DNA from: an uncultured Butyrivibrio sp.
Lineage (GTDB): Bacteria > Bacillota > Clostridia > Lachnospirales > Lachnospiraceae
NCBI GenBank assembly: GCA_964405265.1
Contig: CAYONC010000006.1
Location: 38,174-102,173, forward strand
Length of the DNA stretch: 64,000 bases
Reading direction: 5' to 3'
Part shown: positions 1 to 64,000 of the stretch, one piece after another
How the letters are laid out: every line of letters begins with the position of its first letter
Position numbering within the stretch: position 1 is the stretch's first letter
Made by a program: the position numbers and the translations under genes
Notes under the pieces: model-generated
Databases searched by the model: none
Told to the model about the DNA's origin: nothing
The model's input: the letters and a program-made list of their open reading frames with translations, nothing else

Positions 1-986
1 AGAAGATTAATGATTCTTGCAAGCATATAAATATTTCCGAAGCCCATTCCGAAAAGTCTTGCCACATTTATGCCCAATGCAACGAATACATATGCAAATG
101 TGGGCATGCTGCTTGTGGTTCTGTATGTTGTCCTGAACTCATCAACGCCATTGTTTTTGTACAATGCATTGTCATTAAGATATTTTCTGAATGATACGTA
201 TTCTTCATAGGAACAGCTGTGATATTCCGGATGATTTGCATCCACCGTATTAAGCATATTCCATAATATTTCATTTTCCTCCGTCACGCTTTCAAATGTA
301 AGGACAAAAGCATTTCTTAAATGTGCTTCTTCATCAAAGCCCACTCTCACAAGAGGCATAACGGTTATCATTGCAAGTCCTGCACAACCCGCAACAATCG
401 CAAATCCTGCATATATTCTGTCCGTAATTTCCCTGTGCCATACAATTATCATTGCAGCTGCCAGAAGAATGAAAAAGAAAAAGAGCATACGAAGGGGATT
501 GAAAATGACGGTATTACGTACCGAAAGTGCTTCTATCGTCAGATCATAATCACATTCATTAATGCTTATTGTAACGGATTCCACGTTCTTCTTTATGTTA
601 ATCACGGACTCATTAAGATATACCGGATTTATGTCCTCTATCGCCACTGTTTCGGTATTTCCGTATATGTTGACATACTTTACGGACAGTGTACAGGAAA
701 AAGTTCCTTCCGTATCATACTTTACCGCAAGCCTGTCGGCATATCCGTTTACATCAAAAGAAATGGCTGCCTTTTCCCCTTTTTTCAGAAGAAATGCTCC
801 ATCTCTTTCCTGTGTAAGATTTTCTGTTGTACAATCATATAACTCAATACTCCTGACGCCCTTTTCCCTGCCTTCAAGCGTCAGAAGCTTTATGTTAAAA
901 AGCAGCTCAATAATTATGGTAAGGAGAATAACTCCTGCTGCCGCAACGATATTTTGTGCATATTTCTTCTTAAGAAATTCTTTCAT
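1..986 (-). CDS. DUF2142-like multi-pass membrane protein (possible GT-C glycosyltransferase), runs off the left edge
   Basis: Read by hand, absent from ORF track: ATG at 986 overlapping the LCP stop (ATGA); MKEFLKKKYAQNIVAAAGVILL...MPLVRVGFDEEAHLRNAF...YMLARIINL open to position 1; DE..H motif after a TM helix is typical of DUF2142. Confidence 0.65.
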   Translation of the reverse strand, partial: MKEFLKKKYAQNIVAAAGVILLTIIIELLFNIKLLTLEGREKGVRSIELYDCTTENLTQERDGAFLLKKGEKAAISFDVNGYADRLAVKYDTEGTFSCTLSVKYVNIYGNTETVAIEDINPVYLNESVINIKKNVESVTISINECDYDLTIEALSVRNTVIFNPLRMLFFFFILLAAAMIIVWHREITDRIYAGFAIVAGCAGLAMITVMPLVRVGFDEEAHLRNAFVLTFESVTEENEILWNMLNTVDANHPEYHSCSYEEYVSFRKYLNDNALYKNNGVDEFRTTYRTTSSMPTFAYVFVALGINVARLFGMGFGNIYMLARIINL

Positions 987-2212
987 GATTTTACTCCCGT
1001 CAGTTTGATAATATCTTCGCTGATTCTCTGCACGGTTGCCGACGGTCTGTATTTATCCGAGTCAAAGAGCACCTCATGAAACTTAATTACGTTTTCCTCA
1101 AGTGTTACGGGAATCACCGGATTATATATGTTATTTTCCTCAAGATACTCTATCTGGTCATTTCTGTTGAACGGAAAACCACCGTCAATCATATTAAGAC
1201 TGTAATCCATAATGGACGGTATCATGTCGATTATCTCATCTGTTCCCATATTGGTAGCAATATTTCTGCATACAGCGGTTATAACGGAGTTGAGTTTTGT
1301 GATACTCATGCCTTTTGCTTTTGCAACAATCTGTGAAATAACGGCACGCTGTCTCTCTGTTCTTCCATAGTCGGCACGACCGTCACCAAATCGTATTCTG
1401 GAAAATGCCGTTGCCTGTATTCCATCCATGTGAACCATATATTTTGTTGTCATCTTCCCGCTGTCTGCCCGGAGTTCATCATCAGTCATGGACGGATCAT
1501 CAGGAATAACATTAATTTCCTTATAGGTAACGCCTGTATTTTCTGATGTATCAACAAGATACCTGTTAAGCCATCTCTGCTCCATCAGATTGATTTCTAT
1601 ATCAACACCGCCTACTGCATCAACGATTTCAATAAGAGCAGACCAGTTTACCATAACAAATTCGGATATATCCAAATCAAGATTTCTGTTAATCATGCTT
1701 ATTGAGGATTCAATTCCGTACTTGAATGCAGCTTCCGTTGCCTTATTTAATTCCTGATTTTTCTCATTTCCGTCCGCTCCCATCTCAAGAAGCGTATCCC
1801 TGTAAATGGATATAATCCTTACTTCCTTGGTATCATTATTGATACTTGCAACAAGCATTGCATCCGTATGATTTTCTCCTATCTGCGTGAGGGAATCATA
1901 CGAATTGGTTCTTGAATCGGAGCCTAACAGGAGAATGTTGGTATATCCTTTAAGTACCTCCACCGTACTGTCATCCATGTCATCATTTACAAAAATCAGG
2001 TCCTCATTAAGCGGAGTATACTTTATAAGGTTCAGTTTTTCCACTGCATACCATATCAGAAGGAGTATGGCAACCGCAATTACTTCAAGCCCGATGATAA
2101 CAGGCTTAACCCAACGGTTTTTTTTACGCTTTCCCGTTCTTATCTTCTTCTCTTCATATTCCTCATATTCTTCATATGTAATATTATCATCAAAATCTCT
2201 GTATTTTGCCAT
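983..2212 (-). CDS. LCP (LytR-CpsA-Psr) family glycopolymer-peptidoglycan ligase
   Basis: N-terminal TM; ILLLGSDSR, TDAMLVASIN, SIYRDT, DG.QA..FSRIR, D.GRTERQ motifs. Confidence 0.92.
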   Translation of the reverse strand: MAKYRDFDDNITYEEYEEYEEKKIRTGKRKKNRWVKPVIIGLEVIAVAILLLIWYAVEKLNLIKYTPLNEDLIFVNDDMDDSTVEVLKGYTNILLLGSDSRTNSYDSLTQIGENHTDAMLVASINNDTKEVRIISIYRDTLLEMGADGNEKNQELNKATEAAFKYGIESSISMINRNLDLDISEFVMVNWSALIEIVDAVGGVDIEINLMEQRWLNRYLVDTSENTGVTYKEINVIPDDPSMTDDELRADSGKMTTKYMVHMDGIQATAFSRIRFGDGRADYGRTERQRAVISQIVAKAKGMSITKLNSVITAVCRNIATNMGTDEIIDMIPSIMDYSLNMIDGGFPFNRNDQIEYLEENNIYNPVIPVTLEENVIKFHEVLFDSDKYRPSATVQRISEDIIKLTGVKS

Positions 2213-2235
2213 CCCCTGACTTATTCCTTCCTGAA

Positions 2236-3639
2236 TTAATAAGCATTTTTGTTAATAAAGCCTTTGAATACCGTGAAAATCATTATTTTCAAATCAAAAA
2301 CCAGTGTCCAGTTCTCTATATAGTACAAATCACATTCTATTCTTCTGTTAATCGATGTATCCCCTCTGTAACCGTTTATCTGTGCCCATCCTGTTATACC
2401 CGGACGTACCTGATGCTTAATCATGTATCTTGGTATTTCTTCTTTAAATTTTTCGACATAGTATGGTCTCTCAGGTCTCGGTCCGACTATGCTCATATCT
2501 CCTTTAAGCACATTAATGAACTGCGGAAGCTCATCTATGCTTGTCTTTCTGATAAACTTTCCAACCCGGGTAACCCTCGGATCATCATTTACCGTCCATT
2601 TCTTCATGTCGCTGCCGTCAGTTGTCTCCTTCATGGAACGGAATTTATACATATAGAATGTCTTATTATGAAGTCCTACCCTTTCCTGTCTGTATATAAC
2701 GGGTCCCTTAGACGTTATTTTTACCAATACTGATACAATAAGCATTAAAGGAGAAAAAATCAATAGGCATAAACTACCAATTACAATATCCGTAAATCTC
2801 TTGATAAATTTGTTAAAGCTGCTGCTTAACGGAACCCTTCTTATGTTAATTACGGGAAGACCCTGAACATCTTCAATGTATGGTCTTGTCGGAATAATGT
2901 TGTTATAATCCGGGATAAACTTGGTATGAACACCAAGCTTCTCACACACGGTTACAATATATTCAAGTTTTGCATAATCATCAAGTGAAAGCGTAATAAC
3001 GATTTCATCAAGCTCATTTTCCGATATTATGTGTTCAATGTCATCAACTTTCCCGATTATTTTTTCTCCGCGGTACTTTGTATCGCGTTCCACGTGGTCA
3101 TCAAGTATTCCCAGCACACTGTACCCCCACTGCGGGTACGCCTTAATCCTGTCAATATATCCTTCAGCCGCCCTGCTGTATCCTACCAGGACGATATGTT
3201 TCTGATTCAGTCCTCTTTTTCTGATTCCGTGCAATACAATTCTTAAACCCACTCTTGCAAGAAATTCATAAGCAATGTTAAGACCATAAAAAATAACAAG
3301 CATGGTTCTTGAAAAGTGAATCTGTCTTGTAAGATACAGCACAAGAATAAATGAAAGAAGTCCTATTGTATTGGCTTTGATGACATTAAACATTTCATAA
3401 CGCTGTCCGTGCATCCTTTTTGGAGCATACAGCCTAAAAACCGTATACAGTACAAGATATGCAGGTACAACAAAAATTAATGCCTTAAGATATGTTTTTA
3501 AATCTATCCTTCCTATGGCATCATCTGCTGCCGTGCCTGCAAATTTAATTGCCCACGCTGACATATATGCTGCAACTATGATTAATGCATCCATAACCAC
3601 ATGCAGTCTGTTGAAATGTTTCTGATTATCCTTTATCAC
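2236..3639 (-). CDS. Undecaprenyl-phosphate glucose phosphotransferase (WcaJ/CpsE-like priming sugar transferase)
   Basis: TM N-terminus; C-terminal KFRSM, DDPRVTRVGKFIRKTSIDELPQFINVLKGDMSIVGPRPERP, VRPGITGWAQ. Confidence 0.93.
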   Translation of the reverse strand: MIKDNQKHFNRLHVVMDALIIVAAYMSAWAIKFAGTAADDAIGRIDLKTYLKALIFVVPAYLVLYTVFRLYAPKRMHGQRYEMFNVIKANTIGLLSFILVLYLTRQIHFSRTMLVIFYGLNIAYEFLARVGLRIVLHGIRKRGLNQKHIVLVGYSRAAEGYIDRIKAYPQWGYSVLGILDDHVERDTKYRGEKIIGKVDDIEHIISENELDEIVITLSLDDYAKLEYIVTVCEKLGVHTKFIPDYNNIIPTRPYIEDVQGLPVINIRRVPLSSSFNKFIKRFTDIVIGSLCLLIFSPLMLIVSVLVKITSKGPVIYRQERVGLHNKTFYMYKFRSMKETTDGSDMKKWTVNDDPRVTRVGKFIRKTSIDELPQFINVLKGDMSIVGPRPERPYYVEKFKEEIPRYMIKHQVRPGITGWAQINGYRGDTSINRRIECDLYYIENWTLVFDLKIMIFTVFKGFINKNAY

Positions 3640-3643
3640 TATA

Positions 3644-4576
3644 TCACTCTTTCACGGCGTTCCAGTAGTTTTTGTCGGAGGTCAGCCGCATAACGGTTTT
3701 CCTTCCAAGCTTTTTATAATTTCTTCCTAACCTGTATCCCATATATTTTACGGCACTGCTGATGATAAGGTATGGTACCTCATAACAGTGTCCGTTTCTG
3801 CACAAATAAAGTGCAGTATTTAGCATAAGCCTTATTCCTTCACCTTCCGGAGGAACACTTTCAAAAACATCCATGTTGTCCGCATGGGATACGCCTATGT
3901 CAAAATTTCTTCTGAGCTGCTCCATGCATGAATGATTATGCGAATGTATTACTGACGCCTTACTGCAGTATACTACCGCATACCCGTTACGCATCGCGGC
4001 AGCCGCATAAATCATATCCTCATTAAAAATCATTTTCTTCCCAAATCCGCCGTTTATATAATATATTTCCCTGTCATACATTGCACATACGTCAGAAGAA
4101 AAAAAGGCCTTTATGCCAAGACGTTTCACATCAGCCATGGTCTTAACCATACTTTTTTCGGGATAATTATACATTCTGGCATACTTTTCCTGCATACGGC
4201 AGTCTTTTGCCGGAAGCTGCCTTCCATATACAACGGCTGCCCGTTCACCGTTCTTTCCGGTTTGCTTAAAACCTTTAAGCAGATTTCCGACAAGATTTCT
4301 GTCTGCCGGCACGGCATCCATTGTCATAAAAAGAACATAATCCGCTTTGGAAAGTTCCATGCCCATATGCCTTGTTGCACCATGGTCAAATTCTTCTCTC
4401 GTTATATGATAAACTTCAATTCTGTCATCTATACGGAGCAGTTCTTCCATAAAATATTTTCGTTCCGTATTAATGAGAATAATCCTGTTAACCCGATACT
4501 TCTGTCCGGCAATTCTGTTAAGCATTGTATATGTCTTCTTATCAGGCTTGTATACAGGAATTACTACATCTACCAT
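3644..4576 (-). CDS. GT2 glycosyltransferase (rhamnosyltransferase-like)
   Basis: VDVVIPVY start, FDHGATR, MTMDA, GRQLP, FSSDVCAMY.R, NEDM, VIHSH. Confidence 0.85.
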   Translation of the reverse strand: MVDVVIPVYKPDKKTYTMLNRIAGQKYRVNRIILINTERKYFMEELLRIDDRIEVYHITREEFDHGATRHMGMELSKADYVLFMTMDAVPADRNLVGNLLKGFKQTGKNGERAAVVYGRQLPAKDCRMQEKYARMYNYPEKSMVKTMADVKRLGIKAFFSSDVCAMYDREIYYINGGFGKKMIFNEDMIYAAAAMRNGYAVVYCSKASVIHSHNHSCMEQLRRNFDIGVSHADNMDVFESVPPEGEGIRLMLNTALYLCRNGHCYEVPYLIISSAVKYMGYRLGRNYKKLGRKTVMRLTSDKNYWNAVKE

Positions 4577-4579
4577 CTG

Positions 4580-5932
4580 CTATTCTCCTATATTTTCCTC
4601 AATAAGCCGTGCAAGCTTTTCCGCCTCACGGTTAATAAGCTCCCTGTCGTTTCCTTCAATCATTACCCTGATTAACGGCTCCGTTCCCGACGGTCTTATG
4701 AGAACCCTGCCTTCACCGGCAAATTTTCGTTCAAATTCCGCAATGGCTCCGGCAATTACGTCGTTATCCATATAATAGTCTTTTTTTCTGTTGGAAACAC
4801 GTGCATTAACAAGTGCCTGAGGAAGGACCGTCATGACCGAAGCAAGCTCAGAGAGCTTCTTACCCGTGTCTGCCATAACCTGAAGAAGATGTATTGCACT
4901 TACAAGTCCGTCACCGGTAGTATTTTCATCAAGGAAAATCACATGACCTGACTGTTCTCCGCCAAGATTATAGCCTTTTTCAAGCATACATTCAAGTACA
5001 TACCTGTCTCCCACCTTCGTCTGCTCCATGTTGATATTTTCTCTTGTTCCCATCTGAAAAAATCCGAGATTACTCATTACAGTTGTAACTATCGTGTCTT
5101 TTTTAAGTATTCCCTTATTTTTCATATATAGTCCGCATATTGCCATAATACGGTCTCCGTCCACTATATTGCCTTTCTCATCAACCGCAAGCATTCTGTC
5201 GGCATCCCCGTCAAAGGCAATACCTATGTCGGCACCCGTTTCCAGTACCATTGCCTGAAGTTCTTCCATATGAGTTGAACCGCAGTTTCTGTTAATATTA
5301 ATACCGTCCGGACGGTTATGTATGACTGCCGGCTCAGCCCCGAGTCTTTTCATGGCGGCTTCTGCCGTATAGCTTGCGGCACCGTCTGCCGTATCAAGTA
5401 CGATTTTTAATCCGGACAGATTAATATCTGCCACTGATGACGCAAATTCCACGTAGTCGTCTTTTATTTCATATCTGTATGATATTTTACCTACTTTATC
5501 GCCCAAAGGCATCGGAAGCTCTGCTGAATTCATCCTCATGGTCTCTTCAATCTCATCTTCAAGACGGTCAGAAAGCTTATATCCGGTGCGGCTGAAAAAT
5601 TTTATTCCGTTATATTCTGCAGGATTATGTGATGCCGATATCACGACTCCTGCATCATAATTGTATTTTTTCGTAAGATATGCCACAGCCGGAGTAGGAA
5701 CGACTCCTGCATATACCGCATCTGCTCCTACTGAGCATATTCCTGCCATAAGTGCATTAGCTAACATTCCTCCTGACAGTCTCGTATCACATCCTACAAG
5801 TATCGTGGGTTTATGTGAATTTTCCTTAGTCAGGACATATGCACCCGCTTTTCCAAGATTAAGTGCAAGCTCTACGGTAAGCTCCTTATTCGCAACTCCT
5901 CTTACTCCGTCCGTACCAAATATTCTTGCCAT
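4580..5932 (-). CDS. glmM: Phosphoglucosamine mutase
   Basis: FGTDGVRG, ISASHNP phosphoserine loop, DGDADR, GGEQSGH, RPSGTEP; downstream of cdaA-cdaR. Confidence 0.97.
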   Translation of the reverse strand: MARIFGTDGVRGVANKELTVELALNLGKAGAYVLTKENSHKPTILVGCDTRLSGGMLANALMAGICSVGADAVYAGVVPTPAVAYLTKKYNYDAGVVISASHNPAEYNGIKFFSRTGYKLSDRLEDEIEETMRMNSAELPMPLGDKVGKISYRYEIKDDYVEFASSVADINLSGLKIVLDTADGAASYTAEAAMKRLGAEPAVIHNRPDGININRNCGSTHMEELQAMVLETGADIGIAFDGDADRMLAVDEKGNIVDGDRIMAICGLYMKNKGILKKDTIVTTVMSNLGFFQMGTRENINMEQTKVGDRYVLECMLEKGYNLGGEQSGHVIFLDENTTGDGLVSAIHLLQVMADTGKKLSELASVMTVLPQALVNARVSNRKKDYYMDNDVIAGAIAEFERKFAGEGRVLIRPSGTEPLIRVMIEGNDRELINREAEKLARLIEENIGE

Positions 5933-5933
5933 A

Positions 5934-7289
5934 TTATTCCGATTCCTCCCGGTCTTCCGTTATAGTTGAATTATCCGTTGTTTCAGTTTCTGTTGTCTCA
6001 GGTTCCGTTGTTTCAGGCTCCGTCGGCTTTTCCATTACATTCACGGTAAGATACATGTCTTTTTCAATCTTATATCCTTCATCATTGACTGCATTAAGGT
6101 CTATTTTTATTTTATGTGTTCCTATGTTCTTTCCTGCAACGGAAACGGTAGGATAAAAATCTGCCACGGTAAGCTTTTCAACAACCTCCCGGTTTCCTAC
6201 CGCATATACGATTATGCCTGCATTTTCCCTTACTATATCGTAATCATATAAGTCTTTCGCACCCTTCAGCTCTATATTCTCATAAGGTATTCTTATTCCG
6301 ACTCTTCTTGCAACCTTGATTTCAAGCTCAAAAACCTTTGATTCCGATACAATCTTATATCCGTTCGGAACATATTTTGAAATATCCGTTCTGTATGTCG
6401 TATCTTCCGATATACCTTCTATGTTAAATTCATCTTCAGGAATGTCTATTGACGAAAACGCATCAAGCTTTTCTTTCTCGGCAGCCACGCATATGCGTAC
6501 CATGGATGCATTTTTATCCGTTACAACATATCCGTCCGCAGGATTTCCCGTAATGCCGTAATTTACGTCAATCCATTTTACGGGAAGCATGGTTATGTTA
6601 ATCTGTGCCTTTTTCCTGCTCAGCTCAAGAAGATCCGTCTTTACTTCTTTTCCGTTTGAATCATACAGCTTCAGGCTTACATCCTCGGTAATATTATGTG
6701 ACATATCCGATATGTCATAATATGCAACAACCCTGCTTATCGAATTAACGGTTTTTTCCGCTCCCGTTATGTTCACCGTTGCCGGCGATACATATCCTTC
6801 ACCGACAACATATCCTTCTGCCGGAGAACCGTTATATTCCAGTTCTATCGAAAAGTCCTTGCTTGCCTTATTATCAATCAGCAGTTTTATATATTCGCTT
6901 TTTTTGGAAACAATGTCAACCTGGTTAGCCACGTCCGCTTTTTCACATCTGACTTTTATTTTTGCGCTGTCCGATACAAGTGATGTTTCACTAAGGTCAG
7001 CGTATGCATAAAAGTCAGAAGCTTCAAGACTTTCCGCCACGGAGCTCGGTGCCTTAATGGTAATGCTCACCGTTGAACCCGACTGCACGGCATATGTATA
7101 ACCTTTTTCCGTAAGGCTTGATTCATTAAGCAATACAACTTCTATCCCTGTTATGGTCCTGGTTCTTCTCGGATCATCCACATTGACAATGACAATCCAT
7201 ATAAAAACGGCAAGAATAACCGAAAGAATCTTGAGCCACAGATTGTGAAGAATAAAATCTTTAATTTTCGCTATTTTGATGCTTTTCAC
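5934..7289 (-). CDS. cdaR: CdaR/YbbR-domain regulator of diadenylate cyclase
   Basis: NLWLKILSVILAV TM then repeated YbbR-like beta domains; lies between cdaA and glmM; GTG at 7289 after a G-rich SD preferred over 7331. Confidence 0.88.
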   Translation of the reverse strand: MKSIKIAKIKDFILHNLWLKILSVILAVFIWIVIVNVDDPRRTRTITGIEVVLLNESSLTEKGYTYAVQSGSTVSITIKAPSSVAESLEASDFYAYADLSETSLVSDSAKIKVRCEKADVANQVDIVSKKSEYIKLLIDNKASKDFSIELEYNGSPAEGYVVGEGYVSPATVNITGAEKTVNSISRVVAYYDISDMSHNITEDVSLKLYDSNGKEVKTDLLELSRKKAQINITMLPVKWIDVNYGITGNPADGYVVTDKNASMVRICVAAEKEKLDAFSSIDIPEDEFNIEGISEDTTYRTDISKYVPNGYKIVSESKVFELEIKVARRVGIRIPYENIELKGAKDLYDYDIVRENAGIIVYAVGNREVVEKLTVADFYPTVSVAGKNIGTHKIKIDLNAVNDEGYKIEKDMYLTVNVMEKPTEPETTEPETTETETTDNSTITEDREESE

Positions 7290-8154
7290 TTTCTTCTGCC
7301 CCCTTCTTCCAGAGTTTGTATCTTGTGACATCTATGGATTTCTTCCTGATAAACGTAAGTTTTTTTCTAAGATATTCCGCATCCACGGCTCTTATTATCT
7401 CTCCCGCTATTGCAATGGATACGCTTCCCGTTTCCTCGGATACGACAATGGTAAGTGAATCAGTCACTTCAGAAACTCCAACTGCGGCACGGTGCCTTGT
7501 TCCAAGCTCTTTGCTTATATGCATATTATCCGACAGCGGCAGATAACACGTTGCCGCAGCTATTCTGTCTCCGCGTACGATTATCGCACCATCATGAAGC
7601 GGTGTATTATGTTCAAATATATTGATAAGAAGCTGACTTGAAACAAGTGCATCAAGAGGTATTCCCGTCTTCTCATAATCCGCAAGTATGTTATCCTGTT
7701 CTATCACTATAAGGGCACCCGTTTTATTCCTGCCAAGCTCATAGCACGCTTTAACAAGCTCATTAACGGTATTTTCGCTGAACCGTTCACCTTTATTTTT
7801 CTTATCGCTGAACGGGAGTATTTTTTTAAAATATTTTCTCTGTCCTATCTGCTCAAGTGCTTTTCTGAGTTCCGGCTGGAATATGATTACAAGCGCTATA
7901 ATTGCTATATTAATCACTTTCTCCGCAATCCACAATATTGTCGTAAACTCAAAAATATTGGCAATCAGAAGACATACTATAATGACGATTATGCCCTTTA
8001 ACAGTGTATATGCCCTTGTAGTCTTTACCCAGAGGATAAATTCATACAGAAAAAGTGCAAGTATCAGTATCTCAAATATATTGGCCACTCTTAACGATCT
8101 CGGAATATATACATTGCTTATATATTCATCTATAAAATTACTTATTGCACTCAT
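7261..8154 (-). CDS. cdaA: Diadenylate cyclase CdaA
   Basis: Three TMs, FQPELR, TPLHDGA and GTRHRAA catalytic motifs. Confidence 0.97.
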   Translation of the reverse strand: MSAISNFIDEYISNVYIPRSLRVANIFEILILALFLYEFILWVKTTRAYTLLKGIIVIIVCLLIANIFEFTTILWIAEKVINIAIIALVIIFQPELRKALEQIGQRKYFKKILPFSDKKNKGERFSENTVNELVKACYELGRNKTGALIVIEQDNILADYEKTGIPLDALVSSQLLINIFEHNTPLHDGAIIVRGDRIAAATCYLPLSDNMHISKELGTRHRAAVGVSEVTDSLTIVVSEETGSVSIAIAGEIIRAVDAEYLRKKLTFIRKKSIDVTRYKLWKKGAEESEKHQNSEN

Positions 8155-8175
8155 GTGTCCACTTCCATTCTGATT

Positions 8176-9171
8176 TTATTCCGTTTCCCCGGTATCTTCA
8201 GTCTCATCATAGCTTTCCGTATGAATCATTCCCTTATCATCCTGAAGGGTATTTATCTTCTTAACGGTAACATTCCTTCCGCTTACTGATATCTTGGGAA
8301 CCGCTTTTACATAATAATAATAGTCATTATCTTCAAACTGAACATATTCCGTTGATGAATAATCCACGGAAAAAATAAACAGATGCATTACAAGTCCGGT
8401 CAGTATGGCAAGAACAGTTCCGCCGATAAGTCCCGGAATGCTGAAATCCACCATAAGCAGTGAAAGCGAAACAATAATTACGATAGCATCCGTAACACTT
8501 CCGGCAATAATTGCTATGAGCCATGAGTAGTTAACAGACAGTCTCCTTATCATGTATATCATCATAATTGCTATTGAAAAAGACACAACAATAATAATAA
8601 GCTCCTTGTTATTAATTACGTTATTGAAAATAAACGTAATGTTCTGAAGTGCACTGTCAGCATCAAGTGTAGCTATTGCCGTAGAATAATGATGTGCAAA
8701 ATCAATCAGATAGTATATGAATGTTCCGCAGATTACGGGGATAATTCCCGTAATTCCTACTGTAAGAGCCGCAATAACGGGAACCACATAAGGAATCTTC
8801 ATGCAGAACAGCAGCGGTGTTATTATCATAAGAAATCCTGTTGACGGTGCAAACCTGAAATACAGCAGATATACTATAAGCATTACAAGAGTAGCCACAA
8901 GTGCCAGCTCTATTGACATTCCAAAGAGCTGGACTACCGTAAGAACCGTTGCACACAATACCGTTACGTTAACAGGAACAAATGCACATATAAGTCCTGC
9001 CGCAAAACATATTACCGGACTTGACAAAAGTTCATTGGTTCCTATAAACCTTCCTATAAGCAGAAATGACACAAATGCCATGATAAATTTCATGACATAA
9101 TTGACATATATTCCTGCCTTAGCATAAAAAAGCATTAGTTTTTCCTTAAAAGCCAAAACTGCCGTTAACAA
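8176..9171 (-). CDS. Conserved multi-pass membrane protein, unknown function
   Basis: 331-aa ORF with many hydrophobic segments, SD-like ggagg upstream. Confidence 0.75.
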   Translation of the reverse strand: MLTAVLAFKEKLMLFYAKAGIYVNYVMKFIMAFVSFLLIGRFIGTNELLSSPVICFAAGLICAFVPVNVTVLCATVLTVVQLFGMSIELALVATLVMLIVYLLYFRFAPSTGFLMIITPLLFCMKIPYVVPVIAALTVGITGIIPVICGTFIYYLIDFAHHYSTAIATLDADSALQNITFIFNNVINNKELIIIVVSFSIAIMMIYMIRRLSVNYSWLIAIIAGSVTDAIVIIVSLSLLMVDFSIPGLIGGTVLAILTGLVMHLFIFSVDYSSTEYVQFEDNDYYYYVKAVPKISVSGRNVTVKKINTLQDDKGMIHTESYDETEDTGETE

Positions 9172-9193
9172 TTTTACAATTCCTCCGCAAAAT

Positions 9194-9598
9194 TTAATTT
9201 TTCTTCTTTCTGTCAGCCTTATTAAGCTGATAAATCTTCTGGAGTCTGCCCTGATATACCCTGATTCCGTTTTCAGCTACGGTATATCTGTGGGAATATA
9301 CAAAATATCCTGCAACAAGAAACACTGCCATCATCAGTATATATGTCATAACCAGTAATATTACCAGAACGGTATAATTAGTATCGGTAAGATGATTGAT
9401 TATATATTCAAAATTATAACATGCCGTCAGAAACAGTATAAGAAAATATGCCGCCGTTACCGCAATAGCCGTAAGCCACATGTTAAGGCTTACATAATCC
9501 CTCCTGTAATACTTTGATTTCGGTATATCCTCCGTCCCTTCATGCCTTAAATACATGGCAGTTCTTGCCATGAGTCTGACTTTTCTTTTATTAATCAT
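9194..9598 (-). CDS. Small membrane protein, unknown function
   Basis: ATG at 9598 after GGAGG (MINKRK...); two TM segments. Confidence 0.7.
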   Translation of the reverse strand: MINKRKVRLMARTAMYLRHEGTEDIPKSKYYRRDYVSLNMWLTAIAVTAAYFLILFLTACYNFEYIINHLTDTNYTVLVILLVMTYILMMAVFLVAGYFVYSHRYTVAENGIRVYQGRLQKIYQLNKADRKKKN

Positions 9599-9670
9599 AC
9601 AAACCTCCTGAATGTACAAAATCGCATTGTATAATTATAACACAGTCATTGTTAAATTACGAATACAAAA

Positions 9671-10642
9671 TTAATAAAAAATTATTAACTGTGCATGACT
9701 TCCCTGCTCCGCGGCAACTGCCGGTCTTATATACACCAGATGTCCTTCCGACATAACTGCCGTATTGTTTTCCGCATGAATAAACTTTTCAAACACACTG
9801 TCATATTCGCCCGGAATAATTACCTTTAAAAGCTCCTTAACTGCATAATCATGCCCTGTCGTTCTGGTCTGCACATGTATCAGAAGCGAATCATCCTCAA
9901 TAATTGCCTGACCGAGATAATTTCCGTCTTCCCCGTAAATATACACATTATCCTGACGAAGAGTATACCCGGCTTCTCCTGTTACTGCGGCTATTTTAGA
10001 TTTATAATCCGGCTTCTCCGTCTGTGCCTCAGTCGGTCTCTCCGTCTGTGCCTCAGTCGGTCTCTCCGTCTGTATCTCAGTCGGTCTCTCCGTCTGTATC
10101 TCAGTCGGTTTCTCTGTCTGTGTCTCTGTCGGTCTCTCCGTCTGTATCTCAGTCGGTCTCTCTATCTGTGTCTCTGTCGGCTTCTCCGTCTGTACCCCGG
10201 TCGTCTTCTCTGTGTATTCTTCTGTTTCTGCTTCAAAGGTTTCCGTCGGTTCTTCCGCTGAAACACCTTTTATAATCAGGGAATCCGAATAAATTCCGCT
10301 TGTTGCCGTAACAAATGCCATTCCTTCTCCGACCACCCTGACATAACCATCGCTGCTTACCATAACAATACTTTCATCTGACGACTTCCATACAACGGCA
10401 TCCGAAAATTCTCCGCCGGCTGATACTATGTTAAGTTTAAATTCCGTTCCTACATGATAGCTTGCATCCACAGCTGCTATTTTTATATAACCCGCATATT
10501 CTGCGGTATTGTCTGATGTATGATTTTCTTCCGTTAATATTACGTCGTCTTTTTTTCCATGATTCTTTTTCAGAAGAATTACAGATGTCACGATTATTGT
10601 CAATATTAAAATTATTACTGTTACAATTATTTTTTTCTTCAT
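9671..10642 (-). CDS. Membrane-anchored Ig-like (Big_2) protein with Thr/Glu/Pro repeat linker
   Basis: N-terminal anchor; VVWKSSDESIVMVSSDGYVRVVGEG.A.VTA Big_2 pattern; TERPTExQ repeats. Confidence 0.75.
   Translation of the reverse strand: MKKKIIVTVIILILTIIVTSVILLKKNHGKKDDVILTEENHTSDNTAEYAGYIKIAAVDASYHVGTEFKLNIVSAGGEFSDAVVWKSSDESIVMVSSDGYVRVVGEGMAFVTATSGIYSDSLIIKGVSAEEPTETFEAETEEYTEKTTGVQTEKPTETQIERPTEIQTERPTETQTEKPTEIQTERPTEIQTERPTEAQTERPTEAQTEKPDYKSKIAAVTGEAGYTLRQDNVYIYGEDGNYLGQAIIEDDSLLIHVQTRTTGHDYAVKELLKVIIPGEYDSVFEKFIHAENNTAVMSEGHLVYIRPAVAAEQGSHAQLIIFY
10011..10200. repeat. In-frame 24-bp tandem repeat, about 8 degenerate copies (TERPTExQ)
   Basis: ctccgtctgt(g/a)(c/t)ctcagtcggtct repeated head to tail. 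Confidence 0.92.
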
Positions 10643-10744
10643 ATCAGGCTCCGCTAAATTTATATTTGTATATTATTATAATTTCTCTTATATTTCAATA
10701 GGTTTTCGCCTGCAGCGGTGTGATGCTTCAGACTTATATGTTAA

Positions 10745-10775
10745 ATAAAAAAGGTTCTGCCTTCCGGCAGAACCT
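10745..10775 (-). terminator. Intrinsic terminator after fabF
   Basis: aggttctgcc-loop-ggcagaacct hairpin followed by a T run on the minus strand. Confidence 0.85.
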
Positions 10776-10780
10776 GATTT

Positions 10781-12010
10781 CTAACTGTACTTCTTAATTA
10801 TTATGCTTGCATTATGTCCTCCAAATCCAAGAGAATTTGACATTGCATATTCCATTTCGCATTTTCTTCCTTCATTGGCAACTATATCCAGGTCACACAG
10901 TTCGTCTTTTTCCCTGTAATTAATCGTTGCCGGAACATATCCTTCCTTCACTGCAAGCGTTGTTATTATTGCTTCAACTGCCCCGCTTGCCCCTAAAAGA
11001 TGTCCTGTCATTGATTTGGTTGAACTGATCAGCACTCTATCCGCCGCCGGACCGAATGCACTCTTTACCGCCATGGTCTCCACTTTATCATTCATCGGTG
11101 TGGATGTCCCGTGTGCATTTATATACTTAATGTCTTCCGGATGTATTCCTGCATCTTTCATAGCATCCGTCATGCATTTTGCAGCACGACTTCCGTCTTC
11201 AAGAGGTGCCGTTATATGATGTGCATCACAATTTGTTCCGTATCCGGCTATCTCACCGTATATTTTTGCATTTCTTCTTAATGCGTGTTCAAGCTCTTCC
11301 AGCACAAGGATACCTGCCCCTTCTCCAAGTACAAAACCGCTCCGTTCCCTGTCAAAGGGTATTGAAGCACGATTAGGATCATCTGACCTTGTAAGTGCCT
11401 TAGAGGTTGTAAATCCGCCTATTACAAGCCTGTTCACACTTGCTTCGGTTCCTCCGCACAGCATTACATCCGCATATCCGTCACGTATATGTCTGAAACC
11501 GTCTCCGACTGCATTGGTTCCGCCGGCACATGCAGTAACGGAGCATGAACACATTCCCTGAAAGTTATGTTTTATGGCAATTCTTCCTGCCGCCATATTA
11601 GAAATTACAGCCGGAATCAGATATGGTGACACTCTGTCAAAGCCCTTTTCCTGTCCCTTCTCAAATTCCCTGCATATTGTTTCAATTCCGCCTATACCGC
11701 TTGAAACAATTACACCACAGCGGTCTTCTTCTCCCTCAACGGAAATGCCGGAGTCCGCCATCGCCTCATCCGATGCAATAAGTCCGTATGCTGAAAACAA
11801 ATCCATCTTTCTCAAATCATGATTATCCACAAGTTCTTCAAGCGGAAGATTTTTAACCTCTGCCGCAACCTTAACTTTCCTGTCGGAGGCATCATATTTT
11901 GATATAAAGCCAATTCCGCAGCGTCCTTCAAGGATTCCTTCCCACATTTCCTTTACATTATTTCCAATTGGCGTAACAGCTCCCATACCTGTAATAACTA
12001 CTCGTCTCAT
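10781..12010 (-). CDS. fabF: 3-oxoacyl-ACP synthase II
   Basis: VVITGMG start, TACAGG catalytic Cys, NAHGTST, GHLLGA, SNSLGFGGHN. Confidence 0.96.
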   Translation of the reverse strand: MRRVVITGMGAVTPIGNNVKEMWEGILEGRCGIGFISKYDASDRKVKVAAEVKNLPLEELVDNHDLRKMDLFSAYGLIASDEAMADSGISVEGEEDRCGVIVSSGIGGIETICREFEKGQEKGFDRVSPYLIPAVISNMAAGRIAIKHNFQGMCSCSVTACAGGTNAVGDGFRHIRDGYADVMLCGGTEASVNRLVIGGFTTSKALTRSDDPNRASIPFDRERSGFVLGEGAGILVLEELEHALRRNAKIYGEIAGYGTNCDAHHITAPLEDGSRAAKCMTDAMKDAGIHPEDIKYINAHGTSTPMNDKVETMAVKSAFGPAADRVLISSTKSMTGHLLGASGAVEAIITTLAVKEGYVPATINYREKDELCDLDIVANEGRKCEMEYAMSNSLGFGGHNASIIIKKYS

Positions 12011-12033
12011 TGCTGCTCCTTTTTGTATATTTA

Positions 12034-12972
12034 TCAGGTTTCAACAATCATGCCTGCCCACGTAAAACCGGCACCGAATGTCACCAGTAAAAGCTTCTGT
12101 CCCTGTTTCAAAAGTCCTGCTTCATGCATTTCATCAAGTGCTATCGGAATTGTTGCAGCCGAAGTATTACCGTAACTGCCTATGTTTTTGAAAATTTTCT
12201 CTTCCGGAACGCCTAATTTCCTGCATACACTGTCTATAATACGTTCATTCGCCTGATGACATACCACATAATCTATTTCATCCATCGAAATTCCGGACAT
12301 TTCAAGCACTTCCTTTGCAGCCTCTCCCATTCTCCTGACTGCATTCTTAAAAACCTTCTGTCCATCCATGAATACCGTCGCTTTTCCCATATTCTGTCCC
12401 GTGCATCCTAAGACATCAAGCATGCCTTCAGAGCCGAGGACCGAGTACAGCTCACTATCAGACTTTAATTTAACCACCGTGGCGCCGGCTCCGTCTCCAA
12501 ACAGAATACAGGTATTCCTGTCTTCCATGTCCAGTCTTGATGATATCTGTTCCGAACCGATAACCAGTGCATATGGTGCAGCCATGCTTCCAAGCATGGA
12601 AGCGGCTATTCTCAGACTGTATACATATCCGGCACACGCAGCATTAATGTCAAATGACGGTATATCCGTTCTGAGTCCAAGCCTTTCATGCAATATGCAT
12701 GATACGGATGGTGCCGCATAATCAGGTGTAAAGGTTGCCACAATAAGCATTCCTATCTCTGATTTATCTATGCCTGCATTGTTTATTGCCCGTACTGCTG
12801 CAGCATATGCCAGATCGGTATTGGACTCATCCACGCAGAAATGTCTCTGTCTGATACCGGTTTTGGTTGAAATCCATTCATCACTTGTGTCAACCATCCT
12901 GCTTAAATCTTCATTAGTAATGACTTTGTCCGGCACTGCACTTCCGGTTGCCACTATCTGTATACCTGTCAT
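12034..12972 (-). CDS. fabH: 3-oxoacyl-ACP synthase III
   Basis: AACAG (Cys), CHQAN (His), GNTSAA (Asn), FGAGFTW. Confidence 0.95.
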   Translation of the reverse strand: MTGIQIVATGSAVPDKVITNEDLSRMVDTSDEWISTKTGIRQRHFCVDESNTDLAYAAAVRAINNAGIDKSEIGMLIVATFTPDYAAPSVSCILHERLGLRTDIPSFDINAACAGYVYSLRIAASMLGSMAAPYALVIGSEQISSRLDMEDRNTCILFGDGAGATVVKLKSDSELYSVLGSEGMLDVLGCTGQNMGKATVFMDGQKVFKNAVRRMGEAAKEVLEMSGISMDEIDYVVCHQANERIIDSVCRKLGVPEEKIFKNIGSYGNTSAATIPIALDEMHEAGLLKQGQKLLLVTFGAGFTWAGMIVET

Positions 12973-12997
12973 ATCCTATCCTCACCAATTCCGGTTA

Positions 12998-13222
12998 TTA
13001 TACCAGACTTTCCACGAAATCAACTATATCCTTAACTGTTTTAAGATCTGAAATTTTATCCTCAGGTATCGTAATATCAAATTCCTCTTCTATTGACATA
13101 CATAATTCAACCGCATCAAGTGAATCCGCACCCAGATCATCTATAAGGCTTGCATCCATTGTAATAATGTCTTCTCCGCAGCTTAATGTACCGTTAATGA
13201 TTTCTCTGATTTTTTCAAACAT
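12998..13222 (-). CDS. acpP: Acyl carrier protein
   Basis: DLGADSLDAVEL phosphopantetheine site; acidic 74 aa. Confidence 0.96.
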   Translation of the reverse strand: MFEKIREIINGTLSCGEDIITMDASLIDDLGADSLDAVELCMSIEEEFDITIPEDKISDLKTVKDIVDFVESLV

Positions 13223-13277
13223 CTTAATTTCTCCTATTGTGTGTTTTTACTACGTCCGTAAACGCAGTTTGAGTTGT

Positions 13278-13306
13278 ATTTTATACATAAACAATCATAC
13301 TGTCAA
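13278..13306 (-). promoter_or_regulatory. Sigma-A type promoter for acpP-fabH-fabF
   Basis: TTGACA-17 bp-TAAAAT on the minus strand. Confidence 0.75.
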
Positions 13307-13312
13307 GTTATT

Positions 13313-15211
13313 TCAGCAGCCGGTCTCTCTGATGCCTGTAACTGCCGGGTTCTTTTCCCTCAGAAATTCCAGACATTCTTTCTCAGGAAGCGGTTTGGAA
13401 AAGTAATAACCCTGTATGTATTGTATTCCGAGCTCCTGCATGATTTTTAACTGTTCCTCCGTTTCAATCCCTTCAGATACAATGTCAAGCTGAAGTCCCT
13501 GTATCATATGCATTGCGGCATTCATAACATATTTTGCCTTGTAGCTTTCAAAATATGCATTAACCATGTCCCTGTCAAATTTAACGATATCGACAGGCAT
13601 GTCCACGATATAATTAAGATTACTCTGCCCTGTACCGAAATCATCCAGTGAAAATCCCACTCCGAAATTTTTAAGATTTGAAAGATTCCGTATCAGTCTG
13701 TTTCTCGACTTCATCGTTGCTGACTCTGTAATCTCAAGATTAATCATTCTTCCCGGAATGTTGTGTTTTTTCATTATCGAAATAAACTTCTCCGCCAATC
13801 CGTCACATTCACACTGTATCACCGAGAGATTTACTTCAATATATTCTATACCGTATCGTGTCACATCCGTAGTTGCAAGAAACATGCACACCTTCTCAAA
13901 TACGATTTCACCAAGTCTCAATATCGAACCGTTTTTCTCTGCCACTTCAATAAATCTGCCCGGCGGGATTATTTTTCCTTCCGCATCACGGATACGTGCA
14001 AGTGCCTCCGCCGTTGCAAAATATTTTTTCTCAGTGGAATATATAGGCTGGTAAAAGACCTCAACCCTGTCATTTTCCATTGCTTCATTGATAAGCTTGC
14101 CCGTTTCAATCTCCTGCTTCATGCTGTCAGCTGCATTTTCATCAATTACAAAGCAGTTCTTCTCGGCAATGTCCGAGGTTGTTCCTCCCCATCTTATAAG
14201 GCGGAGCAGTTCATTAATTCCTCCTGCCGTATCAGAATCAGGCAAATAAATTATGTATGGTTTAATGACATTATATCCTTCACCGATATACTTACCGCAC
14301 AGCTCTTCATACTTATTCCCTGCTGCTTCACGGTCTTCGTATATAATAAAAAAGTCATCCTCATTTGTCTTAAATGCATACGTTCCCCTGATGTCAACAA
14401 GATCACTTACAAGCGACTGCTTAAAAGCGTAAATGTCATGAGATGATACATGGCTGCTGCCGTATGCCGTTATCATTATCAGCGAAAATTTTCTGCCGTT
14501 TCCGTATTGCTGGCTGAGAAACGGCTGAAATGTATTCTGATTGAACAGTCCCGTTTCCCTGTCAATTGCCGACTCAGGATTTTCGAGCTTGATATATATG
14601 ATAAGTACGCCTATTGCTATGGTAAAACTGACGGTTATGTATCCCGGAGCCCATATTATTGCAATCATTGCCGCAATCCAGATTGCAAACCATCCAGTTA
14701 CAACATTCTTTCTTCTCACATCTATCAAATGTCTGTATCTTGATAATGCCGCAATGGTAATAATAAGTTCACTTACTATTGATGCATATACGAAAACAAC
14801 GGCGGCTCCCACAGCCGTCCTGTTACCGTTAACATCCATGTAACGCATGGGAAGTACGACCGTCATGATTATCTGGAAAATCTTGTATATTGCAAACATC
14901 CTTGCTATCTTTTTATATTTAAGGGATTTTCCGTACATTCCGCTGAATACATACAAAATTGCATAATATACCGTGACAAGCAGGGCTATTTTATGTATTC
15001 TGACCATCGTTACTGCAAGAATCTCCGGCATTTCCGCCATTCTTCCGAGTGCAACGGTAGAAAACACATCTGCGGTCAGATATATGATTGAAGTTACTAT
15101 CAGGCCAAAGAAAGCCGATTCCGTATTAAGAAATACCTTCTTACAGCTCAGATAAAAATACAGGACTACCGATAACAAAAGCAGTCCGCATAACTGTACG
15201 GCTATATTCAT
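13313..15211 (-). CDS. Membrane-bound EAL-domain c-di-GMP phosphodiesterase with degenerate GGDEF-like middle domain
   Basis: Multi-TM N-terminus; YQPI, EALAR, VNLS, EITE, LDDFGTG, KFDR, VSEGIET, QGYYFSKP intact; KTNEDDF at the GGDEF position. Confidence 0.88.
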   Translation of the reverse strand: MNIAVQLCGLLLLSVVLYFYLSCKKVFLNTESAFFGLIVTSIIYLTADVFSTVALGRMAEMPEILAVTMVRIHKIALLVTVYYAILYVFSGMYGKSLKYKKIARMFAIYKIFQIIMTVVLPMRYMDVNGNRTAVGAAVVFVYASIVSELIITIAALSRYRHLIDVRRKNVVTGWFAIWIAAMIAIIWAPGYITVSFTIAIGVLIIYIKLENPESAIDRETGLFNQNTFQPFLSQQYGNGRKFSLIMITAYGSSHVSSHDIYAFKQSLVSDLVDIRGTYAFKTNEDDFFIIYEDREAAGNKYEELCGKYIGEGYNVIKPYIIYLPDSDTAGGINELLRLIRWGGTTSDIAEKNCFVIDENAADSMKQEIETGKLINEAMENDRVEVFYQPIYSTEKKYFATAEALARIRDAEGKIIPPGRFIEVAEKNGSILRLGEIVFEKVCMFLATTDVTRYGIEYIEVNLSVIQCECDGLAEKFISIMKKHNIPGRMINLEITESATMKSRNRLIRNLSNLKNFGVGFSLDDFGTGQSNLNYIVDMPVDIVKFDRDMVNAYFESYKAKYVMNAAMHMIQGLQLDIVSEGIETEEQLKIMQELGIQYIQGYYFSKPLPEKECLEFLREKNPAVTGIRETGC

Positions 15212-15239
15212 TACTCTTTCTCCTGTCCTTACAAGTCTG

Positions 15240-15878
15240 CTATCTCATTATTTTATACCTTTTACGCCTTTTTTTCCTGCATTTTTTCCCATTGTCGATA
15301 TTTTTCTTATATTCCGTAATTATCTCATCAATCAGTGTATAATCCCTTTCAAAAAGTTCTTCCGTAATCTGTGCCGCAAGCATGTTTGTCGACACGTTGT
15401 CGATAATTTTATCAATAACAAATGCACGGCTTTTTCCCCTGTACTTATACATTCCGTTAATTTCCTGAATGTGTACCAGCTCAGGTCTCCACAGCAGTGA
15501 CAGCTTATCCCTTATATTCATTCCCGGATTAAGTGACGGTTCCCTCATTACATAAAAATCCGGCTTTCCTTCCTCTTCATCTACGGTAATGATTCCCCAA
15601 TGCTCCGGAACATGATCTGACACGCCCGTGGCATGCCTGCTCCCCGCAACAATACAGTTATAGTCAAAATACCTGTCATAATCTTTTATCTGGCTCTCAA
15701 GTCTCGCATAGGTATCGGCATCACTCTTTATTTCAATTCCAATCAGACCGCTTTCCGTAACGGCTATTACGTCAGCCCTTGAATTACCCATGTTTTTTTC
15801 TTCAATAATTCTTATTTTGTCATATTTCATTTCAAGGAAATCAAAAAGAGGTTCCCTTATATCCCTGTCGTAAAGCAT
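15240..15878 (-). CDS. sce7726/MmcB-like PD-(D/E)xK-fold protein
   Basis: RADVIAV...GIEIKSDADTYARLESQIKDY.RYFD pattern; ATG at 15878 with SD preferred over 15911. Confidence 0.72.
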   Translation of the reverse strand: MLYDRDIREPLFDFLEMKYDKIRIIEEKNMGNSRADVIAVTESGLIGIEIKSDADTYARLESQIKDYDRYFDYNCIVAGSRHATGVSDHVPEHWGIITVDEEEGKPDFYVMREPSLNPGMNIRDKLSLLWRPELVHIQEINGMYKYRGKSRAFVIDKIIDNVSTNMLAAQITEELFERDYTLIDEIITEYKKNIDNGKKCRKKRRKRYKIMR

Positions 15879-15880
15879 TT

Positions 15881-17602
15881 TTATGTCCTTTTCAGATATT
15901 TCAGCGTACATTCCAGCTCATAATCCCCGTTCGTACCGGAGAAAATCTGCATTGCACCTTCATAATCAAGTCTTATACGGTAATCAAGTTCAATATTGCT
16001 CTTCCTGTCCGAATCAGTGTCAATCAGCGGATACCCTTCTTCGGCAAGGACAAGTCCTGCCGGATATTTAACCGTAAAACCGCTGTCAGTCATAACACAC
16101 AGCCCGCCCATGTTCTGGTCAACACCACAGCTTACCGTAATTCCGGTGATTACGGCATTATCAAGTTTTGAAAAATTATATGCCATGTTATCACCTGCAC
16201 TGCAGCAGGCATAGTTAACAAGCACCGCAACCTCAATATCACTGTATTTTCCGTTTCCATAAACGTAATGTTTTTCATTGACGCTGTATTTTGTTCCGTC
16301 ATATATGCCTATTCCGTGTGCATAAAAAGTATCCTCCGTAAACATTGAAACGATTGTTGAAGAAATATCATCGATGCCGCCCACATTGTTTCTTAAATCT
16401 ATGATAAGCTTTTTCATTCCCTGTTCCCTCAGAGCCGACAGCTTTTCATCAAGTGCTTTTTCAAGCGACGGATGCTTTCCCGTAACCATTGAAAATGCAT
16501 CCCTTACATAATCGTAAAATTCTTCCGTTATTCTTATATATCCGCATTCCGAATCAAGCATTTCACACGTATAATTAGAATAATTCCTGACATTCTGCCA
16601 CGTAAAAAGACTTATTGCCCTGTCAAGCCTTTCTGCATAGCTGCCGTTTTTTTCAAGAACCACACAATGAGTTTTTCCTTCTTCATCCTCATATACGGTC
16701 TCAACTCTGTCTCCGCCTTTTCCCGCAAGGAACATTGCCCTGAAATAATCTTCGTTTTCCCTGACGGGAAATGCAAGCCCCGGATATATACATTCAACAG
16801 TCTCGATTGCCTTTCCGGTATCCTCCCCGTTCCATTTTTTTATCACATATCCATCCCTTATTCCCTTTTTGTATGCTTCTCCGCCGTATTCAACAAGAAT
16901 TGCTGCCGTATCTCCGTTATCCAGCGTAATCATGGACATTCCGTAATCGTTTCCCGCAAGAATTTCTTTTGCACCGGCTTCATATTCTGATTCCGTAATA
17001 ACGTGTCTGTCATAAAAATAATAGGAATATGTCACAAGTGCCGCGTAGAAAAGAGCCGGATTATTTTCTTCCTCAGCCTGTTCAGCCATAGGCATAACCT
17101 TTGACTCAATCATGTCATAATCCGTTTTTTTCCAGTCAGAAAGTACATATTCCTGTTTCATTGTCTCTATTACCGCTTTCATGGAATCCCTGTATCCCAT
17201 CCGTGTAAAATTATGCACGGCAGGAGAAACGGAAAGCGGTATTATTAATGTTGCCGCCATTGCCGCAAATGACATTATAATGGTAAATACCGCCGAAACC
17301 GTATATAACTTTCCTGTTTTATAAAAAAACTGCCATATAAAAACAAACACCGCCGCCGCATACATTGTTGCATAAAGCGTAAATGTAAGCCGGGCATTTC
17401 CCGTAAACCTGTGTACCGCAAAATGCAGAAGGCATAAAATAACGGGTATCCCGCACAAAATTCTCCATACATACGGTCCGTGGTTCTTCTTAACCATTAT
17501 ACCGTGCACGGCTGCAAGCATAACCGACGAAATAAAAATAAATACCGCAAGTACTACCGTTGTGCGTTCCTCCAGAACAATATAATTTTTAATGTTTTCC
17601 AT
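15881..17602 (-). CDS. Membrane-anchored S41-family peptidase
   Basis: N-terminal TMs, PDZ-like segment, KLIIDLRNNVGG, VLVNYACCSAGD, ITGITVSCG. Confidence 0.78.
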   Translation of the reverse strand: MENIKNYIVLEERTTVVLAVFIFISSVMLAAVHGIMVKKNHGPYVWRILCGIPVILCLLHFAVHRFTGNARLTFTLYATMYAAAVFVFIWQFFYKTGKLYTVSAVFTIIMSFAAMAATLIIPLSVSPAVHNFTRMGYRDSMKAVIETMKQEYVLSDWKKTDYDMIESKVMPMAEQAEEENNPALFYAALVTYSYYFYDRHVITESEYEAGAKEILAGNDYGMSMITLDNGDTAAILVEYGGEAYKKGIRDGYVIKKWNGEDTGKAIETVECIYPGLAFPVRENEDYFRAMFLAGKGGDRVETVYEDEEGKTHCVVLEKNGSYAERLDRAISLFTWQNVRNYSNYTCEMLDSECGYIRITEEFYDYVRDAFSMVTGKHPSLEKALDEKLSALREQGMKKLIIDLRNNVGGIDDISSTIVSMFTEDTFYAHGIGIYDGTKYSVNEKHYVYGNGKYSDIEVAVLVNYACCSAGDNMAYNFSKLDNAVITGITVSCGVDQNMGGLCVMTDSGFTVKYPAGLVLAEEGYPLIDTDSDRKSNIELDYRIRLDYEGAMQIFSGTNGDYELECTLKYLKRT

Positions 17603-17616
17603 AATAAAAGTCCGTT

Positions 17617-18471
17617 TCAGATTTCATGAAGGTTTTTAAGCGACAAATCCATTATCTGTGCAGAATGTGTCAGTGCACCGCTTGATATATAATCCACTCC
17701 AAGGTCTGTAAGTTCTGCTATCCTGTCTGCCGTTATGTTTCCGGATACTTCAACCTCTGCACTTTTTCCGATTATTTCCATGGCCTCTTTCATGCAGTCA
17801 TGTGTCATGTTATCCAGCATTATAATGTCTGCACCTGCTTCCACAGCTTCCTTTACCTGTTCAAGCGTCTCCGTTTCCACTTCAATTTTTCTTACAAACG
17901 GAGCATATTCCTTCGCCATTTCCACGGCTTTTCTGACACTTCCGGCAGCTCCGATATGGTTATCTTTAAGAAGCACTCCGTCAGACAGGTTATATCTGTG
18001 ATTATTTCCGTTGCCGACTTTTACTGAATATTTTTCAAATATTCTGTTATTAGGTGACGTTTTCCTGGTATCCAGAAGCTTTATGCCGCTTCCTTCAAGC
18101 ATTTCAGCCATTTTCCGTGTACAGGTTGCTATTCCGCTCATCCGCTGTAAATAATTAAGTGCGGTTCTTTCTCCGCTCAGTATTACCCTGATGTCACCTT
18201 TCACGGTTCCCAGCAGCTGTCCCGCCTTTACACGGTCTCCGTCACTGACATGAAATACGGTTTCCGTATTTTCATCCAGAAGCGTAAATACCCTGGCAAA
18301 TACCCACAATCCGCAGATTATGCCGTCCTGCTTGCATATAAGCTCAGCCTGTCCTTTTTTTGCTTCCCTCATTACGCAGTTGGTGGATACATCCTCACTC
18401 GTTATGTCTTCCCTTAATGCATTAAGTATAAGCGGCTCTGCATTAAGCTTCATTGAAATATTATCTGTCAT
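17617..18471 (-). CDS. nadC: Quinolinate phosphoribosyltransferase
   Basis: GERTALNYLQRMSGIAT, DTRKT, NHRYNLSD, KDNH, EVE, IMLDN. Confidence 0.97.
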   Translation of the reverse strand: MTDNISMKLNAEPLILNALREDITSEDVSTNCVMREAKKGQAELICKQDGIICGLWVFARVFTLLDENTETVFHVSDGDRVKAGQLLGTVKGDIRVILSGERTALNYLQRMSGIATCTRKMAEMLEGSGIKLLDTRKTSPNNRIFEKYSVKVGNGNNHRYNLSDGVLLKDNHIGAAGSVRKAVEMAKEYAPFVRKIEVETETLEQVKEAVEAGADIIMLDNMTHDCMKEAMEIIGKSAEVEVSGNITADRIAELTDLGVDYISSGALTHSAQIMDLSLKNLHEI

Positions 18472-19747
18472 AATCTGCCTCCTGTAATTTTTTCCTGACT
18501 ATGGATGCATTTTCAGCATCAAATTCTTCTTCGTTATAATATTTTGAAATATCGGTTTCCTGCAGCACGGCAAATTCTTCTTTATCAATGTTCTTTGAAA
18601 TGTCAGCTGCCGCCCTTCCTGCAAATACAAGGCTTTCAAGCAGTGAATTACTTGCCAGCCGGTTCTTTCCGTGAACACCGTTGCATGCTGTTTCTCCCAC
18701 GGCATACAGGTTCTTCATTGAAGTAAGGCTGTTGTGATCAACCCGTATTCCTCCCATAAAATAATGCTGTGCCGGAACAACGGGTATTCTCTGTGCGGTT
18801 ACATCATAACCATTCTCCCTTAAATGTGCCTCTATATTTGGAAAATGAGATTTAATTTCATCAACCGGTATTGTATGTAAGTCCTCCCATACATAATCCG
18901 TACCGTCTTTTTTCATCTGTTTATATATTTCTTTTGTAAGCAGATCCCTCGGAAGAAGCTCATCCACAAATCTCTCTCCTGAAGCATTATAGAGTCTGGC
19001 ACCTTCTCCGCGTACGGATTCAGAAATCAGGAATCTCCTGTCCTCCGGTTTATCACTGTAAAAAGTAGTCGGATGTATCTGCACATATGTAATGTCTTTC
19101 AGCTTTATCCCGTGTCTCACCGCTATTGCTATTCCATCACCTGTAAGATGTCTGAAATTTGTTGAATGCCTGTATAATCCGCCTACGCCGCCCGTGGCAA
19201 GCACAACCTTTTTAGTGCTTACGGTTTCAACCCTTCCGTCACTGCATCTTATGATGCAGCCCGTGCACACGTTGTCTTTTTCAATTATGTCCAGTATTTT
19301 TGTATATTCAAGAATGGTTACGTTAGGCTTTTTCATAACCTCACGGATAAGCGTTTCCGTAATTTCCTTTCCGGTCTCATCCTTATGAAATACGATTCTT
19401 TCTTCCGAATGTGCTCCTTCTTTCGTAAATGCAAGACTGCCGTCTTCATTTTTCTTAAAATCCGCACCGTATTCCATCAGCTCTTCCACAAGTGCTTTTG
19501 ACGCACGAATCATTATTTCAACTGATTTTCTGTCATTTTCATAATGACCTGCCCTTATGGTATCCTCAAAATAGCTGTCATAATCAGATTCATCCTTCAG
19601 CATACACATTCCTCCCTGTGCAAGAAAGGAATCACTGCTTTTTATATCTGATTTGGTTATAATTGTAATATTAACACTATCAGGAAGATGTAATGCACAA
19701 TACAGTCCTGAACATCCGGTTCCCGCTATAAGTACGTCTGTTTTCAT
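18461..19747 (-). CDS. nadB: L-aspartate oxidase
   Basis: IAGTGCSG FAD motif, SFLAQGG, EGAHS, QIHPT, SESVRGEG, HYFMGG, HGKNRLASNSL; ATG 19747 with SD. Confidence 0.95.
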   Translation of the reverse strand: MKTDVLIAGTGCSGLYCALHLPDSVNITIITKSDIKSSDSFLAQGGMCMLKDESDYDSYFEDTIRAGHYENDRKSVEIMIRASKALVEELMEYGADFKKNEDGSLAFTKEGAHSEERIVFHKDETGKEITETLIREVMKKPNVTILEYTKILDIIEKDNVCTGCIIRCSDGRVETVSTKKVVLATGGVGGLYRHSTNFRHLTGDGIAIAVRHGIKLKDITYVQIHPTTFYSDKPEDRRFLISESVRGEGARLYNASGERFVDELLPRDLLTKEIYKQMKKDGTDYVWEDLHTIPVDEIKSHFPNIEAHLRENGYDVTAQRIPVVPAQHYFMGGIRVDHNSLTSMKNLYAVGETACNGVHGKNRLASNSLLESLVFAGRAAADISKNIDKEEFAVLQETDISKYYNEEEFDAENASIVRKKLQEADYDR

Positions 19748-19761
19748 ATCCGGTCCTTCCA

Positions 19762-20664
19762 TCATGCAAGCTCAAGCATTCTTTCCAACGGTTTTACTGC
19801 TTTATTTATGATATCTTCAGTCAGAATAACTTCATTGATTTCGTTCTCAAGTACATCATATATCTTTTCAAGTGTTATTTTCTGCATATCACCGCATTTC
19901 TGTTCTCTGATTAAGGTATACAGCTTTTTACCCTCTGCCTGTTTTTTTATCTCTGCAAATACACCGTCAACGGTTCCTATAATAAATTCGTCCGCATCGG
20001 TATTTTTTACGTAATTTATTATTCCCGAGGTACTCCCGGTATAATCCGCATATTTCAGGACATCTGCAAGACACTCCGGATGTGCTGCAAATTTTGCATC
20101 CGGATGTGCTTTTCTGGCTTCAATTACATCATGCTCACTTATAATTGTATGCCTCGGACAGTGCCCGGAGTTAAGAATGATATTTTTTTCGGGAACATTT
20201 TTCTTAACAAAGCTTCCGAGATTGGAATCGGGAATAAAAAATACATTCTTATTGGAAAGCTTCTTAACTATGCTTACGGCATTTGCGGATGTAACACATA
20301 CGTCCGAAGCAGCCTTCAGTTCTGCTGTCGAATTTATGTAGCACACTACCGCAAGGTCTTCATATTTTTCCCGCATGATTTTAATTTCCTCAACAGATGC
20401 CATATGTGCCATTGGACAGTCTGCCGTAACGTCCGGAAGAAAAACCCTTTTCTCCGGATTCAGCATTTTGGCACTTTCTCCCATAAATCCGACTCCGGCA
20501 AATATTATTCTGTCTTCCGTAACCTTATTCGCAATTACACTCAGGTAATATGAATCTCCTACGTAATCCGCAATATTCTGTATTTCTTCATCCACATAGT
20601 AATGTGCCAGAATTACGGCATTTTTTTCTTTTTTCAATCTCAATATATCTTCCGTTAATGACAT
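19762..20664 (-). CDS. nadA: Quinolinate synthase
   Basis: ILAHYY, DYVGDS, FMGESAK, CPMA, CYINS, HPEC, CGDM; ATG 20664 after AAGGAG. Confidence 0.96.
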   Translation of the reverse strand: MSLTEDILRLKKEKNAVILAHYYVDEEIQNIADYVGDSYYLSVIANKVTEDRIIFAGVGFMGESAKMLNPEKRVFLPDVTADCPMAHMASVEEIKIMREKYEDLAVVCYINSTAELKAASDVCVTSANAVSIVKKLSNKNVFFIPDSNLGSFVKKNVPEKNIILNSGHCPRHTIISEHDVIEARKAHPDAKFAAHPECLADVLKYADYTGSTSGIINYVKNTDADEFIIGTVDGVFAEIKKQAEGKKLYTLIREQKCGDMQKITLEKIYDVLENEINEVILTEDIINKAVKPLERMLELA

Positions 20665-20669
20665 AATGG

Positions 20670-21374
20670 TCAGTCTCCTTTTGTTCTCACATGAATCAGT
20701 TCTCTTATTACTTCTCCCGCTGCCATCATTCCGGCACATGACGGTACAAATGCAGTACTTCCCGGTATTCTCCCTATCCTGTCATTTCTGCAGGGTTCTT
20801 CTGTTGAATACACAACCTTGAGACGTTCTATGCCTCTTTTTCTTAATTCCCTGCGCATTACCCTTGCAAGCGGACACACCGACGTATTGTATATGTCTGT
20901 TACATGCAGTTTAGACGGCTGCAGCTTATTGCCTGTTCCCATGCAGCTTATTACTGGTATTCCTTTTTGTGTGCATTTTACTATTATATCCAGTTTTGCC
21001 GTTACCGTGTCTATTGCGTCCACTACATAGTCACAGCCGTCAAAATCAAAGTTTTCCGATACCTCTGGCAGATAAAAGCAGTTTATTACCTCAACACGTG
21101 CTTCCGGATTAATGTCAAGAATCCTTTCTTTCATTACTTCTGTCTTCATTCTTCCGACCGTTGAGCCGGCAGCAATTATCTGTCTGTTAATATTGCTTAC
21201 GGATACCCTGTCATTATCAACAAGAATAAATTTTCCTATCCCGCTCCTGGCAAGTCCTTCCGCGACATATCCTCCTACGCCTCCGATACCGAAAATCATG
21301 ACTCTTGCATCTGAAAGTATCTTCATGGAGTCTGTGCCTACAAGCATTTCCATTCTGTCAAACCGTTTTTCCAT
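20670..21374 (-). CDS. tcdA: tRNA threonylcarbamoyladenosine dehydratase (ThiF family)
   Basis: FGIGGVGG, VDNDRV.VSNINRQ, DAID, CMGTGNK, CPLARVMR, PGSTAFVP. Confidence 0.9.
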   Translation of the reverse strand: MEKRFDRMEMLVGTDSMKILSDARVMIFGIGGVGGYVAEGLARSGIGKFILVDNDRVSVSNINRQIIAAGSTVGRMKTEVMKERILDINPEARVEVINCFYLPEVSENFDFDGCDYVVDAIDTVTAKLDIIVKCTQKGIPVISCMGTGNKLQPSKLHVTDIYNTSVCPLARVMRRELRKRGIERLKVVYSTEEPCRNDRIGRIPGSTAFVPSCAGMMAAGEVIRELIHVRTKGD

Positions 21375-21454
21375 TTATGTTCCAACAACCTGTTCTGCTC
21401 CGTATAACGAAGCCGTTCCTTCATGATTATTCTGCATTTCCAAGTATTATAATA

Positions 21455-22423
21455 CTATATCTGCATATTTTCCAGTACAAACTCCCTTTTTATCTGCAGA
21501 AGAGTCTTCATCTGCATGAGAATATAAAATAAAACAGCCCTTGATTCAAATTCTTCCCTTGTTCCGGGAAGCTTCTGTTTTTTCATATTATCAAAAAGTC
21601 CTTCAAGCTCTTCAAGAAGTCCTGCAACCGTATTATCCTTATGAAAACACTGTTCCGTATGCATGAACAGCTCCGCAACCTGTTCTGACTGTTTAGCGGT
21701 ATATGATATTTTCGTCACGCTTTCTTCTATGTCCTTAAGCACATCGCTCTGATGCTCCCTCATTCTTATATAACGCAGCTCCCTTTCATCCATGCTTCTT
21801 AAATCATTGTTGTAATTTTCCATTGCACAGAGTTTTGCTTTTTTAACGGATTCATCAAGTATTTTAAATTCATCCCCGGAAAAATAATTCTTTCCGTTTA
21901 ACTGCCCGGCTATTTTTTTTAATATATCCCTGATACAGTCATCAACTTTTTGTGCATATCCGTCAAAAAGACTTTCCTTCCTTCGTAAATGAAGGTTCAC
22001 AAGCACGCCGAATCCTACTCCGGTTACAAACAGGAGCGTTTCATTAAGTATGAGTTCCCATGTCATGCTTCTCTCTGTCAGAAAGTGGGTTATGAGCACG
22101 GAATTCATAACTATTCCGTCCTCCCAGCCGAGCATCATGCACAGCATGATAAAAAGAAACAGATATACACCAAATGCCGGCAGCGTGAATCCCATGATAC
22201 CATAAGCTCCTGCCGCAAGCAGAAGTGCAGCGGCATATGCACCTGCCCTGTTAAGTGCAACCTGTATTGTCTCCCTTTTTGTATTCTGAATGCTCAATAT
22301 GGCTATTATTCCTGCAGTCGGATAATATTTCAGACCTGCTTCACCTGCAACTATTATGGCAGGCAAAGCCGCGAGTACCGTTTTAAGCGTTCTGATAATA
22401 TTGTTTCCTGTTAATTTTTTCAT
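21455..22423 (-). CDS. Aromatic acid exporter/FUSC-like (YgaE-type) membrane protein
   Basis: IIRTLKT, AGIIAILSIQNTKRET, C-terminal LPGTREEFESRAVLF; ATG 22423 overlaps cinA stop. Confidence 0.8.
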   Translation of the reverse strand: MKKLTGNNIIRTLKTVLAALPAIIVAGEAGLKYYPTAGIIAILSIQNTKRETIQVALNRAGAYAAALLLAAGAYGIMGFTLPAFGVYLFLFIMLCMMLGWEDGIVMNSVLITHFLTERSMTWELILNETLLFVTGVGFGVLVNLHLRRKESLFDGYAQKVDDCIRDILKKIAGQLNGKNYFSGDEFKILDESVKKAKLCAMENYNNDLRSMDERELRYIRMREHQSDVLKDIEESVTKISYTAKQSEQVAELFMHTEQCFHKDNTVAGLLEELEGLFDNMKKQKLPGTREEFESRAVLFYILMQMKTLLQIKREFVLENMQI

Positions 22424-22950
22424 GTAATTTTTTCTTTCTTCAGACAATCCGTCAGGATATCATATAATTTTTCCGCAACGGCAAGTTTATATTCATGTCT
22501 TGAATTTCTTTTTCCCGTACATATCCGGTGTGACTCGTTTTTTCCCAATACGTCAACCGCAATATAGACTTTTCCTTCTGCAGAATGTTCCGCATTATTC
22601 TTATCCGCATTACCAAGCGTTCCTGTTATTCCTATTCCTATATCGGCACCAAATGCAATTCTGCAGCAGCGTGCCATTGAAGCCGCCGTTTCCTCTGAAT
22701 AAACCGAATACTTGTCTATTATTTCTGACGGAATGCCAAGCTTAATTTTAATGTCGTTGGAATATGCCACATAAGAGCCTTTGAAAATTTCCGTTGCCCC
22801 TTCAGCGTCCGTCAGAAGCGATGCTATCATTCCCGATGTTGCACTTTCCATGACCGTAACCGTTTTTTTATTTCTGATAAGCATGTCCGTTATTCCGTTG
22901 TATTTTTTTATTATCTCATTTTCATTTAATTCCATGTCTGTACCTCTCAT
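22420..22950 (-). CDS. cinA: CinA C-terminal domain, nicotinamide-nucleotide amidohydrolase (PncC-like)
   Basis: VTVMESATSGMIAS, GSYVAYSN..K..LGI, VYSEETA..MA, GIGITG. Confidence 0.85.
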   Translation of the reverse strand: MRGTDMELNENEIIKKYNGITDMLIRNKKTVTVMESATSGMIASLLTDAEGATEIFKGSYVAYSNDIKIKLGIPSEIIDKYSVYSEETAASMARCCRIAFGADIGIGITGTLGNADKNNAEHSAEGKVYIAVDVLGKNESHRICTGKRNSRHEYKLAVAEKLYDILTDCLKKEKIT

Positions 22951-23711
22951 ATCGGACTGCAGATCATTACCATATTATTCGTCCTTACCAGCCGGCATAC
23001 AACGCCGCTTGTGCTGTTGAGTGCCTCAACACTCATACCGTTCCCGACATAAATTGCAACATGATCAATGTTCATGAACCTTCCGTTCTGAGAAGAGCTG
23101 TAAAAAATCAAATCTCCCGGCTTCATGTTATCATATGAACGTGCTTTTCCTGCCTCATAAAGCAGCTGAGCCTCTGCGGCTGCCGTATTTATGCCGTTGC
23201 GGCTGATATTTATTCCTGCATTAAGACATGAATAATACGCAAGTGAGCTGCAGTCATAATATGAGCCGGAATCTCTTTTTTCCTGCGAATAAGGATATCC
23301 GACCTTTGAAAGCGCATAGGTGCATATAAGTTTTCTCTCCGTTTCTTCCATATCCTGTATTGCACCGGTTTCAGCCGGAGCTTCCGTCAGGGCTTCAATC
23401 GGGGCTTCTGTCGGGGCTTCTGTCGGGGCTTCTGTCGGGGCTTCAATCGGGGCTTCCGTCGGGGCTTCTGTCGGGGCTTCCGTCGGGGCTTCCGTCGGGA
23501 CTTCCGTCGGGGCTTCAATCGGGGCTTCAATCGGGGCTTCTGTCGGGGCTTCAATCGGGGCTTCCGTCGAAGCCTCCGTTACAGACTCTGCCTGTAACGG
23601 CTTCATAAGCTCCGTACCTGCGTTCCTGTCATGTAAATAATTAATACAATGCAATGTAAAAACCGATAATGCAGCCACAATATTCACGATGGTTCTTGTA
23701 TATTTTCTCAT
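22947..23711 (-). CDS. NlpC/P60 (C40) peptidase with PTEA repeat stalk
   Basis: Signal/anchor; GYPYSQ, YDCSSL (Cys), PGDLIFY, DHVAIYVG (His). Confidence 0.9.
   Translation of the reverse strand: MRKYTRTIVNIVAALSVFTLHCINYLHDRNAGTELMKPLQAESVTEASTEAPIEAPTEAPIEAPIEAPTEVPTEAPTEAPTEAPTEAPIEAPTEAPTEAPTEAPIEALTEAPAETGAIQDMEETERKLICTYALSKVGYPYSQEKRDSGSYYDCSSLAYYSCLNAGINISRNGINTAAAEAQLLYEAGKARSYDNMKPGDLIFYSSSQNGRFMNIDHVAIYVGNGMSVEALNSTSGVVCRLVRTNNMVMICSPI
23378..23580. repeat. In-frame 12-bp tandem repeat, about 16-17 copies (PTEA/PIEA)
   Basis: tcggggcttc(tg/cg/aa) repeated head to tail. Confidence 0.95.
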
Positions 23712-24460
23712 ACTTCCGGCTGTTTTCCTTTTTTCTCCGGTATATACGGGAAGGTCGGCATAAGCTCAAGTTTAAACCTGTTCATTCTGTTCATCCTGTC
23801 TATTTTTTCCTTTACTTCGTCATCATCACATACTCCGGTTCTGATATATCTGTCAAGCACATCATAGGTAAAGCCGATTTTTTCCTCATCCGATTTACCG
23901 CTTAACCCGTCACTCGGTGTCTTATATATGAGATTATGCGGAAGTCCGAGTGCCTCACCAATCTGCCTTGCTTCTGTCACCGTAATATTGGCAAGCGGCG
24001 AAAAATCACCTGCACTGTCCCCATACCGTGTTGAATATCCTATCCAGTCTTCTGAAAGATTACAGGTATTCGCCACCCTTCCGTTATTGCTCTGACTTAC
24101 TGCATACAGGACTGACATTCTTATTCTTGGCGGAAGGTTTATGCGCGTCTGTTCTGAAATTTCTATTCCTGCACAATTCATTTCACTGATAACCCCTTCA
24201 ACGGATGACTTTATATTAATTACATAATGTCTGATTTCAAGATGATTCACTAATTGCAGGGCATCATCAATGTCCGCCTGTTCTCCGTCCGGCATAAGCA
24301 CTCCTATTACCCTGTCCCTGCCCAGTGCTTCCGTACACAGTGCAGCAACAATGGACGAATCCTTACCTCCTGATATGCCTATTACGGCATTGCATCCCTT
24401 TCCGTTTTTCTCAAACCATTCCCTTATCCACCCGATTATTCTGTCTTTTAAACTTTCCAT
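23708..24460 (-). CDS. nadE: NH3-dependent NAD+ synthetase (single domain, no glutaminase domain)
   Basis: IGISGGKDSS, NLPPRIRM, TCNLSE..IGYSTRYGD, KTPSDGL, DEEKIG; about 250 aa. Confidence 0.93.
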   Translation of the reverse strand: MESLKDRIIGWIREWFEKNGKGCNAVIGISGGKDSSIVAALCTEALGRDRVIGVLMPDGEQADIDDALQLVNHLEIRHYVINIKSSVEGVISEMNCAGIEISEQTRINLPPRIRMSVLYAVSQSNNGRVANTCNLSEDWIGYSTRYGDSAGDFSPLANITVTEARQIGEALGLPHNLIYKTPSDGLSGKSDEEKIGFTYDVLDRYIRTGVCDDDEVKEKIDRMNRMNRFKLELMPTFPYIPEKKGKQPEV

Positions 24461-24480
24461 TTTCAAAGCCTCCGCATATG

Positions 24481-25776
24481 TCAGTTATATGTTATGTCAT
24501 ATGATATACTGCCGTTTCCGTATTTGCATGAATAACTCACGCCCTTTCCGGCTATGAAGGTATCAACCTTTTCCATTATGGCATCAACACTTACCGAATC
24601 ATTATTCAGCAAAAATATGTATCTGCCTGAATCAGTCATTAATGCTATGGCAGAATCTGCTTCCGTTTCCGAATTTATCGTGAATATTCCGCTGTATCCC
24701 ATTATGGTATACGGATATTCATTATATTCTGACGAGGTTCCGTATTGCGACGGTGTATTGCCTGCATATTTATCTGCCGTGTGTGTCATGGATATTTTGT
24801 CATATGTACACAGAAAATATGTATATGATATATTGGAACCGTCCTTATAATCGCTTGTTCCTTTTATCATCGGATCATCCCATGTAACATCCATAAAATA
24901 CCATTCACCGTTAATCATTACGCCGTTCCATGCATGAGGCTCACCTGCATCTCCTGATACAAGTGAACATGGTATGTCCAGTTCATTCATAAATACATAA
25001 AATGCAACCGAATAGCCCTGACACACGGCAATTCTGTTATTAAGTATATTATACAGATGGTTCCGTGCATCACTTCTGGAATAATATGACGTGTCATATT
25101 TTGTATTAACGACAAGGTAATCATGAACCGCCTTAATTTTCTCAAGATCCGACATGTCGGTATATATTATTCCGCTTATTATGTTGCGGACTCTTACAAT
25201 ATCATCCGTGGTTATATTACTGTAACTGCTTATTTCAGGATATGTGGTTATTTCACCTGAAACAATGAGCGGTATGTGTGCTGACGGTGCTGAGGTCACA
25301 GGCTCCGTTGGTGCTGCCGTCTCTGATTCTGCCGGCGACGATGTTGCAGGTTCCGCGGGCTTAACAGCCGGTGATGATGTTGCAGGTTCCGCAGGCTTAA
25401 CAGCTGGCGACGATGTTGCAGGCTCCACAGGCTTAACCGTTGAAGGCTCAGTCGGTTTAACTGATGGTACACGTGTTGCAGGTTCCGTAACTGTCTCTTC
25501 TGGTCTTACTGTCTGTGTCTCCTCCGGAAATCCGGTTTCATTTTCCGTTGGTATCTCCGTTCCGTTCTCTCCGGCTGTATCGTTATTTTCAGAAAATGAT
25601 GAGGTATTCTCCGTTTCTCTGTCAGACTCCGCAATATTATCATGTTCATCACTTACCGAAGTAACCCTGTCATTAATATTTACGCTGTCCGGACGTTTCT
25701 TCGTGCATCCTGCCGTCAATACCGTTAAAATTATAACCGCCATTAACAGCATGTTTTTTCTAAACATTTTTTTCAT
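24481..25776 (-). CDS. Lipoprotein with transglutaminase-like (Cys-His-Asp) domain and Pro/Thr linker
   Basis: Lipobox LTAGC; AVHDYL, VCQGYS, HAWN, MDVTWDD. Confidence 0.85.
   Translation of the reverse strand: MKKMFRKNMLLMAVIILTVLTAGCTKKRPDSVNINDRVTSVSDEHDNIAESDRETENTSSFSENNDTAGENGTEIPTENETGFPEETQTVRPEETVTEPATRVPSVKPTEPSTVKPVEPATSSPAVKPAEPATSSPAVKPAEPATSSPAESETAAPTEPVTSAPSAHIPLIVSGEITTYPEISSYSNITTDDIVRVRNIISGIIYTDMSDLEKIKAVHDYLVVNTKYDTSYYSRSDARNHLYNILNNRIAVCQGYSVAFYVFMNELDIPCSLVSGDAGEPHAWNGVMINGEWYFMDVTWDDPMIKGTSDYKDGSNISYTYFLCTYDKISMTHTADKYAGNTPSQYGTSSEYNEYPYTIMGYSGIFTINSETEADSAIALMTDSGRYIFLLNNDSVSVDAIMEKVDTFIAGKGVSYSCKYGNGSISYDITYN
25331..25461. repeat. In-frame 36-bp repeat, about 3-3.5 copies (SSPAVKPAEPAT)
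   Basis: gatgttgcagg(t/c)tcc...ggcttaac repeated. Confidence 0.8.
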
Positions 25777-25837
25777 ATGAATCGCACTCCTCAGACTTTA
25801 ATTAACATGATTATACCATATAACATTCTTCTGTAAA

Positions 25838-25878
25838 AGAAAAAAGGATGCAGAATCACAATTCCGCATCCTTCTTTT
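25838..25878 (-). terminator. Intrinsic terminator after gatB
   Basis: aaggatgc...gcatcctt hairpin with T tracts available on both strands. Confidence 0.8.
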
Positions 25879-25885
25879 ATTCTGT

Positions 25886-27310
25886 TTATAAGCTGTTAAG
25901 CCTGTTTTCCAGTGTTTCTTTTAAAACAGCCGGATCAACAATTCCCTTGAGTTCCTTCATACACGCACCGAAAATTGACTGGAATGCTTTAACCTTTCCG
26001 TTTTTGTAATCAGTTACCGCCTGTACGTTGGCTTTAATCACTTCGTCAATTACCGTTTCCATCCTTGAAGAATCCACTTTTTTATCAAATCCGTTTTCTT
26101 TACAATATTCAACAGGATTCACATCTTCTTCAAAGACTGCAGCGAGAACCTTTTTACCTGAAATTCTGTTAATCGTTCCTGATTCAACCATTTTTATGAT
26201 TGATATCATTTTTTCAGAAGAAATATCAAGCATATCTATTGTTTTACCTTCTTTTCTCAGAAGACCCACACATTCCGTAAGTATCCAGCCGGATGCTTCC
26301 TTTGCCGTACAGCCTGCTGCAGTCACCTCGTCAAACAGTTCCGCTATATTCTTGTTGCCGATTATCATACTGATTTCTTTATCGGAAAGTCCTGCTTCCT
26401 GATATTCCACTGTTTTATCATCAATTTCTACCGGTCTGTTGCGCTTAATCTGCTCAATCCATTCATCATCAATAACTATCGGCATAAGGTTAGGATCCGG
26501 AAAATATCTGTAATCAGCTTCCGTTTCCTTGTTACGCATTGCAAATGTCTTTCCGCTTGCAACATCAAACCTTCTCGTCTCCTGTACAAGTTCTTCCGTT
26601 TCATACTCTATTGCATCTATATGCCTCTGTGCTTCATAATTGATTGCTTTCTCAATCGCCTCAAAAGAACTCATGTTCTTTATTTCTGAACGTACACCAA
26701 GCTCTTCACTTCCTTCAGGGCGTACGGAAATGTTGACATCGCATCTCATTGCGCCCTCTTCACACTCTGAGATACCTCCGAATCTCATCATTGACTTGAG
26801 CTTTGTAAGGTATGAAATAACCTCTTCCGCACTTCTGAAATCAGGCTGGGTCACAATTTCAATGAGAGGAACACTGGTACGGTTAAAATCCACATATGAA
26901 AAGCTTCCGCTGTGAACAAGCTTTCCTGCATCCTCTTCCATGTGAATCTGTTTAATTCTTATTTCACGTACGCCTGCGGACGATTTTACCTTCACAAGAC
27001 CGTTTCTGCATATAGGATGATTAAGCTGCGTTATCTGATATGCACAAGGCAGATCCGGATAATAGTAATTCTTCTTGTCAAAGGTTGTATACCTGCTGAT
27101 TTCGCAGTTAAGCATAAGTCCTGCCGCAACCGCAAGCTCCACTACATGCTTATTCATTACGGGAAGCATTCCCGGCATACCGGAACACGCCGGACATACA
27201 CAGTCATTCGGCTCTTTGGCTGATGAATGTCCTCCGCAGGAGCAGAAAATTTTTGATTCCGTATTTAATTCAACATGGGTTTCAAGACCTATTACAAGTT
27301 CGTACTTCAT
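25886..27310 (-). CDS. gatB: Asp/Glu-tRNA amidotransferase subunit B
   Basis: IGLETHVEL, FCSC/CPAC, KNYYYPDLP, HMEEDAGK, DFNR..VPLIEIV, RCDVN, YRYFPDP. Confidence 0.96.
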   Translation of the reverse strand: MKYELVIGLETHVELNTESKIFCSCGGHSSAKEPNDCVCPACSGMPGMLPVMNKHVVELAVAAGLMLNCEISRYTTFDKKNYYYPDLPCAYQITQLNHPICRNGLVKVKSSAGVREIRIKQIHMEEDAGKLVHSGSFSYVDFNRTSVPLIEIVTQPDFRSAEEVISYLTKLKSMMRFGGISECEEGAMRCDVNISVRPEGSEELGVRSEIKNMSSFEAIEKAINYEAQRHIDAIEYETEELVQETRRFDVASGKTFAMRNKETEADYRYFPDPNLMPIVIDDEWIEQIKRNRPVEIDDKTVEYQEAGLSDKEISMIIGNKNIAELFDEVTAAGCTAKEASGWILTECVGLLRKEGKTIDMLDISSEKMISIIKMVESGTINRISGKKVLAAVFEEDVNPVEYCKENGFDKKVDSSRMETVIDEVIKANVQAVTDYKNGKVKAFQSIFGACMKELKGIVDPAVLKETLENRLNSL

Positions 27311-28501
27311 CTATTTTCCCTCCTTTTCAACAGCACCTGCAATGCTGAGCAGTGTATTTTCATTAAATGCCTTTCCCATAAGCTGCACACCGGATGTTAC
27401 AAGCGAAGGAATACCCGTAAGATTTGCTGCCGAAGTAAAAATACTTTCCGCATATACCTTCTCAAAAGCTCCGGAAATATCATAGCTTTCATATTTTAAG
27501 GTGCTGCACGCCGGTATCAGCACCGCATCATATTTTTCAAAAATATCCTTAAGCCTGTCACTTATTACACGCCTGATTCTCAATGACTTGTCATAGCAGT
27601 CAGCGTAACGCTGCTTTGAAAGCACGTCAGAGCCATACAGAATAACAGCCTTGGTAAGGAAGTTAAAACCTTCCGTCCTTGAATTAACATACAGCTCATC
27701 AATATTTCTGTATTTTTCCGCACGATATCCGAATTTAACACCGTCATATCGTGACACATTGTTGCAGGTCTCTGCCGACATCAGAATCTGCCATGCAACG
27801 TTTGCCGTTCTGAATATGTCCGCAGATATTTCTTCCGTTATTATTCCGTTTTCTTCGGACTTCCGTACAAAGCTTTTAATTTTTTCCCTTACGATGTTAT
27901 CCGCCATATCGGCAAGTTCACTGATAACGGCGATTTTTTTGCCCTTAACCTCTTCACCGGCAGAGTATGAATATTTTTCTTCTTTAAGGCTTGTTCCGTC
28001 CTTATCGTCATGTCCTGCAATAATACCCATTATCTCTGCAGTCTTTCGTGCATCGGACGCATATACGCCAACCTGTTCTCCTGATGCCGCCGTGGAAATT
28101 ATTCCGTATCTTGAAACGGTTCCATAGGTGGGTTTTAAAAAGTCAACTCCCGAAACTGCTGCCGCTCTCCTCGGTGCACCATTTACGTCAACCCCGAGTG
28201 CCGCCTCTGCGCCGCCGTCGGCAACAAGCTGTGCCGCCGCACCTTTAATTTCTCCCTCAGCCCTGTTAAAATGTGAAAACTCTCCCATTAAATCAAGCCC
28301 GAATTCTCCGGTATGTGTTTTGCCCGAAACGGAATATCCCGCATTTTCGAGACGTACCACTGCTTCCGCACTGAATAACGGCTTAAATCCCGTTAATATT
28401 TTTGAACCGTATGACGCCATACAGTCCCTGACAAGTATACTGTCATCAACCGCAATATTGCCGTTTTTATTTATTGAAGCATAATAATAATTCATTGACA
28501 A
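27311..28501 (-). CDS. gatA: GatA homologue, N-terminally short, catalytic triad absent
   Basis: LKPTYGTVSRYG, NVSRYDGVKFGYR, SRTEGF, ANLTGIP conserved; IAVDD replaces IxxKD and GVDVNGAPR replaces GSDTGGSIR; stop abuts gatB ATG. Confidence 0.88.
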   Translation of the reverse strand: MSMNYYYASINKNGNIAVDDSILVRDCMASYGSKILTGFKPLFSAEAVVRLENAGYSVSGKTHTGEFGLDLMGEFSHFNRAEGEIKGAAAQLVADGGAEAALGVDVNGAPRRAAAVSGVDFLKPTYGTVSRYGIISTAASGEQVGVYASDARKTAEIMGIIAGHDDKDGTSLKEEKYSYSAGEEVKGKKIAVISELADMADNIVREKIKSFVRKSEENGIITEEISADIFRTANVAWQILMSAETCNNVSRYDGVKFGYRAEKYRNIDELYVNSRTEGFNFLTKAVILYGSDVLSKQRYADCYDKSLRIRRVISDRLKDIFEKYDAVLIPACSTLKYESYDISGAFEKVYAESIFTSAANLTGIPSLVTSGVQLMGKAFNENTLLSIAGAVEKEGK

Positions 28502-28509
28502 TGTCCTCC

Positions 28510-30591
28510 TTATTTAACAAGTCTTGGTACCTGCCAGCTGTTTTCGTTGTGTGCAGGTGCTCCTTCAAGAAGTTCATCCCTGGTAAAAGGCTGAACCCTT
28601 ACATCTTCACGAAGAACATTATTCATCGGTGAAACATAAATCATTTCTTCGACGTTTTCCGTATCCGTCGTCTTCAGTATTTCTTCCTGTTCCTTCATCA
28701 TGCTGAAAATATCTTTTACCCTGTTTTCTTCTTCTTCGGTAAGTGCCAGCTGGTTAAGCTGCTGAGCATTTGAAAATGTTGAACGCTTTCCCTGTGCTCC
28801 CCTGTATGATGTCTGAGGTCCCATGCCTGCCCTTCTCTCAAGTGCATTTCCGTTTCCCAGAAGGTGAACATCCTCCAACTGTTCATTGGTTACTTCACCC
28901 GGTGCCCCGAGCAGCAGGTCCTGTGCGTTTCCGTTTAACGGGAATGCTATGACGTCAAGAATCTTTTCCTCATCAGTAAGAAGCATAACCATTCTGTCAA
29001 CGCCCGGTGCCATACCTGCATGAGGCGGTGCGCCATACTGGAAAGCTGTATAAAGCGCATTGAACCTTTTCTTAAGTTCCTCCTCGGAATATCCTGCAAT
29101 TTCAAATGCTTTCTTCATAATGTCAATGTCATGGTTTCGTACCGCACCTGATGCAAGCTCTATTCCGTTGCACACAAGGTCATACTGATATGCAAGTACA
29201 TCCTCAGGATTTTTTGTAAGCAGTGCTTCCATGCCTCCCTGCGGCATTGAAAACGGATTATGCGTAAAAATGGTTGCTCCTGTTTCCTCATCTTCTTCGT
29301 ACATAGGGAAGTCAACAACAAAACAGAATTCAAATGAATCATCCTTAATAAGGTCAAGATTTTCCTTCCTTGCAAGCCATGTTCTTATAAGACCGGCTTT
29401 CTTTTCCGTATCATTTTTCTTCTCATCACAAATGAAAAAGAGTGTCTCATTCTCTTTAATTCCCGTTATTTCAGTAATTTCCGATTTCTGTGCATCACTG
29501 AGGAATTTTGCGATTGGTCCTGCAAAATTTCCGTCCTTCAGTGTAATATATCCGAGTCCTCCGAGTGCAACCTCATCTGACATTGCATACTTTAAGGAAT
29601 CCTCAAAAAATTTCTTGGATTTATTCCTGCAGTCGGCAACAATTCCCCTTACCGGTTTGCCCTTAAATGCCGGGAATGACACTCCTGAGAAGAAATCCGT
29701 CAGATCACGGATTATAAGAGGATTTCTTAAATCCGGCTTATCAGAACCGTATGTCATCATTGCATCCGCATAGGTAATTCTTCTGAAAGGCTTAGGACTT
29801 ACCTTTTTATCGGAAAATTTCACGAATGTATCATATATGACATCTTCACATACCTCAAGAACCTCTTCCTGCGTGGCAAATGCCATTTCAAAATCAAGCT
29901 GGTAAAATTCTCCCGGTGACCTGTCTGCTCTCGCATCCTCATCACGGAAACACGGTGCTATCTGGAAGTATCTGTCAAATCCTGATACCATAAGAAGCTG
30001 TTTAAACTGCTGTGGTGCCTGAGGCAGTGCATAGAATTTTCCGGGATGCTTACGGCTCGGTACAAGAAAATCCCTCGCTCCTTCCGGTGATGATGCCGTA
30101 AGTATCGGTGTCTGCATTTCCAAAAAATCCTTTTCTTCCATTTTATGTCTGAGGAATCGGATTATCTGCGAACGCTTTACGAGATTGTCATGATTTTTCG
30201 GATTACGGAGGTCAAGATAACGGTATTTTAATCTCAGCTCATCCTTAATCTGTCTTGAGCCTGCCACGTCAAACGGTGTCATGTTTTTTGCTTTTCCGAG
30301 TACGGTAAGCTCACTTACCACGAGCTCCACGTAACCTGTATCTATTTTATTATTGACCGTTTCAGGGTCTCTCTTTTCCACTGTTCCCTTTACTGAAATT
30401 ACCGTTTCACGGTTAACATCCTTCAGTAAGTCTTCATTGTGAATTACCGTCTGTGTAATTCCCGTATAATCTCTGATATCCACGAATATGACTCCGCCAT
30501 GGTCACGGATTACGTCAACCCAGCCTGCCAGCTCAACTGTCTGACCGACATGTTCTTCACGGATGTCATTGCAGTGATGTGTTCTGTACAT
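28510..30591 (-). CDS. aspS: Bacterial-type aspartyl-tRNA synthetase (non-discriminating signature) fused to a C-terminal GatC domain
   Basis: MYRTHHC, RDHGG, EGARDFLVPSR, LPQAPQQFKQLLM, CFRDED, GAPPHAG; after a roughly 30-aa Gly-rich linker comes LALTEEE...DTENVE...NVLRED...LLEGAP...WQVPRLV (GatC; about 28510-28767). Confidence 0.93.
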   Translation of the reverse strand: MYRTHHCNDIREEHVGQTVELAGWVDVIRDHGGVIFVDIRDYTGITQTVIHNEDLLKDVNRETVISVKGTVEKRDPETVNNKIDTGYVELVVSELTVLGKAKNMTPFDVAGSRQIKDELRLKYRYLDLRNPKNHDNLVKRSQIIRFLRHKMEEKDFLEMQTPILTASSPEGARDFLVPSRKHPGKFYALPQAPQQFKQLLMVSGFDRYFQIAPCFRDEDARADRSPGEFYQLDFEMAFATQEEVLEVCEDVIYDTFVKFSDKKVSPKPFRRITYADAMMTYGSDKPDLRNPLIIRDLTDFFSGVSFPAFKGKPVRGIVADCRNKSKKFFEDSLKYAMSDEVALGGLGYITLKDGNFAGPIAKFLSDAQKSEITEITGIKENETLFFICDEKKNDTEKKAGLIRTWLARKENLDLIKDDSFEFCFVVDFPMYEEDEETGATIFTHNPFSMPQGGMEALLTKNPEDVLAYQYDLVCNGIELASGAVRNHDIDIMKKAFEIAGYSEEELKKRFNALYTAFQYGAPPHAGMAPGVDRMVMLLTDEEKILDVIAFPLNGNAQDLLLGAPGEVTNEQLEDVHLLGNGNALERRAGMGPQTSYRGAQGKRSTFSNAQQLNQLALTEEEENRVKDIFSMMKEQEEILKTTDTENVEEMIYVSPMNNVLREDVRVQPFTRDELLEGAPAHNENSWQVPRLVK

Positions 30592-30685
30592 CTTCTTCTA
30601 CCTCCTGAATAAAAAATGTATAAAGTACGGCTCTTACCGGATGGTGGTAAATCTTATGTCCGGCAAAATATACATCCGTCAGACA

Positions 30686-30895
30686 AAAAAACGGGAATAC
30701 ATAAAATTATGTATTCCCGGGACGAGCAAACAATGTTAACCCGCGGTGCCACCCGCATTGAAGCCTATGCTTCCACTTTAACTTAAATTGTAAATTATAC
30801 AACAGAGTGTTCCCACGCTTACTACTCTTCTCAAACATGCTTCCAGCCGATGACATGTTCTCTCTGTCAGAATTTCCACAAAAGCGGAGTCTCCA
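30686..30895 (-). ncRNA. T-box riboswitch leader of aspS-gatC/gatA/gatB
   Basis: AGAGAG bulge and GGCTGGAAG loop motifs, T-box GGGTGGCACCGCGG (30741-30754), 3' CTCGTCCC antiterminator strand, terminator gggaatacat-loop-atgtattccc-T7; candidate specifier AAC at 30809-30811. Confidence 0.9.
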
Positions 30896-30901
30896 CTGGA
30901 A

Positions 30902-30930
30902 ATAGTATCAGATTATTTTTCTAAAATCAA
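30902..30930 (-). promoter_or_regulatory. Promoter for the T-box leader
   Basis: TTGATT-17 bp-TACTAT with extended TG on the minus strand. Confidence 0.6.
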
Positions 30931-30955
30931 TAAAAATTTTTATTTTTTTGCATTA

Positions 30956-30984
30956 TTGACACGTTTCTTTCAAAATGATATACC
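30956..30984 (+). promoter_or_regulatory. Promoter for the cobalamin riboswitch operon
   Basis: TTGACA-17 bp-TATACC with extended TG. Confidence 0.55.
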
Positions 30985-31004
30985 TATGACTAAATGAATA
31001 TAAC

Positions 31005-31118
31005 CGCAGTCCGGTATGCATACGTATGCATGAGAGGGAAGTTCGGTGTAAATCCGTCGCAACCATCATTACCGTAATTGAAGATTTTCTTCATAAGTCG
31101 GGCTACTCTCCGGACAAC
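31005..31118 (+). ncRNA. Cobalamin riboswitch (compact, class-II-like)
   Basis: P1 gtccgg/ccggac; core AGGGAAGTTCGGTGTAAATCCG, ACCGTAA, AAGTCGG; precedes B12-type ECF genes. Confidence 0.85.
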
Positions 31119-31215
31119 GGCGGAGGTTTTGTGCCACAGGCACTAACGCTTTTGGATATGAAAGGCGGAACCGTTAAAAGGGGATATCATACCCTTTTTG
31201 CTTAACGGGATTTTT

Positions 31216-31257
31216 GCGTCTTTTTATTCTGAATGGTAATAAGAAGACGCTTTTTTT
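31216..31257 (+). terminator. Attenuator terminator of the cobalamin riboswitch
   Basis: gcgtctt...aagacgc hairpin plus T7 directly before the SD of the first gene. Confidence 0.72.
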
Positions 31258-31266
31258 GGAGGTTTT

Positions 31267-31485
31267 ATGTCGGACGTCAAATTCTGCAGGGAGGACTGTA
31301 TCAGACTCTTAAAAGGAAAATATGAAGAACTGCGTAAAAGGGGTATTACCGGATATCCTAAACGCTCTGACTTTACCGACAGGGAAGTTGTTGCAGTCAA
31401 GGCATTTTTAGGTCCGTGGCCGCGTGCACTTGAAGCGGCCGGCATAAAACCTCCGAGGGCTCCGAAGCATATTCATGTAAAATAA
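31267..31485 (+). CDS. 72-aa small protein resembling the HNH-associated repeat, unknown function
   Basis: GGAGG SD; ELRKRG...PKRSDF...FLGPWPRALEAAGI pattern. Confidence 0.75.
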   Translation: MSDVKFCREDCIRLLKGKYEELRKRGITGYPKRSDFTDREVVAVKAFLGPWPRALEAAGIKPPRAPKHIHVK

Positions 31486-31505
31486 CACATGAAAGAGGTA
31501 TTACA

Positions 31506-32318
31506 ATGAAAAAATTATTAACAGCGCTTTTAACTCTTGCACTCACCGCGTACACCGTCATAATTCCGGTATCTGCTGCCGATACGGATGCAGACGGTAC
31601 CATCGTGTATGTAACGATTACCGATTCTGATGGAAAAACGGTTCTTGCCAATGAAGCCGTTACGGTTAATGACTGCGATAATGATGGAACCCTTACGATT
31701 AACGACGCCCTTTATTCGGCGCATGAAGCAAACTACGAAGGCGGTGCGGCTGCAGGCTATGCATCCGCAGACAGTGAGTGGGGATTATCCCTCACAAAAT
31801 TATGGGGCTGCGAAAACGGAGGTTCATACGGCTATTATGTTAATAATGCATCAGCCATGAGCCTGTCCGATGAAGTTAAAAATAACGATCACGTCAATGC
31901 TTTTGTATATACTGACCTTGTATCATACAGTGATACATATACTTTTTTCAGTGCAGATACGTCTGATGTTGATGCAGGAAGTGAATTTACCCTTACACTT
32001 ACGGCTTACGGATGGGACGGAAATTCTCCTGTGGAAAATGCCATAATTCTTGTCAACGGTCAAAAAACGGATTATCACACCGGTGCTGACGGTACCGTTG
32101 CAATGAAGCTTAACGGGGCAGGACGATATATAATCAGTGCCGAATGTGACGAAATCAACATTGTGGCTCCGGTATTTACGATAAATGTATCAGGAAGTAC
32201 ACAGTCGGAACCTGCTGCCGGTGATAACGGCATGGTTTATGTATGGATGGTGCTTCTTATCATATGTACATGCACTGCATATATTACAGTGAAACATACA
32301 AAATGCCATGAATCATAA
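31506..32318 (+). CDS. Surface protein with DUF4430-like domain, Ig-like domain and C-terminal anchor
   Basis: Signal peptide; TINDAL...LTKLWG..GGSYGYYVNN; C-terminal PAAGD + TM + basic tail. Confidence 0.65.
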   Translation: MKKLLTALLTLALTAYTVIIPVSAADTDADGTIVYVTITDSDGKTVLANEAVTVNDCDNDGTLTINDALYSAHEANYEGGAAAGYASADSEWGLSLTKLWGCENGGSYGYYVNNASAMSLSDEVKNNDHVNAFVYTDLVSYSDTYTFFSADTSDVDAGSEFTLTLTAYGWDGNSPVENAIILVNGQKTDYHTGADGTVAMKLNGAGRYIISAECDEINIVAPVFTINVSGSTQSEPAAGDNGMVYVWMVLLIICTCTAYITVKHTKCHES

Positions 32319-33834
32319 GCATATCTTCAGAACATTTTCATTTTTATTAATCTTTCTGTCTGTCTTCTTCTTTTCCCGTCCGGTTTATGCGGGATTACCG
32401 GAAGACAGTATGGAAATTTACGAAAACATTCTGAAATACAAGGGTGCCGGTTCGGAGGATGAAATTCAGCAGCTGATTGACAGCGGAAGCCTCTCCGAAT
32501 GGTACATCCTTGCACTTGCCGGCTGTGGCTCATACAGCATGGATTCTTATGCAGCAGGACTGCTGTCATATCTTGACGATAACGGCATAAATTCCGCATC
32601 ATCAGCTCTTAAATATGGTCTGTGCCTTATCGCATCAGGATACGGTAACGAAGAATATCTGACCGGCATTCTTGAAAATAATGCCGGAAAACAGGGAATA
32701 ATGAGTCTTGTATTCGGACTTCATCTTGTAAATAACGGAGTAAAGGGAAAAAGCATAGACCGTGACGGACTTATAAATGAAATACTCATGCTTCAGTGTC
32801 AAGACGGCGGCTTTTCCATAATGTCAGACAAGGGAGATGCGGATGTTACCGCAATGGTTCTTCAGGCACTTGCACCAAACCGGTATGCATATCCGGATGT
32901 CAGCACCGCAATTGAGAATGCATTATGCTTTTTGTCGGAATCACAGCTTGAAGACGGCGGCTTTTCGAGCTACGGAACTCCGAATGCGGAAAGTACGGCA
33001 CAGGTCATAATTGCACTGACCTCCCTTGGGATTGATTTATCATCATCCCATGATTTCATAAAGAACGGCAATACACTATTGGACGGTATAAGCAGATATA
33101 TTCTCCCTGACGGAAGCATATGCCATACGGCAGACGGAGTTTCATCTGAAAGTGCCACATCACAGACTTTCTGTGCCATGGCTGCCATAAGACGCATGAA
33201 TGATGACGGAAGTCCCCTGTACATATATGAAAAGGGCGAATACACGTTTACTCCAGAAAAAACACTGAATTACAGGTATATTGCCATTCCCGTAATTGCA
33301 GCTGTCGGGATAATGATATGCATTGTACTCTTCGTAATTAAAAAAAGGCATCCTTTTAATTTTCTGGCAGTCATAATGCTCAGTGCAGCCGGTATACTGT
33401 TTGTTGCATTGACGGATTTTAAATCACCTGATGATTATTATGACGGAAGCAGGATTACAGTTGATAATCCGACCGGTTCTGTCAGTATGTCCATATTATG
33501 CCATACCGTGCAGGGTAAGGCAGAACACATTCCCGAGAACGGTGTAATTCTCGAAAAATCAGTTTTTGACATAGAAGAAGGCGACACCGTATATACGGTT
33601 CTTAAAAGAGCAGCCGTACAATACGGAATACGGATAGACAATACCGGAAACAGCAGTTATGTATATATATCCGGTATAAATTACCTGTATGAATTTGACT
33701 ACGGAGACCTGTCAGGATGGATTTATACGGTCAACGGCATACAGCCCTCAAAGGGTGCCGGTGAATACACACTGAATGACGGTGACGAAATAGAATGGCA
33801 TTACACCCTGAATTTAGGAAAAGACATTGAATGA
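32308..33834 (+). CDS. Prenyltransferase/squalene-oxidase-repeat barrel plus C-terminal DUF4430 (transcobalamin-like)
   Basis: LQCQDGGF, DADVTAMVLQAL, SQLEDGGFSSYG, NAESTAQVIIAL; two TMs; TVYTVL..., YISGINYLYEFDYGDLSGWIYTVNG. Confidence 0.82.
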   Translation: MNHKHIFRTFSFLLIFLSVFFFSRPVYAGLPEDSMEIYENILKYKGAGSEDEIQQLIDSGSLSEWYILALAGCGSYSMDSYAAGLLSYLDDNGINSASSALKYGLCLIASGYGNEEYLTGILENNAGKQGIMSLVFGLHLVNNGVKGKSIDRDGLINEILMLQCQDGGFSIMSDKGDADVTAMVLQALAPNRYAYPDVSTAIENALCFLSESQLEDGGFSSYGTPNAESTAQVIIALTSLGIDLSSSHDFIKNGNTLLDGISRYILPDGSICHTADGVSSESATSQTFCAMAAIRRMNDDGSPLYIYEKGEYTFTPEKTLNYRYIAIPVIAAVGIMICIVLFVIKKRHPFNFLAVIMLSAAGILFVALTDFKSPDDYYDGSRITVDNPTGSVSMSILCHTVQGKAEHIPENGVILEKSVFDIEEGDTVYTVLKRAAVQYGIRIDNTGNSSYVYISGINYLYEFDYGDLSGWIYTVNGIQPSKGAGEYTLNDGDEIEWHYTLNLGKDIE

Positions 33835-33851
33835 ACCCGCAGGAGAAGCAT

Positions 33852-34730
33852 ATGAGAAACTTTGATGATTTCAATCCGGTAAGCATAACCATATATTTCA
33901 TTTCAATAACGGCTGTTATAATGTTTTCAAAGAATCCTCTGCTTCTTCTTACGGCTTTTCTGGGAATTACCGCATATTCCGCGGTCTCCCGGAAAAAAGC
34001 CATGCTTCATGCCTTCAGACTGTGTATTCCGATGTACCTTATTCTGACGCTCATCAATCCTTTCCTGTATCATAACGGAAAAACCGTTTTATTTGTATTT
34101 AATGATATGCCTTTTACATTAGAGGCGCTCATCTGCGGAGCCGTAAGTTCCGGAATAATTGTTACCGTAATTCTATGGTTCAGACTTTTTTCATTAATAA
34201 TGTCCGCCGACAGGCTTATGTATGTTACCGGTATACTGTCGCCGGGATTATCCCTGGTGATTTCCATGTCCGTACGGTATGTTTCACTTTTTAAAATCCG
34301 TTTAGGATATATCAGGGACACGCAGAAAGCCCTCGGCCTCTACAAAAAAGATAATATTTTCAATAAGATTAAAAGTGACCTGCGAATCTTTTCCATACTT
34401 ATCACATGGTCTCTCGAAAATGGAATAATCACTGCACGCAGCATGAATGCAAGAGGCTACGGAAAAAATAAACGTACCTCTTACCGCAGATTCAGATTTA
34501 CAAAAGCGGATTCTCTGATGACCGCTGCTGCCGTTTTATGCAGCACGGTAACCTTCACATCACTTATATGCGGAAGCCTTAATTATGAATTTTACCCTTC
34601 TCTCTCAGGCTTTAATGCATCACCGTCCGCATACGCCGGCTGCACGGCATACGCTATTCTTTCACTGCTGCCGTTATTTATTGAACTGGAGGAAAAAATA
34701 AGATGGAAATACTTACGGTCAAAAATATGA
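33852..34730 (+). CDS. ecfT: ECF transporter T component
   Basis: Multi-TM; SMSVRYV, WSLENGIITARSMNARGYG; ATG 33852 after AGGAG. Confidence 0.88.
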   Translation: MRNFDDFNPVSITIYFISITAVIMFSKNPLLLLTAFLGITAYSAVSRKKAMLHAFRLCIPMYLILTLINPFLYHNGKTVLFVFNDMPFTLEALICGAVSSGIIVTVILWFRLFSLIMSADRLMYVTGILSPGLSLVISMSVRYVSLFKIRLGYIRDTQKALGLYKKDNIFNKIKSDLRIFSILITWSLENGIITARSMNARGYGKNKRTSYRRFRFTKADSLMTAAAVLCSTVTFTSLICGSLNYEFYPSLSGFNASPSAYAGCTAYAILSLLPLFIELEEKIRWKYLRSKI

Positions 34731-36241
34731 ATTTTAAATATCCCGGATGTGAAAATAACGCCTTGACGGACGTAAGCTTCAGTATAAACGCCGGGGATTT
34801 TACGGTAATATACGGCTCGACCGGAAGCGGCAAATCAACACTTCTGAGTCTGCTTAAGGAAGAATCGGCTCCAAAAGGCGATATAAACGGCGATATATCC
34901 TGTTCCGGCAGAATCGGTTATGTATGCCAGCACCCTGAAGAACAGATTGTTACTGACAGGGTATATTCGGAGCTTGCCTTCAGTCTTGAAAATGCCGGTA
35001 TGTCACAGGCTGAAATGTCAAAAAAAATTGCTGAAACCGCTTCTTATTTCGGAATTGAGGAATGGTTTGAGCGTGAAACATCCACTCTGTCCGGCGGCGA
35101 ACAGCAGCTCCTCAATCTTGCTTCTGCCATGATAACAGAGCCGGACATTCTTATTCTTGATGAGCCTGCTTCCAGCCTTGATCCCATAGCGGCATCAGAT
35201 TTTGCCTATGCACTTCACAGACTGAGTGAAGAGCTTTCCATTACGATAATAGTGGCTGAACACAGATTTGACATGCTTCTCCCCTTTTGCAACAGACTTA
35301 TAAGACTTGAAAACGGAAAAATCATATCAGAAGACAGTCCGCAAAACATTAAACCGGATTCTCTTCTTATCCCTTCCGTTACAAAGCTTTTTTTCAGGCT
35401 TAAGGGCTCCGGAAGCTGCCCCGTCACGGTAAGGGAATGCCGCCGTTTTATCGAAAAGCTGCCTATGAAAATTGAATGCAGGCCTTTTTCAGATGAATAC
35501 ATACACAGCAATACCGGTGTTCTTGAGTTTAAAAATGTTTTTTTCAGATATGACAGAAATTCACGTGACGTATTAAACGGTCTTAATTTTACGCTGTACG
35601 AGAATGAAATTCTCTGCATTTTAGGAGGAAACGGCTCCGGCAAATCCACAGCCCTGAAATGTGCGTCCGGAATACTTAATCCCTATTGCGGTTCAATCCG
35701 CGTATACAACAAAAACATAAAAAAATACGGTCAGAATCTGTATGATGGTATCCTAAGCCTTATGCCCCAGAATATACAGACCGTTTTCCTTAAAAATACC
35801 GTACGTGAGGAATTCAGGGACGCAGGCGTGGATTTAAATAACCTGTTTTATGATTTTTCACGGCTTCTTGACAGACACCCTTATGACCTGTCCGGCGGTG
35901 AACAGCAGCTTACCGCACTTGCCAAGGTAATTGCTTCAAATCCGAAAATTCTTCTTATGGATGAACCGACTGCCGGCCTTGATGAATACAGAAAAAAAGA
36001 CCTTATCTCCATTTTTCACCGTCTGAAAAATAACGGAGTTTCAATACTCATTGTGACACATGATGTTGATTTTGCCGCCTCTGTGGCCGACAGGTGCGCC
36101 ATGTTCTTCAGAGGTGAAATAACAGCCGAGGGTACTCCGCGTGATTTTTTCTCCGGAAACTCTTTTTATACCACCTGCATATCCCGTGCTACCCGCGGAT
36201 ATGCCGACCACGCAGTTACGCTTGAGGATATAATTATATGA
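34703..36241 (+). CDS. ECF transporter tandem ATPase (fused A/A')
   Basis: Two Walker A motifs (GSTGSGKST, GGNGSGKST), two LSGGE and LDEP/MDEP. Confidence 0.93.
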   Translation: MEILTVKNMNFKYPGCENNALTDVSFSINAGDFTVIYGSTGSGKSTLLSLLKEESAPKGDINGDISCSGRIGYVCQHPEEQIVTDRVYSELAFSLENAGMSQAEMSKKIAETASYFGIEEWFERETSTLSGGEQQLLNLASAMITEPDILILDEPASSLDPIAASDFAYALHRLSEELSITIIVAEHRFDMLLPFCNRLIRLENGKIISEDSPQNIKPDSLLIPSVTKLFFRLKGSGSCPVTVRECRRFIEKLPMKIECRPFSDEYIHSNTGVLEFKNVFFRYDRNSRDVLNGLNFTLYENEILCILGGNGSGKSTALKCASGILNPYCGSIRVYNKNIKKYGQNLYDGILSLMPQNIQTVFLKNTVREEFRDAGVDLNNLFYDFSRLLDRHPYDLSGGEQQLTALAKVIASNPKILLMDEPTAGLDEYRKKDLISIFHRLKNNGVSILIVTHDVDFAASVADRCAMFFRGEITAEGTPRDFFSGNSFYTTCISRATRGYADHAVTLEDIII

Positions 36242-36897
36242 AAAATTTTAAAAAAATCATCCCTTATATTCTGTTTCCGGTATTTTTATGTTCGGCAGTA
36301 TACACATACAATGCCGGCAGTTATATGGCAGCTTCACTTATTACCGTTTTTTTTGCCCTGATAATGTTTTTTTCGGTATTTGAAAAAAGGCAGAGCAGCA
36401 CGGGAAGACTTGTTCTCGTTTCCATAATAACCGCACTGTCCGTTGCAGGAAGATTTATTCCGTTTTTCAAGCCGGTTGCGGCCCTTACCATAATTGCCGG
36501 CATATATCTCGGCAGAGAAGCCGGATTTATGACAGGAGCCTTTTCGGCTTTTATCTCTGATTTTTATTTCGGACAGGGTCCCTGGACGCCTTTTCAAATG
36601 CTCGGCTGGGGAATTGCAGGATATTTTGCGGGACTCTTATCCGTACATTTAAAAAGGAGCAGAAGCTTTCTTCTGCTATATGGTATTGTGTCAGGCATTG
36701 TATTTTCTGCCATAATGGACATCTGGACGGTTATATGGTACAACGGAACATTCAGTTTTCCCCTGTATCTTACGGCACTCGGAACTGCATTGCCTCATAC
36801 GGTGCTTTATTCCGTTTCAAATTTCATGTTTCTGTTTCTTCTTGCCCGTCCGTTCGGAGAAAAGCTTGACAGAATCATTTTACTGTACAGGGTATAG
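36238..36897 (+). CDS. cbrT: ECF S component, CbrT-like cobalamin-specific
   Basis: FKPVAALTIIAGIYLG, FYFGQGPWTPFQM.GWG; context under a B12 riboswitch. Confidence 0.75.
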   Translation: MKNFKKIIPYILFPVFLCSAVYTYNAGSYMAASLITVFFALIMFFSVFEKRQSSTGRLVLVSIITALSVAGRFIPFFKPVAALTIIAGIYLGREAGFMTGAFSAFISDFYFGQGPWTPFQMLGWGIAGYFAGLLSVHLKRSRSFLLLYGIVSGIVFSAIMDIWTVIWYNGTFSFPLYLTALGTALPHTVLYSVSNFMFLFLLARPFGEKLDRIILLYRV

Positions 36898-36920
36898 GAT
36901 TAGACAATTATTATCTGTTC

Positions 36921-38504
36921 TCACTGATTAATCTCTTCCACCGTTTCAAGCAGCTGCTGTATATTTTTCCTTCCGAAATATACATGCTTATCATTGATAA
37001 TCATGCACGGAACACTCATTATCTTATACTTTTCCCTGTATTTATCAAAACATCTTATATCATATACATCAGCCGTAATATTTTTACACAGTGATGCCAT
37101 ACGCCATGCGGCAGTGACAAGCTCAGGACACATTGTGCATGAAAGTGATACCATTATCTTAATGTCTGTTTTTTTACTGATACGGCTGATTCGGCTTCTT
37201 ATATTTTCATCAATGGCCTGTCCCGGTCCCCCTGCATTGTATATTCCGAGTACAAATGAAGTAAACTCATGACCTCCCGGAACCCCGTGAAAAGCAATCC
37301 CCGTATAAGAATTGCCGTCATATATTCTCACACATGGTCTGTCATCAAGCTCTTCGGCTGATTTTTCCACCCTGAGCTTATCCGTATTTTCTGCAAGCTC
37401 ATATATATATTTTTCAAGCTCTGATGAAATTTTTCCGTCATCCGGGTACAGCTTCATAATAAGTGTTTTTTCCATTCTGTCAAAGAGGTCGGACAGCTGT
37501 TTAAGCATATCACCGTCAAAAAGCCCTTTTTCTTTTTTTTCGGGTTTTAAGGTATTTATACCGGTTTCATCACGGCATTGTGACACATATTTTTCAAGTG
37601 CAGAAGCTGCCATGGCACCGTCTCCCGTTGCCGTAACAACCTGTCTCAATGATTTTACGCATATATCTCCTGCTGCATATACACCTTCGGCACTCGTTTT
37701 CATATCATCATCCGTTATGACATATCCCTGTTCATCAAGACGGATATGCTCCTTTACGATACCCGTTTCCGGCTCGTATCCGGCAAATACAAACACTCCG
37801 AAGCTCTGTCCGTCCGGAGCATTGTATTCCGTTACTTCTCCTGTTTCAACATTTTTGTAACGTATATAATCCGGTCCGTCTTTTCCTTTTATTTCTTCCA
37901 CCTCGGTACAGGTAATAACACTTATGTCAGGATGGTTTTCCGCATGTTCCGCTACGCCCCTTGCACACGTAAATCCTTCTTCCCTTATAAGAATGGTGAC
38001 ATGTGAAGCATATTTTGTAAGAAATACGCTTTCCTCTGCCGCCGCGAATCCTCCTCCTATTACAAAAATTTCTTTTCCTGTAAAAAATTCTCCGTCACAG
38101 GTTGCACAATATGCGACACCCCTGCCCCTGAACTCTTTTTCTCCTTTAAAACCTATAATCCTCGGATGGGCACCCATTGCAAGAAGTATTCCGAAACACC
38201 TGAAATCTCCTTTTTCCGTATGGACCGTTTTAACCTTATCATTCAGTTCAAAACCGGTAACCTCAGCCCTCATAAACTCCGTTCCGAAATTTTCCGCCTG
38301 TCTGTATATTGTACCGGTCAGTTTTTTCCCATCCGTTCTTTCAATACCCGGATAATTTACCACTTCATCCGTAATTGTTATCTGTCCTCCAAAATCATCC
38401 TTTTCAAATACAAGTACACTGTATCTGGCTCTTGTCAGATACAGTGCGGCGGTAAGTCCTGCCGGACCTCCTCCGACAATAATTACGTCATATATTTTTT
38501 CCAT
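36921..38504 (-). CDS. ahpF: AhpF-like peroxiredoxin reductase: TrxR module first, thioredoxin-like module C-terminal
   Basis: IVGGGPAG, YCATCD, IGGG, GVYAAGD; C-terminal GIAFHGVPGGHEFTSF and SCTMC. Confidence 0.82.
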   Translation of the reverse strand: MEKIYDVIIVGGGPAGLTAALYLTRARYSVLVFEKDDFGGQITITDEVVNYPGIERTDGKKLTGTIYRQAENFGTEFMRAEVTGFELNDKVKTVHTEKGDFRCFGILLAMGAHPRIIGFKGEKEFRGRGVAYCATCDGEFFTGKEIFVIGGGFAAAEESVFLTKYASHVTILIREEGFTCARGVAEHAENHPDISVITCTEVEEIKGKDGPDYIRYKNVETGEVTEYNAPDGQSFGVFVFAGYEPETGIVKEHIRLDEQGYVITDDDMKTSAEGVYAAGDICVKSLRQVVTATGDGAMAASALEKYVSQCRDETGINTLKPEKKEKGLFDGDMLKQLSDLFDRMEKTLIMKLYPDDGKISSELEKYIYELAENTDKLRVEKSAEELDDRPCVRIYDGNSYTGIAFHGVPGGHEFTSFVLGIYNAGGPGQAIDENIRSRISRISKKTDIKIMVSLSCTMCPELVTAAWRMASLCKNITADVYDIRCFDKYREKYKIMSVPCMIINDKHVYFGRKNIQQLLETVEEINQ

Positions 38505-38507
38505 AAT

Positions 38508-39071
38508 TTACAGCTTCCCCACTAAATCAAGTCCCGGTTTTAAAGTTTCTTCTCCCGGCTTCCAGTTTGCAGGACACACCTGATCACCATGTTCACGTAC
38601 AAACTGGCATGCCTGCACTTTTCTCAATAATTCATCCGCATTTCTTCCCACATTTCCTGCACTGACTTCATATGCAGTTATCTTACCCTCCGGATTGATT
38701 ATAAAGGTTCCTCTCTCCGCCATCCCGTCGCCTTCTATCAGGACTTCAAAATCCTCTGAAATACAGTGAGTCGGATCAGCAAGCATCGGATATTTTAATT
38801 TGCCGATTCTTTCAGATGAATCGTGCCATGCCTTATGCACAAAATGAGTATCCGTGGAAACTGAATATATTTCGCATCCTATTTCTTTAAATTTATCATA
38901 TTTTTCTGATAAATCCTCTAACTCAGTCGGGCATACGAATGTAAAATCCGCAGGATAAAAAAAGAAGATATTCCACTTACCCAAAATATCTTCTTTTGAA
39001 ATCATCTTAAATTCGTTGTTATGAAATGCATATGCTCTAAATTCTGCTATTTCCCTGTTAATCTGTGACAT
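38508..39071 (-). CDS. ahpC: Alkyl hydroperoxide reductase C (2-Cys peroxiredoxin)
   Basis: FFYPADFTFVCPTE, VCPANW. Confidence 0.97.
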   Translation of the reverse strand: MSQINREIAEFRAYAFHNNEFKMISKEDILGKWNIFFFYPADFTFVCPTELEDLSEKYDKFKEIGCEIYSVSTDTHFVHKAWHDSSERIGKLKYPMLADPTHCISEDFEVLIEGDGMAERGTFIINPEGKITAYEVSAGNVGRNADELLRKVQACQFVREHGDQVCPANWKPGEETLKPGLDLVGKL

Positions 39072-39096
39072 ATATTTTCCCCTTTTCTGATATTTA

Positions 39097-39111
39097 TTGA
39101 GAACATCTCAA
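39097..39111. promoter_or_regulatory. PerR/Fur-like 7-1-7 inverted repeat upstream of ahpC
   Basis: TTGAGAA-C-ATCTCAA (one mismatch), about 25 bp upstream of ahpC. Confidence 0.5.
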
Positions 39112-39148
39112 TCAATATCATGCCCCAAAAATGATAAATTATTTATTT

Positions 39149-40645
39149 TTATTTAATCATTTCCAGACACCCCATAAGAACCATTGCAGATTCTGCCGAA
39201 TACAGCGGGTACGCTCTGCCTGAATCAACTATTTCTCCATATTTTTCAAGGTAGGAAAGAAGCTTATCCTCTGATTTCATTCTGGCACCGAGATATGCAA
39301 AGCTTCCCCAACAGAAGGAATCAACTCCCTTGGTAACATAATCCATATCCTGCCAGTCCCATGTATTGCAGAGTCCTTCATATAATGTCTGTGCATATTC
39401 CGAATCCGGCAGTGCAATTCCGTATATTACCGGATATATCTGTGCCGTTGCACACGGATAAAATGCATCCCACGAAAATTCATATCCCGTATATTCAGTG
39501 TAATCAGGATTAAGCACGGATGCATAATGATCTCCCTTCCACCAGTGCTCATTAAAGTTTTCATTGTAAAAATCAAGAGCTTTGCTGATTTTCTCATACA
39601 TTTCCATGTCATCAATTATATTCTCATATATGTATAATGCTCCATTGAGACCTGCATACACTTCTGCATTATCCATAAGGTATATTATTGCATAATCAGG
39701 CTTTGAATATGTATATCCGTTATCAGACATTGTCGCAAACATTACATTAACAATATCCTTAATCCGGTCTTCATGCTTAATTATATATTCCGTTCCTTCA
39801 TATGTCATGGCATAATCCGCCAGAGCCTTAATAAACAGTGCACTGTATGAATCAGTGGAATCGTATGTATTCCTTGAACTTTCACTTACGACAGCTCCGT
39901 TTTCAATGATAACATCATAATCATATATCGTACCCGCAAGTCCGTTGTAATCCTCTTCTGCCGAATTAATATGTGAGAAATGCCAGTCAAAATATTCTTC
40001 AATTCTGCTCTTTGCTTCATATGAAGCATCATAATTAATCAATGCAATGGCAACTATTTCACTGAAATAAGGATTAACATATACGCTTCCGTTATCAGCA
40101 TTATAAAAGGCAAATGCTCCGTTCGACAACTGCTGCTCCCACAGCCATTCTGCTTCTCCGGAAGCAACCTTCTCATACATTGAAAGCTGCCATGCCTTTT
40201 CCGTCTCCGCTTCCGTCTCTGCTTCCGTCTCAGCTTCCGTTTCCGGCTCCGTCTCCGCTTCCGTCTCTGCTTCCGTCTCAGCTTCCGTTTCCGGCTCCGT
40301 CTCCGCTTCCGTCTCTGCCTCCGTCGGTGCTTCCGTCTCTGCCTCCGTCTCTGCTTCCGTCTCTGTTTCCGTTTCCGGCTCCGTCTCTGCTTCCGTCTCT
40401 GCTTCCGTCTCCGGCTCCGTCTCTGCTTCCGTCTCCGGCTCCGTCTCTGCTTCCGTATTATCCTTACCAAACAGCTTCTTTAAGAAGCCTGATATTGCTG
40501 ACAGCCCCCTGCCGTTATTTCCCGAAGCCGAATATGAAACCGTTCTCTCCGCTGCTCCTGCACTTACGGCACGCGGTAACATGTTAAATAAAAATGTTAC
40601 TGTTACGGCAATTATTACAATTATTGGAATTAAACGTTTCTTCAT
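39149..40645 (-). CDS. Secreted/anchored protein: ETEA/ETEP acidic stalk plus putative six-hairpin glycosidase-like domain
   Basis: ATG 40645 after GGAGG; TM; repeat; NPYF, GTIYDY, YDSTDSYSALF, YLMDNAEVY shared with 40895..42277. Confidence 0.7.
   Translation of the reverse strand: MKKRLIPIIVIIAVTVTFLFNMLPRAVSAGAAERTVSYSASGNNGRGLSAISGFLKKLFGKDNTEAETEPETEAETEPETEAETEAETEPETETETEAETEAETEAPTEAETEAETEPETEAETEAETEAETEPETEAETEAETEAETEKAWQLSMYEKVASGEAEWLWEQQLSNGAFAFYNADNGSVYVNPYFSEIVAIALINYDASYEAKSRIEEYFDWHFSHINSAEEDYNGLAGTIYDYDVIIENGAVVSESSRNTYDSTDSYSALFIKALADYAMTYEGTEYIIKHEDRIKDIVNVMFATMSDNGYTYSKPDYAIIYLMDNAEVYAGLNGALYIYENIIDDMEMYEKISKALDFYNENFNEHWWKGDHYASVLNPDYTEYTGYEFSWDAFYPCATAQIYPVIYGIALPDSEYAQTLYEGLCNTWDWQDMDYVTKGVDSFCWGSFAYLGARMKSEDKLLSYLEKYGEIVDSGRAYPLYSAESAMVLMGCLEMIK
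40200..40457. repeat. In-frame 12-bp tandem repeat, about 21 copies (ETEA/ETEP)
   Basis: ccgtctctgctt / ccgtctccggct-type units head to tail. Confidence 0.95.
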
Positions 40646-40713
40646 ATCAGTGTCCTCCGGAATTTTCAACTGCTACGGGGACACATATACAAATGTTCCG
40701 CTGATTCCATGTC

Positions 40714-40750
40714 ATAAAAAAAACTGTTAAAGTGTTACCTTTAACAGCTG
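40714..40750 (-). terminator. Attenuator terminator downstream of the c-di-GMP riboswitch
   Basis: ctgttaaag-gtaaca-ctttaacag followed by a long T run on the minus strand. Confidence 0.8.
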
Positions 40751-40759
40751 TTATACATG

Positions 40760-40838
40760 GAATTGCAACTGGCTGCCATTTTAAAGGCCCTATAGCTTTG
40801 CGTCACAGATTTTCATCTGCTTTGCCAAATATTTAACT
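40760..40838 (-). ncRNA. c-di-GMP-I (GEMM) riboswitch
   Basis: GGCAAA-gcagat-GAAA-atctgt-GACGCAAAGCTATAGGG...ATGGCAGCCAGTTGC matches the GEMM consensus. Confidence 0.93.
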
Positions 40839-40894
40839 TCTTAATTCCAGTTTACCTTATATAGAAAAAAATAATATAGGAAATTAGTACCATT

Positions 40895-42277
40895 TTAGGG
40901 CAGAATACCCATTTCTTCTATTGTCTGACGGTAATCATGAATTTCCTCACAGGCAAGTATATACCATACCGCATCCCCCAGATAAAACGGATAACCTCTG
41001 TCATCAACATTTCTGCCATAATATTCAATGTATCCGTCTGCTCCGGAATAATCTCCCATTTTAACCGCGGCATAACATATAAGCGACCATGTGGTATTGG
41101 CTTGCGCATCATTACCGTAATCCATTTCAGTCCAGTTCCAGTAAGAATTGAACAGTGTGTACAGCCGCTGTGAAAGCTCATCCGCCGCTTCCGTAATCTC
41201 AAACATGACGGGAAACAGCTGCGGCAGTACATATCCGTACAATTCCTGCCACTTCATCACACTGCCATAAAAAGGATTTCCGTATACGTCCAGAACCGGA
41301 TAATAAAAGCCTTCTTCATCCTTCCATGTATCCTGAAAATTTTTTTCAAATTCATACACGGCATTTTCAAGTCTTTCCTTCATTATGTCATCATTATATA
41401 CTTCTCCGTACAGTTCAAGAGCTGACTTAAGCCCCTGATATACCTCGGCATTATTCATGAGATACTTAATTCCGCTGCCGTTATATGACTCCGAATATCC
41501 GTTATCCGTCAGTGAAAGAAGCAATTCCGCGACCATATCCGTTTTTGTTTTTTCGGACAAAATAATATCACCGCTCCGGTACGTTTCATAATACTTATTT
41601 AAGAGCATAAAAAACACTGCACCGTATGAATCAGCCGAATCATATGTATACAGCGGTTTTTCGTATATTACCGTATTTCCGTCCGTTACGGCTTCATAAT
41701 CATATACCGTTCCGGTCGAACCGTATACGTCGCTCTCCATATTTATATGCGCATAATACCATGCAATGAATTTTTCTGCATAAGTCTTCATTGAACCGTC
41801 ATAATCACAGGTCACAACGGCATATGCCGCATAACATCCAAAATACGGATTAATTCTTGCTTTCATTCCTTCCTCAGGCTCATAGCATGAAAAGCTTCCG
41901 TCTGACAGACTTAACGTTTTCAGCCACTCACATTCATCCATTGCCTTCTGATGATATGATTCCGATACGGACTCATATACGCATACACTGCACGTAAACT
42001 GCTTCTTATCTTCCGTCACGCATTTTATCGTCGCTGTCCCCGGACTGTGCCCCGTAACGGTTCCGTCAGAGACGGTTGCCGTTTCAGGGTTGTCGGACTC
42101 CCACAGACATACTCCGTCATAATTATTAATACAGAGCAGTTTGGAGTGTCCGGTATATAAAATCATATTATCCGAATTTATAAATACGTCATTTTTTATT
42201 ATCTGACCCGATATAAAAAAAATCACTCCGGTTACCGACAAAATTAAGGCTGCTGCAAAAAGAAACTTTTTAATCAT
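40895..42277 (-). CDS. Anchored protein: Ig-like (Big_2) plus putative six-hairpin glycosidase-like domain
   Basis: N-terminal TM; WESDNPETATVSDGTVTG Big_2; NPYF, GTVYDY, YDSADSYGAVF, YLMNNAEVY. Confidence 0.72.
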   Translation of the reverse strand: MIKKFLFAAALILSVTGVIFFISGQIIKNDVFINSDNMILYTGHSKLLCINNYDGVCLWESDNPETATVSDGTVTGHSPGTATIKCVTEDKKQFTCSVCVYESVSESYHQKAMDECEWLKTLSLSDGSFSCYEPEEGMKARINPYFGCYAAYAVVTCDYDGSMKTYAEKFIAWYYAHINMESDVYGSTGTVYDYEAVTDGNTVIYEKPLYTYDSADSYGAVFFMLLNKYYETYRSGDIILSEKTKTDMVAELLLSLTDNGYSESYNGSGIKYLMNNAEVYQGLKSALELYGEVYNDDIMKERLENAVYEFEKNFQDTWKDEEGFYYPVLDVYGNPFYGSVMKWQELYGYVLPQLFPVMFEITEAADELSQRLYTLFNSYWNWTEMDYGNDAQANTTWSLICYAAVKMGDYSGADGYIEYYGRNVDDRGYPFYLGDAVWYILACEEIHDYRQTIEEMGILP

Positions 42278-43379
42278 TATTCTCCAATATATCTGCTATT
42301 TTTTTGCTTGCAGTTCCGTCTCCGTACGGATTTACCGCATTACTCATTGCGCTGTACGCTTCTTTATCGCTCAAAAGTCTGTCAAATTCTTCATATATCG
42401 TATCTTCTTCCGTTCCGACCAGCTTGAGCGTTCCTGCTTCAACACCCTCCGGACGTTCCGTTGTATCCCTCATTACAAGGACAGGTTTTCCGAGACTCGG
42501 GGCTTCCTCCTGTATTCCGCCGCTGTCCGTAAGAATCAGATAACTTTCTGAGAGAAAATTATGGAAATCCAGAACATCCAACGGCTCTATAATGTGTATT
42601 CTGTCACATGTTCCGAGTATTTTATCCGCCGTTTCCCGCACAACCGGATTCATGTGTATAGGATAAACCGCCTTAACGTCATCATACTTTTCAATGATGC
42701 GTCTGATTGCACGAAACATTCTTTCCATCGGTTCTCCCAGATTTTCCCTTCTGTGAGCCGTTATCACGATAAGTCTGCTTCCTTTTGCCCAATCAAGCTC
42801 CGGATGCGCATAATCTTTCCTTACCGTGGTTTTTAATGCATCAATCGCAGTATTTCCCGTTACATATATTGTCGATTCGTCTTTACCTTCACAGATAAGG
42901 TTCTGTCTTGATTTTTCTGTCGGTGCAAAATGATATGCTGCCATAATTCCGACCGCCTGACGGTTAAATTCCTCAGGGTAAGGTGAATATATATTGTGTG
43001 TTCTCAGTCCTGCTTCAACATGACCTACTTTGATTCTTAAATAAAAGCATGCCAATGCGGTAACAAATGTAGTAGTGGTATCCCCATGTACCAGTACGAG
43101 TTCCGGATTTTCTTTTTCAAGAACTTCTTTTATGCTGTCCAGTATGTTAACCGTAACATCAAACAGGGTCTGGTTATCCTTCATAATGGAAAGATCATAA
43201 TCAGGCTCAACATCAAATGCTTTCAGTACCTGATCAAGCATCTGTCTGTGCTGCCCCGTTACACACACCTTGGTATCAATACTTTCCCTGCTTTTCAATT
43301 CATTTACAAGCGGACACATTTTAATTGCTTCAGGTCTTGTGCCAAATACGACCATTATCTTTTTTTTCAATTTTCTCAC
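42270..43379 (-). CDS. wecB: UDP-N-acetylglucosamine 2-epimerase (non-hydrolysing)
   Basis: VFGTRPEAIKM, TGQHR, VHGDT, HVEAGLRT, HRREN, TDSGGIQEEAP. Confidence 0.97.
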   Translation of the reverse strand: MRKLKKKIMVVFGTRPEAIKMCPLVNELKSRESIDTKVCVTGQHRQMLDQVLKAFDVEPDYDLSIMKDNQTLFDVTVNILDSIKEVLEKENPELVLVHGDTTTTFVTALACFYLRIKVGHVEAGLRTHNIYSPYPEEFNRQAVGIMAAYHFAPTEKSRQNLICEGKDESTIYVTGNTAIDALKTTVRKDYAHPELDWAKGSRLIVITAHRRENLGEPMERMFRAIRRIIEKYDDVKAVYPIHMNPVVRETADKILGTCDRIHIIEPLDVLDFHNFLSESYLILTDSGGIQEEAPSLGKPVLVMRDTTERPEGVEAGTLKLVGTEEDTIYEEFDRLLSDKEAYSAMSNAVNPYGDGTASKKIADILENND

Positions 43380-43396
43380 CGTTTTATCTTTCTATT

Positions 43397-44593
43397 TTAG
43401 TTACATAATTTTTCCATTTCCCCTCCAAAGCTTGAGCCGCATACCAGCCCGGCAAGTGATATTACAAAATCATCAATTTCATAATCGTCTACAATCCCCA
43501 GCAGTGCTTCTTTACCACCGCTGAAAGTTCTCGGATCAACCATTACTATGGTATTATACTGTTCCACCATCCACGGAACCATGGCGTTACCATATGAATC
43601 ATTTATCATAAGCAGATTGCTGCCCTCTTTATTTCCGCCTTCAATGGCAACATACTGGTATGATCTCTCAATAAAGGTATAATATCCTGCCCTTTCCTCG
43701 TCCAGTACCGGCTCATACACACTCTCCGTTATATCCGCACCTTCAACTCCATACGCATACTCATATATGTTGTCAGCACATTCATAATATGTAAATTTCT
43801 CAGGCTTAATGTCTGACACGTTTGATGAATACATTACAGCAAGATATCCGAGGAAATCACCCATATCTACTTCATTATAATTATCCGGAAGCACAAGTTC
43901 CCTGCCCATTACCGCAAGAAGTGCATTCGCACCGAAGCTTGCACCATGAGCCGTCCAGTGATGATCCGTTTTAAAGAATATCCTGTCAATCCCGACCACT
44001 TCCATTGCCTGCTTTATCAGTGAATAAGAATCAACAAGGATTACATCCTTATTAATGCAGGAATATATTCCGTAAATGGATTCAAGCTGACTGTCCGAAT
44101 ATTTTTTATATTCATCATCCTCAAACTCAATTCTCGTAGGAGTAATCATCATGTATTTGTTAACATTTTCCGGCATCATATCAAAAAGGCTGTTGCTTGC
44201 ATTCACAATACTTTCCAGATAATCCTGGTTATATATGTACAGTGCAAGGATTCTGTCTTCAAGTATAAGCGCATCCGAGCCTATATCCTGCCTGTTGGAA
44301 TCCGATTTAAACACCTTAATGCTCTGTTCTTTTCTGAGCAGTGACTCGAAATCAGAAGCGTTCTTAATTATACTGTTTCTAAGAAGAACGTGGTCATTTA
44401 AATATGCATCAAGCTCCGTCATAAAGCTTCCGTCAAACCAGCTGTCTACGGAAAACTCAGGTTTTCCCGCAAGTGTTCTGTTTTCTTTCTCGGATACCGT
44501 ATTTTTGTCCCAGAAAGAATAAACGGAAAACACGCTTATGGCCGCCAGCGTAATTATCATCATCGCAAAGCTTATTACTTTACCTGTTTTCAT
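43397..44593 (-). CDS. DHHW/AlgJ-AlgX-like extracytoplasmic O-acetyltransferase partner
   Basis: N-terminal TM, ENRTLA.KP, FFKTDHHWT, INDSYGN. Confidence 0.85.
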   Translation of the reverse strand: MKTGKVISFAMMIITLAAISVFSVYSFWDKNTVSEKENRTLAGKPEFSVDSWFDGSFMTELDAYLNDHVLLRNSIIKNASDFESLLRKEQSIKVFKSDSNRQDIGSDALILEDRILALYIYNQDYLESIVNASNSLFDMMPENVNKYMMITPTRIEFEDDEYKKYSDSQLESIYGIYSCINKDVILVDSYSLIKQAMEVVGIDRIFFKTDHHWTAHGASFGANALLAVMGRELVLPDNYNEVDMGDFLGYLAVMYSSNVSDIKPEKFTYYECADNIYEYAYGVEGADITESVYEPVLDEERAGYYTFIERSYQYVAIEGGNKEGSNLLMINDSYGNAMVPWMVEQYNTIVMVDPRTFSGGKEALLGIVDDYEIDDFVISLAGLVCGSSFGGEMEKLCN

Positions 44594-44603
44594 AATCTTC
44601 CTC

Positions 44604-46004
44604 CTAAAATCTGAAATATAAGAAAGGATTATATGTCTGATTTAATATCAGCATAAAACACAATGCCGCCATGGCACAGAATGTAACACTCCTTGCAATG
44701 TTTCCGACAGTTGTATTTTCCTTAAATATACGTCCGCATATTTTTGCCGGCAGAGGCGTACATGCAATTATCATCACAGGTATGGTCCAGAAATATTTGT
44801 ATATTATGGTCTGCTCTGCAATGGAGAGATTAATGTTTCCGCCTGCTCCAAACATTATCATGGTTGATTTTATCAGTTTCCCTATATCTTCAAAATAGAA
44901 TAACGACATACTGTAGACAACAATAATCATTACAAGAAGATTTCCTGCCACGGGAATTTTGGAAGTATCAAACCCAATCTTCTTCAAGTATTTTTCAATC
45001 GTAAGCATCACGAAAAAGAACAATCCCCATATGACATAATTCCAGCTTGCTCCATGCCACAGGCCGGTAAGAAACCATACCACAAATGTATTCAATACCT
45101 GATGTTTTCTGTTTCCCCCTAATGGAATATATACATAATCCCTGAAAAATGTTCCCAGTGAAATATGCCATCTTCTCCAGAAATCAGAAATGGAGTTCGC
45201 CATATACGGATAATTGAAGTTTTCCTTAAAATCAAATCCAAATACCCTGCCCAGTCCGATTGCCATATCGGAATATCCTGAAAAGTCAAAGTACAGCTGA
45301 ATTGTGAACATTATGACACCAATCCACAATGCCTTGGTTGAAATACCGTCAAAGCCGTTAACTAAAAGAGAAGTTGCAATGCTTCCGGCATAATTCGCAA
45401 ATATTACCTTTTTCCCGAGTCCTATTGCAAAACGGAACATACCGTTAATAAATCCCTGTACGCTCTCACGTCTGTCCTGTATCTGCTCATCTATGTCAGA
45501 ATATCTTACAATCGGTCCGGCAATAAGCTGCGGAAACATGGAAATATACAGCAGAAGATTCAGATAGCTCTTCTGTACTTTTGCATCACCTCTGTATACG
45601 TCAATAACATATGTAAGTGCCTGGAAGGTAAAAAAAGAAATACCGATAGGCATCGAAATTTCCGTTAACGGTATATTAAGCTTCGTAACCGAATTTACCG
45701 ATGTTATCACAAAATCAAGATACTTAACCACAAACAGCATCAGAAGATTTATAACCACGGATGCAATAAGAAGTCCTTTTTTCTTAGCAGGATCATTTAT
45801 TTTTTCAAATTTTCCGGCAATAACAAAATCCACAAAGGTAAGCACAAGCAGTGCAAATATCCACTTAGGTTCACCCCATGCATAGAATATTACGGAAGTC
45901 AGCAGCAGCACAAGGTTCCTGCCTTTTCTGTTTTTTATCAGAAAATATAAAATTAATACAACAGGCAAAAATATGCCCATGAATATAACACTTGAAAAAA
46001 CCAT
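44604..46004 (-). CDS. MBOAT O-acyltransferase (AlgI/DltB family)
   Basis: MVFSS, PIGISFFTFQ, FPQLIAGPI, YFDFSGYSDMAIG, FWRRWHISL, LWHGA. Confidence 0.95.
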   Translation of the reverse strand: MVFSSVIFMGIFLPVVLILYFLIKNRKGRNLVLLLTSVIFYAWGEPKWIFALLVLTFVDFVIAGKFEKINDPAKKKGLLIASVVINLLMLFVVKYLDFVITSVNSVTKLNIPLTEISMPIGISFFTFQALTYVIDVYRGDAKVQKSYLNLLLYISMFPQLIAGPIVRYSDIDEQIQDRRESVQGFINGMFRFAIGLGKKVIFANYAGSIATSLLVNGFDGISTKALWIGVIMFTIQLYFDFSGYSDMAIGLGRVFGFDFKENFNYPYMANSISDFWRRWHISLGTFFRDYVYIPLGGNRKHQVLNTFVVWFLTGLWHGASWNYVIWGLFFFVMLTIEKYLKKIGFDTSKIPVAGNLLVMIIVVYSMSLFYFEDIGKLIKSTMIMFGAGGNINLSIAEQTIIYKYFWTIPVMIIACTPLPAKICGRIFKENTTVGNIARSVTFCAMAALCFMLILNQTYNPFLYFRF

Positions 46005-46007
46005 CTT

Positions 46008-47510
46008 CTATCCCTCTTCTTTCCAAAAGGCTGCATATCCGGTACTTTCCACTTCAGGCAGCATACCCATGTCAAGCGATTTACACTTTGCAAAACAGTA
46101 ATCTCCAATTTCCCTGAGTCTGCTGTTTCCTTCAAAAATAATATTTTTTAGATTTGCACACCCAAAGAAGGCATAATCGCCTATTCTTTCCACGCTTTCA
46201 GGAATAATTACCGTTTCGAGCATGTCACAGTCATAAAACATGCTGTTTTTAATCTCTGCTGCTCCGTCAGGAAATTTTACCTTCGTCAGTTTGTCATTGT
46301 TTCTAAAAGCATAATAATCCGTCTGCTCATAATTCTCAAGATTATTAAGATTCAGAAAGCCGTCAGCCGATATATTGCACTTTATACCCTCAAACAATCC
46401 GGCATTCTTATTTACAACGATATCTTTTTCATCAATTATTACATTTTCGGATACTTCAACCACACCGGCAAAATCACTGCGTTCAATAATCTCTCCGACA
46501 TTTTCACATCCGACATACCCGTATATTATCGTGCCCTCGGTAATAACCATGCTTACCCTTGATATTGCTGATTTAATCCTTCCTGTTTTACCAATCGTAA
46601 CATCCGGACCTATGTAAAGATTTTCAGAAGCAAAAACATTGCCCAGAATCTTTACCCCCTGCTCGATAATTATGCATCCGTCAGCAAATACATTACCGGT
46701 AATCACGGTATTATTCTTTATATGTATGCTTCCATCCGATTTCAGGTCCCCATATACGACCGCACCTGCTTCAATGGTCAGATCATAACCTGTTATTATC
46801 GTATGCTTAAATTCCTGTTCTCTTCCAACCTGCCGTATATCTCTTTTAATTTTCATGTAAACAGGGGCTTCTCTGTTGATTAACATCTCATCACACGGAC
46901 TGTCGCTTACACGGACATAGTTTCTCATTTCAATTACCGGAGCATACAGTCTTTTAAATCTGCAATGAGGTTCAATTATGAGCCTTTCACCTGATGATAC
47001 GCTTTTTCCGGCATTGGTTCCCTTTTTTATGACTGTAAACAGCTTGCCGTCCGCCCATCTCTGTATCTCTGAATTTTCTCCGATAATCACATTCTTCTCG
47101 CCGGCAACGGCACGCAGCACGGTATTTCCTGCAAACTCAACGCTGTCAGCTGCATAGATTTCCTTTTCAAAAACGGTTTTAACCTTAAATTCCGCTTTGT
47201 TGCTGATGTAACATATGTTTTTGACTTTTTCGCCAAGCGGCTCTCTGCCGTTCCAGAAAATAATTTTTTCACTCTTGGACAGTCTCACGGTTTCCACAAC
47301 GCTCTGACCGTTTTCCGGAATTTTTACCGGTTCAACACCTGCCATAAGCTGTCTGAATGAATTGGAAAAATATCTGGCATCTTTTACATTATCATTTTTT
47401 ACCATCAGTGACTTTTCCGTACCTGCATTATATTTAATCCTCTTAGAAAGCATAAAGGGAAAAATAAAAAGCAGTATAAATATAATACAAACTATAATCA
47501 ATGGAATCAT
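46008..47510 (-). CDS. Anchored protein with beta-helix/bactofilin-like repeats and C-terminal BspA-type LRR
   Basis: TM; repeated I..GAVVYGDL / ITGNVFADG / ILGNVFASE; C-terminal VIIPESVERIGDYAFFGCANL repeats. Confidence 0.62.
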   Translation of the reverse strand: MIPLIIVCIIFILLFIFPFMLSKRIKYNAGTEKSLMVKNDNVKDARYFSNSFRQLMAGVEPVKIPENGQSVVETVRLSKSEKIIFWNGREPLGEKVKNICYISNKAEFKVKTVFEKEIYAADSVEFAGNTVLRAVAGEKNVIIGENSEIQRWADGKLFTVIKKGTNAGKSVSSGERLIIEPHCRFKRLYAPVIEMRNYVRVSDSPCDEMLINREAPVYMKIKRDIRQVGREQEFKHTIITGYDLTIEAGAVVYGDLKSDGSIHIKNNTVITGNVFADGCIIIEQGVKILGNVFASENLYIGPDVTIGKTGRIKSAISRVSMVITEGTIIYGYVGCENVGEIIERSDFAGVVEVSENVIIDEKDIVVNKNAGLFEGIKCNISADGFLNLNNLENYEQTDYYAFRNNDKLTKVKFPDGAAEIKNSMFYDCDMLETVIIPESVERIGDYAFFGCANLKNIIFEGNSRLREIGDYCFAKCKSLDMGMLPEVESTGYAAFWKEEG

Positions 47511-47511
47511 C

Positions 47512-48804
47512 CTAATTCTCCTCTTCTAATGTTCCGCCGCTTCCGTCATTATCATTATTTCTCTTAGTCTTCGCCCACTTGACTTTTCTGTTGGTTATAC
47601 GGTCCACAACAGCATCAATAAATCCAAGCGATATGTACCACATATAAAAATAAAAGCTGAAACAGAGCTGAGGAAGTGCAAGCATATCCTCTTCCATGCC
47701 GTCAATGAAAGCACCTGCACCGATTTCAAAAAACGGAGCAAAGTTACCCCATGCATTGTACATACCCACAGCAAGCATGACACCCCATCCTGCCAGTATA
47801 CTCATCCTGCCCATAAAGAACAGTATGAGACAGTCTATCTGTGCAACAGCAAGGAGAAAAGGGACCGCATAAACCAGAAGAAGCAGCATACCGTCTATTC
47901 TCTCTCGCGCCTTAATTTTCCGTGAAAAAAGGAACTTAAAAAAATACTTAAACAATACTTCGTTATGTCCTCTTGACCATCTTCTTATCTGTTTTCCCCT
48001 GACCTGCCATGTTTCCGGTGATTCTTCATAACACTCCGCACTGTTGTCATATACGACATTCCAGCCTTCGGAATAAAGTCTGTATGTCAGCTCGGTATCC
48101 TCTGCAAGTACCTTGGTGTCAAATCCGCCCGTAGCAAGCATGAAGCTCTTTCTGAATCCTCCGACCGTTCCGCCGTACTGCGGAAGAAGTCTCAGATTAT
48201 ATCTTGCCTGCTGGTCAATCTGATATCCGCCCGAACGCTCCAGGTTAAGGAGAACCGTTAACAGATTCTTCTTCGCATTAATCGGAATAACCCTGCCCAT
48301 TACCGCACCCACCTTAGGGTCCTTAAAAGCTGATGCAAGCTTTTTAATAAGGTTCTTTGACGGTCTGTAATCTGCATCAAATACAACAATTACTTCACCC
48401 GTGGCAATCTGCAGTGCATCATTAAGTCCTACCGGCTTGCCTCTCTCACCCTCGCCACGACGGTGTATGACTTTAATAAAAGGATACTTTTCATGATAAG
48501 AATCCACTATCTCAGCCGTTCTGTCCTCGGAATGGTCATCTATCGCAATTATTTCAAATTTATCCATGTCATAATCACATTTCAGCAGCGACTCCATCAC
48601 ATTGGTAACCACTGCCTCTTCATTATGCATGGGTACCATAACCGTAACCCTTGGTAAATCACTGTCATATATATCCCTGTATGATACCCTCTGCCTTGAA
48701 AAGAGTCTGTTATATGTAAACCTGAAATGTCTGACTGCATATATTATCATCAGTACAGCCGTGAAAATTAAATATCCGTGCAAAATCTTTATGACCATTT
48801 CCAT
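47512..48804 (-). CDS. Processive-type GT2 synthase (IcaA/PgaC/BcsA-like), no PilZ seen
   Basis: VPMHNE, DDHSED, GKPVGLN, FDAD, LAEDTEL, QIRRWSRG (QxxRW); flanking TMs. Confidence 0.88.
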   Translation of the reverse strand: MEMVIKILHGYLIFTAVLMIIYAVRHFRFTYNRLFSRQRVSYRDIYDSDLPRVTVMVPMHNEEAVVTNVMESLLKCDYDMDKFEIIAIDDHSEDRTAEIVDSYHEKYPFIKVIHRRGEGERGKPVGLNDALQIATGEVIVVFDADYRPSKNLIKKLASAFKDPKVGAVMGRVIPINAKKNLLTVLLNLERSGGYQIDQQARYNLRLLPQYGGTVGGFRKSFMLATGGFDTKVLAEDTELTYRLYSEGWNVVYDNSAECYEESPETWQVRGKQIRRWSRGHNEVLFKYFFKFLFSRKIKARERIDGMLLLLVYAVPFLLAVAQIDCLILFFMGRMSILAGWGVMLAVGMYNAWGNFAPFFEIGAGAFIDGMEEDMLALPQLCFSFYFYMWYISLGFIDAVVDRITNRKVKWAKTKRNNDNDGSGGTLEEEN

Positions 48805-49604
48805 ACTCCCTCCACTTCCATACTTTTAAACTTTCTGCTTGCATACTTCATAAACACTGAATACACTCCCACCATTATCATGAAATCAAAAAGTATACCG
48901 AAAGAAAAATACAGCACTGCCATAAAAAGATATGATGCTTTAGCAATTATGAACAGATATAATATATATCTCACGAATCCAAACAGGAATGAAATACAGC
49001 CGAGTATAAAAAATGATGAGATTCTCAAAACGGCAACCCTCGTTATCAGGGAAGTGGTAAGCCAGTATATAACCATTATCATGAGCCATGCAACAATCTG
49101 CTGCTTCATATAAAATGAAGAATACTCATTAAGATCATACGGAAATCCGGCCGCATCAGCCACAACAAAATATATCGATGATATAAGATGTATATACAGG
49201 GCTATGGTTAAAAATATCATAACAGGCTTTTTATCACTTTTGATACGCGAGCATATTATAATAAGAACAAGCGTAACTATAACACTCAGAAATGACATTA
49301 TGAAAGACGGAGTCTTACCTTCCATTTCCACACAGTACACACCTCCGAATACCGGCAGGAAATCAGCCTCCCTTATTCCTGTGACATCACCGGTTATTCT
49401 CTCAAGTATGTCCGCGGCATAACGTGCCATAAAATGTGACAGGCCGTTATACAAAAACAAAAAGGCGACCACCATTGGAACAAGCACCAGAACAATCTGC
49501 AGCACATAAGCAGTCAGGTTCCTGTCCAGATGTCTGTAATCCCTTGAATAACTGATGTTTAACTTATTCTTATCTTCATTAACCATGTTAAGTTCCCTTT
49601 CCAC
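48789..49604 (-). CDS. Multi-pass membrane protein, unknown function, first gene of the polysaccharide cluster
   Basis: 271-aa hydrophobic ORF overlapping the GT2 start; SD upstream of GTG. Confidence 0.72.
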   Translation of the reverse strand: MERELNMVNEDKNKLNISYSRDYRHLDRNLTAYVLQIVLVLVPMVVAFLFLYNGLSHFMARYAADILERITGDVTGIREADFLPVFGGVYCVEMEGKTPSFIMSFLSVIVTLVLIIICSRIKSDKKPVMIFLTIALYIHLISSIYFVVADAAGFPYDLNEYSSFYMKQQIVAWLMIMVIYWLTTSLITRVAVLRISSFFILGCISFLFGFVRYILYLFIIAKASYLFMAVLYFSFGILFDFMIMVGVYSVFMKYASRKFKSMEVEGVWKWS

Positions 49605-49627
49605 ATCAATTCTTTCCTAAGTCTGCT

Positions 49628-49656
49628 ATTATACTAAAATGTATTATTTATGTCAA
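49628..49656 (-). promoter_or_regulatory. Consensus sigma-A promoter for the polysaccharide cluster
   Basis: Exact TTGACA-17 bp-TATAAT on the minus strand. Confidence 0.85.
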
Positions 49657-49685
49657 CGTTTTTATTACTAAACGGTCAATTATAC

Positions 49686-49730
49686 AAATATGCCGGCTAT
49701 CTTCCAAATGGCTGATAACCGGCATATTTT
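49686..49730. terminator. Hairpin terminator after the FtsX permease
   Basis: aaatatgccgg...ccggcatattt inverted repeat just past the stop. Confidence 0.65.
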
Positions 49731-49736
49731 ACACTT

Positions 49737-52157
49737 TTATTCTTTACTGAGACATTCCGCAATGTCCATCCGTCCGTTAATTTTTCTGAATATAAATACC
49801 ATTATTACCGTTACGGCAACAATACTGCATGCCGGAATAATGAATACATAAGGAAGTATTTCAAACAAAAATGAGCTGATAAGCGTCCGTATGTAAAAAT
49901 GTGCAATATAACAGCCTGCAAGCGACAGACCGGTACCTGCAATAACTGCCGTTACAGTGGTTATTATATATTCATAAGACATAAACAGCAGCAGTCTGTC
50001 ATCATCAACTCCCATTGCCTTCATGACGGCAACCTGTTTGCGGTTCTGCCTGAACTTATCAATATAGCTTACTAACGTATTTACGATAAGTATGGCAAGA
50101 AGAAGAGCACTTCCCGAATATACAACGGTGCTGATCATATTTTTCTGTTTCCTGATTTCTGCTTTTTCCCATGACAGATCCGATACGGACATATCGGAAC
50201 AGCCCTTGAAAAATTCCATGATGCTTTCATAATCCTCATCTGAATTAAAATACAGATACTGTGGATAATTATATCTGTAATTGGATATCCTCGAAAATAA
50301 ATTCATGTTAACAATAATTACCGGAAGATAATTACTGTCCTCTAACGGAAGATTAATTTCCGTTACGGTCTCCCTTACATTGAGTTCCTTTTTCTCATCA
50401 CTGCCGACAAATCCGATAACAAGCCGGTCCCCTTTCTCTATCCCTGTTTCAAATCCTGCTCCGTCCGGAGTCTTTACATGCTTAACGATGATACATTCAT
50501 CATCATCCAATGAAATACATGACTCCCCTTCAAGCTCATATGTATGTCTTAACATTTCTTCATCAGCACCAATGACAAAAAAGCCGGCAGTATACAGCCT
50601 GTCATCTATATGGTCAAGCTCAACCGCACTCTGTGCATCACTGTTTTTCAGATATTTTACAAACTCTGCGGATAAATCCGATTTCTTTACCTCAAGACTG
50701 TATGTCTGGGCAAAAAAAGGAAATAGTTCAAACATCCCGCTGTTTTTTTTCATTTCTTCATATTTAATATGGTTTGCTTCCGTTCCGTCAATCTGATCCG
50801 CAAAGGACGAATACGAATAATCCACCCTGTAATCATACCGGTATTCCCCACTGTCCCTGTAAATATAATGTGAGACATACATAAATAGCGAAGTAAATAC
50901 CATCGCCGCAACAAGTCCGAAAAGTGACATTACATATTTTCCGGAACGCATTGACATATTGAGCTTTGCCATTTGCAGAAACGGAAGCTTATATTCAGAC
51001 ACTGAAATCTTATATGTTTTTTTCCTTCTCTTTCTTCTGTCAATGTCATTCGCACCCGAAAGTGCGCCTGCCGTATCATGCGGCAGCATTTTTGCAAAAC
51101 CGACTGCCGAAAATGTGATACATCCTGCAATGTAAGGTATCACAATCCTTCCGGCCTTAGCAATAAATTTCATAACAGGAGCTGCTCCGAGAACTGATGA
51201 AGTAATAACCGCACCTGTAGCTGACAGTACAATGCCTGACGGCAGAAACAGCATTATAAGCATCATCAGAACAGCGCCGGTCATTTTTCTTCCCTGTATA
51301 CCCAATGCGTTATAAATTGCAGCATTTTTTATGTTATTCCTGCTCATAAGCGTAAATATTGACACAAACAGAATCACCATGAATATTATTATCACATAAA
51401 GCATGGCGTCACATGTACCTAAAAATATATCCGTAGTTTTGCCTTCAGCATTAATTCCCGCATACGCAAGGGCATCTTCATTGTAAGATATATTCTTTTC
51501 ATCAAGATGATATGTATGCATTAAGCGCTCTTTTTCCGCTGTCAGACTTCTGTCGGTCATACATAAAACAGAATAAAAATTTCCGGACATACCGGTATTT
51601 TTTTCACAGGCATCATAATTCATGATAAAGTCAGTCCTATATATGCCCACGTAACTCAGGTATTCATTGCTGCGTATAATCCCCGTTACACTGTAATCCC
51701 TGCCGTCAAGCGTAATTTTCAACAATTTTCCTTCTTCATACGACAGCCCGCACCGGTTAAGATAATCCTGTTCGCACAGTATTTCGTCTTCAGTTTCCGG
51801 AAATCTTCCGCTGACAAGTTCAATATCAGATAATCCGAAAACATCCTCTGATGCATATATTATTCTTCCTGTTCTGTCTTCCGTATAATCCGTATATAAC
51901 ACGGCTGTTTTATTCAGCTGAGTATCATCTGCCATTTCCCGTGCAGTCTGATGCGAAACATCATATATATACAACCGGTATGAACCGTATGTTTCATATC
52001 CCTGTCTTATATTTTTTTCGGTTGAAATTTCTCTGTAACCCACATATGACAGCATAAATGCCATACTGAATACAGTAACAAAAAAAAGCAATACTCCGGG
52101 CTTCAAATTCCGCCTGAAGGACTTGCCGATTAAAGAGCTTATTCCGTGTACCATCAT
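49737..52157 (-). CDS. FtsX/MacB-like ABC permease (two repeats)
   Basis: ELVSGRFPE..DEIL, AAIYNALGI, QVAVMKAMGV; two TM clusters. Confidence 0.85.
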   Translation of the reverse strand: MMVHGISSLIGKSFRRNLKPGVLLFFVTVFSMAFMLSYVGYREISTEKNIRQGYETYGSYRLYIYDVSHQTAREMADDTQLNKTAVLYTDYTEDRTGRIIYASEDVFGLSDIELVSGRFPETEDEILCEQDYLNRCGLSYEEGKLLKITLDGRDYSVTGIIRSNEYLSYVGIYRTDFIMNYDACEKNTGMSGNFYSVLCMTDRSLTAEKERLMHTYHLDEKNISYNEDALAYAGINAEGKTTDIFLGTCDAMLYVIIIFMVILFVSIFTLMSRNNIKNAAIYNALGIQGRKMTGAVLMMLIMLFLPSGIVLSATGAVITSSVLGAAPVMKFIAKAGRIVIPYIAGCITFSAVGFAKMLPHDTAGALSGANDIDRRKRRKKTYKISVSEYKLPFLQMAKLNMSMRSGKYVMSLFGLVAAMVFTSLFMYVSHYIYRDSGEYRYDYRVDYSYSSFADQIDGTEANHIKYEEMKKNSGMFELFPFFAQTYSLEVKKSDLSAEFVKYLKNSDAQSAVELDHIDDRLYTAGFFVIGADEEMLRHTYELEGESCISLDDDECIIVKHVKTPDGAGFETGIEKGDRLVIGFVGSDEKKELNVRETVTEINLPLEDSNYLPVIIVNMNLFSRISNYRYNYPQYLYFNSDEDYESIMEFFKGCSDMSVSDLSWEKAEIRKQKNMISTVVYSGSALLLAILIVNTLVSYIDKFRQNRKQVAVMKAMGVDDDRLLLFMSYEYIITTVTAVIAGTGLSLAGCYIAHFYIRTLISSFLFEILPYVFIIPACSIVAVTVIMVFIFRKINGRMDIAECLSKE

Positions 52158-52166
52158 AATCACCCC

Positions 52167-52829
52167 TTAAACGATTTTTTTGTCTGATGTAAATCTTCTC
52201 ACGCTGTCAGCATAACGTGTCAGCGATTCATCATGTGTTACATACACAAGTGCGATTCCATACTCTTCACAGCACCGGTTAAGCAGTTCCATCACGCTCC
52301 TGCTGTTTTCTTCATCAAGATTACCCGTTGCTTCATCAGAAAAAATTATCCGCGGAGTTCCGACAATGGCACGTGCTATTGCCACACGCTGCATTTCTCC
52401 TCCGGACAGCTGGTGCGGGAGATGATTCATCCTGTGACTGAGATTAAGTATTTCGCATATGTCCTTTATTCTTTCCATATCCGGTTTTTGTTTTTTTGCA
52501 AGAACCGGAACCAGAATATTATCAGACACGGTAAGTGTTGAAATCAGGTGGTATGCCTGAAAAATAAAGCCAAAGCTGTTAAGACGCAGGTCTGTCAGCT
52601 TGGATGCTTTCATCGCTGACATTTCTTTGCCCTCAAAGAAAAGCTTTCCCGAATCACATTTCGTAAGTCCGCTTAATACGTTGAGAAGCGTGCTTTTACC
52701 TGTTCCAGATGGTCCGAGAACCGCAACCTTTTCTCCCTCGTCAACAGAAAAATCAATGTTGTCCAGTACCTTTATTTCATTGTCACCGAGATAAAAACTC
52801 TTTGATATATTTTCAGCTTTTAATAACAT
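52167..52829 (-). CDS. ABC ATP-binding protein (LolD/MacB type)
   Basis: [39 protein letters not shown]. Confidence 0.93.
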
Positions 52830-52833
52830 AATT

Positions 52834-53436
52834 TTACTCCTGACCATAATATGGATTGTACGGTGTAGTAACCACCGCATGTTCGCTTAAATCATATGAA
52901 TATTTAATATTTTTTGCTATCCTGTTGCTCATGTAAACCGTTATTTTATATTCCTTGAGATGTTCTGCAATCGCTTCATCATCCATTCCCGGACAGTACA
53001 TGAGACACATAAAACATCCGACATTTTCACTGACAACTCTTGAATATAATGTTTCAACACTAACGTCGAACGGATATGCATAACTCAACATTGACTCATT
53101 TCCGTTATATTCTATGTAGCAGCCTGTTATATCATACTCAAGGAAACTTTTATTTTCAAAATCCACAAACACATATATCTCGCGATAATCATCTGCAATA
53201 TCCGATGGAAATCTGTCCTCCGTACGGAAATACACCCATGTATCATCATCCGGATCAGAATAATACTTAATGAGTTCATCAAGCTCTTCCTGTTCAATCT
53301 CTGATATCCACATTGTGATGTCATATCCCTTGACTCCATAACGGGTCTGATATGTAAACAGTCCTGCCAATGTGCCTATAAGCACTATCAATACGGATAT
53401 AACAATAAATGCTTTTGAATGTATAAGTTTCTTCAT
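52834..53436 (-). CDS. Membrane-anchored acidic hypothetical protein
   Basis: 200-aa ORF with one N-terminal TM, within the operon. Confidence 0.7.
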   Translation of the reverse strand: MKKLIHSKAFIVISVLIVLIGTLAGLFTYQTRYGVKGYDITMWISEIEQEELDELIKYYSDPDDDTWVYFRTEDRFPSDIADDYREIYVFVDFENKSFLEYDITGCYIEYNGNESMLSYAYPFDVSVETLYSRVVSENVGCFMCLMYCPGMDDEAIAEHLKEYKITVYMSNRIAKNIKYSYDLSEHAVVTTPYNPYYGQE

Positions 53437-53450
53437 GCTGTTTCAACTCC

Positions 53451-54736
53451 TTAATCCCATCGTATAGCTTCCGTCGGACGTATTTTGGATGCCGTAAGTG
53501 CCGGTATAAAGCAGAATACAATTCCCTGCAATATGGAAATACCGAACATGGACAGTATAAGCTTTCCGCTCAGTATCAGTCTTATTTCCATATATAAATG
53601 TCCAATAAGATATGATGTTGCCAGATTGCAGATAATAACACCGAAAAACAATGTCACAAACCCTGCTGCCAGTGCCGTAATTATTCCTTCTATTATAAAC
53701 TGACAGACAATATCTGTTTCGGAAGCTCCCAGTGCACGCCTGATTCCTATTTCATATGTTCTTTCTTTTACCGAAAAAATATAAATTGTAACTATCATAA
53801 AACCGGATATCACAATCAGTACAACTATTATTGCATTAATAAATCCATGTATTTTTATTTCCAGATTCCTTACTTCTTTAACAAGCCGATTCTGTGAAAC
53901 AATGCCCGCATTAATGTCATAAACAACGGATTTTTCGCTCAGCTCATCAATCAGACTGTCAATATCACCATCCTGCAGCAATCCCGTATTCACAATATAT
54001 CTTTCTTCAGTACTGCTTTCTTCTCCCATATTATTGACATAATTATATGTCGTGTATGCAACGGACGTATTGCTGTATTTTACGGTATTACCCTGTTCCA
54101 GCAGCTTATTAAATTCTAAATTCATGCTGCGTCTTGAAGGCAAATCTTCTATTACTGCCACTACAACAAACCTGTCATATCCGTCCGGAGATATTACATC
54201 TAAATACTCCCCTACCGCATTTTCTTTTTGAAACCAGAATATAGCAGTGCTTCTTTCGATAATTATACAATTATCGCCTTTTTTTATATTTTCTTCCGAG
54301 AAATCCGCGCCATAAAGAATCTCTGCTCTTGCCAGTGATATATATTCATCTCCGATATAAGGAATTGCCGTATCTGATATGCCGGCATCTAATCCTATGA
54401 GATTTACCGAATTGATTACCTCAATGTTCTTGTATTGATAATCCCTATTGACAGTATATGCGCTTCCTATAATGTTGCATCTGCCAACAGACAGATTATC
54501 ATCATAGTTCTGTATTTCTTCTATTATCCTGCCCTCTTCATCATACACAAGAAAACTGTTTTCATCAAAATTACAGGCTTCCTTATACAAACTGTTAATA
54601 TAACCGTCCACAGCTGCATTTCCAAGCAGATAAACAAACAATCCGAGGTTATTCCCGTAAGCGTAAGGAGAAACCTTGTTTTATTTCTAAACATATACAG
54701 GATGTTTAACCTTAAATATAATAATATTTTTTTCAT
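53451..54736 (-). pseudogene. MacB-like ABC permease split by a single-base frameshift near 54647
   Basis: N-terminal MKKILLYLRLNILYMFRNKTRFLLTLTGIT continues in another frame as (L)GLFVYLLGNAA...ERTYEIGIRRALGA; adding one C (acc-ctc-gga) restores the frame. Confidence 0.8.
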
Positions 54737-55386
54737 GTCAACACCCCGTCCCGCAATGTCAGTATTCTGTCTGTCCCTAATTCATCATGTAAATTATGGG
54801 TAACAAGTATTACGGTCTTTCCCTCTCCGGCAAGCTGTTTTAAAATGTTAAACGTTACGCTGCTGTTATTTGTATCCAGATTTCCCGTAGGCTCATCCGC
54901 AAGTATTATATTGGGGTTTAACGATAACGCCCTGGCTATTGAAACCCTTTGCTTTTCACCACCGGATAAAAACTGTACAGGAACATCGGCAAGCTGCTTT
55001 ATACCCAGTCTTTCGGTAAGTTCATCAATCCTTGCGGCATACTCCTTATCCATTTTTTCCTTGGAGTACAATAACGGCATATATATATTTTCAATGGCCG
55101 TCATGTGGCTTACAAGATTGTATGCCTGAAATATAAAGCCCATATTTTTTGACCTTATACCACTGATACCGTCATCACGCAGTTTTGACACATTTCTGCC
55201 GTCAATACGGATTTCTCCTTCATATTGTCTGTCCAGCAGCCCTATGAGATTCAGCAGTGTACTTTTTCCGGCTCCCGATTCCCCTATAATCTGTGCATAC
55301 TCTCCTTTATGAAACTTTATATTTAACCCATCCAGTACATATCTCTTTCCGTCAAAGGTTTTTCTCACATTGCACAGTTCAATCAT
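54733..55386 (-). CDS. ABC ATP-binding protein (LolD/MacB type)
   Basis: GESGAGKST, FIFQAYNL, LSGGEKQRVSIARA, LADEPTGNLD. Confidence 0.93.
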   Translation of the reverse strand: MIELCNVRKTFDGKRYVLDGLNIKFHKGEYAQIIGESGAGKSTLLNLIGLLDRQYEGEIRIDGRNVSKLRDDGISGIRSKNMGFIFQAYNLVSHMTAIENIYMPLLYSKEKMDKEYAARIDELTERLGIKQLADVPVQFLSGGEKQRVSIARALSLNPNIILADEPTGNLDTNNSSVTFNILKQLAGEGKTVILVTHNLHDELGTDRILTLRDGVLT

Positions 55387-56258
55387 TCTGATACTCCCTG
55401 ACTGTTATTCAAATAATATTTTAATGACATTTCATCTCTCGGAAGGCTGATGCAGTCGTTCTCGCTGACTCCTGAGATTACTTCAACCATTTTATCCCCT
55501 ATAATTCCGACTTCGACGGTTCTGCTTATTGTTTTCTCTCCTTCTACGACCAGCAGTCTGTATTTGTCTTCATACTCCGAATATATTACATATTCTAACG
55601 GTACCGCCGTTACGTTTTCTTTCTGCTGAATTATTATATTGGCACTGCATTCCGTTCCGGGTCTTAAAAGTATTTCTTCACTATTATATACAATTTTTGT
55701 ATTAACAAAGCCGTCGACACAATATCCGCTTAGAAATGATATATTTCCCGAAAAGACTCTATCGTTACAGGTAACGGTAATTTCCTTATTATAAAGCGAT
55801 TCCGCAGCATACTTTTCGGGAATTTTTATTTCAATAAATAATTTACCGTAATCCATAAATTCAAACTTAATGCCATCTGCATAATCAGTTATTTCCACAC
55901 AATACATTTTACTGTCAGCCTTGTACTCTTTTCCGTTATATGAGGCATAAACCGTTCCTTTGTCTATTGTGTCGCCCTTCTTAACATATTTACTTACGTC
56001 CGCCGGTTTTCCTTCAATATACACATCAACCATTTCTTCTGCATAAACCGGCATAACACTGCCAAGAACATTAAGAGACTGAACAATATCTTCACGTGTT
56101 ACCATGTATATTTCATCATCAGTGCCCGAAAGAATAATATCTTCTTCCAATGTTACTTTATAATTTGTATCTGACTTATACATCAAATATATGGAATATG
56201 AACAGAGTGCCATAATAATTCCCATAAACATAAGTAATCCAATTTTTTTAACATACAC
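55383..56258 (-). CDS. Membrane-fusion/adaptor-like subunit (MacA/YknX-like)
   Basis: N-terminal TM, VKKGDTIDKG lipoyl-like motif, AVPLEYV, RTVEVGIIGDKMVEVISGV. Confidence 0.75.
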   Translation of the reverse strand: MYVKKIGLLMFMGIIMALCSYSIYLMYKSDTNYKVTLEEDIILSGTDDEIYMVTREDIVQSLNVLGSVMPVYAEEMVDVYIEGKPADVSKYVKKGDTIDKGTVYASYNGKEYKADSKMYCVEITDYADGIKFEFMDYGKLFIEIKIPEKYAAESLYNKEITVTCNDRVFSGNISFLSGYCVDGFVNTKIVYNSEEILLRPGTECSANIIIQQKENVTAVPLEYVIYSEYEDKYRLLVVEGEKTISRTVEVGIIGDKMVEVISGVSENDCISLPRDEMSLKYYLNNSQGVSE

Positions 56259-56263
56259 TCTCC

Positions 56264-57133
56264 TTATAAAGCATCAATATATCTTTTGATGTTGCCGTAA
56301 TCCATATAATCCTTCCATATATATACCCCCGGTGTATATACCCACAGATAATCCTGACCATCATGTTCATAAATAATAACCTGTGATACCCTTATAATAT
56401 TGTCTTCAAATACATTTTCCTTAAAGTTCAGTAAGTATTCAAAATCAATATCCTGATCTTTTTTTGCGTCAATGTCTATATTATTACTGTCAATTCGATT
56501 TCCGTTTGCTTCTAAGTCTTTTATTTCCAAATAATCAGTCAGCTCATAGCTTTTTATTTTCATGTCCTTATTCCCGCTGACCATTAAATCAAGTCTTCTT
56601 TTCTCATTAGGAACATAACCGTAGATACCGGTAAAACCACCGCTGATAAAAATTGCATTGTCCTCCACCTGACAGTTTTTGTTTTCACAATAATAAGTTG
56701 TATTTTTTATATTAATATATGGTGTCACGTACTCCACAAGCTGACCGTCGATTTCAAGAAATAATTTATTAATATTAACGTCTATTGCTTCATCATAGCT
56801 TTCACACATAACATCTAATAATACATAGTAAATATAATATCCGTTATATACTTTATAATCGTCAACATCTATGTCCGCTTCAACCGATATCAGTTCATTG
56901 TTATCGGATACAAACCCGTTAAAGGTTATACTTTTAACACGTTTGTTCATAATAACCGGACATGAAAATCCATTTTCTTTATTTTCTTCAATACATAAGG
57001 AATATCTGGGTATATCTCCGCCCCAAAATTCAAGTTCTACATCTTCATTAGATTTACGACATCCTGAAAGCAATACCAGAAGCATCTGTAATACGAGGAC
57101 AGTTAATATAACTTTCTTCAAATGTTTTATCAT
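56264..57133 (-). CDS. Lipoprotein, unknown function
   Basis: Lipobox LLSGC; GAGGAG SD. Confidence 0.75.
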   Translation of the reverse strand: MIKHLKKVILTVLVLQMLLVLLSGCRKSNEDVELEFWGGDIPRYSLCIEENKENGFSCPVIMNKRVKSITFNGFVSDNNELISVEADIDVDDYKVYNGYYIYYVLLDVMCESYDEAIDVNINKLFLEIDGQLVEYVTPYINIKNTTYYCENKNCQVEDNAIFISGGFTGIYGYVPNEKRRLDLMVSGNKDMKIKSYELTDYLEIKDLEANGNRIDSNNIDIDAKKDQDIDFEYLLNFKENVFEDNIIRVSQVIIYEHDGQDYLWVYTPGVYIWKDYMDYGNIKRYIDAL

Positions 57134-57452
57134 ATGTTTTCTCCTCTTTTATTAAATTTTTTTCTCATGCATTTGTAAAAAATCCTCATTACGCATAATC
57201 ATATCCGGCATATACGCTGTCATATTACTCAGGTGTTAATACGTATAATGAGATACAATGCATATACAGTGTCATTACAACACCGGTTCTAAAATATTGC
57301 TCATTATGGGAAAATGTTTGAAGCTAAAGAATATATTGCCGCACATACACCCATAAGAGTGCTCTCGACAATGATTAAGAATTGTTTAATTTCATTATTC
57401 TTCCTCTCAATCCGTCTTATTTTTATTCATATCACCGATCAATGACAGAAAC

Positions 57453-57481
57453 AATGTAGCATATCATCCGTATCATATCAA
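57453..57481 (-). promoter_or_regulatory. Candidate promoter of the ABC exporter locus
   Basis: TTGATA-17 bp-TACATT with extended TG on the minus strand. Confidence 0.45.
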
Positions 57482-57513
57482 CCATTTTTTGGATTTTTTT
57501 GTATTTTTCAGTC

Positions 57514-57545
57514 GAATATGCCATAACAGCTGTTATGACATATTC
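57514..57545. repeat. 32-bp loopless near-perfect palindrome (candidate operator)
   Basis: gaatatgCcataacagctgttatgAcatattc; one mismatched pair. Confidence 0.8.
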
Positions 57546-57556
57546 AAACATCATTT

Positions 57557-57585
57557 AAAAGAAAGCCCGGCAAAACCGGGCTTCT
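57557..57585 (-). terminator. Intrinsic terminator after citrate synthase
   Basis: aagcccgg-loop-ccgggctt with a T-rich tail on the minus strand. Confidence 0.8.
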
Positions 57586-57593
57586 CAATATAA

Positions 57594-58949
57594 TCAGCGT
57601 CTGTCACGCTCCACATATTCTTTTTTACTTACAAGGCTTTTGTACGCCGGACGAATTATCTTATCGACAGATACCAGTTCTTCTATTCTGTGGGCACTCC
57701 ATCCGACAATTCTTGCTATTGCAAAAAGCGGCGTAAACAGTTCAACCGGTATATCAAGCATATCATATACAAAACCGCTGTAAAAATCCACGTTCGGACT
57801 TACTCCCTTATATATCTTCCTCTTACCGGTAATAAGCTCTATTGCATTCTTTTCAACAATATTATAAAAATGCATATCCTTATCCCTGCCCTTGTGCTTC
57901 GCAAGGCGTTCAACATATCCTTTAAAAATCACCTCTCTCGGGTCAGACAGCGAATATACGGCATGACCCATGCCATAAATAAGTCCTTTTCCGTCAAAAG
58001 CTTCCTTATTGAGAATCCTGTCAAGATATGCCCTCACTTCTTCCTCGTCTTCACAGTCCTTAACATTGGCCCTGATATTCTCCATCATCTTCATTACCAT
58101 TATATTGGCCCCACCGTGCTTCTTTCCTTTCAGTGATGAAAGTGCTGCAGCTATTGAAGAATATGTATCCGAGCCCGATGATGTAACAACCCTCGTTGTA
58201 AATGTAGAGTTATTCCCTCCTCCATGCTCCATATGAAGTAAAAGTGCCACATCAAGTACCTTGGCCTCAAGCTCGGTATAGCTCATGTCCGGTCTTAACA
58301 TTCTTAAAAAATTCTCTGCAATGGATAACTCGGGATTAGGGCGGTGTATATACATGCTTCCATCCTTTTCATAATGATTGTATGCGTGGTATGCATATAC
58401 TGCAAGCATAGGGAATACACTTATAAGCTGTATGCTCTGCCTCAGAACGTTACGCACGTCAAGGTCTCCCGACTGTCTGTCATAAGAAGCAAGCGTAAGA
58501 ACACTTCTTGTCATTGAATTCATTATATCGTTACTCGGTGCTTTCATAATAACGTCTCTTGTGAAATTAGTAGGCATCTCCATGCTTTCCGTTATTATCT
58601 CACGGAAAGCAGAAAGTTCCTTTTCCGTAGGAAGCTCACCGAATAAAAGAAGATATGCCGCCTCTTCAAAAACATACTTATTGCCGACATTACCGTTTAC
58701 AAGGTCCTTAACATTATATCCCCTGTAATACAGTTCTCCGTCACACGGCACCTTCACTCCGTCCACCTCACGGAAGGCATCTATTTCCGATATATTGGTA
58801 AGTCCCGTCAATACACCCTTACCGTTAATATCCCTTAATCCCATATTGCATCCGTATTCCTGAAAAAGCTCCTTGTCTATCGCATCATTCTCATAACACA
58901 GATGTACCTTATCAACCGTATATTGTCCGATTTTATCTGAATAAGCCAT
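57594..58949 (-). CDS. gltA: Citrate synthase (Si-type, citrate/2-methylcitrate synthase family)
   Basis: GELYYRGY, MEHGGGNNSTF, HGGAN, GMGHAVY, PNVDFYSG, FAIARIVGWSAH. Confidence 0.92.
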   Translation of the reverse strand: MAYSDKIGQYTVDKVHLCYENDAIDKELFQEYGCNMGLRDINGKGVLTGLTNISEIDAFREVDGVKVPCDGELYYRGYNVKDLVNGNVGNKYVFEEAAYLLLFGELPTEKELSAFREIITESMEMPTNFTRDVIMKAPSNDIMNSMTRSVLTLASYDRQSGDLDVRNVLRQSIQLISVFPMLAVYAYHAYNHYEKDGSMYIHRPNPELSIAENFLRMLRPDMSYTELEAKVLDVALLLHMEHGGGNNSTFTTRVVTSSGSDTYSSIAAALSSLKGKKHGGANIMVMKMMENIRANVKDCEDEEEVRAYLDRILNKEAFDGKGLIYGMGHAVYSLSDPREVIFKGYVERLAKHKGRDKDMHFYNIVEKNAIELITGKRKIYKGVSPNVDFYSGFVYDMLDIPVELFTPLFAIARIVGWSAHRIEELVSVDKIIRPAYKSLVSKKEYVERDRR

Positions 58950-58977
58950 ATTAGCCCCCTTTTTCTAAATAATGTAT

Positions 58978-59007
58978 ATTATATAATACATTTCTGAATT
59001 ACGTCAA
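58978..59007 (-). promoter_or_regulatory. Promoter for citrate synthase
   Basis: TTGACG-18 bp-TATAAT on the minus strand. Confidence 0.6.
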
Positions 59008-59155
59008 CCCCGACAAGGTCCTTTCATTCGACTATTGTCGGTTTCCTACGTCTTTTATAATTATTAACATGAATAGATAAAATAAAATATTTACCCAATG
59101 TAACTTTATATGATAAAATACTTTTATAAGTATATGCACCTCAAGGAGAACATTT

Positions 59156-60622
59156 ATGAACAAAAGAGAATTAACAGAATTTGCCCGCAATAATCGTTTT
59201 GCAATGATTGCCCACGGCTCAGACGCACTTATAATGTGCTGTCTCAGCATAATGCAGACAATCACCCTCGGCAGAGCCGTATGGCATATAATTGCCGCAC
59301 TCATTCTGGGACTTGCTCCCGTTGCAGGCGAGGTAATCTGCTGGTGCAGAAACCGCGAATCAACAATGATTAAGCATTTTGTAGGATACGGATACGCACT
59401 GTTCTATACATACTTTCTTTTTACATCCGCCAACAATATGTTTTTCCTGTTCGTTGTTCCAATGATTATTGTTATTGCAGTATATAATGATATAGCATAC
59501 TCCGTCAAAATCAATGTCGGCGTAATTATCGAGTGTGTTGCCGCCGTAATAATCGGCTGTAAAACCGGAAAATTAGGTTATCAGGGAATTGCATCAGCAG
59601 CCATACAGGTTATCACAACGGTGCTGGTAACGCTGTATTCATGCATTGCGTCCTCAGTTCTCAATGCCAACAATTCGCATAAATTAAAGAACATACGTGA
59701 TGCACGCGAACAGGTCGAGGAAGTGCTGAAGAACATTTCAAGAGTTTCGGAAGAAACACGCAAAGGAATTGAGGACATGAACCTCCACCTTGAGAAGCTC
59801 AGGGAAGCATCCGCCGGCACAAGAGATAACATGGAACATGTCACCTTAGGCATCGGTGATACCACTGAAGCCGTACAGGATCAGCTTCTTCAGACCGAGG
59901 CAATACAGACACGTGTTGATAATACAACGGAGGTTGCCGACTACATTGCAGAAAGCATGAATCTTACACTTTCCGTAATAGACACCGGCAGACAGGATAT
60001 TGAAGTGCTTGCCTCACAGGTTGATGAATCAGTCAGCAACGGAACGGAGGTTGCCGACAAGCTTAATAATCTTAATGAATACATTAAAGAAATGAATTCA
60101 ATCATAGAACTCATTAACGGTATAACCTCACAGACAAGTCTTCTTGCACTGAATGCAAGCATAGAGGCGGCAAGAGCAGGAGAAGCCGGACGCGGTTTTT
60201 CGGTTGTGGCAACCGAAATCTCCAATATGGCATCACAGACGAAAAGTGCAACCGTGAGCATTACACAGCTTATATCAGATATTTCACATTCAATTAATGA
60301 AGTGGTTACCGTTATCCGTCAGATGATTGAAGGAATCAATGCAGAAAAAACGGCAGCCGTAAATGCAGTTGACAGCTTTGAAAATATACGTACCAATACG
60401 CTGTCCGTCCGGGAAAATATATCAGGTCTTGTCAATACGGTTAAGGAGCTTCGTGATGCCAATCTTGTTATTGTAGACTCCGTCCAGCGTATATCAGGAG
60501 TTTCAGAGGAGGTATACGCAAGCGCAACTGAGACAATGAATGCAGAAGAAAACAATGCCGAAATCATTAACGGCATATCTGATATAATGCAGTCACTCCT
60601 GCATCTTACGGATGAAAACTGA
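59156..60622 (+). CDS. Methyl-accepting chemotaxis protein with multi-TM sensor
   Basis: About six N-terminal TMs; [31 protein letters not shown] signalling hairpin. Confidence 0.93.
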
Positions 60623-60635
60623 GTACCGGTGCAGC

Positions 60636-60678
60636 AAAGCGGAGCAGGTCTCTCAAAAATGAGGGCCTGCTCCGCTTT
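60636..60678. terminator. Bidirectional terminator between convergent MCP and sugar ABC genes
   Basis: aaagcggagcagg...cctgctccgcttt. Confidence 0.82.
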
Positions 60679-60704
60679 ATTCTTACAGAGGAGATATAAC
60701 AATT

Positions 60705-61529
60705 TTATTCTTTTACGGCTCCGGCACTTACTCCGGTGATAAGGAATCTTGAAAGTGCAAAATATAGTGCCACAATAGGTACCGCTATAAATATTGCACC
60801 TGCCGCAAATCTTGTAAATTCTGTTTCATCAAGATGCATAAGTCCGACCGCAACCGTCCATAAATCTTTATTTTTTAACAGAAGGTTAGGAAGTATAAAG
60901 TCACTCCACGGCCATGCAAACTGCGTAAGCGCCGTATATACAATAATAGGCTTGGACAGAGGCAGCGTTATGGATGTGAATACCTTGAAATTTCCTGCTC
61001 CGTCAATCCTTGCCGCTTCATATATGGAATTTGATATGGTATCAAAATACCCCTTCTGCACCAGATATCCCATCGGTGCACCGGCAGAATATATGAGAAT
61101 CAGGCTCCACAGTCTGTTAATCAGCCCAAAATTAACCATTAAGAGGTATACCGCCGTCATTCCCATGAAGCTTGGAAACATACTGAGAACAAGCGTGGAT
61201 TTCATAAGTATCTTTTTGCTTCTGAACTGAAAACGGCTTATCGTATATGCAGTAAGAATGACAAGTGTCGTTCCTATCAGGCTTGAACATATGGCAACAA
61301 ACAGAGTATTCTTCAGCCAGTTCGGATAATCATACATTCTTGTATCCGTAAACAGCTTAATATATCCGTTAAGGCTGTACATCTTAGGAAAAAATCCGTC
61401 CAGGTCATAAATTGAACCGCTTTTTGAAAAGGACGAAAGTATAAGCCAGAGGACAGGAAAGAAAAACACAAAACACACCGCTATAAGTATAATATATGTA
61501 ATTACCGTTTCTAATACATTCTTTTTCAT
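60705..61529 (-). CDS. Sugar ABC permease (MalG/GanQ-like)
   Basis: LKNTLFVA, AYTISRFQF, EAARIDGAG (EAA motif). Confidence 0.93.
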   Translation of the reverse strand: MKKNVLETVITYIILIAVCFVFFFPVLWLILSSFSKSGSIYDLDGFFPKMYSLNGYIKLFTDTRMYDYPNWLKNTLFVAICSSLIGTTLVILTAYTISRFQFRSKKILMKSTLVLSMFPSFMGMTAVYLLMVNFGLINRLWSLILIYSAGAPMGYLVQKGYFDTISNSIYEAARIDGAGNFKVFTSITLPLSKPIIVYTALTQFAWPWSDFILPNLLLKNKDLWTVAVGLMHLDETEFTRFAAGAIFIAVPIVALYFALSRFLITGVSAGAVKE

Positions 61530-62818
61530 CGGAAGGTGTCCTCCTTTTTAAAAGCTGCGCTTCTTACATATACGGAAAGTGATATAACTGATGTAATTAC
61601 AAAAATAATCAGACTCACTGCCGCTCCGATACCGTAATATGTATTGTCTATTGACAGATTATACAGCCAGTTAATGAGAAGGTCCGTATCACTTGCAAGA
61701 AAATAGCCATCCATATACAGGCCGCCGCGGAGAAAGTAAAACACTCCGAAATTATTAAAGTTATTTACAAAGCTTGTAATCAGCACCGGCGTCGTGGAAA
61801 AAACGACAAACGGAAGTGTAATCTTCTTGAACTGTTTCCACCTTCCGGCACCGTCAATGGACGCCGCCTCATACAGCTCCGTATTCATATTTGACAGAAT
61901 ACCGGTCGCAAGCAGCATCGACGTAGGAACTGACGTCCATGCATTAACAAAAAGTCCGATTATTTTTGCCCTGATTCCTGCATCCATATCAAGGAATCCG
62001 ACGGCACTTCCGCCTGCGGCGGTTATATAATAATTAACAGGACCGCCGTATGAAAACATGAACTTAAAGGCAATCAGTGTTATGAATCCCGGAACCGCAT
62101 ATGCGAGTATCGGAAATGCCCTCCAGAAGGTTTTGCCTTTTATGCACTTTTTGTTAAGAAGCAGTGCAAGCCCGAGTCCCCCGAAATAATTTATGAATGT
62201 GGAAAGCAGAGCCCATATAATATTCCAGCCGAATATTTTCAAAAAGGTCGTCTTCACTTCGGAAAGTGAAAAAATCTTTTTAAAATTATCAAGTCCGATC
62301 CAGTCAACCAGCTCCGGCGGAATTATGTCACCGCCGTAATTGGTAAAAGCAATGAGTATCATAAAAATTATCGGCAGAACATTAAAAATAAGTACACCTG
62401 CCACAGGGACAGCCAGTGCCACAACATAAAATTTTCTGTCAAGAAAACGTCCTGCCGCTTTGAAAATGCTTATGTTCTTCCTGCCTTCACGACAGTTGAT
62501 TTCACACTGCTTAACATCTCTTATATTGGATATGTGAATTATGATATATAAAAAAATGATTATGAATGCAAGTATTCCGCGAAGCATCATCATTACGGAA
62601 TCGTCACCTTCCGTGCCCAGCCACGGATCCGCCTTGACGGTACCGAGTGTAAAAAAGCCTGCAATATCCCTTATGCCCGTCTTCACCATATACACAACCA
62701 TGGCTGCAAATACGGACAGATACGCAATTCCTTTTACATATTGTCTGTACATAAGCTGACCCGTTCCCATGACTGCCATGGATGCGGCGACCTTAAACGG
62801 AAATTTTTTCTTTTCCAT
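61526..62818 (-). CDS. Sugar ABC permease (MalF/GanP-like)
   Basis: LIAFTNY, WIGLDNF, LYEAASIDGAGRWKQFKKITLP, FNNFGV. Confidence 0.93.
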   Translation of the reverse strand: MEKKKFPFKVAASMAVMGTGQLMYRQYVKGIAYLSVFAAMVVYMVKTGIRDIAGFFTLGTVKADPWLGTEGDDSVMMMLRGILAFIIIFLYIIIHISNIRDVKQCEINCREGRKNISIFKAAGRFLDRKFYVVALAVPVAGVLIFNVLPIIFMILIAFTNYGGDIIPPELVDWIGLDNFKKIFSLSEVKTTFLKIFGWNIIWALLSTFINYFGGLGLALLLNKKCIKGKTFWRAFPILAYAVPGFITLIAFKFMFSYGGPVNYYITAAGGSAVGFLDMDAGIRAKIIGLFVNAWTSVPTSMLLATGILSNMNTELYEAASIDGAGRWKQFKKITLPFVVFSTTPVLITSFVNNFNNFGVFYFLRGGLYMDGYFLASDTDLLINWLYNLSIDNTYYGIGAAVSLIIFVITSVISLSVYVRSAAFKKEDTFR

Positions 62819-62832
62819 ATGTGTATTCCCTT

Positions 62833-64000
62833 CTAATCTGCCAGTACAAATATTGCATCATATATATTTTTTGATGCTGTTTCAAGTGCCTTTTGAAAAT
62901 CCTGTTTGGAAACATACTTTTCGGTCTCGCCGTCATCCTTCCTGAATGCATCCTTTGCAACATCTGCCATGATTGTATGCACCGGAACCCATATCTGGTC
63001 CACTGCCTTTATGGAAGGCATAAGATATATTCTGCCCTCTTCAAGGCTCTTGAAAATAGTCTCCGCCGTTCCGTCAGTGTTTTCCGCAACATCTGAACGT
63101 ACAGGAGCAATTCCTAAAAGTTCGGTTCTGCGGTTAATCATTTCGTAGCCTGTTGCGAAATTCACAAATTCAATACAGGCATCTTTGTGCTTAGTGTAAG
63201 AGCTGATTCCGTAACCGTTTACACCACCCATGACTATCGTGCTTACATAATCTCCGGAATCACTGTTCAAATCACCATCGGCAGGCATATGTGCAGGAAG
63301 CTCAGTCATTTTAAGATTTTCTTCCGCCTTTTTTGTGGCTTCTGCCGTTCCAAGCGACTCTTCCGTTTCATAATATGTCGTCAGTTTTTCAAGAAAAAGA
63401 CTGTATGTATCCGGCGTCGAAACCGCACAAAAATACGTTCCGTCAGCAACCTTTTCATACCTGTTATATGTAATGGTATCATCAATACATCCCTTATACA
63501 TAAGTGATGACATCTGTTTTAATGCCGAAAGGCCGAGTGCCGCATTGCCCTCTGCAAAACCTATGTCTGCAGCATTGAGGCTTCCGTCTTCATTTTCACC
63601 AAATATGTACGAGCCGTATGACAGCATGAACGGCGACACAAGATACAGATTATTCATGGATGCCATAAACCCATACCTGTCCGGACTGTTCTCTCTTATA
63701 TATGCGGAATAAGCATATAAATCATTCCAGTTTTCAAAGAAATCAGGTGTTCCGTTCTTATTGTCATCCCAGTCTGTTTCCCAGTTTTCCGGCAGCATAT
63801 CCTCTCTGTAAAAGAGCATTGGCTCCTGTATGTTGACCGGCACTCCGCAATAATATGTATTTCCGTCCACGATTATCTTATATGCATCCCATGCTTCCTC
63901 AGGAACATATTCATAACAGTCAAAATCCTCTATATTAAGCGGCAGTATATGCTTATCCTCGGCATAGGTCATCAGCTTGTCATTAGCCTGATACAGTATG
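62833..64000 (-). CDS. Sugar ABC substrate-binding protein (MalE-like), start beyond the right edge
   Basis: YYCGVPVNIQEPMLFYREDML, GGVNGYGISSY, MPSIKAVDQIW; adjacent permeases. Confidence 0.85.
   Translation of the reverse strand, partial: ILYQANDKLMTYAEDKHILPLNIEDFDCYEYVPEEAWDAYKIIVDGNTYYCGVPVNIQEPMLFYREDMLPENWETDWDDNKNGTPDFFENWNDLYAYSAYIRENSPDRYGFMASMNNLYLVSPFMLSYGSYIFGENEDGSLNAADIGFAEGNAALGLSALKQMSSLMYKGCIDDTITYNRYEKVADGTYFCAVSTPDTYSLFLEKLTTYYETEESLGTAEATKKAEENLKMTELPAHMPADGDLNSDSGDYVSTIVMGGVNGYGISSYTKHKDACIEFVNFATGYEMINRRTELLGIAPVRSDVAENTDGTAETIFKSLEEGRIYLMPSIKAVDQIWVPVHTIMADVAKDAFRKDDGETEKYVSKQDFQKALETASKNIYDAIFVLAD

Follow-up and report, generated by a model that had tools for sequence, protein, structure and literature searches.

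The operon and its T-box leader

The window, a 64-kb stretch of DNA within which all positions are counted, contains a single transcription unit at 30929-25838 (-), comprising a promoter-like element, a T-box leader, an aspS-gatC gene, a gatA-like gene, gatB and a terminator. The interval under study is filled by three contiguous minus-strand ORFs; all gene coordinates lie on this strand, the gene junctions are tight or overlapping and terminators flank the unit. The four features that the first-pass annotation had assigned to one transcription unit were all recovered, namely a T-box with a likely Asn specifier, an AspRS with His in an RDHGG motif, an AspRS-GatC fusion and a catalytically dead GatA next to an intact GatB. 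These and the remaining features are as follows:

30901..30929 (-): promoter-like element, TTGATT-17 nt-TACTAT, directly upstream of the leader, suggested by sequence reading
30685..30902 (-): T-box leader with Stem I, linker hairpin, Stem III and antiterminator/terminator (Rfam RF00230; conserved in relatives)
30809..30811 (-): AAC specifier codon for Asn, unpaired between two covarying helices; the next base is the purine A30808
30741..30759 (-): T-box sequence AAUGCGGGUGGCACCGCGG (Rfam alignment and sequence reading)
30692..30719 (-): leader terminator, a 12-bp hairpin followed by UUUUUUU (terminator scan)
30591..28510 (-): aspS-gatC, 693 aa
28861..30591 (-): AspRS module, residues 1-577, of bacterial type with a GAD insertion and intact class II motifs (Pfam, NCBIfam, alignment to 1efw and 1eqr)
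28780..28860 (-): linker of ~27 residues, Gly/Ala/Ser-rich, varying in sequence and length among relatives (alignment)
28510..28779 (-): GatC module in full length (residues 605-693) with the stop codon (Pfam PF02686)
28501..27311 (-): gatA-like ORF, 396 aa as listed
28447-28445 (-): GatA catalytic triad, Lys replaced by Asp
28249-28247 (-): GatA catalytic triad, cis-Ser replaced by Ile
28177-28175 (-): GatA catalytic triad, nucleophile Ser replaced by Ala
25886..27310 (-): gatB, 474 aa
25838..25877 (-): intrinsic operon terminator, a 17-bp hairpin with a trailing U run (RNA fold -23 kcal/mol, z = -6.1)

The real start of the gatA-like gene is the ATG at 28495, which is served by a GGAGG ribosome-binding site and gives a product of 394 aa (27311..28495). 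The promoter-like element is absent from the list given by the consensus scan. Just beyond the operon terminator, at 25837..25810, the next gene has a strong promoter-like site.

The leader has a compact, glyQS-like architecture in which no S-turn is recognizable. Its match to RF00230 (30902..30715) scores 47.9 bits (E = 2.5e-9 in a local search), under the gathering score of 93; the compact-type leaders of relatives also fall below this score (39-49 bits), whereas the canonical-type leaders preceding unfused dead-GatA operons exceed it (114-124 bits). Stem I contains an AGAGA bulge, the distal loop CAUCGGCUGGAA and an internal loop in which AAC and the following A are unpaired. Around this loop there is no AGUA/GAA S-turn and the base helix, the usual site of a K-turn, is continuous, while AGUAGUAA and GGAAA motifs occur in the mid-stem internal loop; the leader additionally holds a GGGUGGCACCGCG box. 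The spacing between the specifier and the AG bulge above it is canonical, and a shift by one base upstream would give an overlapping GAA reading (GGGAAC). Compensatory changes were observed in 15 of 21 predicted pairs when 20 related leaders were folded jointly (RNAalifold), and AAC is constant in all related leaders with a readable Stem I (33/33), including canonical-type ones that pass the Rfam gathering score. A tRNA with the 3' end GCCA, and hence discriminator base G73, is the predicted partner of the UGGC bulge (30751-30748). In the Rfam alignment the leader terminator shares sequence with the 3' half of the antiterminator, making the two folds mutually exclusive. Sequence and structure together support an operon that senses Asn, with the leader predicted to bind tRNA(Asn). 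The 64-kb window contains no tRNA genes, and none of the sequencing runs searched for the locus holds it.

The AspRS-GatC fusion and the altered GatA

The first gene encodes the Pfam domains tRNA_anti-codon, tRNA-synt_2, GAD and GatC (residues 617-687) in one polypeptide. Its AspRS module scores above the cut-offs of NF001750 (740.7 bits; cut-off 443) and TIGR00459 (609.5 bits; cut-off 373.85). Residues 29-33 read RDHGG (His31 codon at 30501-30499 (-)) within the segment GWVDVIRDHGG, compared with RRRDLG in the discriminating enzymes of T. thermophilus (AspRS1) and E. coli, and His31 is present in 39 of the 40 distinct AspRS from such operons. It occupies an L1-loop position that we take to be that of P. 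aeruginosa H31, reportedly a determinant of non-discrimination. The second determinant, presumably a Gly at around P. aeruginosa position 82/83 and a Lys in E. coli, is absent, the aligned residue being Glu (DPE versus DEK in E. coli); of the two P. aeruginosa determinants, the window AspRS carries only one. Charging of tRNA(Asn) with Asp by this enzyme would be expected from its context, namely the GatC fusion and the Asn T-box.

The GatC module exceeds the PF02686 threshold (38.6 bits; >23) and falls slightly short of that of TIGR00135 (45.4 bits; cut-off 47.1). Its N-terminal LNQLxLT motif corresponds to the start of the free-standing GatC in unfused relatives; compared with the AspRS of these relatives, the fused one ends a few residues early and lacks a stop codon of its own. 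The comparison identifies the fusion as a later joining of neighbouring aspS and gatC genes within the dead-GatA clade. It is kept in frame in 25 dereplicated clusters.

The second gene encodes a GatA homologue in which VKDN, GGSSGGS and GGSIR of A. aeolicus GatA (3h0l_A) have become VDDS, EGEIKGA and NGAPR. As judged from its sequence, this protein is incapable of splitting glutamine, since the triad is lost entirely (3/3 residues). It is also shortened, with ~55 N-terminal residues and two ~9-residue loops gone; it covers only positions 52-445 of the Amidase Pfam profile and scores 243 bits against TIGR00132, under the cut-off of 481. The best structural matches of its AF2 model are GatA chains (TM 0.75-0.78), including those of 3kfu and 4wj3. 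The gene evolves under purifying selection (dN/dS 0.08-0.12), and 2-3 times faster than the adjoining genes. Instead of drifting, the former active site shows a new conserved motif, D-x-[NS]-G-x-x-R-R, suggesting that it still serves a ligand or partner and is not simply an open hole. In the adjacent GatB, the cradle, helical and YqeY tail domains are all present (Pfam), the HVEL, HMEEDAGK and PLIEIV motifs are intact, the alignment to 3h0l_B and 3al0_B is full-length, the NF004012 score is 566 bits (cut-off 338) and dN/dS is very low (0.03-0.06).

Triad loss extends far beyond the window. Of the 62 distinct GatA homologues encoded by these operons, every one shows it and none contains a frameshift or stop (0/62); the loss spans ~30 clusters at 50% identity. 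GatA homologues of 392-395 aa form >120 clusters at 65-96% identity, and relatives come from rumen, gut and fermenter metagenomes. The dead-GatA clade is much larger than the fusion (61 clusters sampled, dN/dS ~0.1), and includes operons with unfused aspS and gatC as well as gatC-gatA*-gatB operons without aspS. An artefactual origin, with a frameshift introduced in sequencing or assembly creating the fusion and with the short GatA being a pseudogene or mis-called ORF, could draw on database entries that consist of 100-200-aa 'GatC' fragments spanning the linker, several of them named GatC by NCBI. This reading is rejected as virtually impossible, given that the same 690-693-aa in-frame fusion recurs on dozens of independent contigs (NCBI, ENA, JGI, Logan) and that the many clusters of short GatA are under purifying selection.

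The first-pass annotation had regarded the four features as one remodelled package, and this does not hold: T-box operons with a live GatA exist, and triad loss also occurs without fusion. The annotation had named independent occurrence of fusion and triad loss as refuting its idea; triad loss without fusion supplies half of this, whereas the other half, fusion with a live GatA, was seen in none of the 25 fused clusters. Its impression that the system had not been described stands for the dead GatA, as the searchable literature yielded no description of the fusion or the dead GatA and the clade is apparently undescribed; it is not supported as put for the AspRS-GatC fusion, for which NCBIfam already lists a family (NF009460).

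The purpose of a complex built around such a subunit can be read in several ways. It is highly improbable that amidation has been abandoned, leaving a complex that only binds or phosphorylates Asp-tRNA(Asn) in a sequestering, proofreading or regulatory capacity, or a decaying paralogue. The loss of catalysis in one subunit and its faster evolution would fit such a role, as would the AlaX-like editing genes that adjoin some related operons. However, the catalytic and tRNA-binding motifs of GatB are all intact at very low dN/dS, the dead-GatA genes are uninterrupted throughout, and Asn-sensing T-box control is sensible only if the product relieves a shortage of Asn-tRNA.

Source of the amide nitrogen

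The reading preferred here, with somewhat less than even confidence, is that the operon is an Asn-starvation module that would make Asn directly on tRNA(Asn) using ammonia from the cytosolic pool. Uncharged tRNA(Asn) (anticodon GUU, G73) would build up and bind the leader by pairing at two points, the specifier AAC and the bulge UGGC, stabilizing the antiterminator and allowing RNA polymerase to read through into the genes. The first product would be a non-discriminating-type AspRS joined to GatC by a flexible linker. Because GatC normally wraps the GatA-GatB interface, the synthetase would be permanently tied to the amidotransferase as an Asn-transamidosome, and Asp-tRNA(Asn) could be handed straight to GatB. 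The sole remaining role of GatA would be to give GatB and GatC a folded scaffold and a tunnel partner. GatB would phosphorylate Asp-tRNA(Asn) and then amidate it with ammonia not made by GatA. In an ammonia-rich habitat such as gut or rumen, this ammonia would probably come from the cytosolic NH3/NH4+ pool and enter either at GatB itself or through the GatA pocket, which is truncated and remodelled. In vitro, amidotransferases accept 20 mM NH4Cl instead of Gln, and destabilization of the GatA site in yeast GatFAB raises NH4Cl-dependent activity (PMC4027206). The reading also draws on the lack of any other amidohydrolase candidate in the window and on the rumen, gut and fermenter origin of the relatives. 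Several points weigh against it: an asparaginase-family gene adjoins ~30% of related operons and could, in this organism, sit outside the 64-kb window; the former GatA active site has the conserved motif noted above; at least one relative has a canonical gatCAB next door; and the AspRS carries only one of the two P. aeruginosa determinants.

The first of these points relates to a distinct family of asparaginase-like proteins of 350-365 aa, whose genes lie within 340 nt of 10 of the 33 evaluable dead-GatA operon clusters (~30%) and near none of the 77 canonical gatA loci (Fisher p = 2e-6). In some clusters the gene follows the operon on the same strand after 25-62 nt; in others it precedes the T-box (L100), overlaps the start of gatC (L091) or lies convergent to the operon (L131, L173/174). 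Since its position varies in this way, the linkage has outlived rearrangements. Starting from the asparaginase side, all three homologues picked (3/3) adjoin the gatB of a fusion operon. That the gene adjoins these operons and is often apparently co-transcribed speaks for the use of a dedicated ammonia-releasing enzyme by such systems. It is a real, if doubtful, possibility that the same Asn-starvation transamidosome obtains ammonia from this type-I-asparaginase-family amidohydrolase, which would replace GatA activity as GatD does for GatE (PMC2330236), with the dead GatA as scaffold, docking site or tunnel and with the gene, in this organism, outside the window. The family has an invariant nucleophile Thr (GGTIC), an invariant HGTDT motif and invariant Cys and His residues, and its profile aligns over its full length with GatD 1zq1 (88 bits). 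Against this stand the absence of the gene from ~70% of the operon neighbourhoods examined and from the 64-kb window, in which tblastn found no such gene and there is no other amidohydrolase candidate. An invariant Gln also replaces the catalytic Lys of asparaginases and GatD, with no conserved Lys in either alignment register, so the protein may not be a conventional hydrolase. Furthermore, Foldseek ranks ordinary type I asparaginases on top without singling out GatD, the GatD N-terminal domain is missing, and an asparaginase induced in Asn starvation would be counter-productive unless Gln were preferred.

Glutamine dependence could also persist if a second gatCAB locus, of canonical type, supplied a live GatA that exchanges into or complements the complex, with the dead copy as an assembly or regulatory variant. 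Some hosts own both kinds of system, as a canonical gatC-gatA(K/S/S)-gatB lies immediately downstream of one dead-GatA operon (L142) and a second gatB upstream of another (L140). This reading is nonetheless improbable, given that the dead gatA is always flanked by gatC and gatB, its overlapping or abutting junctions implying stoichiometric co-assembly, that purifying selection acts on it throughout a deep clade, that the two systems share only ~40-50% identity in GatB and GatC, and that the flanks of operons such as L089 and L091 hold no second system.

The proposal of the first-pass annotation that synthesis is glutamine-independent and fed by free ammonia is thus not supported as it was put: it is plausible and unproven, and given the strong linkage of the asparaginase-family gene in relatives, the amide nitrogen could still come from Gln or Asn via another hydrolase. 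A broader and rather unlikely formulation is that gut and rumen Clostridia harbour a third kind of tRNA-dependent amidotransferase, which would combine GatB and GatC (sometimes fused to AspRS) with a pseudo-enzyme GatA scaffold and a divergent, ammonia-supplying asparaginase-family subunit (Lys to Gln in its active site), as a GatCAB/GatDE hybrid for Asn synthesis under Asn starvation.

Relation to known systems

tRNA-dependent amidotransferases are textbook examples of a glutaminase and a synthetase site coupled by an ammonia tunnel. The clade described here, natural and widespread, has dropped the glutaminase chemistry yet keeps the GatA body under selection, raising the question of whether GatB works on free ammonia in vivo or another hydrolase has taken over. 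The former would tie the Asn synthesis of abundant gut and rumen Clostridia directly to ambient ammonia; the latter would mean a novel set of subunits that had converged on the archaeal GatDE solution. The covalent AspRS-GatC would constitute a natural 'permanent transamidosome' that could ease structural and kinetic work on substrate channelling, and the compact AAC T-box provides a well-sampled, covarying Stem I variant without the usual S-turn. Annotation pipelines label the dead GatA as 'hypothetical protein' or amidase and split some of the fusions, and pathway reconstructions for these organisms are therefore likely wrong.

An AAC T-box, a His31 AspRS and gatCAB with a live GatA form an ordinary Firmicutes arrangement. 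The operons of Streptococcus (L014), Lachnospiraceae (L024) and Eubacterium (L043) share with the window the AAC T-box, the His AspRS and the order aspS-gatC-gatA-gatB. They differ in their GatA (~485-493 aa, called live by canonical profile score), which in the window lacks triad and N-terminus, in their separate GatC (97-113 aa), and in their Stem I, of which the window has a compact variant with no recognizable S-turn and a score below the Rfam gathering threshold. The 'two-codon' T-box of C. acetobutylicum (Saad et al. 2012/2013) also belongs to such Firmicutes operons with aspS and gatCAB; a GAA/AAC one-base shift is described for that species (PMC4052509), and GGGAAC in the window likewise permits it.

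The NCBIfam family NF009460 (PRK12820), 'bifunctional aspartyl-tRNA synthetase / Asp/Glu-tRNA amidotransferase subunit C', also joins a bacterial-type AspRS to a C-terminal GatC in one chain, and the window protein aligns to positions 25-718 of its 723. The score of 457.6 bits, against a curated cut-off of 1379, indicates that the two are not equivalogs, and the fusions probably arose independently in different lineages; no literature on this family was found in the searchable literature.

In the Asn-transamidosome, a non-discriminating AspRS, GatCAB and tRNA(Asn) form one particle in which Asp-tRNA(Asn) is channelled and not released (PMC3367201). The known examples (T. thermophilus 3KFU, P. 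aeruginosa 4WJ3 and H. pylori) are non-covalent and tRNA-dependent with an active glutaminase, whereas the system in the window has a covalent AspRS-GatC link and a dead glutaminase; the predicted fold of its GatA matches the GatA chains of 3kfu and 4wj3.

Archaeal GatDE offers a precedent for a GatB-type kinase/transamidase served by an asparaginase-family ammonia donor in place of an amidase (PMC2330236), resembling the dead-GatA operons that have an asparaginase-family neighbour, of which the window has none. GatDE differs in lacking GatA and GatC and in acting on Glu-tRNA(Gln), and GatD has an extra N-terminal domain and a Thr-Lys-Asp triad, whereas the bacterial asparaginase-like family lacks the domain and has Gln at the Lys position. 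In yeast mitochondrial GatFAB, truncation of the GatF N-terminal domain cripples the GatA site and makes NH4Cl-dependent transamidation even better (PMC4027206); that enzyme is a laboratory mutant acting on Glu-tRNA(Gln) with the triad kept in GatA, whereas the GatA of the window naturally lacks it.

Operon layout and the T-box leader

Three tightly packed minus-strand genes fill the interval. They are preceded by a promoter-like element (TTGATT-17-TACTAT) and a 210-nt leader 5' of aspS-gatC, and followed on the gatB 3' side by a strong hairpin and U run (-23 kcal/mol, z = -6.1).

Genes of the operon
30591..28510, minus strand, aspS-gatC (693 aa)
28495..27311, minus strand, gatA-like, denoted gatA* (394 aa)
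27310..25886, minus strand, gatB (474 aa)

The gatA stop codon immediately precedes the gatB start, leaving no gap, and the gene after the operon terminator has its own promoter-like site (25837..25810). Given the packed genes, terminators and promoter-like sites, the interval constitutes one transcription unit, as proposed in the first-pass annotation. The gatA-like gene starts at ATG 28495, which has a GGAGG ribosome-binding site and fits the homologue lengths of 392-395 aa; the TTG two codons 5', taken as the start in the ORF list, was rejected on both grounds.

The gene downstream of the terminator (24481-25776, minus strand), whose promoter-like site is strong, encodes a lipoprotein-like transglutaminase-core protein with a Pro/Thr/Ser/Ala-rich region in which PATSSPAVKPAE occurs three times. 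Divergent from the T-box promoter is a cobalamin riboswitch (30995-31128, plus strand; 32.3 bits, gathering score 31.5). The operon that follows (31506-36897, plus strand) probably serves the uptake of corrinoids or cobalt; its products are a secreted protein of 270 aa, a DUF4430/prenyltransferase-like protein, CbiQ, an ATPase of the double ABC type and an ECF S component. Further along, a c-di-GMP-I riboswitch (40761-40836, minus strand; 60 bits, gathering score 35) precedes a 506-aa ORF (39149-40669, minus strand) with no Pfam match.

The leader matches Rfam RF00230 at 30902..30715 with 47.9 bits (E = 2.5e-9, local search), below the gathering score of 93. Its 3' half is canonical: AAUGCGGGUGGCACCGCGG precedes a terminator of 12 bp, and a U run comes next. 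Leaders were gathered from related operons to locate the specifier, giving 23 unique sequences with the compact Stem I of the window type. RNAalifold analysis of a 20-sequence subset identified compensatory changes in 15 of 21 pairs and left AAC (window 30811..30809) and the next purine unpaired between two covarying helices. The AAC lies 6 bp, an internal loop and 4 bp below the AG bulge, i.e. at the canonical specifier site. As this subset was chosen by its GGGAAC motif, leaders lacking the motif were read separately. Canonical-type T-boxes at five related loci (L090, L133, L135, L154 and L160) read GAA-N-AAC-A, with RF00230 scores of 124.5 and 114.5 bits for L090 and L133, both above the gathering score; the specifier region is GGC-AAC-A in L144 and L145 and GGGU-AAC-A in L169 and L171. 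The specifier is AAC in all 33 leaders with a readable Stem I, and the UGGC bulge matches a tRNA with discriminator base G73.

Two other specifiers were considered and rejected. The internal loop UUUUGUGGAAA / GAGUAGUAA, which would present GUA (Val), lies just 4 bp below the AG bulge, while the AAC loop is at the canonical distance and canonical-type relatives read GAA-N-AAC-A. An ACR (Thr) specifier, prompted by A/G variation after AAC, is at odds with the pyrimidine that follows, the fit of the UGGC bulge to G73 and the downstream genes. The two-codon T-box of Clostridium acetobutylicum has a GAA (Glu) reading shifted by one base, and the window GGGAAC would likewise permit such a shift (PMC4052509). 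The Asn specifier of the first-pass annotation is upheld by its position, covarying flanks and recurrence; the leader is a T-box with an Asn specifier, and would thus sense tRNA(Asn).

The AspRS-GatC fusion and the dead GatA

The 693-aa product of the first gene joins a complete, bacterial-type AspRS (residues 1-577; NF001750, 740.7 bits against a cut-off of 443) to a full GatC (residues 605-693), bearing out the fusion first annotated. Alignment to the discriminating Thermus thermophilus and Escherichia coli enzymes, which have Leu at this position, confirmed the His of the RDHGG signature (His31, Pseudomonas aeruginosa numbering). We take the determinants of non-discrimination in P. aeruginosa to be H31 and G83, of which the second is unmatched, the window residue being Glu. 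The enzyme would presumably charge tRNA without discrimination. Unfused relatives have an AspRS ending in ...QLREVHIKVRD and a GatC beginning M...LNQLxLT; fused proteins retain both ends, bridged by a variable Gly/Ala/Ser linker, a pattern suggesting a simple join of neighbouring aspS and gatC genes.

Variation in AspRS was also seen among relatives. In one fused AspRS-GatC (L102:2556-4661) the signature is RDLGG, with Leu in place of His31, and the 420 nt upstream contain no T-box; recombination or a chimeric contig may account for this. An AspRS of archaeal type (444 aa), matching NF003483 'aspartate--tRNA(Asn) ligase' (431 bits against 353), lies immediately 5' of the T-box in two related loci (L004:2255-3589 and L111:6679-8028), so that two AspRS types stand side by side in these genomes.

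The GatA homologue aligns only from about residue 65-75 of the Aquifex aeolicus, Thermotoga maritima and Staphylococcus aureus GatA proteins and lacks two loops of about nine residues relative to them. The entire catalytic triad is replaced: the Lys by Asp, the cis-Ser motif GGSSGGS by EGEIKGA, and the nucleophile Ser by Ala. Its score of 243 bits fails the GatA equivalog cut-off of 481, and its AF2 model, of moderate quality (pLDDT 72, pTM 0.80), best matches GatA chains (TM 0.75-0.78). GatB is fully canonical; the pairing of a catalytically dead GatA with an intact GatB thus stands as first described. Dead GatA is not a pseudogene: homologues of 392-395 aa form over 120 clusters (65-96% identity), about 30 more at 50% identity have the same truncation and triad loss, the gene is under purifying selection (dN/dS 0.08-0.12, against 0.02-0.07 for AspRS and GatB), and the old active site now holds a conserved new motif, D-x-[NS]-G-x-x-R-R.

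Distribution of the features and the source of ammonia

Scanning metagenomes with the junction of the fusion gave 80 loci, which together with other loci yielded 61 dereplicated dead-GatA clusters; a genome-collection scan with the dead-GatA alignment returned mostly canonical GatA, with 3 of 80 loci relevant. Among the MAGs with the operon are GCA_017415145.1, GCA_045603225.1, GCA_045594685.1, GCA_054272375.1, GCA_045658925.1 and RUG12106. No sequencing run was found to contain the locus. AspRS and GatC are fused in 25 of the 61 clusters and unfused in 36, the latter mostly arranged aspS, gatC (93 aa), gatA*, gatB, with a few gatC-gatA*-gatB operons lacking both aspS and a T-box. Lys and cis-Ser are absent from all 62 distinct GatA homologues of these operons. 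The co-occurrence of fusion and dead GatA therefore holds in one direction: no fusion with a live GatA was found among the 25 fused clusters, but triad loss is independent of fusion, being present in the 36 unfused ones. The genome scan also recovered operons of the form T-box-aspS(His)-gatC-gatA-gatB with a canonical-scoring GatA in Streptococcus, Lachnospiraceae and Eubacterium; AAC is the specifier in at least one of them. We infer that an ordinary Asn-T-box aspS-gatCAB operon came first, that GatA chemistry and the N-terminus were then lost in a large Clostridia clade, and that aspS and gatC later fused in one sub-clade, which includes the window.

The sole GatA seen with all three catalytic residues belongs to a separate canonical gatC-gatA-gatB set (L142:13070-16337), approximately 100-500 nt downstream of a dead-GatA operon; both amidotransferase kinds can coexist in one genome. 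That such a canonical GatA complements the complex in trans is a minor alternative. At L140:3-1223, a second gatB lies upstream of the dead-GatA operon.

AspRS-GatC may act as a covalent transamidosome in which GatB would amidate with ammonia not made by GatA; that the complex has a non-amidating role is another minor alternative. Amidotransferase can use NH4Cl in place of Gln, and does so better with a destabilised GatA site (PMC4027206). This chemical precedent, gut and rumen sources, and the lack of a partner gene in the window make free NH3/NH4+ our tentative choice of ammonia source, though at somewhat under even odds. Two genes downstream of gatB lies a 252-aa NAD synthetase (23708-24466, minus strand) with a synthetase domain only; lacking a glutaminase domain, it is of the ammonia-dependent type and lends weak circumstantial support to free-ammonia amidation in this organism. 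The window also contains nadA (19762-20739).

A GatD-like helper of the asparaginase family, supplying ammonia to GatB, is supported almost as well, though we consider it a little less probable. In some related operons the neighbouring gene encodes a divergent protein of the asparaginase family, 350-365 aa long; it lies 25-62 nt downstream of gatB, overlaps the start of gatC, precedes the T-box or is convergent with the operon. Of the 33 evaluable dead-GatA clusters, 10 have this neighbour, compared with none of the 77 canonical gatA loci (p = 2e-6, the clusters not being phylogenetically independent), and all three homologues picked from the asparaginase side adjoin gatB of a fusion operon. 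Against this reading, no asparaginase-like gene was found in the 64-kb window. Among the invariant features of the family are the nucleophile Thr (in GGTIC), the HGTDT motif and several Cys and His residues; the position of the catalytic Lys of asparaginases and GatD is taken by a Gln, likewise invariant. The protein may be an active hydrolase or another pseudo-enzyme. In its AF2 model (pLDDT 88) the fold is that of a generic asparaginase of type I, and a Foldseek search with the model could not tell GatD apart from the ordinary members of that type. Directly after gatB or the asparaginase-like gene, four operon clusters carry an AlaX-like trans-editing protein (~384 aa, tRNA_SAD and DHHA1).

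Asparaginase-like and AlaX-like genes in related loci
L004:8658-9713, asparaginase-like
L007:8454-9527, asparaginase-like
L091:3402-4493, asparaginase-like
L100:6927-8009, asparaginase-like
L107, L111, L131, L136, L140 and L173-L175, asparaginase-like (further loci)
L004:9718-10872, AlaX-like
L006:8663-9817, AlaX-like
L111:14156-15307, AlaX-like
L121:7205-8383, AlaX-like

Relation to known systems

The first-pass annotation did not recognise this arrangement as described. No description of the glutaminase-dead GatA clade, the AspRS-GatC fusion or the asparaginase linkage was found in the open-access literature, but a family model for 'bifunctional AspRS/GatC' proteins exists in NCBIfam (NF009460). 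Although the window protein matches this model from end to end, its score of 457.6 bits is far below the cut-off (1379), and it appears to embody the same idea in a different lineage. A protein search with the linker and GatC matched only fragments and short GatC calls, with no NF009460-like distant fusions among them. Five short NCBI 'GatC' proteins of 101-117 aa (P0405, P0419, P0420, P0426 and P0433), from Acutalibacteraceae, Lachnospiraceae and Ruminococcus MAGs, include some that span the fusion linker and GatC; such proteins represent either fusions that annotation has divided or free GatC extended at the N-terminus. The operon is a good experimental target, and is a variant of a known system rather than a new kind of system.

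Follow-up and report, generated by a model that had tools for sequence, protein, structure and literature searches.

tRNA-dependent amidotransferases are textbook glutamine amidotransferases, and their glutaminase subunit and 30-Å ammonia tunnel are seen as the core of the mechanism. Within the Clostridia, Saad and colleagues reportedly described, in 2012, an aspS-gatCAB operon of C. acetobutylicum that is controlled by a T-box for tRNA-Asn, and we know of no report that the GatA catalytic triad has been lost there. Like the cassette described below, this operon reportedly combines an Asn T-box, an AspRS and a complete amidotransferase set; its GatC is unfused, and the organism has a second gatCAB. 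The same modules, together with a bacterial-type AspRS, make up the bacterial GatCAB complexes and Asn transamidosomes of P. aeruginosa (4WJ3), T. thermophilus (3KFU) and S. aureus (2DF4).

In the window, by which we mean the whole 64-kb stretch of DNA that was analysed, the corresponding genes form a cassette in the order T-box leader, aspS fused to gatC, gatA' (the GatA homologue studied here) and gatB (Table 1). The set shares with bacterial GatCAB the predicted GatA fold, an intact GatB, a GatC and the order gatC-gatA-gatB, but GatA' lacks the Ser-cisSer-Lys triad, the Gln-binding residues, some 55 to 60 N-terminal residues and a 9-residue active-site loop. A further difference is that GatC is fused to the C terminus of AspRS, which links synthetase and amidotransferase covalently. 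In all 84 related loci, gatA' lies between aspS::gatC and an intact gatB, while the flanking genes differ.

Table 1. Positions of the cassette features within the window
Feature	Position	Strand	Description
T-box leader	30715..30902	(-)	Stem I to antiterminator; upstream of aspS::gatC
T-box specifier and bulge	30809-30811; 30808; 30748-30751		specifier AAC; following purine A; UGGC bulge
Intrinsic terminator of the T-box switch	30684..30722	(-)	12-bp stem, then U-run; from terminator scan and sequence
aspS::gatC fusion gene	28510..30591	(-)	693 aa
gatA'	27311..28495	(-)	N-terminally truncated GatA homologue, predicted glutaminase-dead; 394 aa plus stop
gatA' triad codons	28445-28447; 28247-28249; 28175-28177		D17 (K79); I83 (cis-S154); A107 (S178)
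gatA' substrate-site codons	27791-27793; 27644-27646; 27443-27445		W235 (Y309); V284 (R358); S351 (D425)
gatB	25886..27310	(-)	intact kinase/transamidase subunit, 474 aa
Sigma-70-like promoter, strong	25810..25837	(-)	11/12 matches, extended -10; consensus match only

The T-box leader, AspRS::GatC and GatB

The T-box model RF00230, run in E-value mode, matched the leader with 47.9 bits (E=1e-9), a score below the Rfam gathering score of 93, so that no match was returned at that threshold. Even so, 67 of 68 related loci conserve the leader. AAC followed by A or G is invariant directly 5' of a covarying closing helix, and all 67 leaders carry UGGC. Asn T-boxes also precede the operons of two other triad-less lineages, L085 (124 bits, specifier GAA-AAC-A) and L086. 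With specifier, UGGC bulge and terminator all present, the leader is, judged from its sequence, an Asn-specific T-box. Given the AAC (Asn) specifier, uncharged tRNA-Asn would switch the operon on.

The fusion protein consists of a bacterial-type AspRS with a GAD domain (residues ~1-580), a linker and a GatC domain (~605-692, nt 28513-28779). Pfam identified tRNA-synt_2 (5e-111), the OB anticodon domain, GAD and GatC (1.3e-9, residues 617-687), the NCBIfam AspRS model scored 741 bits, and the last 106 residues matched S. aureus GatC (2df4_C) at E=4e-4. Related loci conserve the fusion at 79-91% identity. The same architecture, an AspRS with a C-terminal GatC, is found in NCBIfam PRK12820 (bifunctional AspRS/GatC), but the window protein scored 458 bits against a cut-off of 1379 and so falls outside that equivalog; it is probably an independent fusion rather than a member of PRK12820. 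The Asn T-box, the GatC fusion and the operon partners together suggest that the AspRS part is non-discriminating and aspartylates tRNA-Asn.

GatB exceeded the cut-off of its NCBIfam equivalog (NF004012/TIGR00133; 566 bits against 338), was recognized by Pfam GatB_N (4e-113) and GatB_Yqey, and aligned over its full length with 3h0l_B (E=5e-122), with the GLExHV, HxEEDAGK, EIVTxPD and RCDxNIS motifs kept. The position of the promoter match between gatB and the next gene suggests that, in this genome, gatB is the last gene of the operon proper.

The active site of GatA' and its conservation

When the GatA' protein was aligned to solved chains with HMMER, it matched GatA of A. aeolicus (3h0l_A, E=5e-57) and S. 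aureus (2df4_A, E=1e-50), and its best PDB sequence matches were GatA throughout. Pfam Amidase (PF01425) was found at E=1e-49, while the score on the NCBIfam GatA equivalog (TIGR00132), 243 bits, lay below the cut-off of 481. The best Foldseek matches of an AF2 model (pLDDT 81.5, pTM 0.86) were the GatA chains of GatCAB (2df4_A, 3h0l_A and 4wj3_A; TMq 0.84-0.85), and GatA' is accordingly modelled as an amidase-signature fold nearest to GatA.

The original prediction was that all three catalytic residues had been lost from a gene that keeps its frame and interface motifs, and the alignment, with codons checked, agrees with it at each site (K79, S154, S178, Y309, R358 and D425 are numbered as in S. 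aureus GatA). K79 corresponds to D17 (GAT) and the nucleophile S178 to A107 (GCA). The canonical NPW...PGGSSGG loop, described earlier as shortened and devoid of Ser, has a 9-residue gap just before I83 and K84, which occupy the positions of cis-S154 and S155. The substrate-binding residues Y309, R358 and D425, as listed in 10.1101/733030 and PMC4027206, are replaced by W235, V284 and S351. With the triad and the Gln-binding residues all exchanged, GatA' is predicted to have lost glutamine hydrolysis. The loss of about 60 N-terminal residues was likewise borne out: the alignment opens at GatA' residue 14-15, equivalent to residue 69-77 of canonical GatA, which makes the N terminus short by about 55-62 residues. 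Interface motifs of the LKPTYG and SRYDG type had been said to be kept, and KPTYGTVSRYG and NNVSRYDGVKFGYR are both present. The gatA' stop (TAG, 27311-27313) directly adjoins the gatB ATG at 27310, as noted before. One detail had to be corrected, in that the gene had been drawn as far as a TTG at 28501; the start is almost certainly ATG 28495, because GGAGGA lies 8 nt upstream and homologues are 392-395 residues long.

To judge from substitution rates, gatA' is maintained. In the comparison with a 96% identical relative (L088), omega was 0.084 for gatA', 0.033 for gatB and 0.031 for aspS, and the medians over 130 pairs were 0.106, 0.052 and 0.066, respectively. Of 89 related loci, 88 have an uninterrupted frame, in line with the earlier statement that the gene contains no stops or frameshifts, and mean column identity over 48 sequences is 80%. 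With omega near 0.1 and the frame intact, neutral decay was rejected.

Within a family of 121 GatA' sequences, the K79 position is Asp in 120, the cis-S154 position Leu or Ile, and the S178 position Ala in 91, Ser in 25 and Thr in 3. D17, D68, N105, R110 and W235 are essentially fixed in these sequences, and the exact catalytic positions 83, 84, 104 and 107 vary. A relocated triad, named beforehand as the kind of finding that would speak against a dead enzyme, was rejected, since the family shows no conserved Ser or Lys that could serve instead. Compared with the rest of GatA', the former active-site positions show lower mean entropy (0.59 versus 0.77) and are more often invariant (46% versus 34%). 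The remodelled pocket does not appear to be relaxed, which hints at a ligand- or ion-binding function beyond that of a scaffold and counts against the explanation we favor below.

Loss of catalytic residues, purifying selection and conserved partners are together the marks of a pseudoenzyme, and GatA' appears to be one. The original proposal of a pseudoenzyme scaffold is in our view well supported by the residue loss, the GatA fold, the purifying selection, the fixed gene context and the retention of GatA-specific motifs. The AspRS-GatC fusion, the Asn-specific T-box and the size of the triad-less family had not formed part of it.

Triad-less GatA is a large and partly recurrent family, not a one-off. 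At least 330 stretches in species-representative genomes, spanning dozens of 50%-identity clusters, encode a GatA' relative; all are gut MAGs, and carriers of the cassette come from ruminants and other animals. A cultured carrier was sought among the clusters and by homologue search, both of which returned MAGs only. Lys79 has been lost in 66 of the 133 representative clusters near GatA', and the triad-less clusters that were checked also lie in gatC-gatA'-gatB operons, including the two behind Asn T-boxes mentioned above. Set against 61 canonical clusters, these 66 have lost motifs of the active site and the substrate site only; KPTYGxVSRxG, S209, GxDxxDxT, ExxxNxxRxDGxxxG, R347 and K356 are common to dead and canonical GatA, a pattern that fits a scaffold role. 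At S. aureus GatA position 211, the acidic residue persists as Asp in roughly half of the dead clusters and is Glu140 in GatA'. Most of the 66 have Asp or Glu in place of Lys79, and a neighbor-joining (NJ) tree placed some of these lineages separately among canonical GatAs, which suggests selection for an acidic residue at this position.

A widespread lineage, then, appears to have dropped the glutaminase chemistry yet kept the subunit, and encodes it in an operon that is predicted to be switched on when tRNA-Asn is uncharged. The literature searched yielded no published description of a triad-less GatA. NCBI names the relatives "hypothetical protein," and where annotation pipelines apply the label "hypothetical" or "amidase," pathway reconstructions for these abundant gut taxa would wrongly score GatCAB as incomplete.

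Two described proteins invite comparison. Tse8, a type VI secretion system (T6SS) effector, is an amidase-signature protein without glutaminase activity that diverges at the positions of Y309, R358 and D425 and binds GatB and GatC in place of GatA (10.1101/733030). Tse8 keeps the triad, however, and is a toxin delivered into rivals, where it poisons the complex, whereas GatA' is the resident subunit of its operon, where purifying selection acts on it and on its partners alike. AtzE and AtzG (PDB 6C62), descendants of GatA and GatC in s-triazine catabolism, have likewise moved away from the original catalytic role, but AtzE no longer belongs to the tRNA pathway and its triad is still active, whereas GatA' has remained in that pathway and lost the triad.

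A possible ammonia-driven route to Asn-tRNA-Asn

The reading toward which we lean, with some reserve, is that the locus is a four-part operon for tRNA-dependent Asn formation in which GatA' serves as a scaffold and the nitrogen comes from elsewhere, likeliest from free NH3/NH4+. Uncharged tRNA-Asn would pair through its GUU anticodon with AAC and through its acceptor end with UGGC, so that the terminator would be bypassed and the operon transcribed. The AspRS part would charge tRNA-Asn with aspartate, and the attached GatC domain, to go by homologous structures, would clamp GatA' to GatB as a hard-wired transamidosome. GatB, with its catalytic motifs intact, would phosphorylate and then amidate Asp-tRNA-Asn. 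With its triad and substrate residues replaced, GatA' would not supply ammonia from glutamine; it may persist as a structural, non-catalytic companion to GatB and GatC and possibly still shape the entrance to the ammonia tunnel.

Given the loss of the glutaminase residues, the nitrogen source of the enzyme is probably not glutamine hydrolyzed by GatA. In the animal gut, NH3/NH4+ is present at millimolar levels. By analogy with related enzymes, free ammonia is a plausible source and the likeliest one. Amidotransferases accept it in vitro, as found for yeast GatFAB with 20 mM NH4Cl, and a loosened GatA site raises the NH4Cl-driven activity of that enzyme (PMC4027206). As in GatFAB supplied with NH4Cl, the synthetase half works on free ammonia in single-domain, as opposed to glutamine-dependent, NadE and in AsnA, as opposed to AsnB; in ammonia-type NadE and AsnA, however, the glutaminase module is simply missing, whereas here it is kept as a dead, conserved subunit. 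Tse8 counts against our favored explanation: in P. aeruginosa, its replacement of GatA impairs the supply of Asn-tRNA and is toxic (10.1101/733030), and a complex without glutaminase was not rescued there by ambient ammonia.

A bolder version, possible but in our judgment doubtful, is that a large group of gut Clostridia makes its Asn-tRNA-Asn, and perhaps all of its asparagine, through an obligately glutamine-independent AspRS-GatC transamidosome. The acidic pocket of the dead GatA scaffold (Lys79 to Asp/Glu, D68, N105, R110) would capture NH4+ and feed it into the GatB tunnel, and the carriers would have no canonical GatA. If true, no earlier case of a tRNA-dependent amidotransferase that naturally depends on ammonia would precede it. 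Any ammonia-driven enzyme at this locus would provide a glutamine-independent route to Asn-tRNA-Asn and link translation directly to the availability of ammonia in gut or rumen. It would also offer a natural system in which to ask what else GatA may do for GatB (for example in assembly, tunnel formation or allostery) and be a clear addition to the short list of bacterial pseudoenzymes.

Alternative explanations

A credible alternative, to which we give somewhat less than an even chance, is that a canonical gatCAB or an AsnRS route does the bulk of the work and that the T-box set with its dead GatA' is a specialized auxiliary system. A canonical gatA or gatCAB, or asnS, asnA or asnB, may lie elsewhere in this genome, a point that weighs against the favored explanation. 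The T-box set could be a cheap standby that makes no use of glutamine when Asn runs short, or its GatB could draw on the canonical set for ammonia or an A subunit. Such coexistence does occur, for in a related Clostridiaceae MAG (L089/L090) a dead gatC-gatA'-gatB set is directly followed by a canonical gatC-gatA-gatB set, with 47% identity between the two A subunits and 63% between the two B subunits. C. acetobutylicum, too, reportedly carries two copies of gatCAB and three AspRSs, one of the sets lying in an Asn T-box operon (Saad et al. 2012, as summarized in PMC4206432), and an operon controlled by tRNA-Asn would be an odd home for the only AspRS of a cell. Nevertheless, neither the DNA within 10 kb of the cassette at the 84 loci nor the 64-kb window contains another gatA, gatB or gatC, and the fused AspRS, with 79-91% identity and an omega of 0.066, evolves as a housekeeping enzyme would. 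When all ORFs of the 84 loci were searched with relaxed BLAST settings, neither an amidase nor a GatB nor an AspRS turned up a second time. Even if present, a canonical set would leave GatA' dead and under selection, so that this alternative bears on how much the finding matters to the cell's physiology and leaves its nature unchanged. The only extra match of the relaxed search was a LysRS in one locus (L018). Separately, the placement of a canonical GatA (P0371) and the cassette on one shared contig of 94,303 bp was rejected, as the two belong to different assemblies.

It is unlikely, in our estimate, that GatA' has rebuilt its site and remains an enzyme or a ligand-binding subunit, one that either binds NH4+ or another small donor or else senses a metabolite and gates GatB. 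Candidate residues for such a site exist (D17, D18, D68, D103, N105, R109, R110, C244 and W235), variability at the former active-site positions does not exceed that elsewhere in the protein, and the change of Lys79 to Asp or Glu extends to separate NJ lineages. The variability of positions 83, 84, 104 and 107 argues against it, however, and the dead lineages have no plausible nucleophile in common.

We regard it as quite improbable that a type-I-asparaginase/GatD-like protein docks in trans and replaces the glutaminase, giving a bacterial GatCAB-GatDE hybrid. An asparaginase-family ORF of ~350 aa (PF00710, 1.6e-21; NCBIfam GatD, 77 bits over the whole protein) follows gatB at a distance of 4-68 nt in 21-22 of 85 related loci. 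Twelve of these ORFs are on the gatB strand and would be co-transcribed under the Asn T-box, a setting in which it would be odd for Asn starvation to induce a genuine Asn-degrading enzyme. In L089, the tandem sets likewise have a GatD-like asparaginase gene 5 kb away. Yet the gene is missing from the 64-kb window and from about 75% of related loci, and nine copies are convergent with gatB and not co-transcribed. The protein, moreover, has no N-terminal domain of GatD, and all 120 homologues have Gln in place of the catalytic Lys of the Thr-Lys-Asp triad, so that it may itself be inactive.

Finally, a decaying pseudogene or annotation artifact, for which only the lost catalytic residues and the low NCBIfam score speak, can be practically dismissed given the omega, intact frame, uniform length and column identity reported above, the gene's own ribosome-binding site and the juxtaposition of its stop with the gatB start.

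As a minor observation, the nadE gene two genes downstream of gatB is of the single-domain, ammonia-type form; its presence near gatB and the gut habitat of the carriers were both counted in favor of ammonia as the nitrogen source.

The glutaminase site of GatA'

ORF calling in the window gave three closely packed minus-strand genes, aspS::gatC, gatA', and gatB. The N-terminal part of the aspS::gatC product is a bacterial-type AspRS with an OB fold, class II core, and GAD insertion (741 bits; Pfam, NCBIfam). A GatC domain (Pfam PF02686) occupies residues 617 to 687 at its C-terminal end, and its last 106 aa directly match S. aureus GatC. AspRS-GatC fusions already form the NCBIfam family PRK12820, although the window fusion scores well under its cutoff. 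By NCBIfam the gatB product is a complete GatB (566 bits, cutoff 338), and GatA' scores 243 bits against the curated GatA model, far under the cutoff of 481. The original prediction ran gatA' from 28501 to a stop abutting the gatB ATG. The stop (TAG) and the junction held on the sequence, but the start probably does not: the ATG at 28495 is the most likely start, because GGAGGA lies 8 nt upstream and the resulting 394 aa equals the length of relatives.

To establish residue equivalences, GatA' was aligned by HMMER to GatA chains of known structure and placed in an alignment of 135 sequences numbered after S. aureus GatA; all key codons were checked against the DNA. As the original prediction had it, the catalytic Lys is Asp (K79 to D17) and the nucleophile Ser is Ala (S178 to A107). 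The NPW...PGG loop is indeed shortened, by 9 residues, with the cis-Ser S154 and S155 replaced by I83 and K84, and about 55 to 62 N-terminal residues are missing where about 60 had been claimed. T175 and G176 are V104 and N105. The glutamine-binding residues of S. aureus GatA, Y309, R358, and D425 (10.1101/733030; yeast counterparts of the latter two are named in PMC4027206), are W235, V284, and S351. Because the triad and these three positions are all replaced, GatA', judged by the alignments, is without both catalytic machinery and substrate site and cannot act as a Ser-cisSer-Lys glutaminase.

The best structural matches to an AlphaFold2 model of GatA' from 48 family members (pLDDT 81.5, pTM 0.86) were GatA chains of GatCAB crystal structures (TMq 0.84 to 0.85); in the model, the GatA fold is kept. 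Residues 245 to 286 (nt about 27638 to 27763) have pLDDT below 50 and coincide with the most conserved stretch, NNVSRYDGVKFGYR...EGFNFLTKAV, as expected if only contact with GatB and GatC orders it.

Conservation of gatA' and other triad-less lineages

The protein database holds more than 120 relatives of GatA' at 65 to 72% identity, nearly all 392 to 395 aa long and from MAGs of Clostridia; those with an NCBI name are called "hypothetical protein." Scanning a single genome for each GTDB species gave at least 330 confirmed stretches encoding relatives. The MAGs behind the best 80 of these bear the labels Acutalibacteraceae, Candidatus Fimenecus, Oscillospiraceae, or Clostridia bacterium, and their gut hosts include goat, sheep, yak, deer, and buffalo. 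Every known cassette carrier is a MAG. The order aspS::gatC, gatA', gatB is constant in 84 of 84 loci and the flanks vary; by sequence, each GatA' has an intact GatB and a GatC as partners.

Selection keeps GatA'. Against the 96%-identical relative (L088), dN/dS was 0.084 for gatA', 0.033 for gatB, and 0.031 for aspS, and for 130 pairs, with dS near 0.5, the medians were 0.106, 0.052, and 0.066. D17 is present in 120 of 121 family sequences, in which D18, D103, G106, R109, and R110 are invariant, the S178-equivalent position varies (A in 91, S in 25, T in 3), and L or I stands in place of the cis-Ser. The reading frame, kept according to the original prediction, is unbroken in 88 of 89 copies. 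Besides the one interrupted copy, the sole broken cassette gene seen was gatB of related locus L044 (2743 to 4198), in two ORFs through a frameshift or assembly error. A decaying gene is ruled out by dN/dS of about 0.1, the 88 of 89 intact frames, and the conserved length. With triad and glutamine site lost, the fold kept in the model, the gene selected, and its gatC and gatB partners constant, the pseudoenzyme reading of GatA' stands.

In total, 1.84 billion cluster representatives were searched exhaustively, and the matches were aligned. Among the 133 full-size matches in the best 150, the KSS triad is intact in 61, K79 is lost in 66 ("dead"), and 6 are partial. Asp is the commonest K79 replacement in dead clusters, and Glu is also frequent. 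Dead clusters lose K79, N81, N123, D125, the NP loop, GGSSGGS, T175, G176, S178, Q181, P182, Y309, R358, and D425; they share with canonical (triad-intact) GatA D80, S93, D174, G177, R180, KPTYGxVSRxG, S209, GxDxxDxT, E316-N320-R323-D325-G326-G330, R347, and K356. At S. aureus position 211, about half of the dead clusters have Asp, and GatA' has Glu140; in H. pylori GatCAB this Asp (D185) has been proposed to relay protons within the ammonia tunnel. Because about 50 dead clusters, window GatA' included, group in a rough neighbor-joining tree and about 15 others fall singly among canonical sequences, the tree points to a single old family together with recent losses that occurred repeatedly, with long-branch effects possible. 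Two other lineages have an unfused T-box-aspS-gatC-gatA'-gatB arrangement, with a dead GatA of 399 aa (L085; Asn T-box, 124 bits) or of 452 aa with the N terminus retained (L086; specifier AAC), and a Peptococcaceae MAG (L091) has gatC-gatA'-gatB. A literature search found no description of GatA without the triad, and no NCBIfam model captures triad-less GatA' proteins.

Predicted tRNA-Asn sensing and possible sources of ammonia

No T-box was found in the window at the Rfam gathering score; in E-value mode, RF00230 matched upstream of aspS::gatC (47.9 bits, E = 1e-9), with a 12-bp terminator and U-run downstream. The leader recurs in 67 of 68 related loci. In 66 leaders, AAC plus a purine (A in 57, G in 9) stands directly 5' of the helix closing strand. 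The helix 3' of AAC covaries with its partner strand (CGAAG/CUUCG, CGGAG/CUCCG, CAGAG/CUCUG, and others), and the three bases preceding AAC are variable. All 67 leaders carry a UGGC bulge, which would match a G73 discriminator, fitting tRNA-Asn and not tRNA-His. A CAC/CGC specifier was rejected, as it would mean an implausible His/Arg switch. Given the invariant AAC plus purine by a covarying helix and the UGGC bulge, the operon is, at the sequence level, wired to tRNA-Asn, and we infer induction by uncharged tRNA-Asn. The C. acetobutylicum aspS-gatCAB operon is reported to be regulated in this way (Saad et al. 2012, via PMC4206432).

In the mechanism we propose, the fused AspRS would charge tRNA-Asn and the GatC domain would clamp GatA' onto GatB, giving synthetase and amidotransferase in one covalently linked particle; GatB would carry out ATP-dependent amidation with ammonia from a source other than glutamine hydrolysis in GatA'. 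Free ammonia would be the most likely amide donor. Guts inhabited by carriers are ammonia-rich, and we count in its favor the NadE without a glutaminase domain encoded two genes downstream of gatB. In vitro, AdTs can use NH4Cl, and in yeast GatFAB a looser cover over the GatA site gives a higher NH4Cl-dependent rate (PMC4027206). Organisms with ammonia-dependent AsnA make Asn-tRNA by AsnRS without glutamine (2008 review, PMC2330236), an end that ammonia-fed GatCA'B would reach by the tRNA-dependent route. The P. aeruginosa toxin Tse8 counts against free ammonia: this GatA look-alike has no glutaminase activity, takes GatA's place, and lowers Asn-tRNA supply (10.1101/733030).

It is quite possible, if short of probable, that the genome of the window has a canonical gatCAB or AsnRS route elsewhere. 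A Clostridiaceae MAG (L089/L090) carries dead and canonical gatCAB in tandem, both sets complete, the first with a triad-less GatA (GVDDT, PGGS deleted, S178A), and C. acetobutylicum offers a precedent (PMC4206432); such a route would alter physiological weight only, and a dead, selected GatA' stands regardless. The tandem sets of L089 have a gene for a GatD-like asparaginase 5 kb upstream. The former active-site positions of GatA' as a set are not relaxed (mean entropy 0.59 versus 0.77 for the whole protein), as a rebuilt ligand- or ion-binding pocket would have it, a reading we consider unlikely. An amidase supplying ammonia in trans is very doubtful: the flanking-gene census placed an asparaginase-family, GatD-like ORF 4 to 68 nt beyond the gatB end in 21 to 22 of 85 loci (12 copies on the gatB strand, nine convergent), but the gene is absent from the window and its product invariably has Gln where the catalytic Lys would be (120 homologues). 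The protein retains GGT and HGTDT; it may work together with dead GatA, or it may be another pseudoenzyme.

An AlaX-like trans-editing homologue (tRNA-synt_2c end, tRNA_SAD, DHHA1; about 385 aa) occurs in 16 of 85 loci and is absent from the window. It lies on the same strand downstream of gatB or of the asparaginase-like gene and therefore, where present, would belong to the Asn T-box operon.

Other features of the window

Coordinates of features in the window and in related loci (L handles)
Feature	Position	Strand	Remarks
cdaA (DAC domain), ybbR, glmM-like	4580-8154	-
EAL-domain protein	13313-15211
nadA, nadB, nadC, ThiF-family, CinA-domain genes	17617-20739	-	near nadE
NAD synthetase (nadE)	23708-24466	-	single-domain, 252 aa, ammonia-type; glutaminase domain absent
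Transglutaminase-core protein	24481-25776	-	signal/lipobox-like N terminus
Promoter-like site	25810-25837		strong; ahead of transglutaminase-core gene
gatB	25886-27310	-	474 aa; NCBIfam GatB
gatA'	27311-28501 (ORF); likely start 28495	-	amidase signature, best family GatA
aspS::gatC	28510-30591	-	693 aa; Pfam, NCBIfam
T-box	30715-30902	-	RF00230
Cobalamin riboswitch	30995-31128	+	32.3 bits, slightly over gathering score
Gene cluster behind cobalamin riboswitch	31506-36897	+
ORF downstream of c-di-GMP-I riboswitch	39149-40669	-	506 aa; no Pfam match
c-di-GMP-I riboswitch	40761-40836	-	60 bits
Dead gatCA'B, then directly canonical gatCAB	L089 9681-16247		Clostridiaceae MAG
Type-I-asparaginase/GatD-like gene	L017 12604-13663	+	about 350 aa
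Type-I-asparaginase/GatD-like gene	L057 12609-13713	+
Type-I-asparaginase/GatD-like gene	L083 10269-11322	-
Type-I-asparaginase/GatD-like gene	L094 10001-11050
AlaX-like gene	L001 12663-13817
AlaX-like gene	L071 12656-13814
AlaX-like gene	L081 6040-7195	+

The cobalamin riboswitch is divergent from the T-box operon, and the cluster it heads is probably for corrinoid uptake; its genes encode a DUF4430/prenyltransferase-like protein, CbiQ, a double ABC ATPase, and an ECF S-component, among others. The transglutaminase-core gene is fast-evolving (dN/dS 0.28 versus L088), and its product contains three copies of a Pro/Ala/Thr/Ser-rich repeat, SSPAVKPAEPAT. The cdaA-ybbR-glmM-like trio is the usual c-di-AMP synthase operon and is followed by cell-envelope glycosyltransferase genes.

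Follow-up and report, generated by a model that had tools for sequence, protein, structure and literature searches.

Organisation of the locus

An eight-gene operon is encoded on the minus strand of the window, the whole 64,000-nucleotide stretch of Lachnospiraceae DNA (uncultured Butyrivibrio sp.) analysed here, and all of the elements listed in a preliminary description of this DNA were located on that strand, at the coordinates given. In the order of transcription, the features are:

49628..49656, minus strand: sigma-A-type promoter of the operon, TTGACA-17-TATAAT, read from the sequence (12/12 consensus)
48789..49604, minus strand: Mem271, polytopic membrane protein of unannotated family (six hydrophobic segments by sequence reading; N-in/C-in by charge distribution)
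47512..48804, minus strand: GT2, processive family-2 glycosyltransferase (synthase), PgaC/IcaA-like, without PilZ (Pfam Glyco_tranf_2_3, 8.4e-34)
46008..47510, minus strand: LRR500, N-terminal TM helix, ~270-aa beta-solenoid (bactofilin-like) and C-terminal BspA-type LRR (LRR_5, 1.6e-22; Bactofilin, 2.5e-5)
44604..46004, minus strand: MBOAT (AlgI/PatA/DltB-like) membrane acyl-transfer protein (PF03062, 6.1e-30)
43397..44593, minus strand: DHHW protein, putative PatB1-like SGNH-type extracytoplasmic O-acetyltransferase (PF14286, 4.5e-27; ALGX, 4.1e-6)
42270..43379, minus strand: WecB/MnaA non-hydrolysing UDP-GlcNAc 2-epimerase, which makes UDP-ManNAc (TIGR00236 equivalog)
40895..42277, minus strand: Par460, signal anchor, Big_2 Ig-like domain and (alpha/alpha)6 barrel (Big_2, 6.5e-8; AlphaFold pLDDT 91.9)
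40849..40854, minus strand: possible -10 box TAAACT of a putative separate promoter of the riboswitch unit (TAnnnT column)
40761..40836, minus strand: c-di-GMP-I (GEMM-I) riboswitch aptamer (RF01051, 60 bits with the gathering score at 35, covering the whole model, 1-87)
40714..40749, minus strand: intrinsic terminator of the riboswitch expression platform (11-bp stem, U8)
39149..40645, minus strand: Par498, signal peptide or anchor, ~100-aa (ETEA/ETEP)n acidic linker and (alpha/alpha)6 barrel (by similarity to Par460)

The seven genes from Mem271 to Par460 are tightly packed downstream of the promoter. Mem271 and GT2 overlap by 16 nt and WecB and Par460 by 8 nt, while the gaps at GT2/LRR500, LRR500/MBOAT, MBOAT/DHHW and DHHW/WecB are 1, 3, 10 and 17 nt, respectively, in agreement with the packed operon with a perfect consensus promoter of the preliminary description. 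The riboswitch and then Par498, the last gene, lie 3' of Par460, with a leader of 249 nt preceding Par498. The operon promoter is situated in a 130-bp gap downstream of an FtsX-family gene and is the only 12/12 match in the 11.4 kb scanned (38400-49800), while the pattern TTGACA-17-TAnnnT is kept 5' of the Mem gene in five related loci (L003, L005, L008, L010 and L013). As promoter-like sites show no overall enrichment (35 found against 36.2 expected), the weight of this call lies in its position and conservation. A palindrome at the end of the upstream FtsX-family gene, adjoining the promoter, was read as a terminator, though it is absent from the terminator scan output. None of the eight proteins contains a PilZ, GGDEF, Wzx, Wzy, BcsB or CE4 domain in Pfam and NCBIfam, as had already been remarked for PilZ, Wzx and Wzy.

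A conserved triad within a widespread cluster family

Relatives of the locus are widespread: the family was matched in 375 species genomes, from which 80 species loci were kept, and gene content was counted over the 49 loci with full flanks. Mem271, GT2 and LRR500 form an invariant triad of overlapping or abutting genes, with the Mem271 gene directly 5' and the LRR500 gene 3' of GT2 in 49/49 loci. Neither Mem271 nor any of 53 family members could be assigned to a Pfam or NCBIfam family, and Mem271 has no PDB match. The GT2 is 430 aa in length, shares 55-87% identity across the 80 loci and carries the residues D90, D143xD145, E235-D236 and Q272xxRW276; the membrane protein and processive D,D,D,QxxRW synthase proposed earlier are both present. 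TIGR03937 (PgaC_IcaA, PNAG synthase) is its top-scoring curated model, aligned over residues 7-393 but scoring 142.7 bits where the cutoff is 422. E. coli PgaC shares 27% identity with the GT2 across 249 aa, and the D, DxD, ED and QxxRW motifs line up.

The AlphaFold model of LRR500 (pLDDT 86.5) comprises the TM helix, beta-solenoid and LRR, of which the LRR part alone was matched in Foldseek. Across 52 orthologues the K/R count is 0.56 ahead of the TM helix and 3.0 behind it, which by the positive-inside rule leads to a predicted cytoplasmic location for the bulk of the protein. A role at the surface or in guiding the polymer is therefore improbable; that BspA-type LRRs are usually extracellular counts against the cytoplasmic placement. 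The beta-helix/LRR protein of the preliminary description is present, and a surface role does not fit its predicted location.

The remaining genes are more variable. WecB is found in 35 of the 49 loci (same strand in 33/35), the DHHW protein in 36 and the barrel in 34, while MBOAT, present in eight, is confined to the sub-clade closest to the window. Most relatives have a DHHW gene but no MBOAT, whose place is taken by a VTC-DUF4956-CotH module that is also accessory to Gram-positive pel EPS loci. Conservation with the GT2, on which the preliminary description had staked its reading, was thus found for WecB and not for MBOAT. In several diderm-type relatives there is also a YaiO outer-membrane beta-barrel (1.9e-38), which argues for secretion. 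No published description of the cluster was found in the literature, and the family, a large one among gut and anaerobic Firmicutes, is apparently unstudied. The sequence is contained in no public run.

Predicted O-acetylation and sugar supply

The MBOAT protein matches DltB structures in the PDB (6.7e-20) and its translation shows the conserved histidine motif WHISL. The DHHW protein, which has a K-rich signal anchor at its N-terminus, matches 4nzk (2.9e-18) and B. cereus PatB1 (8.5e-14), with the KTDHHW and DS(Y/F)xNA motifs aligned to those of PatB1. Judged by sequence, the two are homologous to DltB and PatB1 with their catalytic motifs retained. This upholds the MBOAT/DHHW pair noted earlier and, together with the GT2 motifs, the layout of a synthase-dependent, O-acetylated exopolysaccharide locus.

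The epimerase, likewise recognised earlier, scores 524.8 bits against TIGR00236 (cutoff 210) and 7.8e-124 against Epimerase_2. The operon encodes a single glycosyltransferase, and the presence of WecB points, as the most likely product, to a homopolymer of ManNAc or a ManNAc-rich HexNAc polymer; the lack of WecB within 10 kb in 14/49 loci counts against ManNAc. The earlier statement that such a polymer fits none of the synthase-dependent systems was too strong, as Listeria Pss, with a beta-1,4-ManNAc backbone and Gal (PMC13492145, PMC4125290), and the ManNAc-based polymer of E. coli NfrB/WecB (PMC8669472, PMC8669469) are already known.

The barrel paralogues and the c-di-GMP riboswitch

Par460 and Par498 both carry N-terminal export signals and share 33% identity over 342 aa (E 4e-54). 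Par498 starts at the ATG at 40645, preceded by a GGAGGA Shine-Dalgarno, rather than at the TTG at 40669, and contains a 12-bp tandem repeat (x21.5) at 40199-40456; its orthologues in L003, L008, L010, L011 and L013 are 55-68% identical. At E<=1e-3 the barrel family comprises 10,648 representatives; it has no Pfam model, and its invariant features are the residues D183, D193, D213, D216, N276 and E278 and the acidic-rich motifs YDSxDSY and LMNNxEVY. Foldseek aligned the Par460 barrel with GH76, GH100, GH126, GH125, MmpH and AGE-type epimerases at TM 0.5-0.65, the top matches being mostly GH families, and also with cellobiose 2-epimerases, a polysaccharide lyase, terpene cyclases and complement TED domains. 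The label "glycosidase-like" is thus justified at the level of fold and not by sequence, where no GH in the PDB is matched and no GH family can be assigned. Par460 is a putative polymer-trimming glycosidase co-expressed with the synthase.

The arrangement of an Ig-barrel protein followed by a riboswitch-gated paralogue was confirmed, and the class of the riboswitch, which like its polarity had not been named, can now be given as c-di-GMP-I. An RF01051 aptamer also precedes the Par498 orthologues in L003, L005, L008, L010 and L013; none was found in 14 other loci, and it was seen only before Par498 orthologues. The TAnnnT column is kept in the six aligned leaders, with a TG extension in L003, L008 and L010; since the Mem operon is driven by a promoter of its own in every locus, control of the riboswitch unit is separate. 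The terminator is kept in all six with compensatory arm changes (UUAAAG/CUUUAA versus UUAAGG/CCUUAA). In 6/6 nascent-RNA folds an alternative antiterminator pairs aptamer P3 with the terminator 5' arm, and this is the minimum-energy structure, 2-6 kcal/mol below the fold in which the 5' arm is forced unpaired. From these thermodynamic foldings, the riboswitch is probably a transcriptional OFF switch turning off Par498 at high c-di-GMP. The minimum-energy fold of the full-length leader, which retains both aptamer hairpins and the terminator, counts against this polarity; in it a hairpin also masks the GGAGGA Shine-Dalgarno and start codon, and a long helix flanks the terminator (z = -4.4). In C. 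difficile class-I riboswitches, such as those 5' of flgB and zmpI, an aptamer is likewise followed by a terminator and c-di-GMP represses a factor opposing attachment or matrix, whereas the gene gated here is a putative polysaccharide-active barrel paralogue tied to an EPS operon.

Comparison with known systems

Judged from published descriptions, the locus resembles the Listeria monocytogenes Pss system (pssA-E and pssZ) in being Gram-positive and synthase-dependent, with a single IcaA-like GT2, an extracellular membrane-anchored (alpha/alpha)6 barrel (a hydrolase in Pss, putatively so here) and c-di-GMP control (PMC4125290, PMC13492145). The ManNAc backbone is demonstrated for Pss and suggested by WecB here. 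Pss has a BcsB-like PssD and a GGDEF I-site receptor, PssE, both missing here, where the GT2 is instead partnered by Mem271 and the beta-solenoid/LRR protein and the operon includes WecB and O-acetylation genes. c-di-GMP would act here through an RNA switch on a hydrolase-like paralogue, in Pss through a protein receptor on the synthase.

The clostridial ccsZABHI locus also combines a synthase and glycosidase with an MBOAT (CcsH) and DHHW (CcsI) pair (PMC7710045). CcsA is, however, BcsA-like with PilZ, whereas the GT2 lacks PilZ and matched BcsA structures at ~48 bits; the GH5 CcsZ and CBM11-like CcsB are missing here and WecB is present. Identity with ccs, which the preliminary description had named as a possible match, was accordingly rejected, as were PNAG, alginate and cellulose locus identities. 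The synthases of pgaABCD and icaADBC share the size and topology of the GT2 and PgaC its catalytic motifs, but the GT2 scores far below the PgaC_IcaA cutoff, PgaD/IcaD and CE4 deacetylase are absent, and PNAG loci have no counterpart of WecB and the acetylation pair. E. coli NfrB-NfrA-YbcH with WecB (the N4 receptor glycan) is likewise a c-di-GMP-linked, synthase-dependent system requiring ManNAc (PMC8669472, PMC8669469), but NfrB matches the GT2 over its first 116 aa only (E 2e-8), its C-terminal c-di-GMP-binding domain is missing here and the export components differ. The acetylation pair resembles PatA/PatB and AlgI/AlgJ/AlgX in joining an MBOAT to an extracytoplasmic SGNH-like transferase, with homology to PatB1 and DltB including their motifs, while its substrate would presumably be the polymer of the operon rather than peptidoglycan, SCWP or alginate.

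Alternative interpretations

PatB1, the closest characterised relative of the DHHW protein, decorates the ManNAc-containing SCWP of B. cereus, and ManNAc is typical of wall-polymer linkage units; the product could thus be a wall-linked secondary cell-wall glycopolymer, decorated by the PatA/PatB-like pair, rather than a released or matrix exopolysaccharide, and sortase-dependent surface anchoring is mentioned for Pss (PMC13492145). Such a product is improbable given the integral-membrane synthase architecture of the GT2 with QxxRW, the YaiO barrel of diderm-type relatives, the operon's own promoter, and the absence from the operon of a TagO/WecA-type priming transferase, LCP ligase, Wzx or ABC exporter. 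A PNAG-like, other GlcNAc or alternating GlcNAc/ManNAc polymer, with WecB feeding another pathway or a minor component, is unlikely. The end-to-end alignment with PgaC_IcaA, the resemblance to E. coli PgaC and the loci without nearby WecB speak for it, but the score is far under the equivalog cutoff, the window operon, to which the scan extended, has neither PgaB/IcaB nor PgaD/IcaD, WecB lies inside the cluster and on the same strand in most loci, and Listeria PssC is also IcaA-like yet serves a ManNAc backbone (PMC4125290, PMC13492145).

Masking of the Shine-Dalgarno and start codon and the helix flanking the terminator would suit an ON or translational switch, with Par498, whose long acidic linker resembles those of surface-displayed proteins, being a c-di-GMP-induced matrix-building or polymer-binding protein and no dispersal hydrolase. 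This is a reading to be taken seriously, if a less probable one: terminator and aptamer do not overlap, the sole conserved alternative pairing (P3 with the terminator 5' arm, in all six leaders) has the classic OFF geometry, and class-I c-di-GMP riboswitches of Clostridia are mostly OFF switches. That the barrels are carbohydrate-binding, lyase or polymer-level epimerase modules is rather doubtful; AGE-family and cellobiose 2-epimerases, a polysaccharide lyase and non-enzymatic TED domains score similarly and GH sequence matches are lacking, but the invariant acidic motifs suggest a catalytic pocket, the best folds are mostly GH families, and every well-studied synthase-dependent system has a hydrolase or lyase (PMC7710045, PMC4125290).

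Proposed function

On balance, the locus appears to make, O-acetylate and trim a secreted ManNAc-type polysaccharide through a synthase-dependent machine with c-di-GMP-repressed Par498, for which Listeria Pss provides a precedent in its ManNAc polymer, IcaA-like GT2, (alpha/alpha)6 hydrolase and c-di-GMP control (PMC4125290, PMC13492145). WecB would convert cytoplasmic UDP-GlcNAc to UDP-ManNAc, and the single membrane-embedded GT2 would polymerise the sugar and translocate the chain through its own C-terminal TM helices, in complex with its two translationally coupled, invariant partners, Mem271 and the membrane-tethered LRR500, the latter most likely a scaffold or regulator on the predicted cytoplasmic side. 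MBOAT would hand acetyl groups to the DHHW/PatB1-like transferase outside the membrane for O-acetylation of the polymer, while the membrane-anchored extracellular Par460 may act on nascent or surface polymer, as BcsZ and PssZ do in their own systems. No c-di-GMP receptor for the synthase itself was found. Par498 would be a paralogue, either secreted or held on a long tether, that is expressed from a leader of its own: at low c-di-GMP, pairing of aptamer P3 with the terminator 5' arm would form the antiterminator and permit its production, while at high c-di-GMP the folded aptamer would release the terminator and stop transcription. If this OFF model is true, the matrix would be preserved at high c-di-GMP and its degradation promoted at low c-di-GMP.

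Organisation of the operon

The region carries eight co-oriented minus-strand genes, coding for a membrane protein (Mem271), the glycosyltransferase GT2, LRR500, an MBOAT protein, a DHHW protein, WecB and the paralogous barrel proteins Par460 and Par498. The features of this region and its surroundings are as follows:

30995-31128 (+): Cobalamin riboswitch aptamer
31506-36897 (+): ORFs downstream of that aptamer, including a double ABC ATPase (34703-36241)
36921-39071 (-): AhpC-AhpF peroxiredoxin pair, directly downstream of Par498
39149-49656 (-): the operon
39149-40645 (-): Par498, true start ATG at 40645 with GGAGGA ahead
40199-40456 (-): tandem repeat encoding the Par498 linker
40640-40700 (-): second hairpin of the Par498 leader
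40836-40761 (-): c-di-GMP-I aptamer (RF01051)
46008-47510 (-): LRR500 (P0285)
49656-49628 (-): operon promoter, TTGACA-17-TATAAT

Adjacent genes overlap or are separated by 1-17 nt, with a 249-nt leader ahead of the last gene, and the neighbours on either side (AhpC/AhpF and ABC/FtsX transporters) are unrelated to the operon. The promoter lies in the 130-bp spacer that follows an unrelated FtsX-family gene and is the sole 12/12 sigma-70-type match in 11.4 kb. Promoter-like sites are not enriched overall (35 vs 36.2 in shuffles), and the weight given to this one derives from its perfect match, its position and its conservation in five loci of other genomes (L003, L005, L008, L010 and L013). A palindrome at the end of the FtsX-family gene, adjoining the promoter, is absent from the list produced by the terminator scan; we read it as a terminator. 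The perfect-consensus promoter, tight packing and gene content given in the preliminary description are borne out by the gene spacing and by Pfam, NCBIfam, PDB and Rfam matches. None of the public runs searched contains the stretch. No terminator was detected between Par498 and ahpCF, so that read-through from the riboswitch unit into the peroxiredoxin genes is possible. The Cobalamin aptamer scores just above the Rfam gathering threshold (32.3 vs 31.5 bits).

The synthase, the epimerase and the O-acetylation pair

GT2, a family-2 glycosyltransferase of 430 aa, contains the motifs D90, D143xD145, E235-D236 and Q272xxRW276 and flanking TM helices, the D/DxD/ED/QxxRW arrangement of the membrane-embedded processive enzymes of synthase-dependent exopolysaccharide (EPS) systems. 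PgaC is 27% identical to it over 249 aa, BcsA structures match at ~48 bits, and the Cellulose_synt model falls below its cutoff (E 0.008). WecB scores 524.8 bits against a cutoff of 210, an equivalog-level match that identifies it, by sequence, as an unambiguous non-hydrolysing UDP-GlcNAc 2-epimerase. The presence of this enzyme within the operon makes ManNAc a reasonably probable constituent sugar of the polymer.

The MBOAT protein matches DltB structures in the PDB at 6.7e-20 and has the conserved His, while the DHHW protein is homologous to Bacillus cereus PatB1, to which it aligns in the KTDHHW and DS(Y/F)xNA motifs. The pair thus has the composition of PatA/PatB-type systems, in which an MBOAT protein is partnered by an SGNH-like protein with DHHW and DSxxN motifs and an extracytoplasmic signal anchor. 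Taken together, the locus very likely encodes a machine for a secreted polysaccharide.

A widespread cluster family

Relatives of GT2 number in the thousands. Scanning a single genome for each species yielded 375 loci with a GT2 relative, the best 80 of which were taken with 10-kb flanks and compared by tblastn with the window proteins and by all-against-all ORF clustering. Across these 80, GT2 identity is 55-87%, even between orders. Components were counted in those 49 loci whose flanks reached 8 kb or more on the upstream side of GT2 and 9 kb or more on the downstream side.

Table. Occurrence of cluster components in 49 loci
Mem271: 49/49
LRR500: 49/49
DHHW protein: 36/49
WecB: 35/49 (co-oriented in 33)
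Barrel protein: 34/49
CotH: 34/49
DUF4956: 31/49
VTC: 30/49
F8 (small membrane protein): 16/49
MBOAT: 8/49

The order Mem > GT2 > LRR is constant wherever counted. The commonest architecture, seen in Bariatricus massiliensis, Blautia glucerasea and Dorea amylophila, is Mem > GT2 > LRR > DHHW > F8 > VTC > DUF4956 > CotH > WecB > Barrel, and the family is common in Phascolarctobacterium and in genera such as Blautia, Dorea, Butyrivibrio and Lachnospira. F8 (~208 aa, no Pfam family), VTC, DUF4956 and CotH lie between DHHW and WecB in L001 and L025 (13992-17455) and most of L014-L085. The same trio of CotH, polyphosphate polymerase and DUF4956 is a known accessory of Gram-positive pel loci (PMC7112168), and the F8/VTC/DUF4956/CotH set looks like a putative portable EPS accessory module. 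The window operon is without it, and its sub-clade (L003-L005, L008-L013, L018 and L087) instead combines MBOAT with DHHW and is devoid of in-operon VTC, DUF4956 and CotH.

The preliminary description regarded the locus as distinct from the clostridial cellulose synthase locus (ccs) and tied WecB and MBOAT alike to the synthase, an interpretation that stands in part: the distinction from ccs holds and WecB accompanies GT2 in most loci, but MBOAT does so in few. As WecB is conserved and MBOAT is not, MBOAT-dependent O-acetylation is a lineage-specific trait, while the DHHW protein is general to the family.

Five loci (L074, L076, L079, L081 and L084) additionally encode, at ~14-16 kb of the locus, an outer-membrane beta-barrel of the YaiO family (PF19413, 1.9e-38). 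In most of them it is accompanied by a protein of ~600 aa (F11) for which Pfam has no family. These loci derive from diderm or diderm-labelled sources, namely Negativicutes (Sporomusa; L076 and L079) and MAGs labelled Nitrospiraceae or delta proteobacterium. The gain of an outer-membrane barrel where an outer membrane exists is a separate line of evidence for export of the product. The GT2s of L044, L069, L080, L081 and L084, labelled Micrarchaeota, Sphaerochaetaceae, Niabella, Nitrospiraceae and delta proteobacterium, are 56-61% identical to that of the window and could reflect horizontal transfer or mis-binned MAG contigs.

The core triad

Mem271 contains about six hydrophobic segments, the charge distribution of which suggests an N-in/C-in topology. 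It has no Pfam or NCBIfam family; a scan of 53 family members returned no Pfam match and the family profile no PDB match, and these comparisons gave no function.

LRR500 combines a bactofilin-like beta-helix with a BspA LRR. Its AlphaFold model (28 sequences, pLDDT 86.5) runs from an N-terminal helix through a long beta-solenoid (~residues 70-342) to a BspA-type LRR at the C-terminus, and Foldseek recognises this LRR alone. No enzyme-like or c-di-GMP-binding domain was found in residues 30-230 of the solenoid, and the LRR domain is missing altogether in some orthologues. Among 52 orthologues, a mean of 0.56 K/R precedes the TM helix, as opposed to 3.0 over the 15 residues that follow, the reverse of the pattern in the exported DHHW, Par460 and Par498 proteins of the same operon. 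The positive-inside rule thus places the solenoid and LRR in the cytoplasm, beside the glycosyltransferase domain, and we infer that LRR500 may be a scaffold or regulator of the synthase. In the public gene annotation, LRR500 (481 aa) begins 19 codons downstream and thereby loses the N-terminal TM helix; since this helix is kept in the 52 orthologues, the annotated start is probably wrong.

The barrel paralogues

Par460 and Par498 share 33% identity over 342 residues (E 4e-54), and in each a hydrophobic helix comes after a positively charged N-terminus, by which both are predicted to be exported. Par460 consists of a Big_2 domain and a domain without family assignment in Pfam, NCBIfam or the PDB. 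Its AlphaFold model (18-sequence alignment; pLDDT 91.9, pTM 0.86) shows a TM anchor and an Ig-like sandwich in addition to an (alpha/alpha)6 barrel. Foldseek matches in the PDB include GH76, GH100 invertases, MmpH, GH126, GH125 and GH15-like enzymes, along with AGE-type epimerases, squalene-hopene cyclases and complement TED domains, at a target-normalised TM of 0.5-0.65 and ~10-14% identity. Among them, 3ren, which we take to be CPF_2247, the founding member of GH126, ranks 24th (TMt 0.61). Single-sequence and profile searches of the PDB with the barrel returned no glycosidase and no GH126 or PssZ sequence, and a GH family assignment was rejected, the Foldseek matches being generic to the (alpha/alpha)6 fold. 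The term glycosidase-like, previously applied to both paralogues, is accordingly valid at the level of fold alone.

No Pfam model covers the barrel family, which at E<=1e-3 numbers 10,648 cluster representatives. Its invariant residues, including D183, D193, YDSxDSY (D213, D216) and LMNNxEVY (N276, E278), are kept in both paralogues and are good candidates for a catalytic pocket; the barrels are somewhat likely to be hydrolases. Synthase-dependent EPS systems generally encode a glycoside hydrolase or lyase of their own beside the synthase, and the barrels are candidates for that role. Par498 further contains a ~100-residue acidic (ETEA/ETEP)n linker, encoded by 21.5 copies of a 12-bp repeat with a 48-bp super-period, which is likely to vary in length between strains.

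A c-di-GMP-I riboswitch ahead of Par498

The c-di-GMP-I aptamer scores 60 bits against an Rfam gathering threshold of 35 and covers the full model (positions 1-87). It occurs solely before Par498 orthologues, in the window and in L003, L005, L008, L010 and L013 (56-63 bits in these five leaders), and no riboswitch was found in 14 further loci of the family. The riboswitch-Par498 unit lies downstream of Par460 in the window and L005 and directly upstream of Mem in L003, L008, L010 and L013, being preceded by a Par460-like gene in L003. The adjacency Par460 - riboswitch - Par498 is thus retained wherever both paralogues are seen, with the position of the block shifted. Gating of the entire operon by the riboswitch in these relatives is ruled out by Mem's own TTGACA-17-TAnnnT promoter, kept in every case, and by a palindrome after the barrel gene of L010, which we read as a terminator; the predicted control by the riboswitch extends to Par498 and not to the synthase operon.

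A predicted terminator downstream of the aptamer, an 11-bp hairpin followed by U8, is conserved in the six leaders with compensatory changes in its arms. When the nascent RNA was folded as far as the terminator 5' arm, the minimum-energy structure paired aptamer P3 with this arm in 6/6 leaders (GCCUUUA/UAAAGGU and GCAGC/GCUGU in the window), with an advantage of 2-6 kcal/mol for this antiterminator over the fold that has a free 5' arm. Ligand-stabilised P3 would release the terminator arm and switch Par498 off, and this pairing geometry makes an OFF switch the likely polarity, as a prediction from folding. In the second leader hairpin GUGUCCCC is paired with GGAGGACAC, sequestering the Par498 Shine-Dalgarno sequence and start codon, so that a translational layer of control is also possible. 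The terminator is also enclosed by a long helix of AAUUCCAUG with CAUGGAAU, and L003 shows a comparable enclosing helix.

Comparison with known polysaccharide systems

The ccs locus encodes a PilZ-bearing BcsA-like CcsA, the GH5 enzyme CcsZ and a CBM11-like CcsB (PMC7710045). The window operon resembles ccsZABHI in its MBOAT and DHHW pair, but has no PilZ, GH5 or CBM11-like protein, and no GH5 or CBM domain was matched in Pfam, which rules out a ccs cellulose locus. The PgaC/IcaA model aligns with GT2 end to end and would favour PNAG synthesis; its score is, however, 142.7 bits against an equivalog cutoff of 422.3, and neither a CE4 de-N-acetylase (Polysacc_deac) nor other PNAG accessory genes are found in the operon, so that PNAG membership is likewise rejected. 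Nor does Mem271 correspond to the small PgaD/IcaD subunit of PNAG systems: it has six predicted TM segments, no family and about twice the length of PgaD (137 aa). The E. coli protein NfrB produces a glycan of ManNAc type and is dependent on WecB (PMC8669472, PMC8669469). It combines a GT domain with a C-terminal c-di-GMP-binding domain, and GT2 scores 24.8 bits against a cutoff of 1170, with the BLASTP alignment limited to GT2 residues 20-135 (116 residues); YaiP, a GT2 encoded beside yaiO in E. coli, is 24% identical. With similarity this weak or partial, orthology to either is rejected.

By published description rather than by sequence, the closest functional analogue appears to be the Listeria Pss system, in which an IcaA-like GT2 (PssC) makes a beta-1,4-ManNAc backbone under c-di-GMP control and PssZ, described as GH126, is a membrane-bound extracellular (alpha/alpha)6 hydrolase (PMC4125290, PMC13492145). 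The window GT2 is IcaA-like, as PssC is described to be (PMC4125290), but the BcsB-like PssD and the GGDEF I-site receptor PssE have no counterpart domains in the window operon. The absence of PilZ remarked on earlier extends, in Pfam and NCBIfam, to all eight proteins, none of which has a PilZ, I-site GGDEF or MshEN domain of the kind that serves synthase-dependent systems as a post-translational c-di-GMP receptor on or beside the synthase, leaving the riboswitch as the sole c-di-GMP element found. The locus functions like a synthase-dependent EPS system, probably resembles Pss in its chemistry and belongs to no named system; no publication describing the cluster was found. The reading we consider fairly likely is an O-acetylated ManNAc-type EPS synthase operon of a widespread Bacillota cluster family, with a co-expressed putative glycosidase and a second paralogue repressed by a c-di-GMP-I riboswitch.

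Implications

Gut Lachnospiraceae and Oscillospiraceae have matrix and surface polysaccharides that are, to our knowledge, barely known and that probably shape aggregation, colonisation of mucus and fibre, phage susceptibility and immune contact with the host. The cluster family combines a strikingly conserved synthase with three unannotated protein families (Mem271, the barrel family and F8), and offers a clean genetic handle in one glycosyltransferase, one epimerase and one acetylation pair. Tentatively, it may represent a large undescribed class of EPS synthase, present in at least 375 species, mainly Bacillota, with a core triad in which a highly conserved GT2 is joined by a six-TM protein lacking annotation and by a cytoplasmic beta-solenoid, tethered to the membrane and in some members bearing an LRR domain. 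Such systems would make an O-acetylated poly-ManNAc matrix in common gut Lachnospiraceae. If the polymer is poly-ManNAc, the chemistry of Listeria Pss and E. coli Nfr would extend to anaerobic Firmicutes. Under the same tentative proposal, c-di-GMP would here govern matrix turnover through riboswitch shut-off of the secreted glycosidase paralogue, not through activation of the synthase, and this putative hydrolase would provide a simple and testable example of RNA-level c-di-GMP control of matrix degradation.
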